Shown here: in pieces, positions 1 to 64,000 of the stretch | How positions within the stretch are numbered: the first letter of the stretch is position 1 | Layout: every line of letters starts with the position of its first letter | Assembly (NCBI GenBank): GCA_963714885.1 | Contig: CAVQQV010000004.1 | Location: 24,779-88,778, forward strand | From: Candidatus Sulfomarinibacteraceae bacterium | GTDB lineage: Bacteria; Acidobacteriota; Thermoanaerobaculia; Thermoanaerobaculales; Sulfomarinibacteraceae | Direction: 5' to 3' | Length of the DNA: 64,000 bases | Program-made: the position numbers and the translations under genes | The notes under the pieces: model-generated | Database searches by the model: none | Told to the model about the DNA's origin: nothing | Seen by the model: the letters and a program-made list of their open reading frames with translations, nothing else

Positions 1-573
1 GGCGGGGTAGATCACCGGCGTGACGAACAACCAGATCTGTACGAGAAACGGCACCACGTACCGTACGTCGCGGTACTCGACATTGAGTGCCGACATCCAC
101 ATCCCGACGCCGAGGGCCGTCGCAAACGCGAGGGCCAACAACAGCGGCAGCCAGAGGACTTCAGTCCCGGGCCAGATCCCGTAGAAAACCATCATCGCCA
201 GCAGCACCACGAACGCGAGGACAAAGTCCACGACTCCCGCCAGAACAGTCGCGAGAGGGATGATCAGCCGAGGGAAGTAAACCTTGGTGATGAGGTTCTG
301 AGAACCAACGAGGCTGTTGGAGGACTGGGTCAGACCCTGAGCGAAGAAGGTCCACGGCAACAGCGCCGCGAATGAGAAGATCGGGTAGGGTAAGCCCTCG
401 GAGGATATCCCGGCGAGACCGCCGAAGAAGATCGTGAAGACGATCATGGTCATGGTCGGCTGGAGAATGGCCCAGGCGGCGCCGAGAACCGTTTGTTTAT
501 AGCGGACCTTGACGTCGCGCCAGACGAGGAAGTACAGCAGATCGCGGTATTCCCAGAGGTCTCGCAGCCTCAC
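1..573 (-). CDS. ABC-2 type polysaccharide/O-antigen export permease (Wzm/TagG-like); C-terminus runs off the window
   Basis: My own reverse translation of 1-573 gives VRLRDLWEYRDLLYFLVWRDVKVRYKQTVLGAAWAILQPTMTMIVFTIFFGGLAGISSEGLPYPIFSFAALLPWTFFAQGLTQSSNSLVGS..., the hallmark N-terminal block and TM pattern of ABC-2 exporters. It is not in the ORF track because it is open at the window edge. The first in-frame start is GTG 573. The conserved VVVIEPSRGW lies just upstream behind a TGA, so the true start (ATG 646) probably needs a 1-nt frame correction. Confidence 0.75.
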   Translation of the reverse strand, partial: MRLRDLWEYRDLLYFLVWRDVKVRYKQTVLGAAWAILQPTMTMIVFTIFFGGLAGISSEGLPYPIFSFAALLPWTFFAQGLTQSSNSLVGSQNLITKVYFPRLIIPLATVLAGVVDFVLAFVVLLAMMVFYGIWPGTEVLWLPLLLALAFATALGVGMWMSALNVEYRDVRYVVPFLVQIWLFVTPVIYPA

Positions 574-789
574 CGGTACCCAGCCTCGTGAGGGTTCGAT
601 GACGACGACTCGGTCCGACGCCCCGGTATGTCACTTCGTCGCCCATCGACGCATTGTAAACCAGCGATGCCTGGCCGGTCGGCGCCCGATCGCCAACTGG
701 GGGCGTGCTGCCGTGCACGCGGTCGTGATCCTTCAGGTCGGCGTTCCGATCTGATGTTTCGTGCGACAAACCAGGTTTCGTGGCGGGTT

Positions 790-1684
790 TCAGATCGACC
801 TCAGCGCTTCCAGGCTCGGCAAGGACCGGATTCGACCGTCGGCTGCCATTTGGGCCTCGCGATCCCGAATGTGTTCTGACATGGCGTGCGGGTGGTAGGT
901 GCAGGTGATCCGGTAGATGTGACGGGCATGGTTCCCGGCGAGCTCGAGCATCGCGAAGTAGACCGCCATGTCCGGGGCCATGTCCCAATACTCCCCGGTT
1001 GTCGGATCGATGAGGTGGTGCTCAGGGATTGAGTGATAGAGCCCGACTCGGAACGTGCGCAGGTGACTCGTCGTCCACGGTGCATGCCGGTAGGTTCGGC
1101 GGCTTCGAATGGACCGCGGCGGCGGGAGCTGATACACGATGGTGCCGTCGGTCTGCCGGAGGGTGTTATAGGTCATCCATACGTTGTCGTCACTGTAGAC
1201 CTTGTTGAGGAAGGCCAGAACACCGGGATCGGGAAGCCAGTCGTCGCCGTTGAGCTCGATGCCGATAGCCGAGGATTCAGCCATCCTGAAACCGGCGAGG
1301 TTATTGGCCAACATCCCCCGCCGCTCGGGATTGCGGATGAACTCCACCCGGTGGTCCGGGTGGTTCTGCAACCAGCCCTCGATAAGTGCAGGTGTGTCAT
1401 CGGTCGACGCGTCGTCGATGAATATGTGGCGGACTAGGTGCCTTGGGATATCTCTGATCGTGGACCGACTGGAGGCATTGCAGTGCGATCTCCCCCATGT
1501 TGCGCTGGGCGGATACGACGTGGAACACTTGATCGACGCGAGGGCTGACCAGGCTGTAGCGGAGGATCTCCGCTCCCCGACCGAGCGCGCGCCGGAGGAG
1601 CCGGACACGGTACCGGTTGCCCAACCAGCGGAGCGGGTGGCGTGCAAAGCGTGGCGGAGCGCTCGTGACAGGGACGTCGTCCAT
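790..1684 (-). CDS. family 2 glycosyltransferase, interrupted by one apparent frameshift (~1443)
   Basis: ORF 1397..1684 gives the N-terminal GT2 block (VFHVVSAQRNMGEIALQCLQSVHDQRYPK). ORF 790..1647 continues in another frame with HLVRHIFIDDASTDDTPALIEGW...NPERRGMLANNLAGF...ELNGDDW. The junction lies in CCTTGG (1441-1446); removing one G restores ...YPK-HLVRHIFIDD. Confidence 0.7.
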
Positions 1685-1777
1685 GGACTCCCATGTTAAC
1701 GGAGAAGCTGGTGAGACAGCGAACCTGCCGTCAACGGTCCGCGGTGCTTCTGAGCTCCGGTGCTACCCTTGTTTGAG

Positions 1778-2890
1778 ATGAATCGCTCGTGCTCACGACC
1801 AGACGAGTTGCGCCCCAGGCTTCTCCTCGTGTCATTCGAGCAGTTCGGCTACCACATCGACACCTTCGAGTACTGCCGCCACCTTCGAGACCGTTATCGG
1901 ATCACGTATCTCTGCCCCGATCGAGGGCTGCCGCGGTGCGAGTTCGACGGGTGTCGAGGTTGTTTATTGCGGGCGGCCGCCACTGGGCAAGGTCGAGCTC
2001 GGGCTTCTTCTCGAGTCCAGCGCCGCCATCAGAAATATCAAGCCAGATGCGGTCTTCCTGCGGCGCACCAAGTTCAGCTTCCTCCTCCGGTTGCGCCACC
2101 CGCGGACACCGATGGTCTTCGATATCCGCAGCGGCAGCGTTGAAACTGACCCGTGGCGACGGGGCGTGGAAAACTTCTTGGTGCGGTTCAATTCCTGGTT
2201 TTTCCGCGACATCACTGTCATCTCGGAAGGGTTGGCGCGGCAGCTTCATCTGCCGCGACGGGCGCGCGTTCTGCCGCTGGCCGCGGATCGTCAGCCTCAT
2301 CTGACCACCGCTGCGGCGGGATGAGATCCGACTCATCTATGTCGGGACGTTTCAAAATCGTCATCTGGAGCGAACCGTGCACGGCCTCGGTCGGTTTCTC
2401 GCCGAACGTGACCCCGGCATTCCGATTCGTTACACCATCGTGGGGTTCGGATCTGAGGCCGAAGTGGCAGCGATCCGCGAGGCCGTGATCGACACCGGTC
2501 TTCAGGACACGGTCCTGATTCGCGACCGGGTCGATCACGGGGCTGTCGCTGCGCTCCTCGCAGATCACAACGTCGGTGTCGCCTTCACCCCGCAGGGTGC
2601 CGTGGTTTGAGCACCAACCATCGACCAAAATTTTCGAATATCTGCATTCCGGGCTGTTGTGCATCGCCACCGACACCAGCGCCAATCGAGATGTGATTTC
2701 CGATGCCAATGGCATCCTGGTCGACGACACCGCGGAGGCCTTCGCCCGAGGCCTCGATCGTGTCCGGAACGTGCTGCCGAGCTGGAACCCTCGAGCGGTT
2801 GCCGACGGAGTTCGGGACCTCACATGGGAACGAGTCGTCGTCGACATGCTCCTGCCGATTCTGGAATCGGCGCGCAGTGAACGACGCTGA
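1778..2890 (+). CDS. GT4/GT1-family (GT-B) glycosyltransferase, interrupted by three apparent frameshifts (~1950, ~2295, ~2600)
   Basis: Homologous sequence hops frames. 1778-~1950: RPRLLLVSFEQFGYHIDTFEYCRHLRDRYRITYLCPDRGLP. ~1950-2290: VEVVYCGRPPLGKVELGLLL...MVFDIRSGSVETDPWRRGVENFLVRFNSWFFRDITVISEGLARQL. 2305-2610: EIRLIYVGTFQNRHLERTVHGLGRFLAERDPGIPIRYTIVGFGSE. 2576..2890: FEHQPSTKIFEYLHSGLLCIATDTSANRDVISDANGILVDD. Order and content fit one GT-B transferase. Confidence 0.6.
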
Positions 2891-2984
2891 CGAGACTGGG
2901 CGCACCGGGAGGTAGGCTCGTTTCCGCCCTATCTCGGGTGCACGTTGCTCTCGGCCCACGAGATGTCCGATTTCCGACCGGCGC

Positions 2985-4577
2985 ATGGTCGGCCATGAGT
3001 CGGAGGATGTGGTCGGGTCTCTTCCTATGAGAACTCAGGCGCGTCGCGAAACGGATTTTCCTCATGGTAGGCTCGAAGTCGGAGTCGATTCAGACTACTT
3101 GGCAACACTCGATCCTTCACGGCAGAGTCGGGCCGCAGCTTACGGTCCGATGTTTGCAGTCGCGATCGTCTATGCGGTCTCGAGAGTCATGTTTCTGCCT
3201 CTCGGCTACGGCCTGGATGACGACGCCTGGCTCCTGGCCCGTGCCGCCGACATCCTGGCCAACGGGGGCGGCTATGTGGCCTCGCGCCTCCCCGGCTACC
3301 CGTCGGTCGAGCTGATCGTCGGAGGCCTGTTCTGCCTGTTCGGCACCTCGGCAGTGCTCGGGAACCTTTCCGCATCGCTCGCGGGACTGGCGCTGATGTT
3401 TGCACTGTGGGTGGTCCTGGACGGCGAGGTGTCGGAGACGATGCGGCTGTTCGCCGTGTGTGCCGTCGCCTTCCACCCCGCGGTCTGGACGGCGTCGGTG
3501 ACGACGCTGGACCCCATCTTCGGGGCGGCTTTTCTCGTGCTCTCGGTCGCTGCGGTGAGCCGAAGGCGCCCCGTTCTCGCAGGGGTATTTCTGGGTCTGG
3601 CCGTCGGTTGCCGTCTGACCGATGCGCTCGCAGCGCTTCCGATTGCGTTCTTCGCGAGGGGCAAAACCGGGGGGTGGCGCACCGCCGCGAAAACGGTCGT
3701 GACCGGAGGCATCGTTGGAGCGTCACTCTTTGTCCTGCCGCTGCTGGCGCACGGAATTGGTTTTCTGGACTACGAACCGGTGATTCAGAGGGATTTCGTG
3801 ACCGGAGGGTACAAGGTCTACCGGGAGTTGATCGGCCTACCGCTCGTCGTCGGATCGGTAATGGTGGCAGGCGCCGTGCTGGTGTCGGGCGAACGCCGCC
3901 GCCGAACGCGGGATCTGATCGGCGAGCCCCTGGTGGTGCTCGGCGCGACCGCCGTGGTGGTGCTGGCAACCCCGTTTGTGATCCTGCCGACGGACCCGCA
4001 GTATCTCCTGCCGTGGGTGCCGTTCGGCGTGATCCTGTTGGCGGGGTCGGTGCGCCGACGGGTCGTTCGTGAATCGTGGGCAATCGGGCTCCTCGCGGCT
4101 GCGATGGCTCCCTCAGCGATCGGCATCGGGCTTCTCGATCTTGACTCCTGGAGGAGCCGCCACGAGCTGCGGCCGGTGTGGATCGAGCCGGGTCAAATCC
4201 CCGAGCACTACGTGGAGCGAGTCACCCAGATCCGGCACGCGGATACGGCCGCCGGGTTTTCGTATCCGGTCGGTTCAGCGGTGATCCTCGGCAGCCCGTT
4301 CATGGCGACGCAGCAGGCGCTGGGGGTTCCAGAGCGCGATTTGGCGACCTATCTCTACGAGGCCCCGGAACGAGGGCTGATGCTCTTCCGTCTCCTCCCA
4401 CCCTGGTACCTCGACCGCGTGGACGGGATGTCGGTGTGGTACGCGGAAGGCGAAGACCTCCCGTATCTGACGCGGCGGATTTTCGGTTATGAGCTCGACG
4501 ATCTCAACGCTCGTCCATTCAAGGTGTGGCCGGTGATCGATCGCCGCATCGGGGACTCCGAGAAACGGGCCCGGTGA
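2985..4577 (+). CDS. polytopic membrane glycosyltransferase, ArnT/PMT_2-like (GT-C fold), putative
   Basis: Intact 530-aa ORF with many hydrophobic spans. The N-terminal loop LPLGYGLDDDAWLLARAADILANGGGYVASRLPGYPSVE resembles GT39/GT83 lipid-linked-sugar transferases, and the gene is embedded among GT genes. Start uncertain (ATG 2985 or ATG 3027). Confidence 0.55.
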   Translation: MVGHESEDVVGSLPMRTQARRETDFPHGRLEVGVDSDYLATLDPSRQSRAAAYGPMFAVAIVYAVSRVMFLPLGYGLDDDAWLLARAADILANGGGYVASRLPGYPSVELIVGGLFCLFGTSAVLGNLSASLAGLALMFALWVVLDGEVSETMRLFAVCAVAFHPAVWTASVTTLDPIFGAAFLVLSVAAVSRRRPVLAGVFLGLAVGCRLTDALAALPIAFFARGKTGGWRTAAKTVVTGGIVGASLFVLPLLAHGIGFLDYEPVIQRDFVTGGYKVYRELIGLPLVVGSVMVAGAVLVSGERRRRTRDLIGEPLVVLGATAVVVLATPFVILPTDPQYLLPWVPFGVILLAGSVRRRVVRESWAIGLLAAAMAPSAIGIGLLDLDSWRSRHELRPVWIEPGQIPEHYVERVTQIRHADTAAGFSYPVGSAVILGSPFMATQQALGVPERDLATYLYEAPERGLMLFRLLPPWYLDRVDGMSVWYAEGEDLPYLTRRIFGYELDDLNARPFKVWPVIDRRIGDSEKRAR

Positions 4578-5737
4578 ATGAGAGTCGTCCACCTTTCGCA
4601 CCTCGCCTCGACGACAGCACCGACCGGTGCTGAGCGGGTGCTCGATCTCCTGGCGTGTGGCTTGAGTGACCGGGGTCATCGAGTTGCTGTCGTGGCTCCG
4701 GGTCCTTGGGGCCTGGCCGCATCCCAACCGCGGTAGCGACGTGGAGGTGAGGTCGATTCCGATTCGATGCTGCTGGTTGGTGCAGGCCGAGCGCCAACCC
4801 CCGTGGCTCCAGGTGGCGCGCGGCGCCGATTCCTGCTGCCGGATCCGGGGGCGAGGAAGCTCCGGGAGTTCTTTGCGGACTTTGATCCCGATGTCGTTCA
4901 CGTCAATTGCCTGCCGCATCTTCGGGGTGCGGCCGTGGCGCGCGCATGTCGGTCGCCCGGTTGTGTGGCACGTGCACGAGATCCTGCCGCCGGGTCGTCG
5001 TCGCCGGTGGTTTGCCGGCCGCCTGCGGCGGGACGCGACGCGGATCGTGGCGGTCAGCGAGGCGGTGGCCGGGTGGCTCCGGGACGAGGGGCTCGGTGAT
5101 CTCGTGGAGGTGGTCCACAACGGCGTCGAGGCGCCGGGTCGGATGCCGGATCGCGATGCGGCGCGCGAGGCCTTCGGTCTTCCGGTCGACGGATGTGTGG
5201 TGGGGCTCTTCAGCCAGTTGGTGGAGCACAAGGGTGCGCTCGATTTCGTGCGGGCTGCGCATCAGGCAGGGCCTGGAAACCTGCAGATGCGGTTTCTGAT
5301 CGCGGGCCACGGCCCGGCGCGTTTCGTCGAGCGGCTGCGGCGCGCGATCGCCGATGGGCCGGCCGCGGACCGCATTCGGTTGGTGCCGCCGCAGCCCGAA
5401 ATCTGGCCGCTGCTGGCGGCGGTGGATCGTGGTGGCGATCACGACCTTGTGGCCCGACCCGCTTCCGCGGGTGGTGATGGAGGCGATGGCTGTGGGGAAG
5501 CCTGTGGCAGGCTATGCCGGCGGTGGCGTTCCCGAGATGGTGGTGGATGGCGAGACCGGTCTGCTGTGTGCGCCGGGCGATGTTGACGGCCTCGCGGCGG
5601 CTTTCGGACGGCTCGCCGAAGATGACGATCTTCGGCGGCGGATGGGCGAAGCCGGTCGCGTCCGCGCACGCGAGTTCTTCAGCGTCGAACGCCACGTGGA
5701 CCGGATGGAGGCGGTACTGCAGGCGGCCGCGAGGTGA
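4578..5737 (+). CDS. GT4-family glycosyltransferase, interrupted by about four apparent frameshifts (~4730, ~4765, ~4940, ~5435)
   Basis: ATG 4578 directly follows the upstream stop. Fragments in order: MRVVHLSHLASTTAPTGAERVLDLLACGLSDRGHRVAVVAPG (4578-); RRFLLPDPGARKLREFFADFDPDVVHVNCLPHLRGAAVARA (frame of 4767..5099); RPVVWHVHEILPPG...RIVAVSEAVAGWL...VVHNGVEAP...GLFSQLVEHKGALDFVRAA (frame of 4666..5586); VVAITTLWPDPLPRVVMEAMAVGKPVAGYAGGGVPEMVVDGETGLL (5354..5737). Confidence 0.65.
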
Positions 5738-5846
5738 TCGTCTCCCGCTCCGGACAGGCTTTGCCCGTCACCCTCTATAATCAATTGATGGCCCGCGGCT
5801 TAGGTTTTCGAACCCCCCTCAGTTCGCCGCTCGTCGGAGCAGTGGT

Positions 5847-6801
5847 TTGAGCACGGGCGTGGGCGTCGTGGTGGTGAGCTACGACTCGGCGGACGACCTG
5901 CCATCGTGCCTCGACGCCCTGGGGCGGGCCTCGGGGGTCGAGAAGATAGTGGTCGTCGACAACGTCTCGCGCGACGCCAGCCGCGACATCGCACGATCGG
6001 TCGGCGATCCCCGGATCGCCGTCGTGGCGGAACCGGTCAACAGCGGTTTTGCCGGCGGCTGCAACCGTGGCTTTCGCGAACTCGCGACCCGGTACGATTT
6101 CCTCGCGTTCCTCAACCCCGATGTGGTGGTGAGCCGTGACTGTCTTTCCCGCTGCGCGGAAGCTCTCGAGGCGGATCCCGAGCTTGCCGGGGTTGCCCCT
6201 TTGCTGATGCGAGCCGATGGCGACACCGTCGACAGCGCCGGCCAGGTTCTGAAAAGCGCAAACCTCGAGGTCAGGGACATCGGCTATGGTCTGCCGCCAT
6301 CGCCCGATCTGTACGAGCCGCGGCCGGTGCTCGCGGCGTGTGGTGCGCTGGCGGTCTTTCGTACCTCGGCGCTGGCGGCGGTGGCGGACGAGCACGGTCC
6401 CTGGGCCCAGCACTATTTTTGTTTCTGGGAGGACCTGGAGCTCGGGTGGCGGCTGACCAACCGCGGCCGGCGAATCCTCACCTGTCCGGAGGCGGTGGCG
6501 ACCCACCGCCGTGGCGGCGGTGCAGCCGTTGGTCGTGGTCCCTCTGCGGTGGCGCAGGCCGGCCCACCTCGAGGCGTGTATGCTCACCAATCGCTGGATG
6601 ACGTTGATCCGACACCTGCATCCCCTTGATCTGGCGCCACGCCTGCCACTACTCTTGCTGTGGGACTCGGCGACGGTGGCGGCGGGGGCCGTGCGGCGCC
6701 CTTCGCTCATCGGTCACCTCAAACGGCGATGGCCGCTGGTCATGAAGGAGTGGCGCAGCAGGAGCCGATACCCACGACGGAGGTTGCGCGAACTCATATG
6801 A
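5847..6801 (+). CDS. family 2 glycosyltransferase (WbbL/rhamnosyltransferase-like), one apparent frameshift (~6535)
   Basis: TTG 5847. Sequence VVVVSYDSADDLPSCLDAL...VVVDNVSRDAS...NSGFAGGCNRG...FLNPDVVV...ACGALAVFR...FFCFWEDLELGWRL. The tail (PLRWRRPAHLEACMLTNRWMTLIRHL...) continues in the frame of ORF 6511..6801. Confidence 0.7.
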
Positions 6802-7799
6802 CCATTCGCCTGATACTCGGTTTCTTCCTCGCCTTCTTTCTCGCCCTCCGGGGGACGCCCCTGGCGCGTGAGGCGGCGCTTCGCTTCGGCGTCGTTGACG
6901 CACCCGACGGCAAACTCAAGAACCACCGTGAGCCGGTGGCCTATCTTGGCGGACTGGCAGTGTTCGGCTCCTTTCTGCTCTCCATCGGCATGACCTTCGA
7001 GTTCAGTCAGGAGCTACTGGCGCTGTTGCTGGCGTCGACCATCGTCGCCACCGTCGGGCTGATCGACGATTTCGGAGCTCTGACACCCATGCCGAAGGTC
7101 ATCGGTCAGGTGGTGGCAGTCTTCGTGCTGCTCAAGTCCGGGATCATGATCGAGGTCGCGGTGATGCCGCTGTGGCTCAGGCTTGTGGTGACCGTGGTGT
7201 GGCTGGTGGGGATGTCGAACGCCTTCAATCTGGTCGACATCATGGACGGACTGGCGAGCGGGCTCGGCGTCATCGCGGCGACCTTCCTTCTGGTGGTGGC
7301 GCTGCTCAACGGGCGTTGGATCGTGGCCGCCTTTACGGTTGCTCTGATCGGCGCCCTGCTCGGATTCCTGCGCTCGAACTTCTTCCCCGCGATCATCTAC
7401 CTGGGAGACTGCGGCAGCCTGTTCGTCGGTCTCACCCTGGGCGCGCTGGCCATGGTGATGGACTACACGATGTACAACCCCCTCGGCTGGTTGGCGCCGC
7501 TTTACATTCTCGCGGTGCCGATCATCGATACCCTGTATGTGATCGTCCTGCGTCTCCGGGCCGGGAAGAAGATCTACTACGGCAGCCCCGACCATTTTCC
7601 GTTGCGGGTCCGGCGTCGGCTGGACGGTTGGACGGCGGGGACGGTGGTCGCGAGTTACGCGGTGGCGGTGATCTTCGGCGCCCTCGGTCTCGTGGTGTTG
7701 GTCCTCGACCCGACGTCGACTCTGATTTTGACGGCAGTGGTGGGTGTCGTCGTGGTCGGCCTGTTGACCTGGCTCGCCATGGTCCCCATGGAGGGCTGA
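6798..7799 (+). CDS. polyprenyl-phosphate N-acetylhexosamine-1-phosphate transferase (WecA/MraY family, initiating transferase)
   Basis: MTIRLILGFFLAFFLALRGTPLAREAALRFGVVDAPDGKLKNH...GLIDD...NAFNLVDIMDGLASG...FFPAIIYLGDCGSLFVG, about 10 TM spans. ATG 6798 overlaps the upstream stop (ATGA). The part of the track ORF before 6798 looks non-coding for this protein. Confidence 0.8.
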   Translation: MTIRLILGFFLAFFLALRGTPLAREAALRFGVVDAPDGKLKNHREPVAYLGGLAVFGSFLLSIGMTFEFSQELLALLLASTIVATVGLIDDFGALTPMPKVIGQVVAVFVLLKSGIMIEVAVMPLWLRLVVTVVWLVGMSNAFNLVDIMDGLASGLGVIAATFLLVVALLNGRWIVAAFTVALIGALLGFLRSNFFPAIIYLGDCGSLFVGLTLGALAMVMDYTMYNPLGWLAPLYILAVPIIDTLYVIVLRLRAGKKIYYGSPDHFPLRVRRRLDGWTAGTVVASYAVAVIFGALGLVVLVLDPTSTLILTAVVGVVVVGLLTWLAMVPMEG

Positions 7800-9094
7800 T
7801 GGATCGTGTCGTGATCATCGGCGGTGGTCTCACCGGCCTTGTTGCCGGCGAGCAACTGGCGCGAAACGGCGATGCGGCGGTGGTGCTGGAGCGCGAGGTG
7901 GAGGCCGGCGGCGCCTGCCGCAGCATCGAGTGCGACGGCTTCACCTTCGACTACACGGGCCACCTCCTGCACGTGGCGAGGGAGGAAACCCAGGCGTATC
8001 TGACCGAGCTCGGCATCTGGGACCAGCTCGCGGTTCACGAGCGAAGGGCAGCGGTGGTCATCGGCGGGCGGACGACCCCATACCCGGTGCAGATCAACAC
8101 CAACGGTCTGGCTCCCGAGGTGCGGCGCGACTGCCTGCTCGGTTTCGTCAAGGCGTGGGCGGCGAGCGATGGCGAGGAGCCCACCGATTTTCGCCAATGG
8201 GTCTTGAACCGATTCGGCGAGGGCCTGGGCGAGCACTTCTTTTTTCCCTACAACAGCAAGCTCTATCGAGCCCGGCCGGAAGATCTGAGTCTCGACTGGG
8301 TGGGTCGCTACGTGCCGAAACCGAAGATCGAGGACGTGGTCAACGGGGCCTTCGGTCTCTACCGCGACCCGGTCGGCTACAACGCGGTCTTCCGCTATCC
8401 GCGCCGTGGCGGCATCCGGCTGCTGCCGGATCTGGTGGCCGAGCACACACCGGGTCTCGAGCTCGGGCGCGAGGTCACAGGTGTCCATCTCGGGGAGGGC
8501 TGGGTGGAGGTGGCTGACGGCGAGAGACTGCCGTGGCGGCGCATGCTTTCGACCATCTCCCTGCCGACGCTGATCGACAGGCTCGCCGACGACCTGCCCG
8601 ACGAGGTCCGGGCAGCGCGGGCGGCGTTGCGGTGGGTGCGCTGCCTCAACCTCGCCCTCGGCGTCGAGGGCGATGCCCCGAGCCCCGAGCACTGGCTGTA
8701 CTTCCCCGACCCCGCGCTGCCGTTTTACCGGGTCGGATTCCCATCGAACCATGGCCAGCTTGCCCCACCCGGTCACCACACGGTTTCGATCGAGGTGAGC
8801 CTCGACCCGGGAGAAGGCGACGTGGCCGAGTTGGCCGAAGTCACCGAAAATGCGGTGGCGGCCGCCGGGCTCGTCGATCGCTCTGCGGTGAGAGTGCGGC
8901 GGGTGACGGTGCTCGACCCCGCATACGTGGTCTTCGACCACCCACGCCGCGAGGCCGTGGCCGTGCTGCGGCGGTTTCTGCGGGAGCGCGGGGTGATCTT
9001 GGCTGGCCGGTGGGCGGAATGGAAGTACTCGGCCATGGAGGACGCGGTTCTCGACGGCATGCGGGCGGCACGCAGCCTCGGGAAGGAAGCGTAG
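7799..9094 (+). CDS. FAD-dependent oxidoreductase (amine-oxidase / UDP-galactopyranose-mutase-like fold)
   Basis: MDRVVIIGGGLTGLVAGEQL...VLERE dinucleotide-binding start. FFFPYNSKLYRARPEDLSLDWVGRYVPKP and GRWAEWKYSAMEDAV are typical of COG1232-type flavoenzymes found in glycan loci. ATG 7799 overlaps the upstream TGA. Confidence 0.6.
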   Translation: MDRVVIIGGGLTGLVAGEQLARNGDAAVVLEREVEAGGACRSIECDGFTFDYTGHLLHVAREETQAYLTELGIWDQLAVHERRAAVVIGGRTTPYPVQINTNGLAPEVRRDCLLGFVKAWAASDGEEPTDFRQWVLNRFGEGLGEHFFFPYNSKLYRARPEDLSLDWVGRYVPKPKIEDVVNGAFGLYRDPVGYNAVFRYPRRGGIRLLPDLVAEHTPGLELGREVTGVHLGEGWVEVADGERLPWRRMLSTISLPTLIDRLADDLPDEVRAARAALRWVRCLNLALGVEGDAPSPEHWLYFPDPALPFYRVGFPSNHGQLAPPGHHTVSIEVSLDPGEGDVAELAEVTENAVAAAGLVDRSAVRVRRVTVLDPAYVVFDHPRREAVAVLRRFLRERGVILAGRWAEWKYSAMEDAVLDGMRAARSLGKEA

Positions 9095-9102
9095 TCTCTG
9101 CC

Positions 9103-10265
9103 GTGGGCTCGGCCCCGAGACGCACCAGGGTTCTCCTGGTCATCACCCGGCTCGAACTGGGTGGGGCGCAGCGGGTTGTCCTCCATACCGCACGAAAGCT
9201 CGACCGGAAGGACTTCGAGGTCGCGCTGGCGTGGGGCCCCGGTGATCTTCTCGATTCCGAAGCAGCGGCCATCGACGACCTCCGGCTGTTCGAGGTACCG
9301 CCGCTGGTGCGCCCGGTGGCGCCGGTCTCCGACCTCCGTGCTTTCGCGGGCCTGCGCCGGGTCATCCGTACCTTTCGCCCGGACGTGGTCCACACCCACT
9401 CTTCCAAGGCCGGCATCCTGGGTCGACTTGCGGCTCGTCGCGAGAAGGTGCCGGTAGTGGTTCACACCATTCACGGGTTCGGCTTCACGCCGCTGCAACC
9501 GCCACCCATGCGAGTCGCCTTTCGTACCGTCGAGAAGGCCTGGCCCGCTGGACCGACCACTTTGTCACCGTGTCCGAATGCGACCGCCGGCGCGGCGTCG
9601 AGCTGGGTCTCTTTCCCGAGGAACGGGCGACGGTGATCCGGGCCGGGATCGACCTCGCGGCGTTCAGTACAGCCTCCGGCGGCGCCGCGGTGAGGGAACT
9701 GTTGGGCATCCCGAGTCAGGCGCCGCTGGTCACCCAGATTGGCAACTTCAAACCGCAGAAGGCGCCGCTCGATTTCGTGCGGGTGGCGGCGGCGGTGGCG
9801 GCCCAATGCCCGGAGGCGTGGTACGTCATGGTGGGCGACGGCCCGTTGCGCCCCGCCGCCGAGGAGCTGGCGCGATCGCTGGGTGTCGCCGACCGCATGG
9901 TGTTCTGCGGGTGGTGGGACGATGTGCCGGCGCTCCTCGAAACCACCACGGTGTCGGTCCTGACCTCGGTCCACGAAGGTCTGCCCTGTTCGGTGGTGGA
10001 GGCGCTGGCCGCGGGGGTGCCGGTGGTGGCGACGGCGGTCGACGGCACGCCCGAGGTGATCGCCCCCGGGGTGAACGGCTACCTGGCGCCGGTGGGAGAC
10101 ATCGGCGCCCTGGCACAATTCGTGTGCCGGTTGCTCAACGACCCCGACGAGCGGGCGCGGATGGCGGATGCCGCGCGCGAGGGGCTGGGAGATTTCGACC
10201 GCGATTTCATGGTGCGACAACAGGAGGAGCTCTACAGATGGATTGGACGCACGTACCGTTCGTGA
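9103..10265 (+). CDS. GT4-family glycosyltransferase, one apparent frameshift (~9545)
   Basis: The N-domain RVLLVITRLELGGAQRVVLHTARKLDRKDFEVALAWGPGD...PDVVHTHSSKAGILGRLAA...VVVHTIHGFGF is in the frame of ORF 8533..9636. The C-domain VSECDRRRGVELGL...VTQIGNFKPQKAPLDFV...VMVGDGPLR...LTSVHEGLPCSVVEALAAGVPVVATAVDGTPEVI is in ORF 9570..10265. Start GTG 9103 is tentative. Confidence 0.7.
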
Positions 10266-11014
10266 TGGTCATGACCTTCGTCTTCGGAGCGGTGGTGGGG
10301 AGCTTCCTCAACGTGTTGATCTACCGCCTGCCGAGGGACATCTCGGTGGTCAAAGACCCGCCGTCGACATGCCCGAAATGCGGCACCCCGATCCGGTGGT
10401 TCGACAATGTGCCGATTCTTTCGTGGCTTGCGCTCCGGGCCCGTTGCCGCACCTGCAAAAATCCGATCTCGATCCGTTATCCCCTGGTGGAGGCGGCGGC
10501 CGGCTGTTTGTCGGCTGCTCGCCCTGCTGCGGTGGGGCCTGACGGTGACGGGGGTCGAGGTGGCGGTCTTCGCGTGGGTTTCGCTCGCCCTCTGTCTGAT
10601 CGACTACGACCACCAGATTCTGCCCAACACCCTGACCTACCCGTCGATCCTCTTCGGGTTGGTGTGCTCTCTGCTGGGCGGGTACACGGGGTGGCTCGAC
10701 TCGGTGCTCGGCGCCGCCGTCGGCGCCCTGCTGCCCACCCTGGTGATCGTCATCTACAAGCTGTGGCGCGGCATCGAGGGCATGGGGTGGGGCGACGTCA
10801 AGTACCTGGCGGCCATCGGCTCGGTGGTCGGGCTGCATGGGGTGGTGGGCGTCCTCGTGATCGGGGCAACGGTGGGTGCGGTGTTCGGGCTCGGGCTGAT
10901 CGTTGCGGGCGGGGTCGGGGAAGACGACTCCCCTTCGGGACCTTCCTCGCGTTGGCCGTGATCTTCTGGCTCTACGCTCCGGCGTCCTGGCTTGCCTGGA
11001 CCACGCTGTTGTAG
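10238..11014 (+). CDS. pilD: type IV prepilin peptidase (A24 family), two apparent frameshifts (~10500, ~10920)
   Basis: MDWTHVPFVMVMTFVFGAVVGSFLNVLIYRLP, Cys box CPKCGTPIRWFDNVPILSWLALRARCRTCKNPI, and catalytic-Asp boxes IDYDHQILPN and GMGWGDVKYLAAIG. AGGAGG lies 8 nt upstream of ATG 10238. The middle part is in the frame of ORF 10407..10961, and the tail LPFGTFLALAVIFWLY is back in the first frame. Confidence 0.8.
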   Translation: MDWTHVPFVMVMTFVFGAVVGSFLNVLIYRLPRDISVVKDPPSTCPKCGTPIRWFDNVPILSWLALRARCRTCKNPISIRYPLVEAAAGCLSAARPAAVGPDGDGGRGGGLRVGFARPLSDRLRPPDSAQHPDLPVDPLRVGVLSAGRVHGVARLGARRRRRRPAAHPGDRHLQAVARHRGHGVGRRQVPGGHRLGGRAAWGGGRPRDRGNGGCGVRARADRCGRGRGRRLPFGTFLALAVIFWLYAPASWLAWTTLL

Positions 11015-11015
11015 G

Positions 11016-11203
11016 CCTTAGCCTGCATATCTCACCAGCGTCGACTGCGGCCGACGATGCATCCTACCCAGCCGTGTTTTCTCACCAGGGGGTGCTCAAC
11101 GTACTGCAGAGAGTACGCCTCCGCGCCCCCTGGTGAGAAAACCCGACTGGCCACGGCGCCTCGTCGCCCTCGTTACGAAACCCGGTGAGATATGCAGGCT
11201 AGG
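11016..11203. repeat. nested inverted repeat (outer arms 11020-11036 / 11184-11200; inner arms 11076-11092 / 11126-11142)
   Basis: Outer AGCCTGCATATCTCACC and inner GTTTTCTCACCAGGGGG each have a perfect 17-nt reverse complement. All four arms carry TCTCACC. The centre holds a mini-hairpin GTACTgcagagAGTAC (11101-11116). Confidence 0.9.
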
Positions 11204-12581
11204 ACTGCGTCCGCAAGCACTCGATCCTGGTCGGGGAAGACCGAGCGCAGGTCGAGCACCACCTCGTCGTTCTCGATCCTCCCGATCACCGCGGGAGAGG
11301 TCGCCCGCAGCCGATCCGCCAGGCTCTGACCTCCCGGTCAGACGAGAGCCCATAGCTGGCGATAGTCTCTTCCGGGGTGGTGCCGCCACCGAGAGCGGCG
11401 CGGGTGGCGCGCCCACGGGCCGGGACGCCGGCTGATCGCAGTCGGCGACCGATGGCTCGAGCGCGGTTCTTCAGGCTCTCCAGTGGCGCGCCGAGCATGG
11501 CGTACAGGGGAATCTCGTCGAGCCGGCCGCTCACGTGCGACGCCAGCACCTCGTCCATCAGGACCAGGGCCGTCTTGTCAGGCCGCAGCGCGCGATACAA
11601 GGGATGGCGGGCAAGCGGTGCGACCTGTTCGGCGCTGCCGACGATGAGGCCCGCCTGCGGACCGCCGAGGAGCTTGTCGCCCGAGAAACACACTGCGTCG
11701 GCGCCGGCGCCGAGGAGATCGCCCACCGTCTCCTCGTGGGGCAAGCCCCACCGGCGGAGATCGTGGAGGGCCCCCGAGCCCTGATCGACAAAGAGCGGCA
11801 GACCGTGTGCGTGCGCGAGCTCGGCAAGCTCCGCGGTCGTTGGTTCACTGGTAAAACCGACGATGCGGAAGTTGGACTGGTGAGCGACAAGAATGGCCGC
11901 AGTGTGCTCATTGACCGCCGCGGCGTAGTCTTTGAGATGGGTGCGGTTGGTGCAGCCGACTTCCACCAATTTTGCGCCGGCGGCGGACATGACGTCGGGC
12001 AGGCGGAAGGAGCCCCCGATCTCGATCAACTGCCCGCGGGAGACGATCACCTCGCGGTCGCGGGCGTGGGCGAGGAGCATCAGAAAGAGTGCGGCCGCAT
12101 TGTTGTTCACCATCACCGCGCTGGCGGCGCCGCAGACGGCGGCGATCCGTTCGGCGATCGGCGCCAGACGCTGGCCCCGGCTTCCAGCGGTGACGTTGTA
12201 CTCCAGGGCAAGGTATGATTTGAGTGATGGCGGCAGGTCTCGCCGCAGTGGGGCCCGGCCGAGATTGGTGTGCAGGAGCACGCCGGTGGCGTTGATCAGT
12301 GCGGGATAGGCCGGGTCGCCGGCGGTTCTCAGAGCGTCGAGGATTTCGCGTTCGAGGGCGTCACCGGGATCGTTGGTCGCATTCCCGGACACCTCGCCGG
12401 CGGCGACTCGCTGGCGGAGCCGGTCGACTGCGGAGCGACAGGCCTCGGTAACGGCTGAATGGCCGTAACGATCAGCGGCGGCGCGGAGGGCAGGAAGGTC
12501 GAGCAGGGCATGAACCGCGGGGATGTTTCGGTATTGGTTTTCCACAAAGCTCATTCTAACCCGGGCGTGTCGGGGAGGCAT
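11173..12581 (-). CDS. selA: L-seryl-tRNA(Sec) selenium transferase, one apparent frameshift near the 3' end (~11335)
   Basis: NATGVLLHTNLGRAPL, VNNNAAALFL, SRGQLIEIGGSFRLPDVM and FSGDKLLGGPQAG (PLP-Lys box). The track ORF stops at 11286, but the conserved C-terminal block GGQSLADRLRATSPAVIGRIENDEVVLDLRSVFPDQD is present one frame over and ends at TAA 11173-11175. Start ATG 12581 or ATG 12554. Confidence 0.85.
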
Positions 12582-12583
12582 CG

Positions 12584-13128
12584 GTGGAGCTGAGCGAAGA
12601 GATCGCCTATCTCGATCGGGTCCTGCAGGAGCACATCCGCAAGTGGGATCGTTTCTTCGCGGGTGTGGAGAAGGTCCCCCCGCAGATCGAGCGGGAACGT
12701 CTCAGTCACCGCATCCGGATGCTTTCCGAGCAGACTATGAACCGCCGTGCCGATCATTTCCGGGTCGAACAGCTGCAGCACCGGTTCCAGACCTACTCCA
12801 TGAACTGGGAACGGATGCTGCGGGAGCGCGAGGAGGGGCGCAGCGCCAGCGGCCACACCAATCCAGCCCTGCGAGCGCCCGAGGTGACAAACGCTCCCGC
12901 CCCGCCGGCCGTACAAGGAACGGACAGAGGACGCTCTGTTCGATCGCTATCGCGAGGCCAAGATGGCACACGGGTATCGACGTCAAGGTCGACCGCAAGA
13001 CCTTCGATGCGCAGATCGCGTCGCAACGGCAGCGGATCGAGGAACGACTGGGACGAAAGGTCCGTTTCGAGGTCCAGGTCGAGGGTGATAAGGTCAGGGT
13101 CGTTGCTAGGAAGATCAAAAGGACATAA
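12584..13128 (+). CDS. conserved hypothetical protein (helical N-part, KVRFEVQVEGDKVRVVARK C-terminal domain), two apparent frameshifts (~12905, ~12975)
   Basis: GTG 12584: MELSEEIAYLDRVLQEHIRKWDRFFAGVEKVPPQIERERLSHRIRMLSEQ.... Then YKERTEDALFDRYREAKMAHG in the third frame, then IDVKVDRKTFDAQIASQRQRIEERLGRKVRFEVQVEGDKVRVVARKIKRT (frame of ORF 12523..13128). It resembles a myxobacterial/acidobacterial hypothetical family from memory only. Confidence 0.45.
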
Positions 13129-13133
13129 CGGGA

Positions 13134-14078
13134 TGGGTACATCGAATCGAGTCGCCGTCGGGATGCTGTGTGTGTTCGTGGTCGTTGCCTGCGCCGCGGT
13201 TCGCGCCGGGTCGGCGACCGACGAGCCGACGTTTCCGAGTTGGCTGGTTGCGGACGACCCCGGAGACGAGACGATCCGGTATTTCTGGGAGCGCGCCGAC
13301 CGTGGCGAGCTCGATGCCACCGGTCTGGTGGATCTCGGGACCTTGATCTTCGACCGCGGCCACCCCGACGAGGCCATCGACTTTTATAAACAGGCCCTCA
13401 AGCTCGACCCCGAGATGTACGAGGCGTGGTTCCGGATCGGCCTCGTCGAACACTACCGGGGCGACCTCAACAACGCCGAGCAGGCCTACAGCCGTTGTTT
13501 GAAGAAACGCCCGGGGCACGCCTGGTGCAACTTCTATTACGGCCTGCTCGAGGAAGAGCTCGGTCACACGACGAAGGCCCTGGAGCATTACGAACAGGCC
13601 TTCCAGGAGGCCCCACGGCTCGCCGACCCTGCCTTCAATCCCGAAGTCATGTCGTCGCAGTTGGCGCTGGGCGCTTGGTTGCGCTCACTACGACCAGGAC
13701 AGGTTCGACCAGAATATTCCCATGCGCTACCTCCGGCCGGACGAGCTTAACGAGGTCCGCAAGTCCTTTGCGGGGCAAGCGGAACCGGACCCGGCGCCGA
13801 CAGCGGGGCCCGATCCCGAGCCGTCGGCAGTGATCGCGGCCCCCATGGTGCAACCGACCCCGCCGGCGGTGTCGCCCGCACCGGCGCCTGCGCCGCCCGC
13901 CCGCCGCGTGCCCACCCGTCCGCCGGCAGCGCCGGCGCCCACTGGAAGCGAGACCGAGAATTCGGGTGGTGAAACGCCCTATGGTGTGCCTCTGGCGCCG
14001 ATTGCCAACACCTCGGATGAGGCGCACCTCCTGCCCGGGTGGACCCGGCTGTTCCGTCTGAGTGAAGCTCTGATCTAG
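13134..14078 (+). CDS. secreted/lipoprotein-like TPR repeat protein with Pro/Ala-rich tail, one apparent frameshift (~13685)
   Basis: Signal-like MGTSNRVAVGMLCVFVVVACAAV. TPR units (AIDFYKQALKLDPEMYEAWFRIGLVEHYRGDLNNAEQAYSRCLKKRPGHAWCNFYYGLL, ALEHYEQAFQEAP). The tail continues in ORF 13722..14078. Confidence 0.6.
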
Positions 14079-14088
14079 ACCGCGTTTC

Positions 14089-15165
14089 TCAGACGTTGAA
14101 ACGGAAGTGCACGACCTCGCCGTCCCGGACGAGGTAGGTCTTGCCCTCGAGCCGCAGGGTCCCGCGCTGCCGGCATGTGGCCAGCGAACCGGCGTCGATC
14201 AACTCCTCGTACGGCACCACCTCGGCGCGGATAAAGCCGCGCTGGATGTCGGAGTGGATCACGCCACCGGCCTCGACCGCCGGCGTACCGGCGCGGATCG
14301 ACCAGGCCCGACATTCGTCGTCGCCGACGGTGAAGAAGGAAATCAAGCCCAACAGCCGGTAGGAGTCGCGGATCACCCGGTCGAGCGCCCTCTCCTCGAG
14401 GCCGAGGTCGGCCATAAAGGCGGCGGCATCATCGCCATCGAGTTCGGCGAGCTCTCCCTCGAGGGTGGCGCAGACCCAGGTCAGGGCGACGCCGGGTCGG
14501 GCTCCCCACTCCTGCCATGCGGCGGCAGCGAATGGATCGCCGGCAAGATCGTCCTCGCCCACGTTGAGCACGACCAGCATCGGTTTGAGCGACAAAAAGG
14601 TGAAACCTCGGAGCACCCGTTCCTCGTCGGCGGTGAAGCTCTCCACCCGCAGCGGCGTTGACGCCTCGAGCACCTCGAGACAGCGGGCGAGGATCTCGCG
14701 CTCCCGGGCCAGGTCAGGGCTCTTTCGTTTTGCGAGATCGCGGTCGATGCGTTCCAGGCGGCGCTCGATCACCATCTGGTCCTGGAGGATGAACTCCTCG
14801 TCGATGTGATGGAGATCGCGTAGCGGATCCACCTCACCCATGGGGTGGGCGATGGAGTCACTCGCGAATGCCCGGACAACGACCATCAACACATCGGTGG
14901 CCCGCAGCTCGGGAAGGCTGAAGGCCGCTTCGTGGCGGTGCTCCTCCGGGATTCCCGGCACGTCCACATAGCGCACCGTGGCGGGGGTGGTCTTTGCCGG
15001 GTTGTACATCTCGGTCAGCACATCGAGCCTGGGGTCCGGGACGCGAGCGATGCCGATCTGGGCGCTGTCACGGCGGCCGCCGGCCGTAGCCGGTTCCTGG
15101 CCGGTGAGCAGTTTGAAAAGGGTCGACTTGCCGCTTGCCGCAAGCCCCAGAATACCGACGTCCAT
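14089..15165 (-). CDS. ychF: redox-regulated ATPase YchF (Obg-like GTPase family)
   Basis: Intact 358-aa ORF. P-loop GILGLAASGKSTLF, VDVPGI, and the C-terminal TGS-like block FIRAEVVPYEELIDAGS...RLEGKTYLVRDGEVVHFRFNV. Confidence 0.85.
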   Translation of the reverse strand: MDVGILGLAASGKSTLFKLLTGQEPATAGGRRDSAQIGIARVPDPRLDVLTEMYNPAKTTPATVRYVDVPGIPEEHRHEAAFSLPELRATDVLMVVVRAFASDSIAHPMGEVDPLRDLHHIDEEFILQDQMVIERRLERIDRDLAKRKSPDLAREREILARCLEVLEASTPLRVESFTADEERVLRGFTFLSLKPMLVVLNVGEDDLAGDPFAAAAWQEWGARPGVALTWVCATLEGELAELDGDDAAAFMADLGLEERALDRVIRDSYRLLGLISFFTVGDDECRAWSIRAGTPAVEAGGVIHSDIQRGFIRAEVVPYEELIDAGSLATCRQRGTLRLEGKTYLVRDGEVVHFRFNV

Positions 15166-15220
15166 AGGATGCTCCAGTTTTTGGCGTACTCAGCCAAAGA
15201 CGGGTCACGATAGCACGATG

Positions 15221-15281
15221 CAGCGACAGCGGCTGTCACCAGGGTCAGCAACAGGTTGCAGCGGCAGCGACCGCGACAGCC
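15221..15281. repeat. left arm of interrupted inverted repeat flanking four-helix-bundle gene 1
   Basis: CAGCGACAG (15221-15229) and CAGCGACCGCGACAGCC (15265-15281) are exact reverse complements of 15923-15931 and 15882-15898, in nested order. They are embedded in GC-rich low-complexity sequence (ACNGCN period). Confidence 0.85.
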
Positions 15282-15377
15282 ACCGCCACAGGCACCGCCA
15301 CAGCGGCTGCGCTCGGGTACAGCGACCGTGGCACGGTCACCTCCGGGTCGTTCAAATCGGTTGAGTAGCCGGTGGGC

Positions 15378-15437
15378 AGCCGATGTCAAGGGCAAGCCGG
15401 ACTCGGAGCCCGGTGCGGTGCACCCTTGACATCGGCT
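15378..15437 (+). other. 15-bp perfect hairpin (AGCCGATGTCAAGGG ... CCCTTGACATCGGCT, 30-nt loop) just upstream of four-helix-bundle gene 1
   Basis: Arms 15378-15392 and 15423-15437 are exact reverse complements. The structure ends 24 nt before ATG 15461 and 45 nt before ATG 15482. Confidence 0.85.
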
Positions 15438-15481
15438 ACCTCACCGGCTCAAGAGAGGGCATGAACGACCCGGAGGTGACC

Positions 15482-15838
15482 ATGTCCAACGCCCTCGCCA
15501 ACACCAAACTCATCGCCCACGAGAAGGCTCTTGCGGCAGCTGGTGATGCCATTTCGCTCGTCCTGCGGGTGCCGGCTCCCCTCAAGTCGATTGCCGATCA
15601 GGTGATCCGCTCTGCGAGTTCCGTCCCGGCCAACCTCGCCGAAGGCCACGGCCGGTCCGGACGCGATCGGGTGCACTTCTGGAGGATTGCCTACGCATCG
15701 GCCAAAGAGGTCGACAGCCACCTGCGACTTCTGGAACGAGCTGGGGCCGTCAACACCGGTAAAGCCGAGAAAGTGCTCGAGACACTCGATCAGGTCCGCG
15801 CCATGACCTGGCGGCTTATCAACCCGAAGACTGAATGA
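15482..15838 (+). CDS. four-helix-bundle protein (23S rRNA intervening-sequence protein / Avd-like family)
   Basis: MSNALANTKLIAHEKALAAAGDAISLV...SVPANLAEGHGRSGRDRVHFWRIAYASAKEVDSHLRLLERAG. It shares the (A/S)N(L/I)AEGxGR...A.(A/G)S..E signature and ~120-aa size with the copy at 31537..31899. GGAGG lies 5 nt upstream of ATG 15482 (alternative ATG 15461; track start 15383 unlikely). Confidence 0.7.
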   Translation: MSNALANTKLIAHEKALAAAGDAISLVLRVPAPLKSIADQVIRSASSVPANLAEGHGRSGRDRVHFWRIAYASAKEVDSHLRLLERAGAVNTGKAEKVLETLDQVRAMTWRLINPKTE

Positions 15839-15881
15839 CCACGACTCCGTACCGGGGCCGGTCGCCGTCGCCGGCTGCTGA

Positions 15882-15931
15882 GGCTGTCGCGGTCGCTGAA
15901 TCCTGTTCCTGCCTCTGTCAACTGTCGCTGT
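15882..15931. repeat. right arm of interrupted inverted repeat flanking four-helix-bundle gene 1
   Basis: GGCTGTCGCGGTCGCTG (15882-15898) and CTGTCGCTG (15923-15931) are reverse complements of the left-arm cores. Confidence 0.85.
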
Positions 15932-15991
15932 CCCCGCCGCTGGCATCGACTCGTATCAGCGCGCGCTTCTCGATGGGGCGGGTGGCCGGAA

Positions 15992-16026
<35 letters not shown>

Positions 16027-16029
16027 GTT

Positions 16030-17385
16030 TCACCCCACCACGGGCTGGCGGCGGACGAGGATCGACGGCGCGCCGATGAATCCCTGATGGGTCTGAAACC
16101 ACCGGCGGTCGTTGCCCACCGCCTCGATGCGGCGCAGGAGCTGCCCGAGGCTGCCCTGAAGCTCGACCACCGGGTGCCAACCGCGGACCCGCGGGCCGTC
16201 GAGCCAGACGCCGGAGGCAATCATCCGGTAGGTGTCGGCGGCAAAATCGACCTCGATCTCGGACAACGGCCGCAGGAGGTAGAGGGCGTGGTCGGCCGAA
16301 CCCAGAAGCTGGGCCGCGGCCACTCCGGCGCGGGAGTCCACCACCAGGTTGGCGGCGCCGGTGGATGGGTAGTCGCGGTAGGACACCCTCAGAGCGCCTC
16401 CGCGTGCGGGTTCCGAGCAGCGCGTTGCGTCGCGAAACGACGCCAATCGGTAGCGCGGGATTCCTTCGTCGAGGAGGACCGTCCGGCGGGAGGGAAAGCC
16501 CTCGCCGTCGCAGGGCCCGGTGATCGGGGCCTCCGGATCACAGCGGTCGTCGACCAACGTCAACGCCGGCCCCGCCAGTCGTCCGTGGGCATCCAGCAGA
16601 GCGGACAAGTGGTCCTCTTCTTCGCGAACCGCCACGAACAGCGGCGAGATGGCGGCCAGCAGTTGGGCCGCGACCTCGGGGTGGAGAATCAGATCGCGCA
16701 GACCGGAGTCGGTGGCGACGCGGCGCCGGATGAGCAGCGCGCGGTCGGTGATCTGCGCCGCCGCCGCCTCGATGTCGAAGGTCTGGGGATCGCTGATGTG
16801 AAGCCAATCACGCCACACGCCCGCCCGTTCGCCCACCACCTCCACCTCGGCCATGAGCGAGGTGGTGGCGTCCTGATGCCGGGCGACCCAGCCGTCGCCG
16901 GTGACCAGGACCCAGGCGTAGTTGCCCTCCTGCAGCACCGCGCGGCGCAGCCGCAGGTGTCCTGAGCCCAGGCTCGCCACCGCCCGATCGAGCTCTTGAC
17001 CGGCGTGGGTCGCCCACCCCTTCGCCGGCAACTCGCGCGCTGCCCGGGTCTCGGTCAGACCGAGCAGGCGCTCCGGCGGCAGGGGGTCGGCCGCGAGCGG
17101 TGTCGCGGTCGAAAGGGCGGCGTTGATTGCACGCCGGGAAGCGTCCTCTTCGAGCCCGGATGCGGCGGAAAAGCCGGCCCGGTTGTCGTCCCAGACCCTG
17201 ATTCCGACCCCGGTCTCCTCGATCTCGAGGACCCGCAGCGGCTGGCCCGAGGCGACCGCGACCTCGCGCGACATCGACGCCTTCGCGAAGACCTCCCAGC
17301 GGGCGGTGCCGGCGGCTTCGAGCCGGGTGCGGGCGGCGGCGGCTGTCGCGTGGAGACGATCGAGATGATCGGAGCCTTGGCTCAC
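16030..17385 (-). CDS. pmbA: PmbA/TldE-type metalloprotease modulator subunit
   Basis: TldD/PmbA-family sequence without the HExxH box (…GVGIRVWDDNRAGFSAAS…, C-terminal …GVWLDGPRVRGWHPVVELQGSLGQLL). The likely start GTG 17385 overlaps the tldD stop (GTGA). The Arg/Pro-rich first 69 aa of the track ORF look non-coding. Confidence 0.7.
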   Translation of the reverse strand: MSQGSDHLDRLHATAAAARTRLEAAGTARWEVFAKASMSREVAVASGQPLRVLEIEETGVGIRVWDDNRAGFSAASGLEEDASRRAINAALSTATPLAADPLPPERLLGLTETRAARELPAKGWATHAGQELDRAVASLGSGHLRLRRAVLQEGNYAWVLVTGDGWVARHQDATTSLMAEVEVVGERAGVWRDWLHISDPQTFDIEAAAAQITDRALLIRRRVATDSGLRDLILHPEVAAQLLAAISPLFVAVREEEDHLSALLDAHGRLAGPALTLVDDRCDPEAPITGPCDGEGFPSRRTVLLDEGIPRYRLASFRDATRCSEPARGGALRVSYRDYPSTGAANLVVDSRAGVAAAQLLGSADHALYLLRPLSEIEVDFAADTYRMIASGVWLDGPRVRGWHPVVELQGSLGQLLRRIEAVGNDRRWFQTHQGFIGAPSILVRRQPVVG

Positions 17386-18683
17386 AAGACCTCCAGGCGA
17401 TCCACCAGCAGGCTCGGCGCCTCGGACCCGGTGGGCAGGGGCACGCCGTCCTTGACGCACCATCCGAGCCGCCAGTCGGGGGTCGGGTCGTCGCCGATCC
17501 GTGGATCGATGTTGGCGAGGCTTTCGAGAACGTTGCCGGTGAGCTCGCACGGGGCCAGGGGCCGGCGGCGGCGGCCGTGTCGCACCTCCCACCCGCGTTC
17601 GACCTTGAGCACTATGCGCAACGACACCGGGTCAACTCTCGCACCGCCGACCCGCGTTACCACAAGCCCGTGCTCGAGGTCGGCTTCGAGATCCTGGGGG
17701 CGCGTGGCCCCGGCGGTGATGACCAGGTTCGACAGGCGCGCGACCGGCGGCAGGGACCACACAGCGCGCCGCCCGCGTCCAGCGTCGCAGCGCAAACCGC
17801 GGCCGCCTTCCCGGTCGCACAGAAAGCTCTCGAACCGGCCGTTCCGGATGAGCGTGACAGGTGCTGCGCGCACTCCCTCGTCGTCGTAGTCGAAGCTGCC
17901 GGGGAGGTCGGTTCGGGAGGGATCGTCGATGACCTCGAGCCCTGGCGAGCTCACCGCTGCCCCGAGCAACTCCGAGAACGGCGACCCGCCGGCTCTCGCC
18001 AGGTCCGACTCGGCCATGTGGCCGACCGCCTCGTGGAGAAAGATGCCGGCGGTGCCATCGGTGAAGAGAACCGGCAGCCGCGTGCCGGCCGGCGCCGCCC
18101 AGGTCTTGGTGGGATTCCCCTCGAGCAGCCGTTCGATCCAGGAGCCCAACCGGGGATGGCCCCACACCGCCAGCAGGGCCGACGACGTTTCCCCCCGGCG
18201 CTCCACCCTGACCAGTGCAGGGGTCGAAATCGGTGTCCAACCCTCAGCGCGGACGACGGCCGCGCGCCGGCTGATATAGCGGACCACGCCGTGAAACGCC
18301 GCCAACTGTTGTGCCAGATTGCGGGCCCAGTCCTTCCAGGCTCGTGGGGGGTCCATCTCGGGCGCGGGGATCAACCGCGTCGACGGCATCGGCACACGGT
18401 CGGCGTGGCGGGCGAGCAACTCGCCGATCGCAGCCGTCGAGATCCCGGTTCGGGCAGAAAGTATCACCCGGGAAGGCGACCGCCAGCGCGCAGCCACGCC
18501 CTCGAGGCGACAGGTCTCGATCTCCAGCTCGCCGCCTGTGACCGCCACCTTCAGTTCCAGGCGCTGCTCGAGGTACAGATCCTCGAAACGGGCGCCGCCA
18601 CCTCGCAGCTCGCCGCAGTTTTCTGACAGGAGGTCCAGCCATCTCGCGTCAAGCGGTGGTTCGGGTCGCGGTTGGCCTCGCAT
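17382..18683 (-). CDS. tldD: TldD-type zinc metalloprotease
   Basis: [13 protein letters not shown] metal-binding box, [27 protein letters not shown]. Start ATG 18683 ([15 protein letters not shown]...) is chosen because upstream track-ORF residues overlap the divergent pccB leader. Confidence 0.75.
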
Positions 18684-18764
18684 GCTGACATGGTACCTGT
18701 ACCGCAGGCCACGGTAGAATGCACGGGGCCCCAGCTTTGCAGGCTGGGCCCCGAGGGAGGTCCC

Positions 18765-20312
18765 ATGAGCCGCGAGGTCGTTGAACGTCTTCAGAAGCGG
18801 CTGGCCGCCAACCGACGCGGTGGCGGTGAGGACAAGATCGAACGCCAGCACCAGCAGGGCAAGCTGACGGCCCGCGAGCGCGTCGAGCAATTTCTCGACG
18901 AGGGCACCTTTGCGGAGACCGACGCCATGGTCGAGCACGGGTGCACCGACTTCGGCATGGCCGACCGCCGGACCCCCGGCGACGGTGTGGTCGCGGGACA
19001 CGGCCGGGTCAACGGCCGCCCGGTCTTTGTCTTCGCCCAGGATTTTACGGTGTTCGGCGGGTCACTGTCCGAGGCCAACGCTGCCAAGATCTGCAAGATC
19101 ATGGATCTGGCCATGAAGGTGGGGGCGCCGGTGGTCGGGCTCAACGACTCTGGCGGCGCCCGCATCCAGGAGGGTGTGGCCTCTCTGGCAGGTTACGCGG
19201 ACATTTTCCTGCGCAACACCCTCGCCTCGGGAGTGGTGCCGCAGATCTCGGCGATCATGGGTCCCTGCGCGGGCGGTGCGGTCTACTCACCGGCGATCAC
19301 AGACTTCGTCTTCATGGTCGAGGACACCTCCTATATGTTCGTCACCGGGCCGGAGGTCATCAAGACCGTAACCCACGAAGAGGTCACCAAGGAGAAGCTG
19401 GGCGGCGCCATGACGCACAACTCGGTTTCCGGCGTGGCCCACTTCGCTTCAAGGGGCGACACCGAGTGTCTCGCCCTCATCCGGCGCCTGCTGTCGTTTC
19501 TGCCTTCCAACAACTCCGAGCGACCACCGGTCGCGGAGAGTTCGGATCCCCTCGACCGCGAGATCCCGGAACTCGACGACTTCGTCCCGGCCGACCCCAA
19601 CAAGCCCTACGACATCACCAGGCTGATCCGGTGGGCGGCCGACGACGGCGATTTCCTGGAGGTCCACGAACACTTCGCGAAAAACCTGGTAGTCGGCTTC
19701 ATCCGTCTCGGCGGCCACCCGGTCGGGGTCATCGCCAACCAACCGGCGTTTCTCGCGGGGGTCCTCGACATCAACGCCTCGGTCAAGGGCGCGCGGTTCG
19801 TCCGTTTCTGCGATGCCTTCAACATCCCGCTGTGGATCGTCGAGGACGTGCCGGGCTTTCTGCCGGGGACCGAACAGGAGTGGGGCGGCATCATCCGCCA
19901 CGGCGCCAAGCTCCTCTTCGCCCTCGCCGAGGCCACGGTCCCCAAGGTCACCGTCATCACCCGCAAGGCCTATGGCGGCGCTTACTGCGTCATGGGTTCC
20001 AAGCACATCCGCACCGATCTCAACCTCGCCTTTCCGACCGCAGAGATCGCGGTCATGGGCCCGCAGGGGGCCGTCAACATCCTCTACCGCGACGAGATCG
20101 CCGGGGCCGCCGACCCCGAAGCCGAGCGCGCACGGCGGGTGGCGGAGTACCAGGAGCTTTTTGCCAACCCCTTCGTGGCCGCCGAGCGCGGCTATATCGA
20201 CGATGTCATCGTGCCAAGAACTCTGCGGCGAAACCTGGTGTCCGCCTTTGCCATGTTGCAGACCAAACGCGACACCATGCCGGCGAAGAAGCACGGCAAC
20301 ATCCCTTTGTAG
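18765..20312 (+). CDS. pccB: acyl-CoA carboxylase carboxyltransferase (beta) subunit, propionyl-/methylmalonyl-CoA type
   Basis: [13 protein letters not shown]...[18 protein letters not shown]...[14 protein letters not shown]...[14 protein letters not shown]...[16 protein letters not shown]...[14 protein letters not shown]..., ending in the canonical [16 protein letters not shown] lies upstream of ATG 18765. Confidence 0.9.
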
Positions 20313-20365
20313 GAATTTTGAGTTTTGAATTATGAATTTTGAATTAGGAAATCCACCCACCCGCC
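20313..20365. repeat. heptamer array (AATTTTG-like x4.5) followed by GGAAATCCACCCACCCGCC; paralogous to 39579-39635
   Basis: gaattttg agttttg aattatg aattttg aatt aggaaatccacccacccgcc starts at the first base after the pccB TAG stop. It aligns by eye with the module after fabG. Confidence 0.9.
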
Positions 20366-20370
20366 TCTTC

Positions 20371-20476
20371 GGATTTCGGATTTCGGATTTCGAATTTCGA
20401 ATTTCCGGCCGCCCGCCCCCGGCTCGCGGGTTGGGTCGGGGACAAATCCGAAATCCGAAATCCGAAATCCGAAATC
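20371..20476. repeat. inverted pair of heptamer arrays: (GGATTTC)x3(GAATTTC)x2 at 20371-20405 and (AAATCCG)x4.7 at 20444-20476
   Basis: The arrays are reverse complements (33-nt arms, 2 mismatches by eye) around a 38-nt GC-rich loop. They lie between the pccB stop (20312) and the accC start (20499). Confidence 0.95.
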
Positions 20477-20498
20477 TTGCATTCTCCGGGACGCCGAC

Positions 20499-22018
20499 AT
20501 GAAGCTCCTCATCGCGAATCGCGGCGAGATCGCGGTGCGGATCATCCGCGGGTGCCGGGAGATGGGCATCAATACCGTCGCGGTCTACTCCGAGGTGGAC
20601 CGTCGCGCGCCCCACGTTTTGATGGCCGATCAGAGCTTTCCGATCGGCCCGGCTGAGGCCTCGAAGAGCTACCTCAACGTCGATCGTCTCCTCGAGGTCG
20701 CGTCTGCAAGCGGCGCCGACCTCCTCCACCCGGGCTACGGCTTTCTGGCCGAAAACGCCGACTTCGCGGAACGGGTCGAGGCCGCGGGCGTGACCTGGGT
20801 CGGGCCGCCGCCGGCCGCGATGCGGTTGATGGGCTCGAAGACCGAGTCGCGCAAGCTCGCCGTCGCCTGCGGGGTGCCGCTGATCCCGGGGTTGATGGAG
20901 CCCATCAGGGAGATCTCCGAGCTCGAGGCCTTCGTCGACGAACACGGGCTGCCGGTTCTCTTGAAGGCGGTGGCGGGCGGCGGCGGCAAGGGCATGCGAG
21001 CGGTGTCGGAACGTGGCGAACTCGCGAACGCCTGGGAGCGCGCGTGCTCCGAGGGACAGGCGTACTTCGGCGACCCTCGCGTCTATGTGGAACGGCTGGT
21101 CGACCGGGCGCGCCACGTCGAGATCCAGGTGGCGGCCGACCGCGACGGCAACGCCGTGTACGTCGGCGAGCGCGAATGCTCGATCCAGCGCCGCCACCAG
21201 AAGGTGGTGGAGGAATGTCCGTCTCCGGTGGTCGGGCCCGATCTGCGCCACCGCCTCGGTGAGGCCGCGCTCACCCTCGTCCGGGCATCGGGTTACTACT
21301 CGGTGGGCACGGTGGAGTTCCTGCTCGATCCCGACAGGTCGTTTTTATTTTCTCGAGATGAACACCCGGTTGCAGGTGGAGCACCCGGTGACCGAGGAGG
21401 TTTACGGCGTCGACCTGGTCGTCGAACAGATCAATCTCGCCCTCGGCAAGCCGTTGTCGCTGCGGCAGGAGGACCTGGTGCCCAGGGGCCACGCGATCGA
21501 GTGCCGGATCTACGCCGAAGACCCATTGCGCAACTTTGCCCCATCGCCGGGAAGGATCACGCTCTACGTGCGGCCCGCGGGCCCGGGGGTGCGCGTGGAC
21601 TCGGGTGTTATCACCGACAGCGTGGTGCCCCTCGACTACGATCCCATGTTGGCCAAGCTCGTGGTGTGGGCGCCGGACCGCGAAGCGGCGGTCAGCCGGT
21701 TGAGAGCGTGCTCTGTCGGAGTACCAGGTGAGCGGGGTCTCCACGACCCTGACGTTGTTCAGGGCGCTGGTGGAGATGGCGGCCTTCCGCGACGCCGATT
21801 TTCACACCGGCTTCCTCGATCAGTTGCTGGCCTCCGGCGGTCTTGCGGAGCTCCATGGACGACAGGATCCGGAGGCGGAGATCGCCGCCACCATTGCCGC
21901 GGCCTGTCTGGCGACCGCCGAAGCGGGTGGCCTGCCCGACGATCTCTTCGCCTACGGCGAGGACAGCAATTGGTGGAACGACGGCATCCGGGTGGCGCAC
22001 GGGAGGTTTCCGCGATGA
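20499..22018 (+). CDS. accC: biotin carboxylase subunit of acyl-CoA carboxylase, two apparent frameshifts (~21344, ~21700)
   Basis: MKLLIANRGEIAVRIIRGCREMGI...HPGYGFLAEN...LLKAVAGGGGKGMR...ERECSIQRRHQKVVEE...GTVEFLLDPDRSF, then (Y)FLEMNTRLQVEHPVTEE... in the frame of ORF 21013..22518, then SEYQVSGVSTTLTLFRALVEM...FHTGFLD in ORF 21728..22018. The first break lies in a T5 run (21342-21346) where T4 would restore SFYFLEMNTR. Confidence 0.85.
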
Positions 22019-22518
22019 GGTGGGTCATCCGCGGTGGCGAGGCGGAGCGCGAGGTTGACGTGCAACGGCACGGCGAGGTCTTCGAAATCACGGTAGACGG
22101 TGAGCCGCGCCGGGTGGAACTGGTGCGGCTCGATGGCGCCTTTGCCTCGCTCCGCTACCCCGACAGCGGGCGCAGCTTTCAGATCACCTACCACCACCGC
22201 GCCAACGGCAGCTGGAGAGTCGGCGTGGGGCAACGGGAGTTCGACCTCGCGGTGCTGTCCCCCGCGGAGGCGGTCGAGGCGGTCAGCGGTGGGCGCGAGA
22301 GCGGTCCGAGCCGTCTGACGGCGCCGATCCCGGGCAAGGTGGTGGCGGTCAAGGTGGCCCCTGGAGATGAGGTGGTGCCCGGACAGTCGCTGATAGTGCT
22401 CGAAGCCATGAAGATGGAAAACGAGCTCGCCGCAGAACAGGCCGGGCGCGTGGCCGCTGTCCACGTGGCCTCTGGTGACACGGTGGAAAGCGGCCAGCTG
22501 CTGGTGGAAATCGAATAG
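22015..22518 (+). CDS. biotin carboxyl carrier protein (biotinyl domain with ~90-aa N-terminal extension)
   Basis: ATG 22015 overlaps the accC stop (ATGA). The C-terminal APIPGKVVAVKVAPGDEVVPGQSLIVLEAMKMENELAAEQAGRV carries the EAMKME biotinylation motif. Confidence 0.8.
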   Translation: MRWVIRGGEAEREVDVQRHGEVFEITVDGEPRRVELVRLDGAFASLRYPDSGRSFQITYHHRANGSWRVGVGQREFDLAVLSPAEAVEAVSGGRESGPSRLTAPIPGKVVAVKVAPGDEVVPGQSLIVLEAMKMENELAAEQAGRVAAVHVASGDTVESGQLLVEIE

Positions 22519-22619
22519 GTAACCTGGCGCGCCGGATCGCCGTATATCAGAGTGTCTCCAGCTGAGCGAACGGAGGGATCTCCTCGTCGGCTGGTATTTT
22601 CGGGCGCCAGAATCGACGT

Positions 22620-24344
22620 ATGAAGAAAACCAGGTTCATCCTGCTTTCTGTTGGTGGTGTCGGTAGCCGTGGCCGGCCGGCCTTCGGCGCAGGTGCCACC
22701 GCCTCCTCCGGCGGGCACGATCGCGGCGGAGATGCAGGATCAGCACGGCGAATCGTCGCCCTATGGCGGAGTCGTCGATGTCACCGCCGTCAGCACGACC
22801 CTGATCGCCTTCGACGCCGACGGGCACCCCGTGCTCGACCTCCGCCCCGACGAGTTGTTGGTGCTCGAGGACCAACAACCGGTTCGGCTCCTCGGTCTCG
22901 AGCACGGAATCGGACCCGTGACGGCCACCGCGCCCGGCGAGGAAACGGGCGAGATCGCCGCGTCCGGGACGATGGATGAGACCGTTGAAGCAACTCCCTG
23001 GCGGGTTGTTGTCTATGTCAGCACCGAGCTTGCCGGTCGTTTCGTACTGCGGACCCTGTGCCGGCAGACGGCGGACAACGCCGCCCGTCTGACCGCCCTC
23101 GGACCGGTCGACGTGGTCCTGGCGGACCCGACCCCGACCTTGATGAGCGAAGCAGGCCGCCGCCCGGAAGACGTCGAGGCGGCGTTGAATCGTCTTGCAC
23201 ACGAAGCTTCGGGAGCGACCACCGTCGATGCGATTCGCAATGCCTTTACCCGCGAGTTCACACCGGGGGTCGGCTTTGACGTCACCTATACCTCAACCCA
23301 GCCGAGCCCGACGGCCGGTGCGGCCAAGGCGCGATCGTCGATCCACCGCGAGCGCACGATCATCCGCGGCGAGCTCGACCGTTTGGTGGCCTGGCTGCAG
23401 TCGCAACCGCCGGCCTCGCGCGGGTTGCTGCTGTGGATGACCGGTGGCTTCGATCTCAACCCCTCGGATTTCTACATCCCGCTGGTGTCGCAGATCGACC
23501 CCTACATGGCGGCCAAAATGCGAACCGACTACGCGGCCTTGAGTTTGGAAAGTGACGTCCGCCAGGTGGTGGAGGTGGCGCTCGCCTACGGCTGGACAGT
23601 CATGCCCGTCAACGCGACCCACGCCACATTCGCCTACGGCGCCGACGTCGGCGGGACCGGGAAGGCTCAGCACCACATGGGGGTCGGCGCCGGTTCGGTC
23701 GATGCACAGCAGGGCGACTTTCAGCAGGTCGCCCCCAACTATCCCGCTCCAGATCATGGCCCGCGCGACGGGTGGTGAGCTGATCGCCAGTGACAAGCCA
23801 GTTCGGCATGGCCCTTGATCTGCTTTCGGGTGCCTACCTCGTTACCTACCAGGCCGACCGGCCTACGGACGGCAAGCTGCACGCGTTGGAGATCCGCTGT
23901 ACGCGCCCCGGGGTGAGATTGCGCGCCCGTCAGTACGCCGCCTCTGGGAGCCTGCGCGGCGTGTCCACGACCCGTGCCCGCCGGGTCCTGGCCGGGGAAG
24001 ACCTCTCCGGCGGGCTCGAGATCTCGGCGTCCGTCGTCAATGTCTCCCAACAGCCCAAGGGCATGCAGACCGGCGATTTGAGGGTGACCGCCGGGATCAA
24101 CGAGCTTCGCGGCACGTTGCAGCCGCTCGACCTCGGGGAGATCCGGATGACCCTGGTGGTGGAAACCGGCGCCGGGTCGCCGTTTGTCAGCCACCGGGAA
24201 TTTCCGATCGAGTGGGACGATGTGGGTGCCAACTGGCAGTACGGTTCCGGTTTCCGCTGGCCGAAGAACGCCCACCGCGTCGCGGTGGTGGTCGAGGAGC
24301 TCGTGACCTCCACCTGGGGCACCACCGTCATCGAGCTCGACTGA
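22620..24344 (+). CDS. secreted VWA-domain protein (acidobacterial TIGR03436-like), three apparent frameshifts (~22655, ~23740, ~23800)
   Basis: The signal MKKTRFILLSV continues as VVSVAVAGRPSAQ in ORF 22651..23778 (…DVTAVSTTLIAFDADGHPVLDLRPDELLVLEDQQPV…). LQIMARATGGELIASDKP is in ORF 23552..23818, and the tail GMALDLLSGAYLVTYQADRPTDGKLHALEIRCTRPGVRLRARQ is in ORF 23790..24344. The architecture parallels the intact paralogue at 32017..33786. Confidence 0.65.
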
Positions 24345-24512
24345 CCAAAACCGTCTTGGTCAGGGGCCCGCCCGACGTTCGAAACAACTCGGTTGCGTGC
24401 TCAGTCTCTTGCAGAAGCCATCGAACTGTCACCCCGGGCGGCATGTATGCCGCTCCTGAATGAAAACCGCCTCAGGGTTGGAGGGGCGGGGCGAATCGGC
24501 CCGACCTTTCTC

Positions 24513-24702
24513 AAAGCCGTAGGCGGGTCCTTCACGTAAACGACCCGCCTACGCCTTTCAGAAACACCCCGACCACCGATAAAGCCGTAGGCAGGTCCTT
24601 CAGGGCCTGCCACCACAATGTTTCAGACCACGAATCGCGATCATGAAGACTTTTGCGTTCGTGGGCGGGCCGTAAACGACCCGCCTACGCCTGTCAGAGA
24701 AA
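24513..24702. repeat. cluster of three GTAG-headed palindromic (REP/REPIN-like) units
   Basis: Unit 1, 24513-24565: aaagccGTAGGCGGGTCcttcacgtaaacGACCCGCCTACgcctttcagaaac. Unit 2, 24581-24613, shares the 5' half (aaagccgtaggcaggtccttcag...cctgcc). Unit 3, 24661-24702, shares the 3' half (cgtaaacgacccgcctacgcctgtcagagaaa). Confidence 0.85.
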
Positions 24703-24776
24703 TCTTTGCCGAATTGATTTCGAAGGCTGCAAGAGGCTGTGCTCTCTGACGAGGCAGGTGATAGACTCTCCGATCA

Positions 24777-25763
24777 GTGATTTCAACCAGGATCGTTGCA
24801 CATTGGATTGCACTCGGCAGCGCCCTCGTGTTCGCGATGGTTGCGGGCGGGGGATCGGGATTTGCTGCGGACCCCGCGGACGGGCCGCCTTGCGTGCACG
24901 AACTCGTGTACGAGCCCTTTGCCGGGCTTGTCCTGGTCTCGGTGACCATCAATGGATCGCAGCCGATGGATTTCGTGCTCGATTCCGGAGCCACCCAGAG
25001 CTCGATCACCGATCCGTATCTGGCCGCTGCACTGGGTCTCGAAGTGGTCGAGGCCGGGTTCGCCCGCGGCATGGGGTCCGGAGCGACGCGGGTCCTCATA
25101 GTGGATGACGCCTCGGTTCGAGCCGATGGTTTTGAGGTGCTCCACGGGCCGCTGGTGGTGCACGATATCGGCGTCCGACTGTCGGCGATGGCTGGCCGGG
25201 ACATCCACGGCTTTCTCGGCGCCGATTTTTTCGAGCGCTGGGTGGTGGAGATCGATCCATCAAGGCGCCGCCTGCTCCTTTACGACCCGGAGACCGACAT
25301 CGACACCCGATGGGGCGAAGTCCTTCCCCTCGAGGTGGTCGACCGGCGACCGATCGTCGCAGCGGAGGTGGTGACCGAGATCGGGAAGAAACCGCTCTCC
25401 GTGCGGCTGGTCGTCGACACGGGTTCGAGCCGCTACCTGACCCTGATCAACGGGTCCAGGCGGCGTCTCAGGCCACCGGAGGAACGTTCGCTCGGGGCCA
25501 GCACGGGGGTGGTTGGTGAAACTCTGGTGACGGTGGCGCCGGTCGCACGGCTGACGGTAGGAGCCAGCGTCACCACCAACCTCGAGACCGCCTGGATGGA
25601 GCCGTACCAGATACCGGCTGTGCGCAACATCCCGAACCTCAACGGGATCCTCGGCAATGCCCTCTTGAGTCGTTACCGGGCGGTATTTGACACCCGGGGT
25701 GGGCGACTGATCGTTGGCGACATGTTCGGATCTCCGGATGCCGTGAACGAGATACCGGATTAA
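24777..25763 (+). CDS. secreted retropepsin-like aspartic protease (two pseudo-repeated Asp domains)
   Basis: GTG start, signal-like IVAHWIALGSALVFAMVAGGGSG. Two catalytic-type motifs, FVLDSGATQSSI and LVVDTGSSRYLTL, each followed by a Gly-rich flap region. Confidence 0.6.
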   Translation: MISTRIVAHWIALGSALVFAMVAGGGSGFAADPADGPPCVHELVYEPFAGLVLVSVTINGSQPMDFVLDSGATQSSITDPYLAAALGLEVVEAGFARGMGSGATRVLIVDDASVRADGFEVLHGPLVVHDIGVRLSAMAGRDIHGFLGADFFERWVVEIDPSRRRLLLYDPETDIDTRWGEVLPLEVVDRRPIVAAEVVTEIGKKPLSVRLVVDTGSSRYLTLINGSRRRLRPPEERSLGASTGVVGETLVTVAPVARLTVGASVTTNLETAWMEPYQIPAVRNIPNLNGILGNALLSRYRAVFDTRGGRLIVGDMFGSPDAVNEIPD

Positions 25764-25971
25764 TTGGTGAGGATGTTGCCCTCATGAGGCCTGAAAGCTG
25801 CCTGAATGTTGGCAGGGAGTTTGCAATCTAGGGCATTGTGAATTTGTCTCTAAAATAATGAGAATTCTGGAACACAAGGGAAAGGAGGACAAGGGGACCG
25901 GAGTGTAACGGGGGTGGTCGGTGGAATGACGTGCCCCTCAGAAAACAGATCTGGATTCAAGGAGGAAAGGT

Positions 25972-28941
25972 ATGAAAGTTTCGGGAAAGATTCTTATTGC
26001 GTTTCTGGCATGCACACTCGCGTCCGGCGCCCTGTTGGCCCAGACGACCCGTGGTGACATCCAGGGCCGCGTCGGCGACGAGGCCGGCACCGCCCTGCCG
26101 GGCGTGACCGTTGCCATCGACTCGGACGCGCTGATCGGGAAACAGGCCACCGTCACCGACGCACAGGGCACCTACAAGTTCCTCGTGCTGCCCCCGGGCG
26201 CCTACACGGTGACCTTCAGCCTGTCGGGTTACCAGACCCGTTCGCAGGAAAACATCGCGGTCAAGATCGGTTCCACCACCCGCGTGGACTCGGTCATGAC
26301 CTCGGCCTTCACCGACGAAGTCGTGGTGACCTCGGAGTCGCCGCTCGTCGACACCTCGAACACCACCATCGGTGTCGACCTGTCGTCGGACTTCTACAGC
26401 GGCCTGCCGACCGGCCGTAACTACACCTCGGTCGCCGCGGTGACCCCCGGCGCTCAGACCGACGCCTCGGGCACGACCTTCTACGGTTCGTCCGGCGCCG
26501 AGAACGCCTACTACATCGACGGCGCCAACACCACCGGCGTCGAGCTCGGCCAGCAGGGCACGACTCTCAACTTCGAGTTCATCGATGAGGTCCAGGTCAA
26601 GTCCGGTTCCTACAACGCGGAGTACGGCCGCGCCACCGGTTCGGTGATCTCCGTGATCACCAAGTCCGGCGGCAACGAGTTCCACGGCGACGTGTTTGGT
26701 TACTGGGATTCGGCCTCGCTGCAGGCCAGCCTGAAATCAGCGCCGGCCGACGGCGCGGTCTCGGGCACCTTCCAGACCGTCGACTACACCCGTTACGACG
26801 TTGGTGTGGACCTCGGCGGCTACATCGTCAAGGACAAGCTGTGGTTCTTCGCAGCCTACGACTTCGTCTCCAACGAGAACAACAACGAGGTCCTCAAATC
26901 GGCCCCGGTCGCAGGTGCGCCGGCGGAAGGCGACGTTCTCGGCGCAGACCACCGAGAGCGACCTGTGGGCGGCCAAGCTGACCTGGCGGATCGCGGCCAA
27001 CCACTCGCTGTCGGGCTCCGGCTTCGGTGACCCGTCCACCCAGACCGGCCCGCTTCCCGGGATCGGGCTCGCCGCGACGCCGCTCCATTACATGGGCGAC
27101 ATCGAGACCGGTGGCACCAACTACTCGTTCAACTACGACGGCATCTTCGGTCAGAACGTCGTCCTCAGCGCGCGCGCCGCGCAGCACAACGAGCAGAGCA
27201 TTCAGACCGGCGCCGGCGCCACGTGGTCGGCTATCATCGACCAGACCAACCCGCTCGGCGACGGCACCACCGTCTACGGATGGTCTGCGGACTCCAACGC
27301 CAACGACCCGGGTGGCTGGTTTTGGCTTCTTCCAGAACCAGGAGTTCTCGCGCGACCAGTACAACGTCGATCTGTCGTGGTTTGTCGGCAATTTCGCCGG
27401 CTCGCACGAGTTCAAGGGCGGCTACGAGTATGAAGACATCGGCGTCAAGAACGACAACTGGAACGGCGGCGCCGGTCAGCGGATCTACCGTTACAACTGC
27501 GTTCAATCAGCCACCCGCGACTGCCAGGGCAACGCCTACTACTTCAACCACCGGATCTACCTCAACTCGGCGGGTCTCGATGCGACCGAGTTGACCACCG
27601 CCGACATCCAGGCGCCCCTGACCGTCGACACCAAGGCCACCAACGACGCCTGGTTCGTTCAGGACACCTGGCAGGTGACCAGCAATCTGTCGCTGGCGCT
27701 CGGTGTGCGTTTCAGCACGCAGCAGCTCTACAACGCCGACGGCGAAGTCTCGGCCGACATCAACGACAACGTCGCACCGCGTCTCGGTTTTGTCTGGGAC
27801 CCCTCGAGCACAGGCAAGATGAAGGTCTTCGGCCACTGGGGCAAGTTCTACGAGACCATCCCGATGGACATCGTGATCCGCTCCTTCGGCGGCGAGATCT
27901 CGGTCTTCAGCTACAACCTCTCGGACGACCCCAACGACGTCGCCAACGACCCGACGGTCCGCGCCTCGCGGATCCTGGGCGGCGGCTTCTCGGATGTTGA
28001 CCCCGGCACCAAGGGCCAGAACCTCGAGGAGTACGTGGTCGGTTTCGAGTACGAGTTCGCCTCCGACTGGGCGGCCGGTATCAAGTACATCAACCGTCAA
28101 CTCAACCGGGTCATCGAGGATGCGTTGTCGGCCGACGGCAACTACTACATCGGCAACCCGGCCTACGGCCAGATGACCGGCACCTACGACCTCGGCTATG
28201 CCTACGGCTACAACCCTTGCCCGACTCCCGAGGAATGCCCGAACTTCCACCCGATCCCGGTCCCGACCCGCGAGTTCTCGGGTATCGAACTGACGTTGAA
28301 GAAGCGTTTCTCCAACAACTTCCAGTTCATCACCTCGTTCCTGTTCTCCGAAATGACCGGAAACTACGACGGCACCTTCCAGGCCTCGACCGGTCAGCTC
28401 GACCCCAACCTGAACTCGGCCTTTGACTACGCCGACTTCCAGGTCAACAACACAGGGGAACCTGTCGAACGACATTCCGTTCCAGTTCAAGTTCGACGGT
28501 ATCTACCGCTTCAACTTCGGGCTCTCGACCGGTCTTTCCCTCTACTACACCGACGGCAAACCGATCACGGCTATGGGCTTCTCCAGCGCCTACAACAACT
28601 GGGAGTACTACCTGTCGGAACGCGGCGCCTTCGGCAATGCGGATGCGTACTACGAGGCGGACGTCCACCTCGGCTACCCGATCAAGCTCGGCTCGAGCCT
28701 GGAGCTCAACGTCCTGGTCGACATCTTCAACCTGTTCAACATGCAGGGCGAGACGAGCCGCAGCCAGCGCTACACCACCACCGATACCGAGTACAGGGTG
28801 TACGACTGGGACACCGGCGTAGCGTTACCGCCGATCCGACCGGGTGACACCGACCGCCCGTCGGACAACCCGGCCTTCAACACGGCCAACAACTGGCAGG
28901 ATCCGACCACGGTCCGTCTCGGCGTGCGTCTGTCCTTCTGA
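25972..28941 (+). CDS. TonB-dependent-receptor-like outer-membrane barrel with N-terminal carboxypeptidase-regulatory-like domain, three apparent frameshifts (~26925, ~27315, ~28455)
   Basis: AGGAGG precedes ATG 25972. Signal MKVSGKILIAFLACTLASGALLAQ; CarboxypepD_reg block GRVGDEAGTALPGVTVAI...TDAQGTYKFLVLPPGAYTVTFSLSGYQT; plug-like ...VKSGSYNAEYGRATGSVISVITKSGGNEFHG. The barrel continues through ORFs 26801.., 27027.. and 28423..28941, ending in the aromatic terminal ...VRLGVRLSF. Confidence 0.8.
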
Positions 28942-28963
28942 TCAGGCTTTCAGAGCCATTACC

Positions 28964-28991
28964 GGGAGGGCCTTCGGGCCCTCCCTTTTTT
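28964..28991 (+). terminator. rho-independent terminator after the OMP gene
   Basis: GGGAGGGCC-ttcg-GGCCCTCCC followed by TTTTTT, 23 nt after the stop. Confidence 0.8.
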
Positions 28992-29020
28992 GATGTCTGG
29001 GCGATCCCGCCGGTGCTAGA

Positions 29021-31498
29021 ATGACCGCCATGTCGCGACGAAATCTCGTTGTTGTTTGCGCCATCGTCCTGGTTCTTGCAACCGTGCTGTGGGCCACGGT
29101 GGCCTGGGTCCCCGCCGAAGGCGGATTGTGGGTGTGGACACGCCGAGACGGGTCGGCTGCGGGTGCCGGAGGGTGGGCCCGCGATCGCTCCGAGGTGGTC
29201 GGGCGAGCGGCTCGAAGCCCACCGGTTGGCCGCAGAGGTGCCGGCCGCCACTGCCGATGGCGCCAAGGTCGAAACCGTGATCGAGCTTGCGCCCCCGGTG
29301 GGTGTGTGGCAGCTCGCCGCGGCTGACACGCCCGGTGAGGGGCTGCGGCGGAGCGTTGCCGACACCGTGCGGCAGACGGTTGGCAGTCTGCCGCTGGCCT
29401 GTTTTGTCGAGGGCTCGCCCGCCCCGGCGGGTTGTCCGCCGGACCCCGCGGCCTTCTTGCGCCAGGCGCTGGCGATGTCGCTCGGCGTCCCCGAGGGGGC
29501 GGTCGCAGTGACCCTGGAGCCCGACCGCGCGGAGGTTCGCGCGGGTCTGCTCGGCGAGATCGCGGCCGGGCTTTCGCTGCCGCGCCACAAGGTGCTGGTC
29601 CTCGGTCTCGACGGTCTCGACTGGGACCTCGTCCTGCCGTGGGTGGAGGCCGGGCGAATGCCCAACCTGAAGCGACTGATGGATGCCGGGACCTGGGGCA
29701 CGATGACGACCCTGGTGCCGATGCTGTCGCCTCTGATCTGGACCACGATGGCGACCGGGGTGTCGGCCGACGTGCACGGCGTGCTCGACTTCGTTGAAAA
29801 GGACCCCGAGACCGGGCAGATGGCGCCGATCACCGGGCGCAGCCGCAAGGTGCCGGCGGTCTGGAACATCGCCTCCGCGCTCGGGCTCTCCGTCGACGTG
29901 GTCGGGTGGTGGGCGACCTGGCCGGCCGAGCGGATCAACGGCACCATGGTCTCCGACCGTCTGTACTACACCCTGCAGCAGGGGATCCCCAAGGAGGTCT
30001 TTCACGAAGATCCTCCGGATCTCGTGTTCCCGCCCCAGCGGACCGCCGAGTTCACCGCCCTGCGCGACCGCGCGGTGGCCGAGACCGACTGGCGCGCGGT
30101 GCGCTTTCTGATGAATGTCCCCGAGGACGTCTTCGACCGGGCCGTCGCCGAAAACCTCGGGATGGAAGACCCGATCGACGGGATGCGCCGCATCCTCAGC
30201 GCCACCCGGACCTACCTGGGAGCGGGTCTGGACCTGGCCGCCGAAAAGCCGGATCTGATGATGGTCTACCTCGAGGGCACCGACACCATCGGCCACCTGC
30301 TGGCCCCGTACCTGCCGCCGCCGACCCTCGAGATCGACGATGCCACCGCCGCCGTCGTATGCGGCCGCCGTGCCCATCTACTTCGAGATCGTCGACCGCT
30401 GGATCGGCCGCTACCTCGAGACCTGCCCGCTCGACGAGTATGCGGTGGTCCTGGTCTCGGACCACGGTTTCAAGTGGGGCCGGGAGAGGCCCAGTGGTCT
30501 GTCCGGGACCGCCGGTCCGACGGCGCCGCTGTGGCACGCCGACGACGCGGTCTTCGTGATCGCGGGCACCGGGGTCGCGCGCCGCGGTCGGGTCGAGGAG
30601 AAACCCTCGGTATACGACGTCGCGCCGACCCTGGCCGCTCTCCTCGGGGTGCCCGCCGACCCGGTCTGGCCGACCGCACTGCTCCCCGGTTCGCCGCCGG
30701 CGGATCGCGGCCCCGGTGGAGTGGGCGCCGTTGGTGCCGCCGGCCTCCTACAGCCAGAGCGGTGGTGGGGTGGCGCCGGTCGACCCCGAGTTCATCGCCA
30801 AGCTCAAGGCCCTCGGCTATATCGGCGAGGACGGCACCAGCGCGGGTCGAGACGGCAGCGGAACCGTCCGCGCCGGTCGCCGCACCGACAGCGACCTGCC
30901 CGCCGCACCGACCCCGCAGCCGGCCAGCGCCACCCGCGGCCAGATCAACAACCTGGCGGTCATCAAGATCAACGAGAAGAAGTACGACGAGGCCGAGCGG
31001 TTGCTGCGGCAGGCGATCGCGATGAGCCCCGAGTACGCGTCGCCGCACTTCAACCTGCGCCGGATGTACATGGAGACCAAGCAGTGGGAAAAGGCCGACG
31101 AGCAGCTGTGGATCGCCGTCGACAAGGGCCTCCGCGACCCGGAACGGACGCTCGACCGCGCGGCCGCCGACTATGAAAGCCTGAGCCTGCCGGAACGCGC
31201 CGAGGCGCTGTTGACGCGCGCCATCGCGCGCTACCCGGAGCACGAGCCCTACTACGTCCACCTGATGGTGCTGCGGGTCCGCGACGATCGTTGCGCCGAT
31301 GCCATGCCGGTGGGCGCGGTGGCGTCCGAGAAGTTCCCCGGCAGCGGTCCGGTTCACGCCTTCTACGGCCTCGCCGCGGCCTGCGTCGGCGATGCCGAGA
31401 TCGCCCGCCGGGAGCTCGAGTGGTCGCTCGAGATCAACCCCCAGCAGCCGATGTTGCGCGAGGCGCTCGGGCAGCTGCCGCCTGGCGGCGGCAGCTAG
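29021..31498 (+). CDS. alkaline-phosphatase-superfamily enzyme (type I phosphodiesterase/nucleotide pyrophosphatase-like) fused to C-terminal TPR repeats, three apparent frameshifts (~29155, ~30350, ~30715)
   Basis: TM anchor MTAMSRRNLVVVCAIVLVLATVLWATVAW. Catalytic core KVLVLGLDGLDWDLVLPWVEAGRMPNLKRLMDAGTWGTMTTLVPMLSPLIWTTMATG...VYLEGTDTIGH...VLVSDHGF. TPR tail in ORF 30716..31498 (NNLAVIKINEKKYDEAERLLRQAIAMSPEYASPHFNLRRMY...). Confidence 0.65.
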
Positions 31499-31501
31499 CT
31501 C

Positions 31502-31550
31502 TTAGCTTTTAGCCGTTAGCTATTAGCTGTTAGCGGTTAGCTTTTGGCTG
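31502..31550. repeat. heptamer array (TTAGCNN) x7
   Basis: ttagctt ttagccg ttagcta ttagctg ttagcgg ttagctt ttggctg. It starts 4 nt after the TAG of the upstream gene and overlaps the last codons of the four-helix-bundle ORF on the other strand. Confidence 0.95.
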
Positions 31551-31899
31551 CGTTCAGCTTCTGTATGAAGCTGTTGAGCATCTTCTTGACCTCGCTGATC
31601 TCTGTGTGCAGGTCTTCGTGAGTCCGAGGCGTCAGATACCCGAGATCACGCGCAAGCAACAACTGATACTCCGCCTCGCTGGCCGAGCCGGCGGCGATGC
31701 TCATGAACCTCGCCAATTCCGCCTCACTGTCTCGGCCGCAGCCCTCGGCGATATTCGATCCAATGGACGTGGCGGTCTTTCGCAGGTGGGCTGCGAGGCC
31801 GAATCGTTCTTCCGGCGGAAACTTTATTGTCGAGCGATAGATGTCGAGGACAAGTTGATGTGCCTTCTGCCAGACCTTGAGTTTCGTGAAGTCTCTCAC
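31537..31899 (-). CDS. four-helix-bundle protein (23S rRNA intervening-sequence protein / Avd-like family)
   Basis: MRDFTKLKVWQKAHQLVLDIYRSTIKFPPEERFGLAAHLRKTATSIGSNIAEGCGRDSEAELARFMSIAAGSASEAEYQLLLARDLGYL is a textbook member of this family as I remember it. The ORF is intact at 120 aa. Confidence 0.8.
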   Translation of the reverse strand: MRDFTKLKVWQKAHQLVLDIYRSTIKFPPEERFGLAAHLRKTATSIGSNIAEGCGRDSEAELARFMSIAAGSASEAEYQLLLARDLGYLTPRTHEDLHTEISEVKKMLNSFIQKLNAAKS

Positions 31900-31982
31900 C
31901 AGAAGCCTCGCCCACCCACCACCTGTGATCTGACGCGCTCCACGTCGCTGAAACTCACCATCCTCCCACCCAGCTTCAACAA

Positions 31983-32017
31983 AAGCTAACAGCTAAAGGC
32001 TAACAGCTAAAAGCTTT
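31983..32017. repeat. heptamer array (NNGCTAA) x5, reverse complement of the 31502-31550 array
   Basis: aagctaa cagctaa aggctaa cagctaa aagcttt. The array ends on the stop codon (32017-32019) of the convergent VWA gene. Confidence 0.95.
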
Positions 32018-33786
32018 CAGTCCGGATTCACGGCGACCGCGATGGTCTGATAGGAGTCCTGCCGGGTCAGGGGGTCGAGGACGGCGACCGCGATCTTGTA
32101 GCGACCCGATTCCATCAGCAAGGTAGTGTCGATCCCCCAACGCTGTCTCTGGGCATCTTCGTAGTCTTTCGCCGGGACACTGATCTCGTGCTCCTGGCGG
32201 ACCAGATCCGATTGTTTGCCGTTGCTGTCGCGGGCGGCCACGAAGAGCACGATCCGCCCGACGTAGTTCTCGCCCTCGGGGAGGAGGGCGATCTTGCGGA
32301 TCGGAAACGAAATGTGGGTCGGCAACAACCACCGCTTCTCGCTCGCAGTCGATGCCGTGCCGGCCTCGACCTCGACCTGCATCGGGTTGTCTTCGACCTC
32401 GAAGACCAGACTCGAGACCACCGTGTCCTGGACCTGGGTTTCGAGGGACTTCTCGACCAGCCGCGCGCGGTAGCGCAGTTCGTAGTCGTTGAACGCCGGG
32501 TCATCGCGGAGCTTGACCTTGACCTTGTGGACCTTGTCCCTGCCGCTGGCCTGCAATGGGTAACCGATGGAGTAGTAGGTGAACATGTCCTGGGTGACCA
32601 GGCTGAGCCTTGGGCCGACATCGTTGGTGTTGATGATGGCGATACCGCCGGTCTCGTCGGCCAGGAAGCGCAGGCTGTCGGTCAGGTTGTGACGCCCCAC
32701 CGAGGCCGAGAGCGGGTCCTGGGCGCTCGCGAACTCGGCGCTGCCCATGCCGCCCATGGTCAAACCCGCCGCGTCGATCGAGTAGAAGGCCACGTCCTGG
32801 GCGTTGGCGGTTGCGGCCAGACCGGCGAACGCCCTCGTCTGGTCGAACTCGTACATCCGGGTCAGGATGGACGAGCTCTGGGTGACCCTGTTGAGCTCGT
32901 AGAACAGATCCATCCCCGGGACCATCGGCAGGCCGTTGGAGACGTAGATGATGCCCTTTTTCCCGGGCAGCCCCGACAGACTGGTGATGATCTGGCGCAG
33001 GGCGTCCATGGTGAACTTGAGGTCGTTGACGCCCTCTCTGGCGTAGTTGTCGATCAGTTGATAGGCCTCGTTCCACTCACTACCGAGGTCAGAACCACCG
33101 GATGAGCCACCGGTGCCGCTCCGTTTTTCGTTCTCGATCGACTTGATGCGATCGATGATGTCTTTGCGGGTGCTCTCGTTTTCGGTGCGCCCGCCGGTGT
33201 AGCGGCGCACAGCGCGCAGGGCATCCATCACCTTGTTCGGATCCGACGTGAAGGGTTGCAGCACCTCGAAAAAGCGCTGGTAGGCCACGACCATCATCTG
33301 GGCCGGCGGGTGAAGACTGGTTCGCACGAACTCCCGTGTCTGGGAGAGCACCCGGTTGCGGTCGAGGGGGTCGAGGTTCTGGTTGTCGATGTAGAGCACC
33401 ATGTGGACCGGGATCGGCCCCGCCTCGTCGTCGGGGGCCGGCGTCGGAGTGGCCAGGGTGAAGGTGTCGTCCGCCTGGGATGCCAACTGGGTGCGGATGA
33501 TCTCGTCCGTGTAGAGCTTGAAGTTGGTGATCTGTTTGGCCTCGCCGTCCTGAAAGACCTCGAAGTCGTCCGCCGTAAGGTCAGTGATGGCGATGCCCTT
33601 CTTGTCGGTCACATAGACCACCAGATTGGCGATCGTGAGTTCATACTCATCGACAAAGGTGAGACCGCCGATGGGGCGGATCGGGTTCTCTACCTGCGGT
33701 TCTTCTTCGTCGGTGCCGGCCGATATCGGCAGAGCCAGCATCACGATCAACAGCCACGCCAAGGGACGCAGTTTTTCCACGCGCAC
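32017..33786 (-). CDS. secreted VWA-domain protein (acidobacterial TIGR03436-like)
   Basis: Intact 589 aa. Signal MRVEKLRPLAWLLIVMLALPISA; N-terminal beta domain (…LTIANLVVYVTDKKGIAITDLTADDFEVFQDGEAKQI…); VWA core (VHMVLYIDNQN…IIYVSNGLP…FYSIDAAGL); ADETGG motif. Confidence 0.75.
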   Translation of the reverse strand: MRVEKLRPLAWLLIVMLALPISAGTDEEEPQVENPIRPIGGLTFVDEYELTIANLVVYVTDKKGIAITDLTADDFEVFQDGEAKQITNFKLYTDEIIRTQLASQADDTFTLATPTPAPDDEAGPIPVHMVLYIDNQNLDPLDRNRVLSQTREFVRTSLHPPAQMMVVAYQRFFEVLQPFTSDPNKVMDALRAVRRYTGGRTENESTRKDIIDRIKSIENEKRSGTGGSSGGSDLGSEWNEAYQLIDNYAREGVNDLKFTMDALRQIITSLSGLPGKKGIIYVSNGLPMVPGMDLFYELNRVTQSSSILTRMYEFDQTRAFAGLAATANAQDVAFYSIDAAGLTMGGMGSAEFASAQDPLSASVGRHNLTDSLRFLADETGGIAIINTNDVGPRLSLVTQDMFTYYSIGYPLQASGRDKVHKVKVKLRDDPAFNDYELRYRARLVEKSLETQVQDTVVSSLVFEVEDNPMQVEVEAGTASTASEKRWLLPTHISFPIRKIALLPEGENYVGRIVLFVAARDSNGKQSDLVRQEHEISVPAKDYEDAQRQRWGIDTTLLMESGRYKIAVAVLDPLTRQDSYQTIAVAVNPD

Positions 33787-33866
33787 CTCCGTGGCGAGTC
33801 TAGCAAACCCACGCTCGTCAAATCCGTATCCTGATGGATGGCGCCTTCGTTGCCGCGGTATGATCG

Positions 33867-34451
33867 ATGGCCGTGACCGGAAAGACTGAGAAGCTGTCGG
33901 ACGAAAAGCTGGTCGAGCTCGCTCTCGACGGCGATGAGGATGCCTACGGCGCGCTCGTGCGACGCTATCAGCGGCGCCTGACGGCGTTTCTCGGGCAACT
34001 GGTCGGTGACATCGAGCTCGCGCGCGAGCTTTCGCAGGAGGCCTTCATCCGCGCCTGGTCCGCCCTCGCGAGGTTCGATCCCCGTTACCGCTTTTCGACC
34101 TGGCTGTTCAGGATCGCCCACAACCTGGGTATCGACCACCTCCGGCGGCGGCGGCTGCAGACCGTGGGTCTGTACCGGACAGACTCGGATGGCGATGAGG
34201 TGGAGGTGGTGGTTGCCGCCCTCGACAAGGACCCCCTCGGTCACCTCGAAAACAGGGCCCTGGCCGAGGAGCTGCACCAGGTCATCGACAACCTGCGGCC
34301 GGAGTACCGCGAGCTGGTTCTGCTGCGTCATTTCGGCGGGCTCAGCTATCAGGAAATCGCGGAGTTCAAAGACATGCCCCTGGGCACGGTGAAAAACAAA
34401 CTTTTTCGAGCCCACTCCGTATTACGTAGAGCGTTGGCCGCTTTCGTGTAG
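33867..34451 (+). CDS. ECF-type RNA polymerase sigma factor
   Basis: Region 2 (YGALVRRYQRRLTAFL...AQEAFIRAW...FDPRYRFSTWLFRIAHNLGIDHLRRRR) and region 4 (LRPEYRELVLLRHFGGLSYQEIAEFKDMPLGTVKNKLFRAHSVLRR). Confidence 0.85.
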   Translation: MAVTGKTEKLSDEKLVELALDGDEDAYGALVRRYQRRLTAFLGQLVGDIELARELSQEAFIRAWSALARFDPRYRFSTWLFRIAHNLGIDHLRRRRLQTVGLYRTDSDGDEVEVVVAALDKDPLGHLENRALAEELHQVIDNLRPEYRELVLLRHFGGLSYQEIAEFKDMPLGTVKNKLFRAHSVLRRALAAFV

Positions 34452-34461
34452 CGGCGGCGGG

Positions 34462-35022
34462 ATGATCGCAGAGGAGGCGCACGTGGCGAGCGAATGTCAG
34501 ACAATCCAGGAGGCCCTCTCCGAATACCGCGGTGAGGTTGTCCGTCTCGGTGCCACCGAGCGGCAGCACGTCGACGCCTGCCCGGGATGTTCGGAGGTTG
34601 CCGCCGCCGAAATGGCTCTCGGTCTCATCTTTCGCGAGGCGGTGGCGCCGGCCGACCCGTCGGTGGTCGCCGGTGTGATGTCCGCGCTGCGCCCGGTCCG
34701 GATTCGCCGTCGCGTTGTGGCATTCGTGCCCGTCGCGGCATCGCTGCTGCTCGCCGTGGTCGGCGCGGTGCTGGTCGGCGGCGTCCCCGGTAGCGGGGTC
34801 GTCTCGCTGTTGCCAGGTTGGTCGACGCAGGGATGGTCTGCCGTGCTGGGCGGGGTCTCCGACTGGTACAGCGCGACCTCGACCGTAGCCGCGGCGGCGA
34901 CCGCAGCAATCGACCCGGCCTTCCTGGCGGCAGCCGGGATGATCGGTTTGATCGGTCTTGCGGGCGTGGTTGCCACTGCCCGGCGATGGCGTAAGATCTC
35001 GCCATGGCGCAAAAGCGACTGA
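34462..35022 (+). CDS. putative membrane anti-sigma factor (Cys/His N-terminal motif + one TM)
   Basis: Immediately downstream of the ECF sigma gene. N-terminus C-x(~26)-H-x3-C-x2-C (ECQ...HVDACPGC), then hydrophobic spans. No further homology recognised. Confidence 0.5.
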   Translation: MIAEEAHVASECQTIQEALSEYRGEVVRLGATERQHVDACPGCSEVAAAEMALGLIFREAVAPADPSVVAGVMSALRPVRIRRRVVAFVPVAASLLLAVVGAVLVGGVPGSGVVSLLPGWSTQGWSAVLGGVSDWYSATSTVAAAATAAIDPAFLAAAGMIGLIGLAGVVATARRWRKISPWRKSD

Positions 35023-35867
35023 TCCTCCTTTCGACGTTCGTCTTCTGCTGGTCTTTGAGCAACGCACCGGCTGAGGCCTTGCCCAGCCGGACCGCGATTC
35101 TTGCCGACCTCGTGGTGGATGGACCTGTGGATGGCGATGTGGTCGTGTTTGCCGCCGATCTGGTTCTCGGCGAGAACGCCCGGGTGACCGGGGACGCGGT
35201 GGCCGTGGGTGGGAGTATCCAACTCGAGGCCGGCGCCGAGGTCGGCCGCCACGTGCTGGCGGTGTTGGGCACCACAGAGGTGGCCACCGGCGCCACGGTG
35301 GACGGAAGGGTGCTTTCTTTTGCATCCCTGGCGAGTCTTTCCGATGTCCAGGGTGCTGGGCCCTCCTCGCCGCGGGTCAGCGTGGCGGTACGGCTCCTGG
35401 CTTCGGGGGGGTGGCTGCTGGTCACGACCGGTCTCGCCTTCCTCTTTCCCGTTCGGTTGCGCTACGGCGCGTGGGCGTTGCCGCCCCTGAGCTACAAGGT
35501 GCCGGCGCTGGGGGCCCTCGTCGCTGTGACCGTCACCGCATCGCTGGTGGCAGCGCTTGGACTCGGACCGGCCCTCGGCGTGCCCATGATCGCGGGGTTG
35601 ATGGTCCTGTTCTTCGCCGGCAAGGCGGCGGGTCTCACCGTTCTGAGCTGTGCGGCGGGATCTGCCGTGTTGCGACGATGGCTGCACCATCCTCTGCCCA
35701 TCACCCTCGAGGTCTTTGTCGGGATGCTGGTGTTGTTGGTTCTGCGGTTTCTCCCATTTGCGGGCGAGACCCTGTGGTCCCTGCTGTCGATCCTGGCGTT
35801 GGGGGCGAGCATCGCGGTGATCGGTGTCGGGCCGGGCGAAACCGCGACCGATCCCGCACGATCCTGA
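35004..35867 (+). CDS. bactofilin-like beta-helix domain fused to a polytopic membrane domain
   Basis: Signal MAQKRLILLSTFVFCWSLSNAPAEA. Repetitive VVDGPVDGDVVVFAADLVLGENARVTGDAVAVGGSIQLEAGAEVGRHVLAVLGTTEVATGATVDGRV, then about 5 TM helices. Overlaps the anti-sigma gene by 19 nt (same operon). Confidence 0.55.
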   Translation: MAQKRLILLSTFVFCWSLSNAPAEALPSRTAILADLVVDGPVDGDVVVFAADLVLGENARVTGDAVAVGGSIQLEAGAEVGRHVLAVLGTTEVATGATVDGRVLSFASLASLSDVQGAGPSSPRVSVAVRLLASGGWLLVTTGLAFLFPVRLRYGAWALPPLSYKVPALGALVAVTVTASLVAALGLGPALGVPMIAGLMVLFFAGKAAGLTVLSCAAGSAVLRRWLHHPLPITLEVFVGMLVLLVLRFLPFAGETLWSLLSILALGASIAVIGVGPGETATDPARS

Positions 35868-35970
35868 GGCGCGCGCAAAGCCGCCAACCGTCCTCGTTTC
35901 GGGTCGGCGACGAGACGATTCTTGCCTTGAAATGCTATACTCCGCGTTCCCTTCGGGGAGAGGTGTGCGT

Positions 35971-36501
35971 GTGAAGATCGATATCTCATCTCTCGAGCAG
36001 GAACCGCTGCTGTTTGACGAGCGGTTCACGGTGGAGCCCGAGCGGCTCGATAATGAAGTTGTGGCCACGCCGGTGAAGGTCCGACTCGAGGGCGAGGTGC
36101 GGGCCGACGGCGAGGCCGTAACGGTCTTCGGCCGCTTTCGCGCGGAGGGAACGATGGCTTGTTCGCGATGTCTCGACGACGTGCAGTGGATGGCCGACGA
36201 GCCCTTTACCGTGGAGTACCGGTGGCCTGAGAAAACGCCTGGTGATGACGAGATCGGTCTCGAGGAAGAGGATCTCGATGTCTCGTTTCTCGAGGGAAAC
36301 GAGATCGATCTGTTGGAGTTGGCGGCAGAACAGATTCTGCTGACTCTGCCGATGCGAATTCTGTGTGACGAAAACTGTGCCGGGCTGTGTCCGACCTGCG
36401 GCGCCAACCGCAACCGGGCCGCCGCCTGTGAGTGCCCACCGGAGGTCGATCCGAGGTGGCTGGCTCTGGCGGATTTGAAGAGCCCGCGTTCCGAAAGCTG
36501 A
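35971..36501 (+). CDS. yceD: YceD/DUF177 family protein (precedes rpmF)
   Basis: GTG 35971 follows GGGGAGAGG. C-terminal Cys cluster MACSRCLDDV...ILCDENCAGLCPTCGANRN plus conserved synteny with rpmF-plsX. Confidence 0.75.
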   Translation: MKIDISSLEQEPLLFDERFTVEPERLDNEVVATPVKVRLEGEVRADGEAVTVFGRFRAEGTMACSRCLDDVQWMADEPFTVEYRWPEKTPGDDEIGLEEEDLDVSFLEGNEIDLLELAAEQILLTLPMRILCDENCAGLCPTCGANRNRAAACECPPEVDPRWLALADLKSPRSES

Positions 36502-36528
36502 TGAACTGAACTCGATTGGAGTCTGAAG

Positions 36529-36714
36529 ATGCCAAATCCGAAACACAAAATTTCAAGAACGCGCCGCGACAACCGACGTTCTCACGATGCCTTGACCACG
36601 CCTGGCAAGAGCCTCTGCACGTCGTGCTTCGAGCCCAAGCCGCCTCACCACGTGTGTCCACATTGCGGAAGCTACAAGGGCCGTGAGGTGATTCGGGTCC
36701 AAGAGCTCGACTGA
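36529..36714 (+). CDS. rpmF: 50S ribosomal protein L32
   Basis: MPNPKHKISRTRRDNRRSHDAL...CTSCFEPKPPHHVCPHCGSYKGREV. Confidence 0.95.
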   Translation: MPNPKHKISRTRRDNRRSHDALTTPGKSLCTSCFEPKPPHHVCPHCGSYKGREVIRVQELD

Positions 36715-36844
36715 CGACCGGGGCCTGTGGCTCATCGTTTATCACACGGGATGGCGAGGGGTGCCGGAATCCCGGGATCCCGCCACGATTTCCCGTGCGG
36801 CTTGCGGCGTGAACCGACGCCCCGAAGCAAAACCTCGGTAAGGT

Positions 36845-37873
36845 ATGCGGGTTAAGGGCCCCATTGCCGTCGATGCCATGGGAGGCGACGGAGCGCCCCA
36901 TGCGATCGTTCGCGGCGCCCTCGAAGCGGTCACCGACCTTGGAATCCCGGTCCGGCTCGTCGGGCCTCTCAAGAGATTGCGGCGCGAACTGGGGCGTTTC
37001 CGGATGCTGCCGTCAGGGCTCGAGCTGATCGATGCGCCGGATGTGGTGGGCATGCAGGACCCACCGGTCAGCGTGCTGCGAGGCAAAAAGCGGTCATCGC
37101 TCAACGTCTGCGCAGAGCTCGTCCAGGATGGCACGGCGAGAGCCATGGTAACGGCCGGCAATACCGGTGCGGCGTGGGTGGCGGCGAAGGCGGCGCTGGG
37201 AATGATCCAAGGCGTCGACCGCCCGGCCCTGGCTGCCGTCGTCCCCAAGAGCGTGGGCCAGACCCTGATTCTCGATGTCGGTGCCAACGTCGAGTGCAAG
37301 CCTCACCAGCTCGTCCAGTTCGCGGTCATGGGATCGCTTTACGCCACCGGGGTTCTCGGTGTGAAGAACCCCCGGGTGGGCCTGATGTCGGTGGGCGAGG
37401 AGGAGACCAAGGGCGGGCCGAGAGCGCGCCAGCGCAACCTCGTCCTCAAGGCGGCCGGAATCCGCTTTATCGGCAACGTGGAAGGCGGCGACGTCTTCAA
37501 CGACAAAGTGGACGTGATCGTCTGCGACGGTTTCACCGGCAATGTGATCCTCAAGGTGGCCGAGGGTTTCGGCGAAATGGTCGTCGGCATGCTGATGAAC
37601 GAGGCGAGGCAGTCGCCGATGTACGGAGCCGGCCTCCTGATGGCCAAAGGCGCCTTCCGGAATCTCCGCAGCAAGGTCGATTACTCGGAGTACGGCGGTG
37701 CGCCGCTGCTCGGGGTCAACGGTGCATGCCTGGTCTGCCACGGGAGATCCACCGCCAAGGCGATTCGGAACGCGATTCGGTTCGCTGATTCCTACGCGGA
37801 AAGTGGCGTCATCGAGACCATCGGCAACACGATCTCCGATGTCCTGGTGACCTCGTCCGAAGGAAAGGAATGA
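36845..37873 (+). CDS. plsX: phosphate:acyl-ACP acyltransferase PlsX
   Basis: IAVDAMGGDGAPHAIVRGALEA..., TAGNTGAAW, GLMSVGEEETKG, DVIVCDGFTGNVILK, GAPLLGVNGACLVCHGRS. Confidence 0.9.
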   Translation: MRVKGPIAVDAMGGDGAPHAIVRGALEAVTDLGIPVRLVGPLKRLRRELGRFRMLPSGLELIDAPDVVGMQDPPVSVLRGKKRSSLNVCAELVQDGTARAMVTAGNTGAAWVAAKAALGMIQGVDRPALAAVVPKSVGQTLILDVGANVECKPHQLVQFAVMGSLYATGVLGVKNPRVGLMSVGEEETKGGPRARQRNLVLKAAGIRFIGNVEGGDVFNDKVDVIVCDGFTGNVILKVAEGFGEMVVGMLMNEARQSPMYGAGLLMAKGAFRNLRSKVDYSEYGGAPLLGVNGACLVCHGRSTAKAIRNAIRFADSYAESGVIETIGNTISDVLVTSSEGKE

Positions 37874-37874
37874 G

Positions 37875-38813
37875 ATGAAGGCCGTTGCCGCGTTGTTCCC
37901 GGGTCAGGGGAGCCAGGCCGTTGGTATGGGCCGCGATCTCGCCGAGAGGTGGACTTCGGCTGCCGCCGTCTTCGAGGCCGTGGATAGCGGGCTTGAAAGC
38001 CCGCTCTCCGAACTCTGTTGGAATGGACCGGAAGAAGACCTCCGACTGACGGAGAACACCCAACCGGCGCTGCTCGCTCATTCGATTGCCGCGTGGTCGG
38101 TACTGTCCGGCGCCGGTCTGAAAATCGGTGCTGTGGCCGGTCACAGCCTTGGCGAGTATTCGGCGGTAGTCGCCGCCGGTGGTCTCGGCGTCGACGATGC
38201 AGCCCGCACGGTCAGGCGTCGCGGCCGGCTGATGCAGGCAGCGGTTCCGGTCGGCGAAGGCGCGATGGCCGCGGTCATCGGACTCGGGGACGATCAGGTG
38301 GAAGCGGCCTGCCGGGCGGAAGAGGCGGCCGGCGGAGGAACCGTGGCCGCCGTCAACTTCAACTCGCCGGGCCAGGTGGTGATCGCCGGCAGTTCGGCCG
38401 CTGTTGGCGGCGCCGGCGAGCGCTGCAAAGAGCTCGGTGCGCGACGGGTCCTGCCGTTGCCGGTGTCGGCGCCGTTTCACTCGCCGCTGATGGCGCCGGC
38501 TCGCGAAGGCCTGGAGCCGACCCTCCACGGGCTCGACTTCCGGCCGCTCGAGGTGCCGTTGTACCGCAACGTCGACGCGGCGGCGGTGACGGCTCCCGAC
38601 GATGTCCGCGACGGCCTGATACGGCAGGTGGACGCGCCGGTCCTGTGGTCCGAGATCGTCCGCCGGATGCTGGCCGACGGTTACAACACCTTTGTCGAGG
38701 TCGGAACCGGCAACGTCCTCTGTGGTCTGGTTCGTCGCATCGACAAAAACGCCGTGTGCTACCCGGCGGGGACGGTGGAGACGGTCGAAAAGGTGATCGC
38801 AGAATTGACCTGA
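37875..38813 (+). CDS. fabD: malonyl-CoA:ACP transacylase
   Basis: ALFPGQGSQAVGMGRDL, active-site GHSLGEYSA, NFNSPGQVVIAG, VSAPFHSPLM. Confidence 0.9.
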   Translation: MKAVAALFPGQGSQAVGMGRDLAERWTSAAAVFEAVDSGLESPLSELCWNGPEEDLRLTENTQPALLAHSIAAWSVLSGAGLKIGAVAGHSLGEYSAVVAAGGLGVDDAARTVRRRGRLMQAAVPVGEGAMAAVIGLGDDQVEAACRAEEAAGGGTVAAVNFNSPGQVVIAGSSAAVGGAGERCKELGARRVLPLPVSAPFHSPLMAPAREGLEPTLHGLDFRPLEVPLYRNVDAAAVTAPDDVRDGLIRQVDAPVLWSEIVRRMLADGYNTFVEVGTGNVLCGLVRRIDKNAVCYPAGTVETVEKVIAELT

Positions 38814-38839
38814 GAGTGGACTGGAAAACGGGGGGCCAC

Positions 38840-39592
38840 ATGGGAGAGTTCGACGGACAGATTGCAGTGATCACCGGCGGGGCGCGCGGCATTGGCGCCG
38901 AAATCGCGCGGCGGTTCGCCCGCGGTGGCGCGACGGCGGTGTGCGTTGATGTCCTCGACACTCAGGAGATCGTCGCCGAGATCATGGGCTCCGGCGGGGC
39001 GGCCGAGGGCCATCACCTCGACGTCACTGACGCCGAACAGGCAGCGGAGTGCCTCAAGGCAATCCACGATACGCACGGACGGATCGACATTCTCGTCAAC
39101 AACGCCGGGATCACCCGCGACCAGCTGCTGGTGCGGATGAAGCCCGAAGACTGGGACCTGGTCCTCGGCATCAACCTCGACGGCGTGTTCAAGGTGACGC
39201 AACCGGTGGCCAAGATGATGATGAAGGCGAAGACCGGCCGCATCGTCAACGTGGCCTCGGTGGTGGGTCTCATGGGCAACGCCGGGCAGGCCAACTACGC
39301 CGCTTCCAAGGCAGGGCTGATCGGTTTCACCAAGAGCCTCGCCCGCGAACTCGGACCACGCAACATCACGGTCAATGCGGTCGCGCCGGGCTACATCACG
39401 ACGCCGATGACCGACAAGCTCAGCGAGGACCAACGCGACGCGTTGCTCAAGAACGTCGCCATCCCGCGCCTCGGCACCCCGAGTGATGTGGCGGAGGCGG
39501 TGGCGTTCCTGGCCGGTCCCGGGGCCTCCTACATCACCGGCGTCGTGCTCAACATCTCGGGTGGGCTCTACATCTGTAGTTTTGAATTTTGA
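38840..39592 (+). CDS. fabG: 3-oxoacyl-ACP reductase
   Basis: AVITGGARGIGAEIA, NNAGITRD, SVVGLMGNAGQANYAASKAGLIGFTKSLA, ITVNAVAPGYI. The C-terminus ...ISGGLYICSFEF runs into the heptamer repeat. Confidence 0.9.
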   Translation: MGEFDGQIAVITGGARGIGAEIARRFARGGATAVCVDVLDTQEIVAEIMGSGGAAEGHHLDVTDAEQAAECLKAIHDTHGRIDILVNNAGITRDQLLVRMKPEDWDLVLGINLDGVFKVTQPVAKMMMKAKTGRIVNVASVVGLMGNAGQANYAASKAGLIGFTKSLARELGPRNITVNAVAPGYITTPMTDKLSEDQRDALLKNVAIPRLGTPSDVAEAVAFLAGPGASYITGVVLNISGGLYICSFEF

Positions 39593-39635
39593 ATTCGTTT
39601 GAATTTTGAATTCGGAATCCCACCCACCCACCCCC
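39579..39635. repeat. heptamer array (AATTTTG/AATTCGG-like) followed by CCCACCCACCCACCCCC; paralogous to 20313-20365
   Basis: agttttg aattttg aattcgtttg aattttg aattcgg aatcccacccacccaccccc. It overlaps the last 4 codons and the stop of fabG. Confidence 0.9.
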
Positions 39636-39666
39636 GGATCAGGACGAGGGAGGGGAGCCTGAAGCG

Positions 39667-41650
39667 ATGGCGACTTGTGAGGTTTTTTCGGGTGGTATGA
39701 TCGGCGCTGTGACGACGTCGCAGAACTCCCGGCAGCAACTCAGCGGCTGGCACGGGTGGTTCGGTCGGGCTCTGGTCTCCGGTCTGCTCGCGACGATGGT
39801 CGCGTGCGCGCCCGGGGTGAAGAGGCCCGACTCCCCTGGCGACGTTCTCATCGTGACCCTGGACACCGCCCGCGCGGACCGTTTTTCCTATGCCGGTCCG
39901 TCGCCTGTGACGACCGCGGCGACCGACGCGGTGGCGGCCGAAGGTGTGGCCTTTCTCACGGCGGTGGCCCCCTCGCCCATCACCCTGGTGTCCCACGCGT
40001 CGCTCTTCACCGGACAGAATCCCTTCGTGCACGGGGTCCGCAACAACGGTGACTTCGCGCTCGCCCCCGAGGCCATCACTCTCGCCGAGCTCTTCGCCGC
40101 CGAGGGATGGACCACGGCCGCATTTGTCGGAGCGGCGGTGCTCGACAGTCGCTACGGTCTCGATCAGGGTTTTCTCACCTACGACGACACGATGACGGGA
40201 ATCGACGCCACCGGAATGGTCGCGTATGCCAGACGGCCGGGAAATGAGGTGGTGGACGCAGCTTTGAGCTGGCTCGGTTCTGCACAAGGCTGATCGGACC
40301 TTTGTCTGGGTCCACCTCTACGACCCCCACGCCCCGTACGAACCCCCCGAACCTGAAAGAAGCCGTTATCCGGACAGCCCATACGATGGCGCCATCGCCT
40401 TTACCGACCGGATGGTCGGCAGACTCCTCGATGGTTATCGCAGGCTCGGGCGGTACGACGATGCGCTGGTGGTCATCGTGGCCGATCACGGCGAAAGCCT
40501 GAACGAACATCAGGAGAGAGCTCACGGAGTCTTTGTCTATGACGCGACAGTCAGAATCCCTCTCGTCATGCGTGGCGCCGGGATCGCACCCGGGAGCACG
40601 GGTCACCTCGCAGGTTGGCTTGATCGACGTCATGCCGACCGTGCTCGCCTTGGCGGGGATGGAGGTTCCCGCGCGGGTCGGTGGGCGCGATCTCGAACCG
40701 ATGCTGAGGGGTGGTGCGGCCAACGGCGATGACCGGATGATCTACGTTGAGAGCCTGCTCCCCGAGCTCAGCTTTGGGTGGAGTCCGTTGCGGGGGCTGC
40801 GGACCGAGCGCTGGAAGTTCATCCAGGGCGCCGCCGTGGAGTTGTACGATCTCGAAACGGATCCTGCCGAGCTCGAAGATGTGGCGTTCAAACGGGCCGA
40901 GGTGGTGGCTCAGATGTCCCGGGACCTCGCTCGAACCCTCGAACACGACGGATCTCCGACCGCCACGACGCTCGAGGTCGACGAAGCCCAGCGCAGCCGC
41001 CTCGCGGCTCTCGGCTATATCACTTCGGTGGACCGGGCTGTGAGTCCAGGGCGAAGGTGGTGACCTGCCGGATCCCCGGGAACGGATCGAAGGCCTGAAT
41101 CGAATGTACTCCGCCATGACCCGGTTTGCAGGCGGGGACGAGGCGGGGGCGATCGCCGAAATGGATGATCTCCTCGCCGACGAACCCGCCAACCACAGCG
41201 CAGTGGCGATGCTCGGCAACCTCCGGTTCCGGATCGGCGATTTTGCCGGGGCGGCCGACGCCTATGGTCGTGCGGCACGCCTCGCTCGCGCAGCACGCCC
41301 ATTACAGCGAACTCGAGGCCGTGTCCCTGGAGCGTCTGGGGAGGTTTGAGGACGCACTCCAGGCCTGTGAGAGGGCGCTCGCCGTGGAGCCTGATCGCAT
41401 CAGCTCGAGAGACATCCGGTGGCGCCTGTTGGGTCGGATGGGCCAAAAACAGACCCTGATTCAGGAGACCGAGCGGGCTGTATCGGAGGACCCCACAGAC
41501 GGGATCGCGCGGGCTCTCCTGGAGCAGGCCAAACACGGCCCAGAACCGTCTGCGGCCCTTGTGCAGGCTCTGGACGACGCGCTCGCCGATCTCCCCGGGG
41601 ACCCGGCAGTGACCGCCGCGCTGGCGGACGCGCGTTGCCGGTATGGGTGA
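39667..41650 (+). CDS. sulfatase-like hydrolase/transferase (alkaline phosphatase superfamily) fused to TPR repeats, about four apparent frameshifts (~40290, ~40600, ~41040, ~41270)
   Basis: VLIVTLDTARADRFSYAG, PSPITLVSHASLFTG (ORF 39667..40293). FVWVHLYDPHAPYEPP...DGAIAFTDRMVGRLL...VVIVADHGESLNEH (frame of 40412..). VGLIDVMPTVLALAGMEVP...WKFIQGAAVELYDLETDPAELEDV (40533..41063). TPR part in 41104.. and 41126..41650. Confidence 0.65.
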
Positions 41651-42107
41651 CGAAGACCGCGCCTTTGTGCTCTACCGTCAGGTTCTCGAACAGCGCCCGG
41701 ACAATCTCAATGCTGTATTGATCGTCGGCCCGCGCGTTCTCGCCAAGGGGACGATCGAAGAGGCTCGGACGATCATCGAGGCGGGTCTGCGGTACAACCC
41801 CGATAATGCGGCGATGCAGGTTCTGGTTGCGAGGCTGAGGATGGCGACCGGGGATTTCGAGTCCGCTCGGGAGGCCCTGGTGAAGGCCTACCGGCGGGCG
41901 CCGGGATGGGCGGAGACCTGGCTCGCGGCGGGCGAGCTCGGAATTCTGGAAGGGCTGCCGGAGCAGGCCGCGGCAAACCTCGATCGCGCCGCGGCTGCGG
42001 CCGGTGACGACCCTGATCTGTGGCGGCGATTGGCAGACGCCAACCGGCGTCTGGGCCGCGAGGGCGAGGCAAGGGCCGCCGATGAGCGCGCACGACAGGG
42101 TGGGTGA
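41643..42107 (+). CDS. TPR repeat protein (separate gene overlapping the previous stop by 8 nt, or a further frame-shifted continuation of it)
   Basis: MGDEDRAFVLYRQVLEQRPDNLNAVLIVG...GLRYNPDNAAMQVLVARLRMATGDFESAREALVKAYRRAPGWAETWLAAGEL. Confidence 0.5.
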   Translation: MGDEDRAFVLYRQVLEQRPDNLNAVLIVGPRVLAKGTIEEARTIIEAGLRYNPDNAAMQVLVARLRMATGDFESAREALVKAYRRAPGWAETWLAAGELGILEGLPEQAAANLDRAAAAAGDDPDLWRRLADANRRLGREGEARAADERARQGG

Positions 42108-42219
42108 CAGTCCGACCATTGGCGCGGCGGGTATCAGAGGTTGAAGGCAGGCCAAGACCCACCCTTCGCCGGACCCGCAAACCGAGCGGGCGCTAGGGTG
42201 GACGGTCGCTCTCACCGCG

Positions 42220-42492
42220 GTGCAACTCGAGGTCAAACCCGATCAGGCCGCGGACCCGGTGCCGGTGGTGTGGACGATGATCGGCAGCAGCTCCAGTCCG
42301 ATGGTCCAGAAGGTCATCATCGAGCTCCATGTCCTGGATCGTGCCGGCAAAAAACTGAAGTCGACGAAGAAGTTCGTGGTCGTCAAATCGAGTACCGACC
42401 ACCAGGAATTCCCGATCAATATGAAGATCAAACGGGCCGACTGGGAGCGGGCCGACGAGGTCCAGATCAAAACGACGTTCACGGTCCTCTGA
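42220..42492 (+). CDS. small hypothetical protein (beta-rich, Lys-rich)
   Basis: 90-aa ORF with GTG start and codon usage less GC-biased than its neighbours. No motif recognised, and the N-terminus may be incomplete. Confidence 0.35.
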   Translation: MQLEVKPDQAADPVPVVWTMIGSSSSPMVQKVIIELHVLDRAGKKLKSTKKFVVVKSSTDHQEFPINMKIKRADWERADEVQIKTTFTVL

Positions 42493-42609
42493 TCAGGAAA
42501 GCTGCCTATTGACTGCTTCCGGTTGACGGCCTGGCATCGACCGAAGTCGCATCACCGGCGGACGGCCTGCGAGCCGTTGTTCGGGTTACACTGTAGCTGG
42601 AGACAGCCG

Positions 42610-43032
42610 ATGCCTGGTCGCATGAAAGTCGCCGATCTCATGTCCACCGATCTGGTGACTCTGACCGAGGACGAGACCCTTGCCCACGCCCAACGGTGTA
42701 TGGCACGGGGCCGCATCCGCCACCTTCCGGTGGTGCGGGACGGCTTGCTGACCGGGCTCATTACTCACCGTGATCTGTTGGCGGCGTCGTTCTCCATCTT
42801 TGCGGAGGTCGAACGCAACGAACAACGCAGGATCTTCGACACCGTCCGGGTGGTTGAGGCCATGCATCGCGACGTGGTCACGGTGTCGCCCGATCTCGGC
42901 GTCTCCCAGGCCGCGAGCATACTGCTCGAGAACAAGTACGGTTGTCTGCCGGTGGTGGATGGTCAGGGAGTACTGGTCGGGATCGTGACCGAGGCCGACT
43001 TCCTGCGGCTCACCGTGCGTCTCTTGAAATGA
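42610..43032 (+). CDS. CBS-pair domain protein
   Basis: MKVADLMSTDLVTLTEDETLAHAQRCMARGRIRHLPVV...VVEAMHRDVVTVSPDLGVSQAASILLENKYGCLPVVDGQGVLVGIVTEADFL, two CBS repeats. ATG 42610 or 42622. Confidence 0.8.
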   Translation: MPGRMKVADLMSTDLVTLTEDETLAHAQRCMARGRIRHLPVVRDGLLTGLITHRDLLAASFSIFAEVERNEQRRIFDTVRVVEAMHRDVVTVSPDLGVSQAASILLENKYGCLPVVDGQGVLVGIVTEADFLRLTVRLLK

Positions 43033-43502
43033 GCGTTCTCGACTGGGTCCTGATCATCCTCTGGATCGGCCTCACCCTGGGTGGTTTTTGGAAGGGCGCG
43101 GTGCGCCTGATCTTCGGCGGCGGCGGGTTGCTGGCCGGCGTGTGGCTGGCGATCATCGCGGGCGCTGACGCCCAGTCCGCTCTCGAGGGGGTGATTGGCG
43201 TCGGTTGGATGGCCGCCGTTCTCGGTCGGTTGCTGCTGGTGGTGTTGTGTACCGGTCTGAGCCTGCTCGCGGGGTGGGGGATCGAGCACACGCTGACGTC
43301 GCTCAAGCTCGGTTGGGTGAACCGGTTTTTCGGCGCCGCTCTGGCGGGGGGAATTGCAGCAGCCTTTCTGGGCATGGTGGTGGTGGTCGCCATCCAGTTC
43401 TCACCGGGGCTTGCGGACTTGTGCCGGGAGTCGGTGGTCGCCCAGTATCTCTTGTGGATATCGGAGAAACTGCTCGGCGCGGTTGAAACACTCAGCACCT
43501 GA
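43029..43502 (+). CDS. cvpA: CvpA-family membrane protein
   Basis: MSVLDWVLIILWIGLTLGGFWKGAVRLIFGGGGLLAGVWLA... with 4 TM. The start overlaps the CBS stop (ATGA). Confidence 0.7.
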   Translation: MSVLDWVLIILWIGLTLGGFWKGAVRLIFGGGGLLAGVWLAIIAGADAQSALEGVIGVGWMAAVLGRLLLVVLCTGLSLLAGWGIEHTLTSLKLGWVNRFFGAALAGGIAAAFLGMVVVVAIQFSPGLADLCRESVVAQYLLWISEKLLGAVETLST

Positions 43503-43511
43503 TCTCAACCT

Positions 43512-44636
43512 TCAGGCGACGATAGTCTCGACCTCGATCGGACGGTAGAGCGTGTCCCGAAGCACTGGTACACGGCCCGCTTCGGTGATCAGATCCTCGA
43601 GCCGCTGACGGGCCATACCGGTGCCGGCGGTGCCCCCGGCGGCGTGGGTGATGCGTTCGTCGACGATGGTGCCGTCAAGATCGTTGGCGCCGAATTCGAG
43701 AGCCACTTGGGCGACCTTCTCACCGAGCATGATCCAGTACGCCTTGAGGTGCGGCACGTTGTCGAGCACCAACCGCGAGACCGCGATGGTCTGCAGGTCG
43801 AGACGGCCACCGGTCGGTGGCAGGTGGTCGAGTTCGGTGTTCTCGGGGTGGAAGGCGAGCGGGATCAGACACTGGAAACCGCCGGTCTCGTCCTGCAGCT
43901 GCCGCAACTGGAGGAGGTGATCGACGCGTTCGGCGGCGGTCTCGACGTGACCGTAGAGCATGGTGCAGTTCGAGCGGATGCCCGCCCGGTGGACAGTTCG
44001 AGCGATGTCGAGCCAGCGTCCGCCATCGGTCTTGTGGTCGCAGATCTGTTCGCGGACCTTCGGTGCAAAGATTTCCGCGCCGCCGCCGGGGCAGGAGTCG
44101 AGTCCGGCATCGCGAAGCCGAACGATCGTGTCCTCGAGACTGAGGCGGGAGGCCTTGGCCAGAAAGTCGAGCTCGACCATGGTGAGGGCCTTGAGGTGGA
44201 CCCAGGGAAAGCGCTGCTTCAGGGCCCGAAAGAGATCCTCGTAGTATTCGACCAGAAGCTTCGGGTGCAATCCGCCGACGATGTGCAGCTCTGAGACCGA
44301 CTCGTCGACATCGCGGGCGGCGATCTCCACCGCCTGGTCGACCGTGTAGGTCCACCCTTCCTCCCGCTCCCGCCATGGGACATAGAAGGCGCACAGCTTG
44401 CAGGAGGCTACGCACACGTTGGTGGGGTTGAGATGGCGGTTAATGTTGTAGTAGGTGCGGTCGCCGTGCAGGCGCTCTCTGACCAGATTGGCCAGGCGCC
44501 CGACCCCGAGCAGATCGTGGGTGGTGGCCACCAGCAGTCCTTCGTCGCCATCCAACCGCTCTCCGGCGATCACTTTCTCCGCCACCGGCGCGAGGGCGGA
44601 ATCAATGAGGCGGACGTCGTCGACGGAACGTATCAC
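43512..44636 (-). CDS. mqnE: radical SAM menaquinone (futalosine pathway) enzyme, MqnE/MqnC family, most like aminofutalosine synthase
   Basis: NPTNVCVASCKLCAF (CxxxCxxC), ELHIVGGLHP, GGGAEIFAPKVREQIC, NCTMLYGHVET, DLDGTIVDERITHAAG. Confidence 0.65.
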   Translation of the reverse strand: MIRSVDDVRLIDSALAPVAEKVIAGERLDGDEGLLVATTHDLLGVGRLANLVRERLHGDRTYYNINRHLNPTNVCVASCKLCAFYVPWREREEGWTYTVDQAVEIAARDVDESVSELHIVGGLHPKLLVEYYEDLFRALKQRFPWVHLKALTMVELDFLAKASRLSLEDTIVRLRDAGLDSCPGGGAEIFAPKVREQICDHKTDGGRWLDIARTVHRAGIRSNCTMLYGHVETAAERVDHLLQLRQLQDETGGFQCLIPLAFHPENTELDHLPPTGGRLDLQTIAVSRLVLDNVPHLKAYWIMLGEKVAQVALEFGANDLDGTIVDERITHAAGGTAGTGMARQRLEDLITEAGRVPVLRDTLYRPIEVETIVA

Positions 44637-44702
44637 AGGGTCATTATCCTTGCGATTGGATCTCTTTTCAATACCGGCCCGTAGGATGCATGCGGGCTCT
44701 CT

Positions 44703-45902
44703 CTACTTGAGCTGCAGTGAGGACAGGAATTCTTCGTTGGTGGGGAACTCGCGAACCTTCTGCAACAGGAGCTCCATCGCGGCCTCTGGCGACAGCGTCG
44801 ACAGCGCCCTCCGCATGAGGTAGAGCTTCTCCACCTGATCCTTCGGGTAGAGCTTCTCCTCCTTGCGGGTCCCGGACTGCGGGATGTTGATGCACGGGAA
44901 GATCCGTTTTTCGAAGAGCCGGCGATCGAGCACCAGTTCCATGTTCCCGGTGCCCTTGAACTCCTGGAAGATCACCTCGTCCATGCGCGAGCCGGTGTCG
45001 ATGAGGCAGGTGGCGACCACGGTCAGGCTGCCGCCGTTCTCTATCTTGCGAGCCGAACCGAAAAACCGGCGGGGCTTCTCCATCGTGCGGGCGTCGATAC
45101 CACCCGACAGGATCCGTCCCGAGCCCTTTTGGAGATTGTTGAAGGCGCGGGACATGCGGGTCAGAGAGTCCATGAAGACGACGACGTCCTCGCCCATCTC
45201 GACCAGACGGCGGGCCCGTTCGAAGACCATCTCGGAGACCTGAATGTGCGACTCGAGCGACTGGTCGGTCGAGGACGCGTACACCTCGCCCCGTACGACG
45301 TTGCGTCTCCAATCCGTGACCTCTTCGGGTCGTTCGTCCACCAGCAGGACGAAGATCCTGGTGTTGGGGTGGTTGATGGCGATTCCGTGCGCCATCTGCT
45401 GCAGGAGCGTGGTCTTGCCCGCCTTGGGTGGGGAGACGATGAGACAGCGTTGGCCCTTGCCGAGGGGCGCAACCAGCTGGGCGACGCGGGGCTCGACGAT
45501 TTCGGGATCGGTCTCGAGTTCGAATCGTTCGATCGGATCGATACTGACAAGTTCGGAAAAGGGTATCGCCTTGCTGCGATAGTCGTCGGGTTCGAGCCCT
45601 TCGATCGTCTCGATCCCGGACATCCGTGGACGATCCCCCGAGACCGCCTGTCCGGTGAGCAAGAGACCGCTTTCCAGGTGGAGGGGGTTCAAGAGCTCTC
45701 CCGGCACGGTCGGGTCGTTCCGGTCGGCGACGAAGTTGCGCACCGGTGACACCAGCAGGGGGCTTCCGTTATCCCGCACCCAGAGGTAGCCCTCGACCTG
45801 GATCGGCGGCCCCTGTGGCTTTTTGCGGCGGCGGGGGCGCCTCCGGCGTCGCTGGGATTGACCCTCGTTATTGTGCTGGTGTTGCTGTTCTTTTTCGCTC
45901 AT
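44703..45902 (-). CDS. rho: transcription termination factor Rho
   Basis: Basic N-terminal insert (QRRRRRPRRRKK), an RNA-binding domain, Walker A GKGQRCLIVSPPKAGKTTLL, VLLVDERPEEV, DSLTRMSRAFN, GGSLTVVATCLIDTGSRMDEVIFQEFKGTGNMEL. GAGGGAG lies upstream of ATG 45902. Confidence 0.9.
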   Translation of the reverse strand: MSEKEQQHQHNNEGQSQRRRRRPRRRKKPQGPPIQVEGYLWVRDNGSPLLVSPVRNFVADRNDPTVPGELLNPLHLESGLLLTGQAVSGDRPRMSGIETIEGLEPDDYRSKAIPFSELVSIDPIERFELETDPEIVEPRVAQLVAPLGKGQRCLIVSPPKAGKTTLLQQMAHGIAINHPNTRIFVLLVDERPEEVTDWRRNVVRGEVYASSTDQSLESHIQVSEMVFERARRLVEMGEDVVVFMDSLTRMSRAFNNLQKGSGRILSGGIDARTMEKPRRFFGSARKIENGGSLTVVATCLIDTGSRMDEVIFQEFKGTGNMELVLDRRLFEKRIFPCINIPQSGTRKEEKLYPKDQVEKLYLMRRALSTLSPEAAMELLLQKVREFPTNEEFLSSLQLK

Positions 45903-45960
45903 ATTCTCCCTCATGGTGCAGGATGGCCGTATGTTCACGATCTGACGAAAAGCAGGTGCC

Positions 45961-46133
45961 CTCTAGGAGTGTGGAGTGCATAGGATTGGCGGCGCCTTTC
46001 GGGTGTCGTTTGGCCCATTTTTTGGCGAACTCTTGGCCCCATACCCCCGGTATGAACCTGCGAATTCGCCCAAAAATGGCCTCAAACAAGCTCCGAAATC
46101 CATCCACCACCTATGCACTACACACTCCTGGAG
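45961..46133. repeat. ~170-nt imperfect palindrome (outer arms 45961-45984 / 46110-46133; inner arms ~46010-46030 / ~46064-46084; central CATACccccgGTATG)
   Basis: CTCTAGGAGTGTGGAGTGCATAGG versus CCTATGCACTACACACTCCTGGAG (24 nt, 1 mismatch, 1 G-U). Inner arms GGCCCATTTTTTGGCGAA versus TTCGCCCAAAAATGGCC. Begins 59 nt upstream of the rho start codon. Confidence 0.85.
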
Positions 46134-46380
46134 CACACTCGGGTCTTCGGTCTCTTCGGGCGAACCGGATGACCTACACGGTCTTCGAGCGATGCTCAAT
46201 CATCCGGAACTGTGCGGTCCGGGCGCCGTCGCCGCGATCAGGGGCGGGCGTCATCCACGAACCACCACGTCCAGCCTAACCGGAAAAGCAGGGATTGGCA
46301 ACATTCTTTGCCGTGTCGTCACAACGTCTGGTTCTTCTGCAGGCGGAACATCACGGTTCCGCATAGTCTACCTTGCACCC

Positions 46381-46659
46381 TCAACCGTCCCACATGCGCT
46401 CGTAGGTTTGCAACCGGTGATCGACGAAGACCATTGCTTCCCCGACGGTCGGGCGCGGGCGAAGGAGGATCTGCCGGTCTGGTGTCTCTTCCTGGACGTA
46501 GACGGTTCCGTCGAGGTCGAGCACGCGCAACATGCCCGCGACACCGGTGTTCTCCTCACGGATGATCCCGGCCGATTCGAGAACGGCGGCCCACTCCACG
46601 GCCGCCAGCCGCAGAGGTGACGGGCCATCAAGGCGCCCCAACAGGTCCTGGTTGATCAC
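46381..46659 (-). CDS. small hypothetical protein; candidate selenoprotein if TGA 46381-46383 is read through to 46351
   Basis: 92-aa ORF (GTG start) ending ...HRLQTYERMWDG-TGA. The same frame continues GCKVDYAEP-TGA, and a 7-bp hairpin (46343-46362) starts 18 nt after the first TGA. See findings. Confidence 0.45.
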   Translation of the reverse strand: MINQDLLGRLDGPSPLRLAAVEWAAVLESAGIIREENTGVAGMLRVLDLDGTVYVQEETPDRQILLRPRPTVGEAMVFVDHRLQTYERMWDG

Positions 46660-46694
46660 GCCTCGCGTCTCGATCTGATGCCTACCGGTCGGAC

Positions 46695-47142
46695 TCAGTT
46701 GGCGGAGATGGTGAGGGACATGCCAGAGAGCTTCTGGTCGGTGATCTCGAGCGCCATACTCGGCACCTTCTTATTGCTTTTGCTGATCGTGACGACCTTG
46801 TCGCCCTTCGTTTTCACCTTGTAGTTGGCGCCGGCCGCGAGGGAGAGCTCCTTCCAGAGGTCTTCAGCGATCTGTTTGGGCTTCATTTTGGCGACCACGT
46901 TGATGGTGAACTTGACCGGTTCTCCATCCAGCGTCTTGAAGACCATGGTGAAGGTGCCGTTGACCTGGGGTTTGCCGTTGATGGTGACCTTCCAGCTGTC
47001 GCGATAGACGGTGGGAATCACAGCAGTGCCGGGTTCCTCGTCCTCGGCCCAGACCATCAGCAGCCGGAGCGACCAGGCAGAAAATGAGCGCGAGTCCTAC
47101 GATGGTGAGGACGGTGCTCCCTGAAACAAAAGAACCACGCAT
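46695..47142 (-). CDS. small secreted hypothetical protein, one apparent frameshift (~47060)
   Basis: The signal peptide MRGSFVSGSTVLTIVGLALIFCLVAPAADG (ORF 46864..47142) joins a Lys-rich beta-type body, AEDEEPGTAVIPTVYRDSWKVTINGKPQVNGTFTMVFKTLDGEPVKFTINVVAK... (ORF 46695..47057). Confidence 0.5.
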
Positions 47143-47309
47143 GTTTCCTCCCGATACGACGTTCGTGGCGTGAGTATACCCCGCTCCTGCCGATGACGGT
47201 GTTCCAGCGCCGAAGTCAGAGGTCGGGCACGACGGGCCGCCTGGTCAGCCCGGTGACCAGCTGATGTCAGAAAAGAAAACCGTAAAAGAGCCTCGTTCTC
47301 ATTTGAATA

Positions 47310-47930
47310 GTGGATGATATGATCAACCGGCGAACCAACGATGGATGGCCTGCGCACAGCCCCGCGAGGAGGGAGTTCGTGAATCACCGACCGCTGCATT
47401 TCCACTCGATGATGGTGCATGGGGTGGTTGCTTTTGCGCCGCTGGCGGCGCTCGCCCTGATGCTCGCAGCCATGGGGTCAACCATCGGTCCGGCCGGGCC
47501 TGAGGTGTGGGCTCTGCTGCTCCGCGGGTCGTTGCTGGCGATACTGGTGCTCGCGGTGCCGTCGACCATTTCAGGCATCGCCGAACGCAATCACATGTAC
47601 GCCGGGTGGCCGCCGAGCCACCGGGCAAAGTTGGTGCTCTCGATGGCGTTGGTCGTGTTGGTGGCGGGCGAACTGGTGGTCTTGAATGGAGCGGTTGAGC
47701 CGCCGGTCGTCCTTTCGTGGTTTGGTCTCGCGGTCATCGTCGGCAATTGTCTGGTCGTGTTCGGTCTCTCGTTCTTCGGTCTGAAAATCACCCTCGGTCG
47801 CCAGGCCTTCGGCAAGACCTCATACCTCCCCGACATGGACTGGGAGCCTCCGATCGACATTCTCGCCTGTGTGGCCGATTACTCGGGAGACCCGCCCAAG
47901 ATGATCGACGTCCAGGAGGAGCACAACTGA
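47310..47930 (+). CDS. DUF2231-like membrane protein
   Basis: RPLHFHSMMVHGVVAFAPLAALALMLA (the H-x3-H-containing first helix typical of DUF2231 as I recall it) plus 4 TM. Start uncertain; the stop overlaps the ACAD start. Confidence 0.5.
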   Translation: MDDMINRRTNDGWPAHSPARREFVNHRPLHFHSMMVHGVVAFAPLAALALMLAAMGSTIGPAGPEVWALLLRGSLLAILVLAVPSTISGIAERNHMYAGWPPSHRAKLVLSMALVVLVAGELVVLNGAVEPPVVLSWFGLAVIVGNCLVVFGLSFFGLKITLGRQAFGKTSYLPDMDWEPPIDILACVADYSGDPPKMIDVQEEHN

Positions 47931-49069
47931 TGATGGATTTCAGCCTCAGCCACGAACAAGAGGAGCAGGTGGAAAAGGCGCGCGCCTTCACCAAGGAGTG
48001 GATCGCGCCGAAGGCTGTCGAGTACGATCGCACCGGTGAGTTTCCTCTCGAAATCTGTCGCGAGGCGTTCAAACAGGGATTGATGAATCCCCACGTGCCG
48101 GCCGAGTACGGGGGCACGCCGCACACCGTTCTCGACCACTGTCTGGTCCTCGAGGAGCTTGCGACCGGGTGTTCAGGGATCGCCACCGCCATCGACGCCA
48201 ACGGTCTGTCGCAATACCCGGTGATCCTCGCCGGGACCGACGATCAGAAGCGGCGTTTCCTCGCTCCTATGACCGAGACGCTGAAATTCTCGGCCTATGC
48301 AGTGACCGAGCCCGAGGCCGGTTCGGATGTCTCGCGGGTCAAGACCACCGCCACCAGGATCGGCAACGACTACGCGCTCAACGGAATCAAGTGGTGGATC
48401 ACCAACGGGTCGGTGGCGGATTGGTACTTCGTTCTCACCCGCGCCGACGAAAAACCGACCGCCTTCATCGTCCCCGCCGACTCACCGGGGATCATCCGCG
48501 GGCCCAAGGAGATCAACCTCGGGCAGCACGCCTCCAACACCGTGAGGGTCACCTTCGAGGACGTCAAGGTATCGATGAAGAACCGCCTCGGCGAGGAAGG
48601 CGACGGTTTTCAGATCGCCATGAAGACCTTTGATCACACCCGGCCGGGCGTTGCCAGCGGCGCCAACGGGATCACCAAGGCGGCGCTCAACATCGCCCTT
48701 TCCTACGCCAAGCGCAGGCGGACCTTCGACAAGAAGCTGATTTCGAACCAGGGGATCTCTTTCAAGCTCGCGGAGATGATGACCCGTCTCGATGCCGCCA
48801 GGTATCTGACCTACAAGGCGGCGTGGCTGTTCGACCGCGGCGAGGACAACGCCCGCGAAGCGGCCGAGGCCAAGTGGTTCGCCGCCGACGTCGCCATGCA
48901 GGCCGCCATCGAGTGTGCCCAGGTTCTCGGCGGCTACGGCTTTACCTCGGAGATGCCGGCCGAGAAGCTGATCCGGGACGCCAAGATCTACCAGATCTAC
49001 GAGGGCGCCACCGAGATCCAGAAGATGATCATCGTCGGCAAGCTGATGCGGATCAAGGAGGTCCACTGA
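47930..49069 (+). CDS. acyl-CoA dehydrogenase
   Basis: FSAYAVTEPEAGSDVSRVKTTA, NGIKWWITNGSVADWY, QIAMKTFDHTRPGVAS, and C-terminal VLGGYGFTSEMPAEKLIRDAKIYQIYEGATEIQ. Confidence 0.9.
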   Translation: MMDFSLSHEQEEQVEKARAFTKEWIAPKAVEYDRTGEFPLEICREAFKQGLMNPHVPAEYGGTPHTVLDHCLVLEELATGCSGIATAIDANGLSQYPVILAGTDDQKRRFLAPMTETLKFSAYAVTEPEAGSDVSRVKTTATRIGNDYALNGIKWWITNGSVADWYFVLTRADEKPTAFIVPADSPGIIRGPKEINLGQHASNTVRVTFEDVKVSMKNRLGEEGDGFQIAMKTFDHTRPGVASGANGITKAALNIALSYAKRRRTFDKKLISNQGISFKLAEMMTRLDAARYLTYKAAWLFDRGEDNAREAAEAKWFAADVAMQAAIECAQVLGGYGFTSEMPAEKLIRDAKIYQIYEGATEIQKMIIVGKLMRIKEVH

Positions 49070-49783
49070 ATGATCGGCGACGTCCGCACTCTGGTCCGGA
49101 AAGTGGCGGAACGGTTCAAAGGCAGGTTCTACGGCCGCACCTTCCGCTGCCCCGTCTGTCATCTCGAACTTGCCATGGTCGACGCCGACGGCAACCGGTT
49201 GATGGTCTGCCCCCTGTGCGGGGTGGTGCTCGACGTCGAGGAGGTTTACGGCCACGCCGTTCCGGTCGTCCTCGAAGTCGAGCTCTATCGACCCCAACCC
49301 AAGATGAGGCTGCATCCCCTGGCCACCCACGCGCCGATCGGGCTGTATCCCTTTGCGTTCCTCGGGGTGGGTCTCCTGCTGGTGGCGTCGGTGCTGGCGC
49401 CGGTTGTCCCGGCCCTGGCCCCGCTGCTCACCAGGGCGCCTGTTGTTGCCGACGCGACCCTCGTGCTGTTGGTGCTGTCGGTCGGGTTGTCGATCATCAC
49501 TCTCGCGTCCGGTCTCTGGGACTGGAACCGCCGCTACCGGCGCAGACCCTATTGGCAGGTCAGGCTCAAGATCGCCTTCTCGGTACTCTTCCTGATTCTC
49601 GGCGGGGCGGCGATCGCGCTCCACGCATCGGGAGCCGTGTTCTCGACATCCACCGGACTCATCGATCTGACGTCACCACTCGCTGTGGTCCTCGCCGCGG
49701 CGGAAGTCGCCGCCCTCGCCGCTGGCATGGTGGTCATCGCGACCCTCGGCCACGTCGGCGGCACCCTGGTGTTCGGAAGGTAG
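49070..49783 (+). CDS. zinc-ribbon + DUF2231-like membrane protein
   Basis: CPVCHLELAMVDADGNRLMVCPLCG (CxxC...CxxC), then RLHPLATHAPIGLYPFAFLGVGLLL and 4 more TM. The ATG comes directly after the ACAD stop. Confidence 0.5.
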   Translation: MIGDVRTLVRKVAERFKGRFYGRTFRCPVCHLELAMVDADGNRLMVCPLCGVVLDVEEVYGHAVPVVLEVELYRPQPKMRLHPLATHAPIGLYPFAFLGVGLLLVASVLAPVVPALAPLLTRAPVVADATLVLLVLSVGLSIITLASGLWDWNRRYRRRPYWQVRLKIAFSVLFLILGGAAIALHASGAVFSTSTGLIDLTSPLAVVLAAAEVAALAAGMVVIATLGHVGGTLVFGR

Positions 49784-49829
49784 GGTCGAACTTCCCGAAG
49801 GTCCTCTCGCCGGCTTCTTCGGTGCCGCG

Positions 49830-50450
49830 TCAGAGGCTCGCGGGCCCGAAGAGGCCCTCCACGTCGATGGAATCATCCCGGATTCTTTCGGGCGCCCGCG
49901 ACAGGTAATTGTGTCGCTTCCCGTAGATCATGAGTGCCTTTTCTACCTTGGTGCGCCCGCGGTAGAGCCGTGACATGACGGTTCCCACGGGTACGGCGAG
50001 GATGTCCGCCACCTCCTGATAGGTGTGGCCCTGGATGTCCACCAGGAGCAGGGCCATTTTGTAGTCGTGGGGAAGAGCGTTGATGGCGCGGGCCACGTCG
50101 TTGTCCATTTCCTCGGAGAGCGTCGCTGCCTCGGGACTTTCTTCCACCAGACCGCCGACTTCGCCACTGTCCCGCAGCTCGTCGAGCTCGACCTGCGGCG
50201 GCTGGATCTTGCGTTTGCGGTAGCCGTTGATGAAGTTGTTTTTCATGATCCGGAAGAGCCACGCTTTGAGGTTGGTGCCCTCCTCGAACCCCGAGTAGTA
50301 GCGGAAGGCCTTGAGATAGGTCTCCTGCAAGAGGTCCTCGGACTCCGGGACGGAGCGGGTCATGCGCAACGCGGTCTTGTACAGCTGGTCGTAGTACGGC
50401 AGTTTGGCCGAGTTGAAATCCCATGAAGTCGTTTCGTTGGTGGTGGTCAT
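49830..50450 (-). CDS. ECF-type RNA polymerase sigma factor (with ~35-aa C-terminal tail)
   Basis: YDQLYKTALRMTRSVPESEDLLQETYLKAFRYYSGFEEGTNLKAWLFRIMKNNFINGYRKRK (region 2). LPHDYKMALLLVDIQGHTYQEVADILAVPVGTVMSRLYRGR (region 4). AAGGAGG lies upstream of the ATG. Confidence 0.85.
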   Translation of the reverse strand: MTTTNETTSWDFNSAKLPYYDQLYKTALRMTRSVPESEDLLQETYLKAFRYYSGFEEGTNLKAWLFRIMKNNFINGYRKRKIQPPQVELDELRDSGEVGGLVEESPEAATLSEEMDNDVARAINALPHDYKMALLLVDIQGHTYQEVADILAVPVGTVMSRLYRGRTKVEKALMIYGKRHNYLSRAPERIRDDSIDVEGLFGPASL

Positions 50451-50468
50451 GTCCGCCTCCTTGGACTC

Positions 50469-50497
50469 AATATGGGTTCGATTGCAGGTTTTGTCAA
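50469..50497 (-). promoter_or_regulatory. sigma-70-type promoter candidate for the ECF sigma gene (TTGACA-N17-CATATT) preceded by phased A-tracts
   Basis: On the minus strand, TTGACA (50497-50492), a 17-nt spacer and CATATT (50474-50469), about 20 nt before the ATG at 50450. Upstream (50500-50540) there are four A5-6 tracts, the first three at 10-nt spacing. Confidence 0.45.
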
Positions 50498-50686
50498 GCT
50501 TTTTTCTCGTTTTTCTTGATTTTTTCTAGATTAATTTTTGAAATCACTGCAAACAGAGAACTTGAAGAACTGGAGGTTCCGGGGTTCGACGTCGGATTGG
50601 GGGATTCAACGGACAGGGAGTTGAGAGGCTCGTGCAGGGGCTACCGCAGGGAGAAAGGGCTCAGTCGCCGGTCTGTCTGCCTGCAG

Positions 50687-51533
50687 TCACCGCGACTGCC
50701 GCGCGCGCGGCAGCGGCACGAAGGCGGGGGTCGAGGCGATGTAGGCCGCGTAATCCGGTCGGCGCTCCACCATTGCGGAGTCGAGAAGGGCGACCCCGGA
50801 GACCTTGAGCAACAGGTAGGTGATCATGGCGGGCCCGATCAGTGACAACCACCCGCCGGCCGGCAGCGTGATCAGCGCGATGCCCCACCACAGAACCGCC
50901 TCACCGAAGTAGTTGGGGTGGCGGGACAACGACCAGAGACCGGAACGCATGACGCGGCCCGCATTGGCGGGGTCCTTCTTGAACCGTCGCAGCTGCCAAT
51001 CCGCCACTGCCTCGTAGGCGAACCCGCCGAACCACAGAACCAGGCCCAGCCCATCAAGGACGCCGATGGGTCGAGAATGGCCGAGGTGGGCGAGCAGCAG
51101 CGGAGATGAAACGATCCACAACACCACCGCCTGGAGCAGAAATACCTTGAGGAATGAGACCCACCAGAAGTTGGGGCCGGCCTCGTCCCGCCACTTTTTG
51201 TAGCGGAAGTCCTCACCGGCGCCGGCGTTTCGCAGGCCGATGTGAAGCGCGAGCCGGAGAGCCCACACGATGACCAGCAGAAGGACCGCAAGCCCCCTGA
51301 CGGTGGGTCCGCCCGGGACGGTGAGGCCGTAGAAGGCGCCGACCACGATGAATCCTGGGCCCCAGAAGATGTCGACGATACCGGCGTTCTTCAGCACCAG
51401 GCTGACTCCCCACAGGAGCGCAAAGGCGATGATCGCAACCGCCAGACCGCCAGCGAAATCGTGATCGCTGGGTGAGAAGCAGCAGGCTGCTCAGAACAGC
51501 GCCGATCGTGAAGATGAGGGCATTGCGGTCCAT
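50687..51533 (-). CDS. DUF1295 membrane protein (steroid-5-alpha-reductase/ICMT-like fold), one apparent frameshift (~51465)
   Basis: The N-terminus MDRNALIFTIGAVLSSLLLLT (in ORF 51213..51617) joins DHDFAGGLAVAIIAFALLWGVSLVLKNAGIVDIFWGPGF...RHPNYFGEAVLWWG (ORF 50687..51397). Confidence 0.7.
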
Positions 51534-51806
51534 TTGGAGCCTCCCGGGTATCGTCTGCCGTCGACTCCGGTGTGCCGGCGGGACACTCTCGGGGAATTGG
51601 GCTTCGTAACAGATCATTCCTTGCAGCGTCTATTCGATCGACCATTGGGCTTCGGATTCGATTCGCACCGAGTCGACTTGGCTGTGGTCTGGAATTCTCG
51701 ACTCCCGGCCCGTGGTTGACCGGTCGTTCAATCGAACGCGTGCGCCTTCGCCACGGTCAACACTTTGATCGTGCCTCGAAAACGAGCGGTGTCGAAAGGA
51801 AGCCCG

Positions 51807-53060
51807 ATGAAGATCGCGGTTGTGGGAAGTGGAATCTCAGGCCTGGCGGCTGCGTGGTTGCTGGATCGCCGGCACGAGGTGCACCTGTTCGAGCGCCGGA
51901 CGCGCCTGGGCGGCCACACTCACACGGTGGTTCACGACGTGGAGGGCCGCAGACTCCCCCTTGACACCGGCTTCATCGTTTACAACGAAACGACCTACCC
52001 GAACCTGACTCGAGCCTTTACCGAGCTCGAAGTGGCGACGCGCTCAAGTGATATGTCCTTTTCGGTGAGCTGTCCGGACCCGGACATCGAGTTCGCGTCC
52101 CATGGGCTGCGGGGCCTCTTCGCGCAGCGGTCGCTGGTTTTTTCGGCGACCTATCTTCGTCTGTTGGTAGATATTGTTCGTTTCGGCCGCCGCGGCCGCC
52201 GGGTGCTCGCTGCATCCGCAGACGCCAATGCGACCATCGCCGAATTCCTCGAGGAAGGGCGCTTCAGCGAGGCCTTCGCCCGCTATTACCTGATGCCGAT
52301 GATCGCCGCGATCTGGTCGACCGGTTCCGAGAAGGCCTCCTCCTACCCTCGCGATCCCCTGCTGCGCTTTCTCCGAAACCACGGTCTGCTCCAGGTCACC
52401 GGCCAGCCGGAGTGGCGGACGGTGGTGGGCGGAAGCACGAGTTATATCGACGCGATGGTGCGCGGGTTCAGGGACCGGATTCATCTCGGAAGCGGGGTGA
52501 GCGGCATCGCTCGTGGAGCCGACGAGGTCGAGATCCGTCTCGAAAACGGTTCGTCCCACCGCTTCGACCACGTGGTGATCGCAGCCCATGCGGATCAGGC
52601 ACTGGCGATGCTGGCGGAGCCGACACCGCTCGAGCGCGATCTACTCGGCCGCTGGAGCTACTCCGCCAACGACACCTGGCTGCACACCGACGCCTCGCTG
52701 ATGCCCCGCCGCCGCGCCGCCTGGGCGTCGTGGAACTACCTCGTTTCCGGAGGGGACGATCCCCGTGACAGGGTCTCCATGAGCTACCACCTGAACCGGC
52801 TCCAGGGTCTGTCGGAGGAGCGTGAGTACCTGCTGACCCTCAATCCGGAGCGCGAACCGAAAGCTGAATCGGTGATCCGGAGAATGACCTACTCCCACCC
52901 GGTTTTTACCCGCGAGAGTGTGGCGACCCAAGCCGAGCTGCCAGGCCTCAACGGTCGCAACCGAACCCACTATTGCGGCGCCTATTTCGGCAACGGTTTT
53001 CACGAAGACGGACTCAACTCGGCGATCGCGGTGGCGGGCGACCTCGGGGTGGCCTTCTGA
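51807..53060 (+). CDS. FAD-dependent oxidoreductase (amine-oxidase-like) of the CFA-synthase/DUF1365 cluster
   Basis: MKIAVVGSGISGLAAAWLL...VHLFERRTRLGGHTHT, GFIVYNETTYPN, EWRTVVGGSTSYI, HYCGAYFGNGFHEDG. Confidence 0.8.
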   Translation: MKIAVVGSGISGLAAAWLLDRRHEVHLFERRTRLGGHTHTVVHDVEGRRLPLDTGFIVYNETTYPNLTRAFTELEVATRSSDMSFSVSCPDPDIEFASHGLRGLFAQRSLVFSATYLRLLVDIVRFGRRGRRVLAASADANATIAEFLEEGRFSEAFARYYLMPMIAAIWSTGSEKASSYPRDPLLRFLRNHGLLQVTGQPEWRTVVGGSTSYIDAMVRGFRDRIHLGSGVSGIARGADEVEIRLENGSSHRFDHVVIAAHADQALAMLAEPTPLERDLLGRWSYSANDTWLHTDASLMPRRRAAWASWNYLVSGGDDPRDRVSMSYHLNRLQGLSEEREYLLTLNPEREPKAESVIRRMTYSHPVFTRESVATQAELPGLNGRNRTHYCGAYFGNGFHEDGLNSAIAVAGDLGVAF

Positions 53061-53821
53061 TGGATCGCTCAGCCCTCTATGTGGGCACGATCCGGCACCG
53101 CAGGTTGGGCGCGCCAGGACACGGCTTCACCTACCGAGTCTGGCACGCCCTGATCGACCTCGACGAGCTGCCTCAGTTGGCGGCGAACGTCCGGGGGTTC
53201 TCTCACAATCGCTTCAACCTCGCCGCCTTCGACGATCGCGACCACATGGGTCCCGTCAGAGAACCGGTTCGGAAGAAGCTCGAAATCTGGCTTCGCGGTC
53301 GCGGGGTCGTCACGGGTCTGGCGAAGATCTCGTTGTTGACCCACCTTCGCGTGTTCGGCCACGTCTTCAACCCGGTGTCCTTCTATTTCTGCCGGGACGA
53401 GGACGATGTCCTGCGCCACGTCGTGGCCGAGGTCAACAACACCTTTGGCGAGACCTATTGCTACCTGCTCGCCGCCGAGTGTGGTGTCGTCCGTCAGGAA
53501 GAGGACAAGGTCTTTCACGTGTCGCCCTTTCAACCGGTCGATGGTCGTTACCGTTTCCTCCTCTCCGCGCCCGGGTCGAAAATGTCGGCTCACATCGACG
53601 TCATTCGCGATGGCGAACGCGTCTTCGACACAACCCTGACCGCAGAGCGCAGGCCGTTCACTACGCCGTCGGTGCTCAAGACCGTGGCGCGCCATCCGCA
53701 CACCGGTCTGCGGACCCTGGGGCTGATCCACTTTCAGGCCCTGCGGCTGTGGCTCAAACGCGCACCGTTCTATTCGAAACCAGAGCCCCCACCGGGGACT
53801 TGGAGGACCCGCCATGGCTGA
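53060..53821 (+). CDS. DUF1365 family protein
   Basis: ALYVGTIRHRRLGAPGHGFTYRVWHALIDLDEL...FSHNRFNLAAFDDRDH...FGHVFNPVSFYFC...EVNNTFGETYCY. ATG 53060 overlaps the upstream TGA. Confidence 0.8.
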   Translation: MDRSALYVGTIRHRRLGAPGHGFTYRVWHALIDLDELPQLAANVRGFSHNRFNLAAFDDRDHMGPVREPVRKKLEIWLRGRGVVTGLAKISLLTHLRVFGHVFNPVSFYFCRDEDDVLRHVVAEVNNTFGETYCYLLAAECGVVRQEEDKVFHVSPFQPVDGRYRFLLSAPGSKMSAHIDVIRDGERVFDTTLTAERRPFTTPSVLKTVARHPHTGLRTLGLIHFQALRLWLKRAPFYSKPEPPPGTWRTRHG

Positions 53822-55137
53822 CCCCACATTTTCGGTCGTGAATTCAAAGGAAACCGTCGCCGGACGGTCGCCCGTGTTGGAAGATGCGTCGCGACCCGGG
53901 AGTGGCGCGATCCGCGACGGCCTCCCTCTGGCGGCGAGGGTCGTGATCACCGGATTCGACAAATTGCGCGAGGGTCGGCTGACGGTCCATCTTCCCGACG
54001 GGTCGTCCCGGTCATTCGGCACGCACCGATTCTGCACACGCTGAAATGACGATTCACCGATGGCGGTTCTTTTCGCGTCTGTTGCGCGGCGCCGATGTGG
54101 GCGCGGGCGAGTCCTATGTGGACGGCGACTGGAGCACTCCCGACCTGGTGGCTCTGACCCGGCTCTTCCTCGACAACGAAGACGTGCTCGCGCCGCCGCG
54201 GTTGGTCGGTGTTCTGAGCAGGATGCGGGACCGTCTTCTGCACCTCGCGCGGAGCAACCGCCGCGTGCAGGCACGCCGCAATATTCGCACCCACTACGAC
54301 CTGTCGAATGACCTCTATCGCCTCTTCCTCGATCCGTCGATGACCTACTCGGCGGCGCTTTTCGACCGCCCGGGCATCAGCCTCGAGGAGGCGCAGAAAG
54401 CCAAGTACGAGCGTCTGGCTCGATGGGCGGGGATTCGCCAGGGCGACCGCGTCCTCGAGATCGGGTGCGGATGGGGCGGGTTTGCCGAGTACGCCGCCGG
54501 CGAGCTCGGTTGCAGCATCACCGGCGTCACCCTGTCCGAACGGCAGGCGGCATTCGCGCGAGACCGCTTGCAAGCGCGCGGTCTGACCGACCTCGTGGAT
54601 ATCCGGCTGACGGACTATCGGGACATGCAGGGGTCTTATGACGCCATCGTTTCCATCGAGATGCTGGAAGCCGTCGGTCACCGATACCTCGATTCGTTCT
54701 TTGCCGTCTGCGACCGTGTGCTGAGGCCGGGTGGTAGGGTGGCGTTGCAGACCATCACCATCCCGGACCGGGTCTACGACCGTTACCGCCGTAGCAATGA
54801 CTGGATTCGGAAATACATTTTCCCCGGTGGCCACCTGCCGTCGCTGGGAGCGGTTCAAGCATCGATGGCACGGCGCACGGCCTTCGTGGTGGACCGACTG
54901 GACAACATCGGCGACCACTACGCCACGACCCTGCGCCACTGGCGCCGGCGTTTCTGGATCAAGATTGACGCGGTCCGGGAACTCGGTTTTGACGAGGAGT
55001 TCGTGCGGATGTGGGACTTCTACCTCGCGACCTGTGAGGCGGCGTTTCGTCGACACCACATCGGGAACATCCAGCTGCAACTCAGCCGTGCTGGGGAGAC
55101 GGGTCGCGAACCGGCGTCGGGGAGCGTGGGCTCGTGA
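53814..55137 (+). CDS. cfa: cyclopropane-fatty-acyl-phospholipid-synthase-family SAM methyltransferase, one apparent frameshift (~54020)
   Basis: N-part ...ITGFDKLREGRLTVHLPDGSSRSFG (ORF 53814..54044), then DSAHAEMTIHRWRFFSRLL...HYDLSNDLYRLFLDPSMTYSAALF..VLEIGCGWGGFA...SIEMLEAVGH...IFPGGHLPS...WDFYLATCEAAF (54046..55137). Confidence 0.8.
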
Positions 55138-56184
55138 ACTGGGCGATCGATCTCGCCGAGCGGCGGGTGCTGCCCGACCCGTTGGTGCGGGCCGGAATGC
55201 GGCTGATTCTGGGGCAACGGCTGCGCTCCGAGGGGTTTGCCGAGAACCACAGCGAGGGGCGTCGATTGCGGGCCTTCGCCGACGAAATGCGCCGTCAGCC
55301 GATTGCGGTGGCGACCGATACCGCCAACAGTCAACACTACGAGCTTCCAGCCGAGTTCTTCGAGATCGTCCTCGGCCCCGCACTCAAATACTCGTCGTGT
55401 CTGTGGTCGGACGGTGTGGAGGACATTGCCGCGGCGGAGGAGGAGATGCTGGCCGTGACGTGCGAGCGCGCCGGCATCGCCGACGGCATGGAGATCCTCG
55501 ATCTCGGGTGCGGGTGGGGCTCACTCTCGCTGTGGATCGCCCAACGTTATCCTGGGTGCCGGGTTGTGGCCGTCTCCAACTCGGGCACGCAGGCGGATTT
55601 CATCCGTCGGCGCAGTGCCGAGCGTGGCATCGATCGGGTGGAGGTGGTCACGGCGGATATGAATGATTTCTCCACCGAGTCGGCGGTTCGACCGGGTGGT
55701 CTCGGTGGAGATGTTCGAACACATGCTGAATTGGGAACGCCTCTTCGCTCGGGTCGCGTCGTGGTTGCGACCCGATGGCGCGTTCTTTCTGCACGTCTTC
55801 TGCCACCACAGCCTGGCCTATCGTTACACCGACACCGGGACCACCGACTGGATGGCGCGGTATTTCTTCACCGGAGGCATCATGCCGTCCGAGGACCTGC
55901 CACGCCTGTACGACAGTGATCTCGAGGTCGTCGAGCAGTGGCGGGTCAACGGTCTCCACTACAGCCGCACTCTCGAAGCCTGGCTCGAGGCCATGGACGC
56001 CCAACGGAAACAGCTGATGCCGCTGTTCGAGATGACGTACAACGACGACGCCGGGCGCTGGTTTGCGCGTTGGCGGATGTTCTTCATGGCCTGCTCCGAG
56101 CTCTTTTCCTATGGCGAGGGCAACGAGTGGTATGTGGCCCACACCCTGCTGCGACCACGGCCGGGCTTGAAGGGTGATTCGTGA
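55134..56184 (+). CDS. second CFA-synthase-family SAM methyltransferase, one apparent frameshift (~55685)
   Basis: GTG 55134 overlaps the upstream stop (GTGA). HYELPAEFFEIVLGPALKYSSCLW, ILDLGCGWGSLSLWIA, then FDRVVSVEMFEHM...FFTGGIMPS...RWRMFFMACSELF in ORF 55663..56184. Confidence 0.8.
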
Positions 56185-56687
56185 CGGTGAGGTGGCTCAT
56201 CGTCACCGTCGTGATGTGCGTGATTGCGGCCTGGGCGGGGACCGCGGAAAGGAACGAGACTGTGATGATTGTCGACTTCGCAAGCGGGTCTGAGAGCTGG
56301 CCGAACATCGATGACGCCGTCATGGGTGGCCTGTCATCGAGCGAAATGGTCGTCGAAAAAGACCACGCCAGTTTTCGAGGACTGGTGTCCTTCGACAACA
56401 ATGGCGGATTCGCCTCGGTGCGTTCGCGGCCGCAGGTGCGCGACCTCTCGGCCTTCGACGGACTCATCCTGCGGGTTCGTTCGGACGGCAAGCAATACGG
56501 TTTCCGGATCCGTACCAGCGCCTCCTTTGACGGCGTCAGCTACCAGGCGCCACTGGCGCCACCGCCGGGCGAGTGGACGGACGTCACGATTTTCTTTTCT
56601 GATTTTGTGCCGGTGTGGCGGGGCCGTCCGGTGGCGGATCACCCGCCTCTCGACCCCGCCATCGTGACCACTTCGGTCTCATCGTGA
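56181..56687 (+). CDS. CIA30 (complex I intermediate-associated protein 30-like) domain protein; C-terminus probably continues in another frame after ~56670
   Basis: GTG 56181 overlaps the upstream stop. Signal-like MTVRWLIVTVVMCVIAAWAG; DDAVMGGLSSSEMVV...FRGLVSFDNNGGFASVRS...FDGLILRVRSDGKQYGFRI. The expected ending GPFRIDIASIRAY lies in the frame of ORF 56615..57001. Confidence 0.7.
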   Translation: MTVRWLIVTVVMCVIAAWAGTAERNETVMIVDFASGSESWPNIDDAVMGGLSSSEMVVEKDHASFRGLVSFDNNGGFASVRSRPQVRDLSAFDGLILRVRSDGKQYGFRIRTSASFDGVSYQAPLAPPPGEWTDVTIFFSDFVPVWRGRPVADHPPLDPAIVTTSVSS

Positions 56688-56767
56688 GCCGTCAGGAAGG
56701 GCCCTTCCGGATCGACATCGCCAGCATCCGGGCCTATCTCGAAAGCGGCCGGAGCAGACGGAGCCTC

Positions 56768-57001
56768 GTGACCGTGTCGGTGCGCAACCCGGTCAACCGG
56801 AAAAAGCTGCCGAACTCGAAGTGGACGGCCAACCGTCCCGTCAACCGTGAAAAGCACTTCCTCGTCCTCGATTGGGTGCGCGATGTCGACGGCATCCCGA
56901 CCGATCATCTCCAGATCGAAGCGGTGCTGACCGGGGTCGTTCGTGAGATGTTCTGGCGCGAACTCGAGGACCCCGACACCTGGCGTATCGGCTGGCGGTG
57001 A
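56768..57001 (+). CDS. tryptophan-rich small conserved protein (TIGR02450-like); either a separate GTG-initiated gene or fused to the CIA30 protein
   Basis: NPVNRKKLPNSKWTANRPVNREKHFLVLDWV...IEAVLTGVVREMFWRELEDPDTWRIGWR. No stop separates it from the frame-shifted CIA30 tail. GTG candidates at 56768, 56774 and 56780. Confidence 0.55.
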   Translation: MTVSVRNPVNRKKLPNSKWTANRPVNREKHFLVLDWVRDVDGIPTDHLQIEAVLTGVVREMFWRELEDPDTWRIGWR

Positions 57002-57012
57002 TTGTCTCTTCG

Positions 57013-58500
<1,488 letters not shown>

Positions 58501-58716
58501 TGTTTCTCTCCCTCGGGGTTGACTCTCACCGTAACATACATGAAACACAGTCTCATTCCGCCATTTCACGGCAGACCCGTGTCTGGTGAAGGCAATGGTG
58601 TCGCCGAGGGGTTGCAACCGTCCGCGGGTTTTCAAGAATCGGTGTAGAGTCCGGGGGTGACGAGAAACTGGTCGGGATTGAGCACGGTATCGCCGCACAC
58701 TCTTGTGGTGACCGCG

Positions 58717-59591
58717 ATGTTTTGCCTCGTCGCCGTGGGTGGTGGCGCGCAGGAGCTCTCGCCCCGCGCCTACTGGCCGGCTCCGAAGGGGACCAAGGTG
58801 GCGGTCGTCGGGTACCAGTACTCTCGGGCGATGTTGTCACTGATCCTTCGCTGCCCGTTTTGGGAGTGGATTCCGGAATCCACTCGAGTTACGTGGCCTA
58901 CCTGCAGACTCTCAACCTGTGGGGTCGGACGGCGAATGTTCTCCTCGAGCTGCCGTACTCGTGGGGAACGACCCTGGGCACTCTGGACGGAGAACCCGCA
59001 AGGAGCGATTTTTCCGGCTTCGCCGACCTCGGGGTCACGCTTTCGGTCAACCTCCTGGGAGCGCCGACCATGACCCCGGCAGATTTCCAGGAAATGCGCC
59101 GAAAACCACGGACGATCCTTGGTGCGACCCTCAAAGTTCTCGCCCCTACCGGGAGTTACGACCCTGAGAAGCTGATCAACGTCAGTGGCAACCGATGGGC
59201 GGTCAAGGCCGAGCTCGGATTCATCTTCCCTCTCAAACCGCGGTGGCTGCTCGAGATGGAACTCGGAACCTGGTTTTTCGGTGACAATGACGATTTTCTG
59301 GGAGTCACTCGGGAGCAGCAACCAGTGGCTGCGGTTCAACTGCATCTCGTGAGGCGGTTCAAACCCGGGTTCTGGGCGGCATTGGACGCCAACTTCTTCA
59401 CCGGCGGTCGCTCGACCATCGACGGCATTCAGCTCGGCGACCTCCAGCGAAATTCGAGATTCGGAGCGACGATCGCCTTGCCGTTCGAGGGTCGTTACGC
59501 TATCAAGGCTGGCTACAGCACCGGGGTGGTCACTGAATCGGGCGGAGACTACAAGATGTTCCAGGTCAGCTATCAGATGTTATTCCGATAG
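58717..59591 (+). CDS. outer-membrane beta-barrel 'transporter' (MetA-pathway/phenol-degradation-like OMP family), one apparent frameshift (~58825)
   Basis: Signal MFCLVAVGGGAQELSPRAYWPAPKGTKVAVVGYQYS (frame of 58657..). Then DVVTDPSLPVLGVDSGIHSSYVAYLQTLNLWGRTANVLLELPYSW...alternating beta pattern..., ending QVSYQMLFR (58722..59591). Confidence 0.65.
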
Positions 59592-59774
59592 GGTCAGCAA
59601 ACAAGCCGACCAGCGCGCATCGCGGCGATGAACCGCGAGACCGATCCAGACGTGGTTCTCACGAAAAGCCCGCCGAAGCGGGCGCGGAGTCTCGAGGGTA
59701 TTGTCCGGCTTCGCCCTTCGGGCTACGCCGTGACAGCGATTCGCCTCGGCTGCGTTCGCAGCCGAGGCGAATTG

Positions 59775-59797
59775 CTGGTGGAGCCGATCGGGATCGA
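59775..59797. repeat. 23-nt duplicate of the 3' end of tRNA-Ala (incl. CCA and T-arm); possible relic att site or decayed tRNA copy
   Basis: CTGGTGGAGCCGATCGGGATCGA at 59775-59797 is identical to 59967-59989. Both copies are preceded by GGCGAATTG and a hairpin. Confidence 0.85.
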
Positions 59798-59933
59798 TCA
59801 CGCCGAAAGGCGCGGACGTGGCGCAAGCCAAGGGCAGTTGGCGTAGGGCCACCTGCGGATTTTGGTGGGACGCCGCGCGCCCTGCGCGCGAGCAACCGAA
59901 GGCTGAGATCCGGGAGGCGGCACCAGGAATGAG

Positions 59934-59954
59934 AAAAGCCGCCCGGAGGGCGGC
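59934..59954 (-). terminator. rho-independent terminator downstream of tRNA-Ala
   Basis: Minus strand: GCCGCCC-tcc-GGGCGGC followed by TTTT, 14 nt after the tRNA 3' end. Confidence 0.6.
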
Positions 59955-59967
59955 GAATTGAAGAGTC

Positions 59968-60043
<76 letters not shown>

Positions 60044-60137
60044 ACGAGGGAGCGTAGTTGTAGCAAATGGACGGGGGGTGTGTCAATCGGAGCCGATTCT
60101 GTGACGGCCTCGGAATGGGATAGAATGACCTCTGCGA

Positions 60138-60236
60138 GGAAGCGCATGGGGCCTGGTGGCTTCCGCGGACTTCAAATCCGTTGGGCCGGCCTCAGTAGGG
60201 TCGGTCGGAGGGTTCGATTCCCTTGCGCTTCCGCCA
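60138..60236 (+). tRNA. selC: tRNA-Sec (anticodon UCA), CCA encoded
   Basis: Folded by hand: 8-bp acceptor GGAAGCGC/GCGCTTCC, 6-bp D-stem with a 4-nt loop (GGGGCC-TGGT-GGCTTC), anticodon loop CT TCA AA, an 8-bp long variable arm (GGCCGGCC-tcagtag-GGTCGGTC), T-arm GAGGG-TTCGATT-CCCTT, discriminator G, CCA. This is the bacterial 8/5 Sec architecture; 99 nt. Confidence 0.9.
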
Positions 60237-60293
60237 CCTCGTCGTGACGTGGCGGAGGCGATTCGAGTGCTCTATCTGTTGCAAAGGTAACCG

Positions 60294-61055
60294 TTGATGG
60301 CGGGCGAAGAATTCGTTTATCGAAGCGAGCTTGAAAAGACTCCTCTGCCCGAGATTCTCGCGACCATCAATCGCTATGGTGTTCCGGGTGTCCTCGAGGT
60401 GAGTCGCGATGACGTGACCAAGGAGGTCTTTTTTCTCGATGGTGACGTGATCTTCGCGACGTCTACCGACCGCCGTGAGTCGCTGGGTGAGTATCTCGTT
60501 CGCAGCGGTGAGATCACCCGGGACCAGCTTGCGCGTTCGTCCGAGGAGTTGGCCGGCACCCCCGGAGCCCGTCACGGAGAGGTCCTCGTCCGGATGGGTT
60601 TCTTGAGCCAGGGAGTGCTCGGAAAATCGGTGCGCCGCCAGGTTCAGAGCATCATGTGGAGCCTGTTCAACTGGATCGAGGGGACGGTGTGTTTCAAGGT
60701 CGGCACATCGAGAGAAGATGAGACCTTCAAGATCAAGATCCCTACCGCACGTGCGGTCCTGGCCGGTTGTCGGCGAATCGAGGATCCGAAGATCATCACC
60801 GCCAGGCTCGGCGGCCGCGGCGCCGTTTTCAAGCGTCTGCCACGACCGCCTCACCTTGAGAAATTCCGCTTTGAGGCCGATGAGTTGGAGCTTCTCGAAC
60901 TGGTCGACGGCAAGAGGAATCTCTACGAGCTCTGTGAGAGCGGCCCCTTGAGCCCCGGCGCCAACGCTCGAATTCTTTACGCCTTGGTCGAACTCCAGAT
61001 GGTGACCATGGATCCGACATCGAGCGGGAAGATCCTGATTCAGGTTCGGGGATAG
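60294..61055 (+). CDS. DUF4388 domain protein
   Basis: LEKTPLPEILATINRYGVPGVLEVSRDDVTKEVFFLDGDVIFATSTDRRESLGEYLVRSGEITRDQL... is the DUF4388-type N-domain. The second half (RFEADELELLELVDGKRNLYEL) is a common companion region. Confidence 0.65.
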   Translation: MMAGEEFVYRSELEKTPLPEILATINRYGVPGVLEVSRDDVTKEVFFLDGDVIFATSTDRRESLGEYLVRSGEITRDQLARSSEELAGTPGARHGEVLVRMGFLSQGVLGKSVRRQVQSIMWSLFNWIEGTVCFKVGTSREDETFKIKIPTARAVLAGCRRIEDPKIITARLGGRGAVFKRLPRPPHLEKFRFEADELELLELVDGKRNLYELCESGPLSPGANARILYALVELQMVTMDPTSSGKILIQVRG

Positions 61056-61062
61056 GTGTTGC

Positions 61063-61350
61063 ATGCCTCTGTACGAGTACGAGTGTTTTCTCTGCGGCCA
61101 TCGATTTGAACGCATCCGAAGCGTCGCCGATGCGTCGTCGGGGAACTGCCCGGAGTGCCGGGGCAAGGTCCGACGCCTGCTGGGGGCGCCCGCGTTGCAG
61201 TTCAAAGGCAGCGGCTGGTACGTGACCGACTACGGCAAGGGAAACGGTGGACGCTCGACTGCGCTGGCCAAGACCGAGAACAAGGATTCCGGTACCACGA
61301 GCAGCGATACCCCTACGAAACCTGCGAAGAAATCATCCGACACGTCGTGA
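61063..61350 (+). CDS. FmdB-family zinc-ribbon protein
   Basis: MPLYEYECFLCGHRFERIRSVADASSGNCPECRGKVRRLL, then a Ser/Thr/Lys-rich tail. Confidence 0.85.
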   Translation: MPLYEYECFLCGHRFERIRSVADASSGNCPECRGKVRRLLGAPALQFKGSGWYVTDYGKGNGGRSTALAKTENKDSGTTSSDTPTKPAKKSSDTS

Positions 61351-61385
61351 CCCGCGGACGCCACCGCTGTCAGGAACACGGTCGA

Positions 61386-61962
61386 TCAGGATTCCGGTGG
61401 GACTCCGGTGGTATCGGCGAATTCGACAGGATAGCCGGGTATCCGTTCAAAAGTGATGGCAACGCCGGCGCCGACCCCATGGGCTGCCGCAACGCCGGCA
61501 GCAACCTCGAGCACCGCACGGGCGGGGCTCTCCGGGGAGTAGGTCGGACACGGGTCCGACGCGCACGGCGGGACATTCGCCACCACATCCACGACCGATC
61601 CGGCGCTGTCGAGAAAGACCAGATCCAGGGGGATCAGGGTGTTTTTCATCCAGAACGACGGGTAGCGGTCGGCGCCGAAGATGAAGAGCATCCCTCGTTT
61701 CTCCGGGAGCGAGGGCCGGTACATGAGGCCGTCGCGTCACCTCCTGCGGCGTGACCGCGAGCTCGAGGTCGACGGTGAATCCGTCGGGCAGCACGGCGTG
61801 CGGCAGCTCGACCTTCGCCACCACAGGGTTGGAATGAGCGGTTGCCGCAGGCGGTGGCGCCGACTGCGAACAGCCGGTGGCCACCAGGCACGCCATGAAG
61901 AGTGCGCAGGGGCCGAGTGCCCGGTTCGGGTTCGTTTTCAGACGTGTGGCCTTGAGATGCAT
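61386..61962 (-). CDS. DUF192 family lipoprotein, one apparent frameshift (~61735)
   Basis: The lipobox N-terminus MHLKATRLKTNPNRALGPCALFMACLVATGCSQ...TVDLELAVTPQEVTR (in ORF 61447..62271) joins GLMYRPSLPEKRGMLFIFGADRYPSFWMKNTLIPLDLVFLDSAGSVVD (ORF 61386..61724). Confidence 0.7.
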
Positions 61963-61990
61963 CGCTGCTCCAGCTGTGGTTTGAGCCCGT

Positions 61991-63343
61991 TCAGTCGTCT
62001 TTTGCGAGACCGAGCTTCTCTGCATGATAGCGGAAGGCCCGGTAGGACATGCGCAGAAGCTCGGACGAGTTTTTCTGATGGCCCCCTGTGTGGGCCAGGG
62101 CCTGTTGCATGAGGGACCGCCGGACGTTGTCGAGGTATTCTTCGATATCAAGGCCCTCTTCGGGCAGGCTGACGCCTTCGGTGCGCGGGCCCGAGGGTGC
62201 GCCCCGAAGGTGCTCGGGAAGGCTTCCGGATGTAATGATCGCGGAGGACTCGAGAGCGACCGTCCGTTCAATCACGTTTTCCAGCTCGCGGATATTGCCA
62301 GGCCACGCATAGGCCTGGAGGACCCGCAGTGCGTCCGGAGTCAGTCTCTTCGGCTCGAGACCGAAGTTCCTGCATGTTCGCTCGACAAAGTGCCGCCCGA
62401 GTTCGGGAAGGTCTTCGATCCGCTGCCGCAAAGGCGGCAGGTGAACGTGAAGGACGTTGAGGCGGTAATAGAGGTCCTCACGAAATGTGCCCTCCTTGAC
62501 CGCCACCTCGAGGTCACGGTTGGTGGCGGCGAGGACTCGAGCATTGACAGGGACCTCGCGGCTCGCTCCCACCGGCCGGACCCGCTTTTCCTGGAGGACC
62601 CGGAGAAGCTTGACCTGCATCAGCGAGGTCAGCTCGCCGACCTCGTCGAGGAGCACGGTCCCCCCCTCGGCATCCACAAACAGGCCCTTGTTGTCTCGAA
62701 TGGCGCCCGTGAACGAGCCGCGCACGTGACCGAAGAGCTCGGATTCGAGCAGCCCTTCCGGCAATGCGCCGCAATTGACGCTCAGAAACGGCCCGTTGGC
62801 GTTGGCCGAAAAGGCGTGGACGGCCTGTGCGAGGAGCTCCTTTCCGGTGCCGCTCTCGCCGGTGATGAACACCGTCGAGGGCGTTGCCGCAAGCCGCGGC
62901 ACCATATCGAGGATGCGACGGATTGCGGGGCTCGACCCGATGAAGTTCGGGACCTCTCGTTCGCTTTTGGGCTCTTCCGAGGTGTCGAGAAGCTTGTTCA
63001 GAATCAGCTTGAGATCCTCGACGTTGAACGGCTTCGAGAGGTATTCCGCGGCGCCGGCGCGCAAGGCCTCGAGGGCGTGCTGGGGGGTGGTGTGGGCGGT
63101 AATGATGATGAACGGAGAGGCAACGTGATGTCTCCTGGCATCCGCCAGGACCTCGAGACCGGTGCCGTCCGGCAACTTGAGGTCGCACATGACGAGGTCG
63201 AAGGTGTGGTCGTGCAGCAGCTCGATCCCGGTCGCCACGGACTCAGCGGTGGTGACCTCGTAACCCTCCTGTTCGAGGAGAATGGTCAAGAATTCGCGCA
63301 GTGACCGCTCGTCGTCGATCACCAGAATGCGGCTCGGACTCAT
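61991..63343 (-). CDS. sigma-54-dependent response regulator (NtrC family)
   Basis: Receiver ILVIDDERSLREFL...DLVMCDLKLPDGTG. AAA+ VFITGESGTGKELLA...GAFTGA-like SFTGAI...ESELFGH. Also GNIRELENV and a C-terminal HTH. ATG 63343 overlaps the kinase stop (ATGA). Confidence 0.9.
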   Translation of the reverse strand: MSPSRILVIDDERSLREFLTILLEQEGYEVTTAESVATGIELLHDHTFDLVMCDLKLPDGTGLEVLADARRHHVASPFIIITAHTTPQHALEALRAGAAEYLSKPFNVEDLKLILNKLLDTSEEPKSEREVPNFIGSSPAIRRILDMVPRLAATPSTVFITGESGTGKELLAQAVHAFSANANGPFLSVNCGALPEGLLESELFGHVRGSFTGAIRDNKGLFVDAEGGTVLLDEVGELTSLMQVKLLRVLQEKRVRPVGASREVPVNARVLAATNRDLEVAVKEGTFREDLYYRLNVLHVHLPPLRQRIEDLPELGRHFVERTCRNFGLEPKRLTPDALRVLQAYAWPGNIRELENVIERTVALESSAIITSGSLPEHLRGAPSGPRTEGVSLPEEGLDIEEYLDNVRRSLMQQALAHTGGHQKNSSELLRMSYRAFRYHAEKLGLAKDD

Positions 63344-64000
63344 CCGGTCTCCCTGTTCGCCGGCAACTCCACGGTCACCACGGTGCCGCGCCCCAGGGCG
63401 CTGTCGATGGCGATGGTGCCGGCATGCTCGGCGACGGCAGCGTACACCACCGCCAGACCGAGACCGGTGCCACCGGGTCGGGTCGTCACAAAGGGCTCGA
63501 AGGCTTGACGCCGGACGTTCTCGGTCATACCGACCCCGCTGTCGCGCCACCGCAAAACGACGTCGCCGGCCACAAGCTCACCGGAGATTACGAGATCACC
63601 GCCGTCGGGCATCGCCTGGAGGGCGTTGCGCGACAGATTCCAGAAGATCTGGCGCAGCAGCTGTTCCTCGCCCCGCAGAGAGAGGCCATCCGGGACGGTC
63701 AGGTGGACCTTGTGGTTCTCCTGGTGCTCGTCGGAGCGGCCGAGCAGGTCGACACAGTCGCGCAGCATGGCCGAGACATCGCAATGGCAGAAGTCGTTTC
63801 TCTGCGGGCGGGTGTAGGCCAGAAAACCATCGAGGATGCCGGAGAGACGGCGTGACTCGTCGACCAGGATGTGGAGCAGGCGCTGGCCCTTGTCATCCAG
63901 GGTTTTCGCCGAGGCGAGCACCTGGGCCGAGCCTGAGATCGACGCGAGCGGGTTCTTGATTTCGTGCGCCATCCGCGCGGCGAGCTCTCCGACCGCCGCC
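63340..64000 (-). CDS. sensor histidine kinase, N-terminus outside the window
   Basis: H-box MAHEIKNPLASISGSAQVL, N-box NLSRNALQAM, G-boxes DSGVGM and GGTGLGLAVV. The frame stays open to the window edge (…GELAARMAHEIKNPL). Confidence 0.85.
   Translation of the reverse strand, partial: AAVGELAARMAHEIKNPLASISGSAQVLASAKTLDDKGQRLLHILVDESRRLSGILDGFLAYTRPQRNDFCHCDVSAMLRDCVDLLGRSDEHQENHKVHLTVPDGLSLRGEEQLLRQIFWNLSRNALQAMPDGGDLVISGELVAGDVVLRWRDSGVGMTENVRRQAFEPFVTTRPGGTGLGLAVVYAAVAEHAGTIAIDSALGRGTVVTVELPANRETG

Follow-up and report, generated by a model that had tools for sequence, protein, structure and literature searches.

What kind of element is a small gene that is bracketed by inverted arrays of tandem heptamers and fills the whole gap between two convergent stop codons? 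In the window, by which we mean the whole 64-kb stretch of DNA that was analysed, inverted period-7 arrays at positions 31502-31550 and 31983-32017 enclose an intact gene on the minus strand (31537..31899) for a 120-aa four-helix-bundle (4HB) protein of the family PF05635/TIGR02436. To our knowledge, the open reading frame (ORF) of rRNA intervening sequences (IVSs), which encodes a protein of this family, has been without a known function since the 1990s. The region probably represents an IVS-type cassette outside rRNA, a discrete element that is widespread and is intact in the window, and we propose read-through and RNase III steps for its RNA and recombination steps for its DNA.

Layout of the cassette

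The left neighbour is a TPR gene on the plus strand (30716..31498), whose TAG stop (31496-31498) is embedded in a degenerate first repeat unit, CTAGCTC. The left array follows at 31502-31550 with the units TTAGCTT, TTAGCCG, TTAGCTA, TTAGCTG, TTAGCGG, TTAGCTT and TTGGCTG, of which six have an exact TTAGC core and the last is degenerate; relative to the ORF the array lies downstream and reads (NNGCTAA)n. The right array (31983-32017), with the units AAGCTAA, CAGCTAA, AGGCTAA, CAGCTAA and AAGCTTT, has four exact cores and one degenerate unit, and is in ORF sense the upstream array, (TTAGCNN)n. It begins 0-3 nt past the stop codon of a VWA gene on the minus strand (32017..33786; TIGR03436 acidobact_VWFA, E 1e-51), whose TGA (32017-32019, TCA on the plus strand) shares the final base of the array. 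The preliminary description had placed a single intact 120-aa ORF between inverted heptamer arrays, wedged between two convergent stop codons. Both statements were confirmed: the cassette occupies the entire gap separating the stops of the TPR and VWA genes, and the arrays count six plus one and four plus one units.

The 4HB gene has a GTG start and a TAA stop (31537-31539), and its final four codons and the stop fall within the left array. From the upstream array to the start codon runs a leader of 83 nt (31900-31982, minus strand), which is G-rich (GGTGGTGGGTGGG) and bears an SD-like GAGG at 31906-31909 on the minus strand, 6 nt ahead of the GTG, that is kept in the alleles L005 and L085. 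The ORF is co-directional with the VWA gene and lies 117 nt downstream of it. TRF reports a period of 7 with 7.9 copies for the left array and 5.0 copies for the right one, and the pattern TTAGCNNTTAGCNNTTAGC is restricted to the cassette within the 64-kb window, where none is expected from 100 shuffles. The ORF has a GC content of 56%, while the window as a whole reaches 64.6%, in agreement with the earlier remark that the ORF looks less GC-biased than its neighbours.

A sigma-70 consensus scan of the cassette found no promoter, and the one weak terminator-like hairpin, located within the left array, was not better than in shuffled sequences. A known RNA family was rejected, since the region 31000-32500 had no Rfam matches at E up to 1. 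The Pfam matches of genes within 10 kb include no transposase, integrase or invertase. Carriage by phages was likewise rejected, because no relatives of the cassette were found on viral contigs.

The encoded protein

The family search proposed earlier gave a clear answer, with matches to PF05635 (E 2e-38, 131 bits, cut-off 33.8) and TIGR02436 (E 2e-37, 128 bits, cut-off 24). The protein also matches the structure 2gsc (XCC0516, five chains) in PDB with an E-value of 3e-20. The solved relatives 2gsc and 2rld have five chains each in their depositions, and XCC0516 is described as a homopentameric toroid (PMC4990558); the protein in the window is probably of this ring-forming type. When compared with the alleles of relatives, the 4HB gene has dN/dS values of 0.09-0.14, or about 0.1, so that purifying selection acts on the ORF.

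The architecture recurs across phyla

Homologous loci, 80 in number, were collected from more than 15 phyla, including the Acidobacteriota, Gemmatimonadota, Myxococcota, Desulfobacterota, Chloroflexota, Verrucomicrobiota, Planctomycetota, Bacteroidota, Deinococcota, Patescibacteria and others, with homologues that are 46-89% identical. The search for further units of an ORF with arrays, suggested by the preliminary description, was thus productive, with about 80 elsewhere and one degenerate unit in the window. Period-7 arrays are about ten times denser beside the gene than elsewhere in the 80 loci (127 within 400 nt of the gene, in 64 kb of sequence, versus 57 in the remaining 382 kb). When the downstream flank is reverse-complemented, its best match in the upstream flank has a median score of 17, as compared to 8.5-9 in controls with shuffled flanks, flanks from other loci or direct orientation, and all shuffles were beaten in 53 of 77 loci. 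Furthermore, in 30 of 46 loci the upstream consensus unit agrees with the reverse-complemented downstream unit at all positions or all but one, whereas permuted pairing gave 7.7 loci and, over 1000 permutations, never more than 16; the distinct units number 31. In 34 of 48 loci, a long co-directional ORF has its stop codon no more than 30 nt from the outer edge of the upstream array, which holds for 8% of random positions, and 71 of 73 loci have an ORF that is poorer in GC than its flanks.

Finished plasmids of Calothrix, Pseudanabaena, Nostoc punctiforme and Riemerella have the same layout. In Azospirillum (L162), the cassette is placed within the LSU rRNA gene (RF02541, 2529 bits), and the inverted heptamers bound the ORF and pair with a z-score of -7.9. 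The architecture of a gene between inverted heptamers is common to many phyla, to finished plasmids and to a true rRNA IVS. Period-7 arms are the normal architecture of the family, as both the Azospirillum 23S IVS and the Coxiella IVS carry them. The preliminary description had noted the stem-plus-ORF design of the rRNA IVSs in a non-rRNA context, with a stem of period-7 repeats; such arms are not peculiar to loci outside rRNA.

In many cases the contig with a homologue is very short, and one contig stops within an array, so that the arrays do break assemblies. An assembly artefact was rejected, because five independent assemblies as well as finished plasmids contain the cassette.

Arms, predicted stem and periodic conservation

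The arms in the window are 31-35 nt long with a complementarity of 86-90%. In the predicted fold of 31490-32030, the arrays pair around the ORF on both strands with z-scores of -3.8 and -3.3, and none of 100 shuffles was as good, so that the stem anticipated in the preliminary description stood up against shuffled controls. However, arm mismatches in 49 loci show no strand bias, being compatible with G-U pairing in 46 cases for the sense strand versus 47 for the antisense strand, so that nothing in them singles out the sense RNA as the structure under selection. Of the seven columns of the repeat unit, two account for the variability within the arrays (22% and 31%, versus 2-7% in the others; chi-square p about 1e-90), and the consensus unit has a conserved core, T-Y-A-G-C, and two variable bases. 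The unit-by-unit complementarity of the arms in the two variable columns was 0.645, compared to 0.647 after the order of the units had been shuffled, with significance in 0 of 34 loci. A finely compensated stem is not supported, since the variable columns are uncompensated. With two free columns, no compensation and no G-U bias, the arrays have the appearance of a TYAGC motif in periodic repetition; the arms pair in the predicted fold, as had been assumed, but behave as arrays of this motif. The pattern of the columns is not predicted by a purely structural stem and points to a sequence-specific, periodic recognition.

The median array length is 4.65 units on either side (IQR 4.1-5.3), although arrays of 10-20 units were also found and the mode near 4-5 is in part a detection floor, as TRF is blind to arrays shorter than about 3 units. 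A sense stop codon is present in 88% of the downstream units versus 36% expected, an excess that may be a by-product because the ORF's own stop is usually located within the array (28 of 46 loci).

These features bring up another possibility, which we take seriously without considering it likely, namely that the arrays serve first of all as a periodic row of binding sites for the encoded pentamer and not as a stem. Each protomer, or each crevice between protomers, would recognize a single TYAGC unit, at intervals of 7 nt along single-stranded RNA or DNA, and binding to one arm would compete with arm pairing and so set the expression or processing of the cassette. Five near-invariant columns and two free columns that are uncompensated between the arms are in line with this idea. 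The HutP hexamer recognizes UAG triplets at a spacing of 7 nt, which provides a further point in its favour. The median of 4.65 units per array may be compared with the five chains of the relatives 2gsc and 2rld and with the homopentamer of XCC0516 (PMC4990558), and there is a precedent in the diversity-generating retroelement (DGR) accessory protein Avd, of which five protomers all touch one RNA stem-loop in a cryo-EM structure, with flipped-out bases between the protomers (bioRxiv 10.1101/2023.10.23.563531). Against these candidate sites speak the arrays of 10-20 units and the detection floor for the mode. The RNA arms also differ in sequence (UYAGC versus GCURA), so that one site could read only one arm, and the core is nearly constant across proteins that are 46-89% identical, so that the co-variation of protein and site is weak. 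Pentamer binding is compatible with an IVS-type cassette and differs from it in what sequence selection acts on.

The second cassette and stand-alone arrays

The window contains a second 4HB gene on the plus strand (15383..15838; PF05635, E 1e-17), with the HMM match beginning at about 15503. Its upstream arm (15220-15285) is 66 nt long and consists of CAGC-rich units of roughly 6-7 nt, and it is 71% complementary to the GCTG-rich downstream arm (15872-15937). Orthologues with about 85% identity occur in the related genomes L164 and L165, in different genomic contexts. The second gene and its arms (15220-15937) form a degenerate cassette. PADLOC gave zero matches for either 4HB protein of the window, and membership in a defence system was rejected.

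Stand-alone heptamer arrays are located at 15992, 20313-20476 and 39580, and the segment 20368-20476 forms an inverted heptamer pair without an ORF (z -4.5). A dispersed repeat system of the RAYT/REPIN or IS/MITE type, with the cassette as its autonomous member, would account for such pairs: the 4HB protein would act in trans on intergenic, ORF-less inverted heptamer pairs, and make or maintain them. In addition to the pair in the window, inverted GGGAATC pairs are present in Xanthomonas in 70-75 copies per genome (PMC4692102). Inverted pairs of the TTAGC class that lack an ORF are found a few kb from the gene in Rubripirellula (L032; 1000-1140, 2860-2985 and 5080-5222) and in Desulfotignum (L010 and L012), and at the VWA junction of L098 heptamer arrays and a gene for an IS200-like Y1 transposase replace the 4HB gene. 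We nevertheless consider a dispersed system unlikely. The TTAGC class in the window is confined to the cassette, while the stand-alone arrays belong to other unit classes (GAATTTT and TTCGGAW); the TYAGC core was present in 0 of 82 stand-alone arrays at loci of the Thermoanaerobaculia type, and we know of no nuclease or recombinase chemistry in a four-helix bundle.

Turnover at the VWA/TPR junction

The convergent junction in related genomes displays the presence/absence polymorphism that the preliminary description had suggested looking for, and in addition inversion and allele replacement. The site is empty in L094 and L112, has a mini-palindrome scar in L087 and a cassette remnant in L091, and contains an inverted cassette in L005, L088, L090 and L092. 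Positions 2885-3382 of L005 align to 32015-31518 of the window with collinear flanks, and the breakpoints of the inversion are inside the arrays. In L088, the adjacent 3' end of the VWA gene is 99% identical to that in the window (dS 0.03), but the cassette is inverted and only 86% identical. The dS values are 0.47-0.58 for the 4HB gene versus 0.18-0.20 for the VWA gene, for which dN/dS was taken from the last 570 nt, the ungapped last 1200 nt being unreliable owing to indels. No target-site duplication was seen when the empty sites (L094, L112) were compared with filled ones; the GCTAG stop context of the host merely resembles the repeat core. Among the five strain-level copies (the window and L001-L004), the right, ORF-upstream array is identical, while the left, ORF-downstream array differs in copy number (6, 8, 9 and at least 9).

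The arrays are the boundaries of the cassette, and genomes differ at the orthologous junction, which is found with the cassette, without it, with a scar in its place, with the cassette inverted or with a diverged allele instead. This series is direct evidence of turnover as a block. It supports the earlier suggestion of a mobile or formerly mobile cassette.

A programmed, inverton-like switch, in which the flip would pick which of the convergent genes has the sense ORF in its transcript, appears improbable. Both orientations do occur at one junction in close relatives with breakpoints in the arrays, and the ORF is placed behind a co-directional gene in either orientation. However, the two orientations are known from different genomes and not from one population, all five strain-level copies share a single orientation, and oppositely oriented copies are 12-14% diverged, which suggests that the flips are old and not frequent. 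Moreover, no site-specific recombinase is among the Pfam matches within 10 kb, and homologous recombination between 35-nt inverted repeats suffices for inversions.

It is hardly credible that the gene is a stranded Avd of a decayed DGR, or that arrays and ORF were juxtaposed by chance in a heptamer-rich genome: other heptamer arrays do occur in the window, and two Avd models match the protein weakly (PF22296, E 1e-5; NF033474, E 3e-8), but the scores are below the curated cut-offs (26.5 versus 40 bits and 33.9 versus 80 bits), no RVT family is present among the genes called within 10 kb at a 96.5%-identical locus (L001), no TR/VR-like direct repeat is found in 24000-40000, where the sole direct repeat of at least 40 nt is an unrelated pair (24493/24561), so that a DGR remnant was rejected, and chance is excluded by the enrichment across the 80 loci and the matched-unit test.

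Proposed explanation

On the best reading, the cassette belongs with the 23S rRNA IVSs that carry an ORF. It would have no recognizable promoter and depend on transcription that comes from the adjoining gene and runs on past the stop codon of that gene, although such read-through cannot be universal, since the 4HB gene is antisense to both neighbours in some loci, such as that in Calothrix. In the sense (or antisense) transcript, the arrays would pair as an imperfect duplex of about 30 bp around the SD motif and the ORF. By analogy with the rRNA IVSs, host RNase III may then cut the duplex and part the insert RNA from the host RNA, which would make the insertion nearly harmless. For this organism, we infer read-through, stem formation and RNase III cleavage from that analogy. 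The preliminary description had also considered a self-processing RNA; this found no support, and the rRNA IVSs, by which we judge the cassette, are cut by host RNase III. In the DNA, the inverted arrays may mediate inversion, exchange by recombination and deletion of the palindrome type.

Heptamer repeats are over-represented in bacterial genomes and have been reported since 2007 without explanation, according to the work cited in PMC4692102 and PMC4679880. The locus in the window and about 90 related loci connect the ORF of the rRNA IVSs with these repeats. The PF05635 genes form a defined cassette that ends in inverted arrays of TYAGC heptamers. Its common habitat is the gap that follows a stop codon, and the IVS of rRNA is another. 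The literature searched contained no paper that states this general association, although its absence there is no proof of novelty. The periodic conservation and the pentameric relatives raise the concrete question of whether the protein binds (UUAGCNN)5. We may speculate further, with considerable doubt, that PF05635 pentamers are sequence-specific partners of 7-nt arrays, with one protomer per unit, and that 4HB cassettes and ORF-less pairs are the autonomous and non-autonomous members of one system that spreads between phyla, inserts into rRNA helices as well as downstream of stop codons, and would explain part of the excess of heptamer repeats in bacteria.

Comparison with known systems

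The cassette resembles invertons in that inverted repeats flank a segment that is found in both orientations at one locus. It differs from them in having no invertase, in the inversion of a whole gene and in inversions that appear to be rare and old. Similar to RAYT genes with REP/REPIN sequences and to IS elements with MITEs, one gene is bracketed by inverted short repeats, with ORF-less pairs nearby in some genomes. However, the 4HB protein, encoded by the only ORF of the cassette, belongs to no known transposase class, there is no transposase gene and no visible target-site duplication, and in place of a single palindrome each arm consists of a tandem array.

The intergenic heptamer repeats of bacteria (GGGAATC in Xanthomonas, GGGGAYT in Nostoc, TAACTGA in Beggiatoaceae and the cyanobacterial heptanucleotide) also have a period of 7, and like the arrays of the cassette they vary in length between relatives and frequently form inverted pairs. 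While the reports do not tie them to a gene, the arrays of the cassette are the two ends of a gene and share the TYAGC core across phyla. Avd has a related, pentamer-forming four-helix-bundle fold, and its contact with structured RNA is a precedent for periodic RNA recognition; the protein in the window differs from it in scoring below the cut-offs of the Avd models and in having neither a reverse transcriptase nor a TR/VR pair.

The closest relatives are the IVSs in the 23S rRNA of Leptospira, Coxiella, Brucella and Azospirillum, which are excised by RNase III. They have in common with the cassette the protein family PF05635 ("S23p"), an ORF between complementary termini and a similar size of about 0.45-0.5 kb, and their termini are tandem heptamers in both of the cases examined (Azospirillum L162 and Coxiella). 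In the Coxiella IVS, two to three GACAGAT heptamers, variable in copy number among strains, are placed at the RNase III cut site (PMC4990558). The Coxiella ORF is reported to be decaying and probably untranslated, whereas purifying selection acts on the ORF in the window, which is preceded by an SD-like GAGG. Finally, the cassette in the window is flanked by TPR and VWA genes and located directly after a stop codon, not in an rRNA helix (25 or 45), and its excision would split an mRNA instead of fragmenting the ribosomal RNA.

Architecture of the cassette in the window

The four-helix-bundle (4HB) ORF (31537..31899, minus strand) is the one intact ORF between two inverted heptamer arrays, both assigned a period of 7 by TRF. 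Read on the plus strand, the left array (31502-31550) consists of TTAGCTT, TTAGCCG, TTAGCTA, TTAGCTG, TTAGCGG, TTAGCTT and TTGGCTG, and the right array (31983-32017) of AAGCTAA, CAGCTAA, AGGCTAA, CAGCTAA and AAGCTTT. The preliminary description of an ORF bracketed by such arrays was thus correct, apart from small miscounts of exact versus degenerate units in its counts of seven and five. The two arms measure 31-35 nt, with a complementarity of 86-90%, and the three-unit heptamer pattern is unique to the cassette within the window, with none expected from shuffles.

The unit is wedged between two convergent stop codons, as had been noted. The TAG of the TPR gene (31496-31498, plus strand) is followed by CTC and then by the left array, 3 nt past the stop, while the TGA of the minus-strand VWA gene (TCA on the plus strand) shares the last base of the right array. 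The VWA gene matches TIGR03436, the acidobacterial VWFA model. The 4HB ORF is co-directional with this gene and located 117 nt downstream of it, with an SD-like GAGG 6 nt upstream of its GTG start, and its final four codons and TAA stop fall within the left array. Its GC content is 56%, compared to 64.6% for the window, in line with the lower GC bias described for it. Folding of 31490-32030 predicted the proposed stem, with the arrays pairing around the ORF on either strand (z -3.8 and -3.3). On the other side of the junction, the phosphodiesterase ORF (29049..31025) and the TPR ORF (30716..31498) share about 310 nt that are read in two different frames; this overlap may be a frameshift in what was first read as a single phosphodiesterase-TPR gene.

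The suggested family membership was borne out by matches to PF05635 (E 2e-38) and TIGR02436 (E 2e-37). Among solved structures, the nearest to it is XCC0516 (2gsc, five chains; E 3e-20), a homopentameric toroid cited in the study of the Coxiella intervening sequence (IVS) (PMC4990558). The Avd models match only at scores under their cut-offs, and with no RT within 10 kb and no TR/VR pair in 24000-40000, a component of a diversity-generating retroelement is ruled out.

Inverted arrays flank 4HB genes across phyla

Scanning one genome per species identified homologues (46-89% identity) at 80 loci, which belong to Acidobacteriota, Gemmatimonadota, Myxococcota, Desulfobacterota, SAR324, Chloroflexota, Verrucomicrobiota, Planctomycetota, Bacteroidota, Deinococcota, Nitrospirota, Actinomycetota, Patescibacteria and others. 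TRF identified 127 period-7 arrays no more than 400 nt from the gene (in 64 kb of sequence), compared to 57 in the other 382 kb of these loci, and no other period was enriched near the gene. With an HMM-defined gene set, the density was 1.7 arrays per kb close to the gene and 0.17 per kb elsewhere, about a tenfold difference. The further ORF-array units that were sought do exist. Aligned without gaps, the upstream flank matched the reverse complement of its downstream counterpart with a median best score of 17, against 8.5-9 in shuffled, other-locus and direct-orientation controls, and this score exceeded all shuffles in 53 of 77 loci.

TRF arrays were present on both sides of the gene in 46 loci. 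The upstream consensus unit was the reverse complement of the downstream unit, with at most one mismatch, in 30 of these, whereas permuted pairings gave 7.7 on average and never more than 16; the number of different units is 31. The arrays have a median length of 4.65 units on each side; the upstream array lies a median of 28 nt from the start codon, and the ORF runs into the downstream array in 28 of the 46 loci. The outer edge of the upstream array is within 30 nt, mostly within 10 nt, of the stop of a co-directional long ORF in 34 of 48 loci (random positions, 8%), which shows that the usual habitat is directly behind the stop of another gene, as in the window. The GC content of the ORF tracks that of the host; in 71 of 73 loci it is lower than in the flanking sequence, with a mean difference of 7 points. 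The inverted-array architecture is therefore a property of the PF05635 family and not peculiar to the window locus. We found no statement of a general link between PF05635 genes and inverted heptamer arrays in the literature searched.

A second, divergent PF05635 ORF in the window (15383..15838; E 1e-17) lies between degenerate CAGC- and GCTG-rich inverted arms (15220-15285 and 15872-15937; 66 nt, 71% complementary). Its orthologs (about 85% identity) occur in different gene neighborhoods on two contigs of one sample, and are again flanked by GTCAGC/GCTGAC-type sequence.

Presence, loss and inversion at the VWA/TPR junction

Searching metagenomes with the VWA protein identified 73 loci, and the state of the gap was read where the two genes, VWA and TPR, are still convergent neighbors. 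The site is empty in L094, where the two stops share CTAG (9 nt), and in L112, where the VWA is 85% identical and the gap measures 40 nt without arrays. L087 contains a mini-palindrome scar, GGTTAGCTAATTGCTAAC, and L091 a remnant of two units beside an unrelated hairpin. The 4HB gene is on the VWA strand in the window, L001-L004 and L085, and the cassette is inverted in L005, L088, L090 and L092. In L098 (4768-5546), (TTAGGTA)n arrays are followed by an IS200-like Y1 transposase ORF (PF01797, E 2e-8) in place of the 4HB gene. The presence/absence polymorphism sought at this junction was thus observed, and these empty, scar, inverted and replaced states uphold the reading as a mobile or formerly mobile cassette. 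The cassette observation is real and its first interpretation holds.

L005 2885-3382 aligns in inverted orientation to window positions 32015-31518 with 86.7% identity, while the flanks are collinear on both sides (90-94%), which places the inversion breakpoints inside the arrays. The last 570 nt of the VWA gene in L088 are 99.1% identical to those in the window (dS 0.03), whereas its inverted cassette is merely 86% identical, and its 4HB gene (1357-1716) contains an in-frame stop codon (KAH*LVL); this is a decaying copy. Between the window and L085 or L005, dS is 0.47-0.58 for the 4HB gene (dN/dS 0.09-0.12) and 0.18-0.20 for the adjacent 3' end of the VWA gene. The cassette thus has a history of its own, with loss, inversion and replacement, and in most copies the 4HB protein stays functional.

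Four further contigs, one labelled Thermoanaerobaculales JACXWA01, also encode the exact 4HB protein; they have 96.5-99.2% DNA identity to the window, with unchanged cassette position and orientation in all four. These strains do not differ in the array that precedes the ORF, and the array behind it has 6, 8, 9 or at least 9 units, one contig ending inside it. The VWA gene of a 524-kb relative (L001 8112-9880) aligns as two pieces that overlap at residue 410-412, which suggests a frameshift or an assembly error. Protein database contigs with close 4HB homologs are mostly shorter than 3 kb, and the strain contig L003 terminates within a heptamer array. The arrays evidently break short-read assemblies, and the cassette is therefore probably under-represented in MAGs.

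Constraint on the heptamer units

Mismatches in the arms showed no strand bias (G-U compatible, 46 sense and 47 antisense). We brought the arrays into a shared register on an AG anchor, found in 105 of 114. Within-array variability was 22% and 31% at the two columns following AGC and 2-7% at the remaining five (chi-square 432), which gives a family-wide unit T-Y-A-G-C-N-N. The complementarity of the two variable columns between arms was 0.645, compared to 0.647 after shuffling of the unit order, so there was no excess. The roughly 90% complementarity of the arms thus results from the same motif being arrayed in opposite orientations and not from base-by-base compensation, and such uncompensated arms are compatible with a roughly 30-bp duplex for RNase III. 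The column pattern does indicate that selection acts on the 5-nt core itself, repeated at 7-nt intervals. In Avd, all five protomers contact one RNA element, with flipped-out bases inserted between protomers (bioRxiv 10.1101/2023.10.23.563531). Given this contact and the pentameric relatives, the encoded 4HB protein is the obvious candidate reader of the arrays.

Heptamer arrays apart from 4HB genes

Arrays of other unit classes that do not adjoin the 4HB gene are located at 15992, 20313, 20368/20444 and 39580 in the window. Three of them (20313-20476) are in the 5' region of an accC-like gene, where (TTCGGAT)x5 at 20368-20405 and (AAATCCG)x5 at 20444-20476 pair around a GC-rich loop of 38 nt (z -4.5). 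The (TTTTGAA/GAATTTT)n arrays at 39580-39640 and 20313-20365 directly follow the stops of a FabG-like gene and of a gene ending at 20312, respectively; in both cases GGAA(A)TCC and a CCCACCCACCC-type motif come next. Comparable motifs rich in C or G are seen at 31911-31923, 31966-31973 and 15975-15985. The (AATTCCG)x4.7 array at 15992-16024 lies about 150 nt past the second 4HB gene and adjoins the stop of a gene on the minus strand (16030..17592), and the AAATCCG and AATTTTG classes recur in the related contig L165 (3353-3383 and 3687-3718).

ORF-less inverted TTAGC-class pairs are located within a few kb of the cassette in Rubripirellula and Desulfotignum. Several precede genes in Rubripirellula obstinata (L032; arrays at 1000-1140, 2860-2985, 3400-3620 and 5080-5222), which also has a threefold 72-nt higher-order repeat behind its 4HB gene, with an AGCTAAC array in each copy. 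Published work describes intergenic heptamers as abundant in Nostoc, Beggiatoaceae and Xanthomonas, the last with 70-75 inverted pairs in each genome (PMC4692102), and no explanation for them is accepted. The ORF-less pair at 20368-20476 resembles the GGGAATC inverted pairs of Xanthomonas but has a different unit class.

Plasmid cassettes and rRNA intervening sequences

Finished plasmid sequences have this layout as well. A tblastn search of plasmids gave 33 records, mostly from Nostocales, six of which were inspected. The upstream and downstream units are TTAGCNN and NNGCTAA in Calothrix PCC 7716, AGTCAGG and CCTGACT in Nostoc punctiforme, and TTYAAGG and CCTTRAA in Riemerella; the arrays are weaker at one copy in Nostoc 7120. 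In the plasmid pPg_01 of Pseudanabaena galeata (L158 1286-1965), the cassette has about 15 AAAAGCT units upstream and sits tightly between the cas6 and cas4 genes in a CRISPR-Cas operon, a placement that may explain why the 4HB family has been listed as CRISPR-associated (PMC10910872).

The match in Azospirillum lipoferum falls within an LSU rRNA gene (RF02541, 2529 bits), and the inverted heptamers on either side of its ORF are predicted to pair (z -7.9). The Coxiella IVS has two to three GACAGAT heptamers ahead of its ORF, with copy numbers that differ between strains, and the 5' cut by RNase III falls at the first repeat (PMC4990558). By analogy, the cassette in the window would be transcribed and its RNA cleaved by RNase III. 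The heptamers in the Azospirillum and Coxiella elements indicate that the classical IVS and the window cassette are the same kind of element. The cassette thus works like, and is related to, the ORF-containing 23S IVS but lacks the defining rRNA location, which makes it a variant of this kind and not a strict member.

Follow-up and report, generated by a model that had tools for sequence, protein, structure and literature searches.

The window analyzed here, a stretch of 64,000 nucleotides from a Candidatus Sulfomarinibacteraceae bacterium, carries on its minus strand a small gene whose open reading frame ends at a TGA and continues in frame beyond it. The features of this gene, and those elsewhere in the window that bear on its interpretation, are as follows.

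46351..46659, minus strand: full coding sequence of the putative selenoprotein, from a GTG start at 46659; product of 102 aa ending YERMWDG-U-GCKVDYAEP
46381..46383, minus strand: putative Sec-UGA, residue 93; the aligned codon in relatives is TGC, TGT, or TGA, and the column holds only C or U in a 78-sequence alignment
46354..46380, minus strand: codons following the putative Sec (G-C-K-V-D-Y-A-E-P); tail conserved across relatives with TGA
46351..46353, minus strand: proposed true stop codon (TGA), which sits in the hairpin loop
46343..46362, minus strand: SECIS-type hairpin with a 7-bp stem and loop CGUGAU, its 3' arm in the 3' UTR
46695..47142, minus strand: gene for a small secreted protein, co-oriented and upstream, 35 nt before the start of the putative selenoprotein gene
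44703..45938, minus strand: rho, a conserved downstream neighbor in the clade (context)
11286..12581, minus strand: selA, selenocysteine synthase (PF03841, E 1.7e-105; PF12390)
60138..60236, plus strand: tRNA-Sec, anticodon UCA (ARAGORN)

The minus strand reads ATG TGG GAC GGT TGA GGG TGC AAG GTA GAC TAT GCG GAA CCG TGA, preceded by TAC GAG CGC and followed, after the second TGA, by TGT TCC GCC. ORF 46381..46659 encodes 92 aa with the C-terminus YERMWDG, and the frame then continues past the TGA for nine codons to the next TGA. An initial annotation of the window had described this ORF end and its in-frame tail, and both agree with the minus-strand sequence and the ORF list; it had also predicted a read-through product with a C-terminal U-G-C extension and a length of 101 aa, of which the extension stands and the length becomes 102 aa (92 + U + 9). 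In the public record the protein is a 92-aa "hypothetical protein" of a Thermoanaerobaculales MAG (e.g., MCJ7755815.1), which, judging from the comparisons below, is in all likelihood a shortened call of a 102-aa selenoprotein. Since no signal peptide was found in the protein, it is probably cytoplasmic. Contigs from four runs covering region 46200-47200 (three sediment metagenomes and one metatranscriptome) showed no variant at the TGA site. A metatranscriptome contig of 910 nt (~97% identical) spans 46200-46983, which takes in the gene with its hairpin and a portion of the gene upstream; DNA carry-over in that library is possible.

The initial annotation had also reported selA and tRNA-Sec genes in the window, and these were confirmed by the domain matches and the ARAGORN prediction listed above. 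TGA is the ordinary stop codon of selA, ychF, ntrC, mqnC, and others in the window, and the code is therefore not reassigned. The small secreted protein gene, likewise reported earlier as lying upstream in the same orientation, is indeed on the same strand, and the two genes are possibly co-transcribed. Its frame is split near 47060: ORF 46864..47142 encodes the signal peptide and ORF 46695..47057 the mature part. At locus L089 the orthologue is a single frame of 192 aa, and one base at 47060 or 47062 is missing from contigs of three runs; either a single-base error of assembly or a frameshift specific to the strain is the probable cause of the split. A second apparent frameshift was seen at 20499..22518 on the plus strand, where two overlapping ORFs in different frames carry Biotin_carb_N, CPSase_L_D2, Biotin_carb_C, and Biotin_lipoyl domains, so that the region looks like one broken acyl-CoA carboxylase alpha gene. 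The window also encodes (57013..58698, minus strand) a 561-aa protein with a PLP-dependent (PALP) domain and a C-terminal glutaredoxin domain.

A word-indexed protein search recovered 20 relatives, nearly all of them 92 aa long and ending in YERMWDG, a pattern as compatible with a true protein end as with systematic truncation. The comparison set comprised the DNA of 160 related loci, 80 from genomes and 80 from metagenomes. Results showed that the codon aligned to the TGA was TGC at 93 loci, TGT at 36, and TGA at 30, i.e., a Cys codon at 129 of 160, while TAA or TAG occurred at none of the 160. In every case the aligned codon was followed in frame by the tail G-C-K-[V/I]-[D/N]-Y and a few further residues before a stop, and homologues of ~101-106 aa span the full length of the 102-aa product. 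Across 23 distinct TGA sequences, the Gly following the TGA was invariant and encoded by GGG, GGA, GGC, or GGT, and most differences among the codons for Lys, Val/Ile, Asp/Asn, and Tyr were synonymous or conservative. In the 78-sequence alignment, neither the C/U column nor the Y-E-R-M-W-D-G before it varied, and the second Cys was kept in at least 90% of the sequences. Two of the features by which a bacterial selenoprotein gene is recognized, alignment of UGA to Cys and in-frame conservation past the UGA, were found, and this pairing together with the conserved tail is, at the level of the alignment, the classic Sec/Cys signature. The initial annotation had proposed to look for homologues with Cys or TGA at this site and residues retained beyond it, and had named as a counter-case that all homologues end at WDG; the tail continues in the relatives, and every refuting condition it named was decided in favor of a selenoprotein. 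An exhaustive profile search gave 247 representatives (50% identity level); among the best 150, at least 23 stop at profile position 92 and are probably shortened Sec forms.

The Cys two residues past the putative Sec is probably the resolving residue. Two Sec-bearing relatives (L086:512 and L089:1816, tails UGGKVNFAEP) have Gly (GGC) in place of this second Cys, giving a U-G-G motif, which suggests that the resolving Cys is dispensable in some Sec forms. Among the Cys forms, L063 (CGV) is comparable.

Past the UGA, the arms GCGGAAC (46362-46356) and GUUCCGC (46349-46343) form a perfect stem around the loop CGUGAU (46355-46350). The stem begins 18 nt and the loop 25 nt past the UGA, and the second loop base is G. 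The hairpin is not followed by a T-run, and the minus strand showed no terminator-like site. The coordinates, spacing, loop G, and missing U-run are exactly those given by the initial annotation, which had read the hairpin as SECIS-like. Published criteria for bSECIS elements are a loop of 3-9 nt, a stem of 4-16 bp, and a G as first or second loop base (PMC13188914, Fig. 2 legend), usually followed by G or U, with a UGA-to-loop distance of 16-37 nt and an energy of <= -7.5 kcal/mol (PMC13188914). The window hairpin falls within every one of these bounds (7 bp, CGUGAU, 25 nt, -10.0 kcal/mol), in agreement with that reading. By itself, the hairpin is not beyond chance: the 81-nt single-sequence fold had a z-score of 0.20, and of all 1621 UGA trinucleotides in the window, 3.3% are followed by a hairpin that has this geometry and is at least as good. 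Against Rfam, the sole match of 46200-46700 was a PreQ1-III fragment attributable to chance (E 3.2; 14 bits vs. a gathering score of 63).

The significance of the hairpin rests on comparative data and not on the single sequence. A hairpin of bSECIS geometry at <= -6.5 kcal/mol was present at 28 of 29 distinct TGA loci vs. 8 of 111 distinct Cys loci, where the eight lay at scattered positions, and median energies were -10.0 (TGA) and 0 (Cys) kcal/mol; presence in TGA orthologues, which the initial annotation had made a point to check, thus held, and the Cys-coding ones mostly lack the element. At <= -7.5 kcal/mol, 19 of the 29 distinct TGA sequences retained a hairpin, and one TGA locus (L046) had no convincing hairpin. 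Four different hairpin sequences were found, and each begins at a distance of 15-25 nt, counted from the U of the UGA. The window clade has GCGGARC/GYUCCGC around loop CGUGAY, and a second Sec clade has CCUCGRR/YYCGAGG around loop GGUCU or GUU; L122 has CGACUAC-UGGAC-GUAGUCG, and L078 has GGCUGAGC-CGGGC-GCUCGGCC. The 3' arm of the window-clade hairpin is invariant despite its position past the proposed true stop, and the bases after the arm vary. The stem itself is invariant in 14 distinct relatives except for one pair (A-U, G-U, or G-C), and the only stem variant in the contigs of the four runs was A-U to G-U at 46357. Pair counting revealed no two-sided covariation within the window clade, because the stem hardly varies. 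A sign test on independent contrasts had only 3-4 contrasts to work with, which placed significance out of reach.

We are highly confident, on these comparisons, that the in-frame UGA encodes selenocysteine in this family by standard bacterial recoding. UGA 46383-46381 would be decoded through the usual pathway, with SelB, recruited by the mRNA hairpin at 46343-46362, delivering Sec-tRNA(Sec). Nine further codons would then be translated, and termination would occur at the UGA within the hairpin loop. We infer both the binding of SelB and the actual incorporation of selenium. The product would be a small cytoplasmic alpha/beta protein with a long last helix and a Y-E-R-M-W-D-G-[U/C]-G-C tail, and the tail would most likely act as a selenol/thiol (selenenylsulfide) redox center.

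Alternatively, the TGA could be a true stop that yields a 92-aa protein, the likeness downstream of it being either a relic of a Cys-bearing ancestor or an RNA hairpin with a role in transcript stability or as a rho leader. Public gene calls do finish at this codon, and the hairpin alone is, as noted, unremarkable. However, a true stop would deprive these proteins of the family's invariant Cys and tail, whereas in about four lineages the tail stays in frame and its codons vary synonymously; moreover, the codon is always TGA and never TAA or TAG, and differing hairpins occur at the same place only in TGA forms. We consider a true stop improbable. UGA is the leakiest stop codon, and it might conceivably be read through without selenium, by near-cognate Trp or Cys insertion or by leaky termination, to give a mixture of 92-aa and 102-aa proteins. 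This general leakiness is the only point in its favor, but tRNA-Sec and selA are present, the hairpin fits SECIS geometry and is specific to TGA forms, and the aligned residue is strictly Cys, as expected of a Sec/Cys pair; selenium-free read-through is, by a small measure, even less probable than a true stop. A TGC misread as TGA by sequencing or assembly, for which the apparent single-base frame errors elsewhere in the window (near 47060 and ~21013-21731) might speak, is ruled out for practical purposes, since TGA occurs in 23-29 distinct sequences whose assemblies are independent and the site is invariant in the contigs of the four runs.

To place the putative Sec forms, a tree was built on 146 distinct proteins, and four Sec/Cys changes were required on it. 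The window clade comprises 16 Sec rows (SH-aLRT 98), and its sister is a Cys clade that shares the rho/mqnC synteny. A second Sec clade has 12 rows with tails such as UGCKIDYLGVFEA, and L078 and L046 are isolated Sec forms. TGA forms thus belong to about four separate lineages, Sec having been gained or lost ~4 times. The hosts are chiefly Acidobacteriota (Thermoanaerobaculia, "Sulfomarinibacteraceae", and Holophagae) and Gemmatimonadota, with a few others, from sediments. Several genomes carry two paralogues 6-17 kb apart (contigs of L023/L029, L010/L040, and L106/L153).

Neither the ORF, the read-through product, nor the Cys homologues matched a Pfam or NCBIfam model at E <= 1. A review of May 2026 lists 119 prokaryotic selenoprotein (sub)families with domain identifiers (PMC13188914, Table 1), and none of them fits, as judged from the listed identifiers and, for families with a Pfam or NCBIfam model, from a direct scan. 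A literature search returned no paper with WDGCGC, WDGUGC, or ERMWDG. Judged from sequence, this is a real and previously uncatalogued selenoprotein family, new as a family and ordinary in its mechanism. AlphaFold2, run with the family alignment, gave a confident model with pLDDT 89.8 and pTM 0.82, in which a helix, a short strand, a helix, a four-stranded meander, and a long helix (72-90) precede the tail. A sequence profile search of the PDB found nothing below E 2.7; Foldseek against the PDB gave no match at E < 0.1 (best E 0.13, TM 0.35), and the best match of a fold search of BFVD was uninformative (E 0.086). The modeled fold is probably also new. It is not a thioredoxin fold, being alpha-beta-alpha-beta4-alpha with a UxC motif at the C-terminus and not CxxC or UxxC. 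P0132 (1307 aa, with 11 "repeats") was discarded because its match is a spurious one to a coiled coil. In the close relative P0010 (127 aa), the long tail is not a genuine extension; it comes from reading this DNA, hairpin region included, in the +1 frame, which points to a single-base error of frame in the assembly concerned.

Several known selenoproteins resemble the window family in part. The UXX-star (NF041114/NF041211) and KCU-star/DUF466 (NF033934) proteins likewise carry Sec a few residues from the end (PMC13188914); they too are small, of unknown function, and have Cys homologues, their automated calls are likewise shortened, and their SECIS hairpin extends into the 3' UTR. In contrast, the window family has no sequence relationship to them and has a U-G-C motif, nine post-Sec residues, and an alpha-beta-alpha-beta4-alpha predicted fold. 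The UGSC-containing protein (NF041046) is also small, and its Sec precedes a Gly with a Cys close by, whereas the motif here is U-G-C-K and lies at the extreme C-terminus; the "U-G-x-C" family mentioned in the initial annotation, which would correspond to this protein, is not the one in the window, where no NCBIfam match was obtained. As in the SECIS of E. coli fdhF and the bSECISearch consensus, a stem-loop stands shortly 3' of the UGA with an early loop G followed by U (PMC13188914). Unlike the fdhF type, the window hairpin is unrelated in sequence, holds the proposed true stop in its loop, has an untranslated 3' arm, and matched nothing in Rfam.

Animal thioredoxin reductase, a large flavoenzyme with a eukaryotic 3'-UTR SECIS, ends in a Gly-Cys-Sec-Gly redox tail. 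Its tail is comparable in being a flexible C-terminus with Sec near Cys, where a selenenylsulfide is possible, but the order there is C-U as opposed to U-G-C here, and the two are functional analogs only, with no homology.

Because the Cys/Sec is invariant, a second Cys stands two residues on, and Sec has been recruited repeatedly, we infer that this small, probably cytoplasmic protein has a redox function, with a U/C-G-C center on a flexible C-terminal arm. This function is suggested by the logic of the motif and by neighbors in other clades, not by the window; the C-G-C motif might also bind a metal or metalloid. In ~28 loci outside the window clade, a gene for a FadH/OYE-type Fe-S flavoenzyme (630-714 aa; Oxidored_FMN and Pyr_redox_2 domains) lies directly upstream on the same strand, separated from the family gene by 10-91 nt or overlapping it by 3 nt. 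The best NCBIfam matches of this enzyme are mycofactocin FadH/OYE 2, BaiCD, and long bilirubin reductase, all under the curated cut-offs. Also found near the family gene in relatives were genes for universal stress proteins, Crp-type and sigma-54 regulators, a peroxiredoxin, a CGGC-domain protein, and an ArsP_2 exporter. The window clade instead has the small secreted protein gene upstream and rho downstream.

Some variants of these neighborhoods were observed. Separate Usp genes are frequent neighbors in one subclade, and P0027 (284 aa) has an N-terminal extension of ~190 residues fused to the family domain that appears Usp-like by eye and had no NCBIfam match. In L033, L040, L151, and L153 (~2562-2957 in loci with 3-kb flanks), only a 111-aa ORF stands in place of the FadH/OYE gene of ~650 aa; this ORF groups with the enzyme's C-terminal portion and is possibly what is left of the gene.

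A more specific role can be proposed only tentatively, and we rate it as rather unlikely in its full form: the family could be a new redox carrier whose fold has no solved relative and whose swinging [Sec/Cys]-Gly-Cys arm serves as dedicated partner or substrate of FadH/OYE-type flavoenzymes, the two being paired much as thioredoxin is with thioredoxin reductase. The Sec forms would then be a catalytic upgrade that evolved several times in sediment Acidobacteriota.

The family is a well-supported addition to the known selenoproteins, being absent from the inventory of 119 families as well as from Pfam and NCBIfam. Its recognition further sets right a systematic error of annotation, in which the protein appears as a 92-aa hypothetical protein and the representatives noted above are cut at the same place. 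The conserved U/C-G-C tail is the likely active site of this uncharacterized family. Finally, with ~4 gains or losses of Sec and differing SECIS hairpins at one position, the family may offer a compact case of linked Sec/Cys exchange and SECIS evolution.
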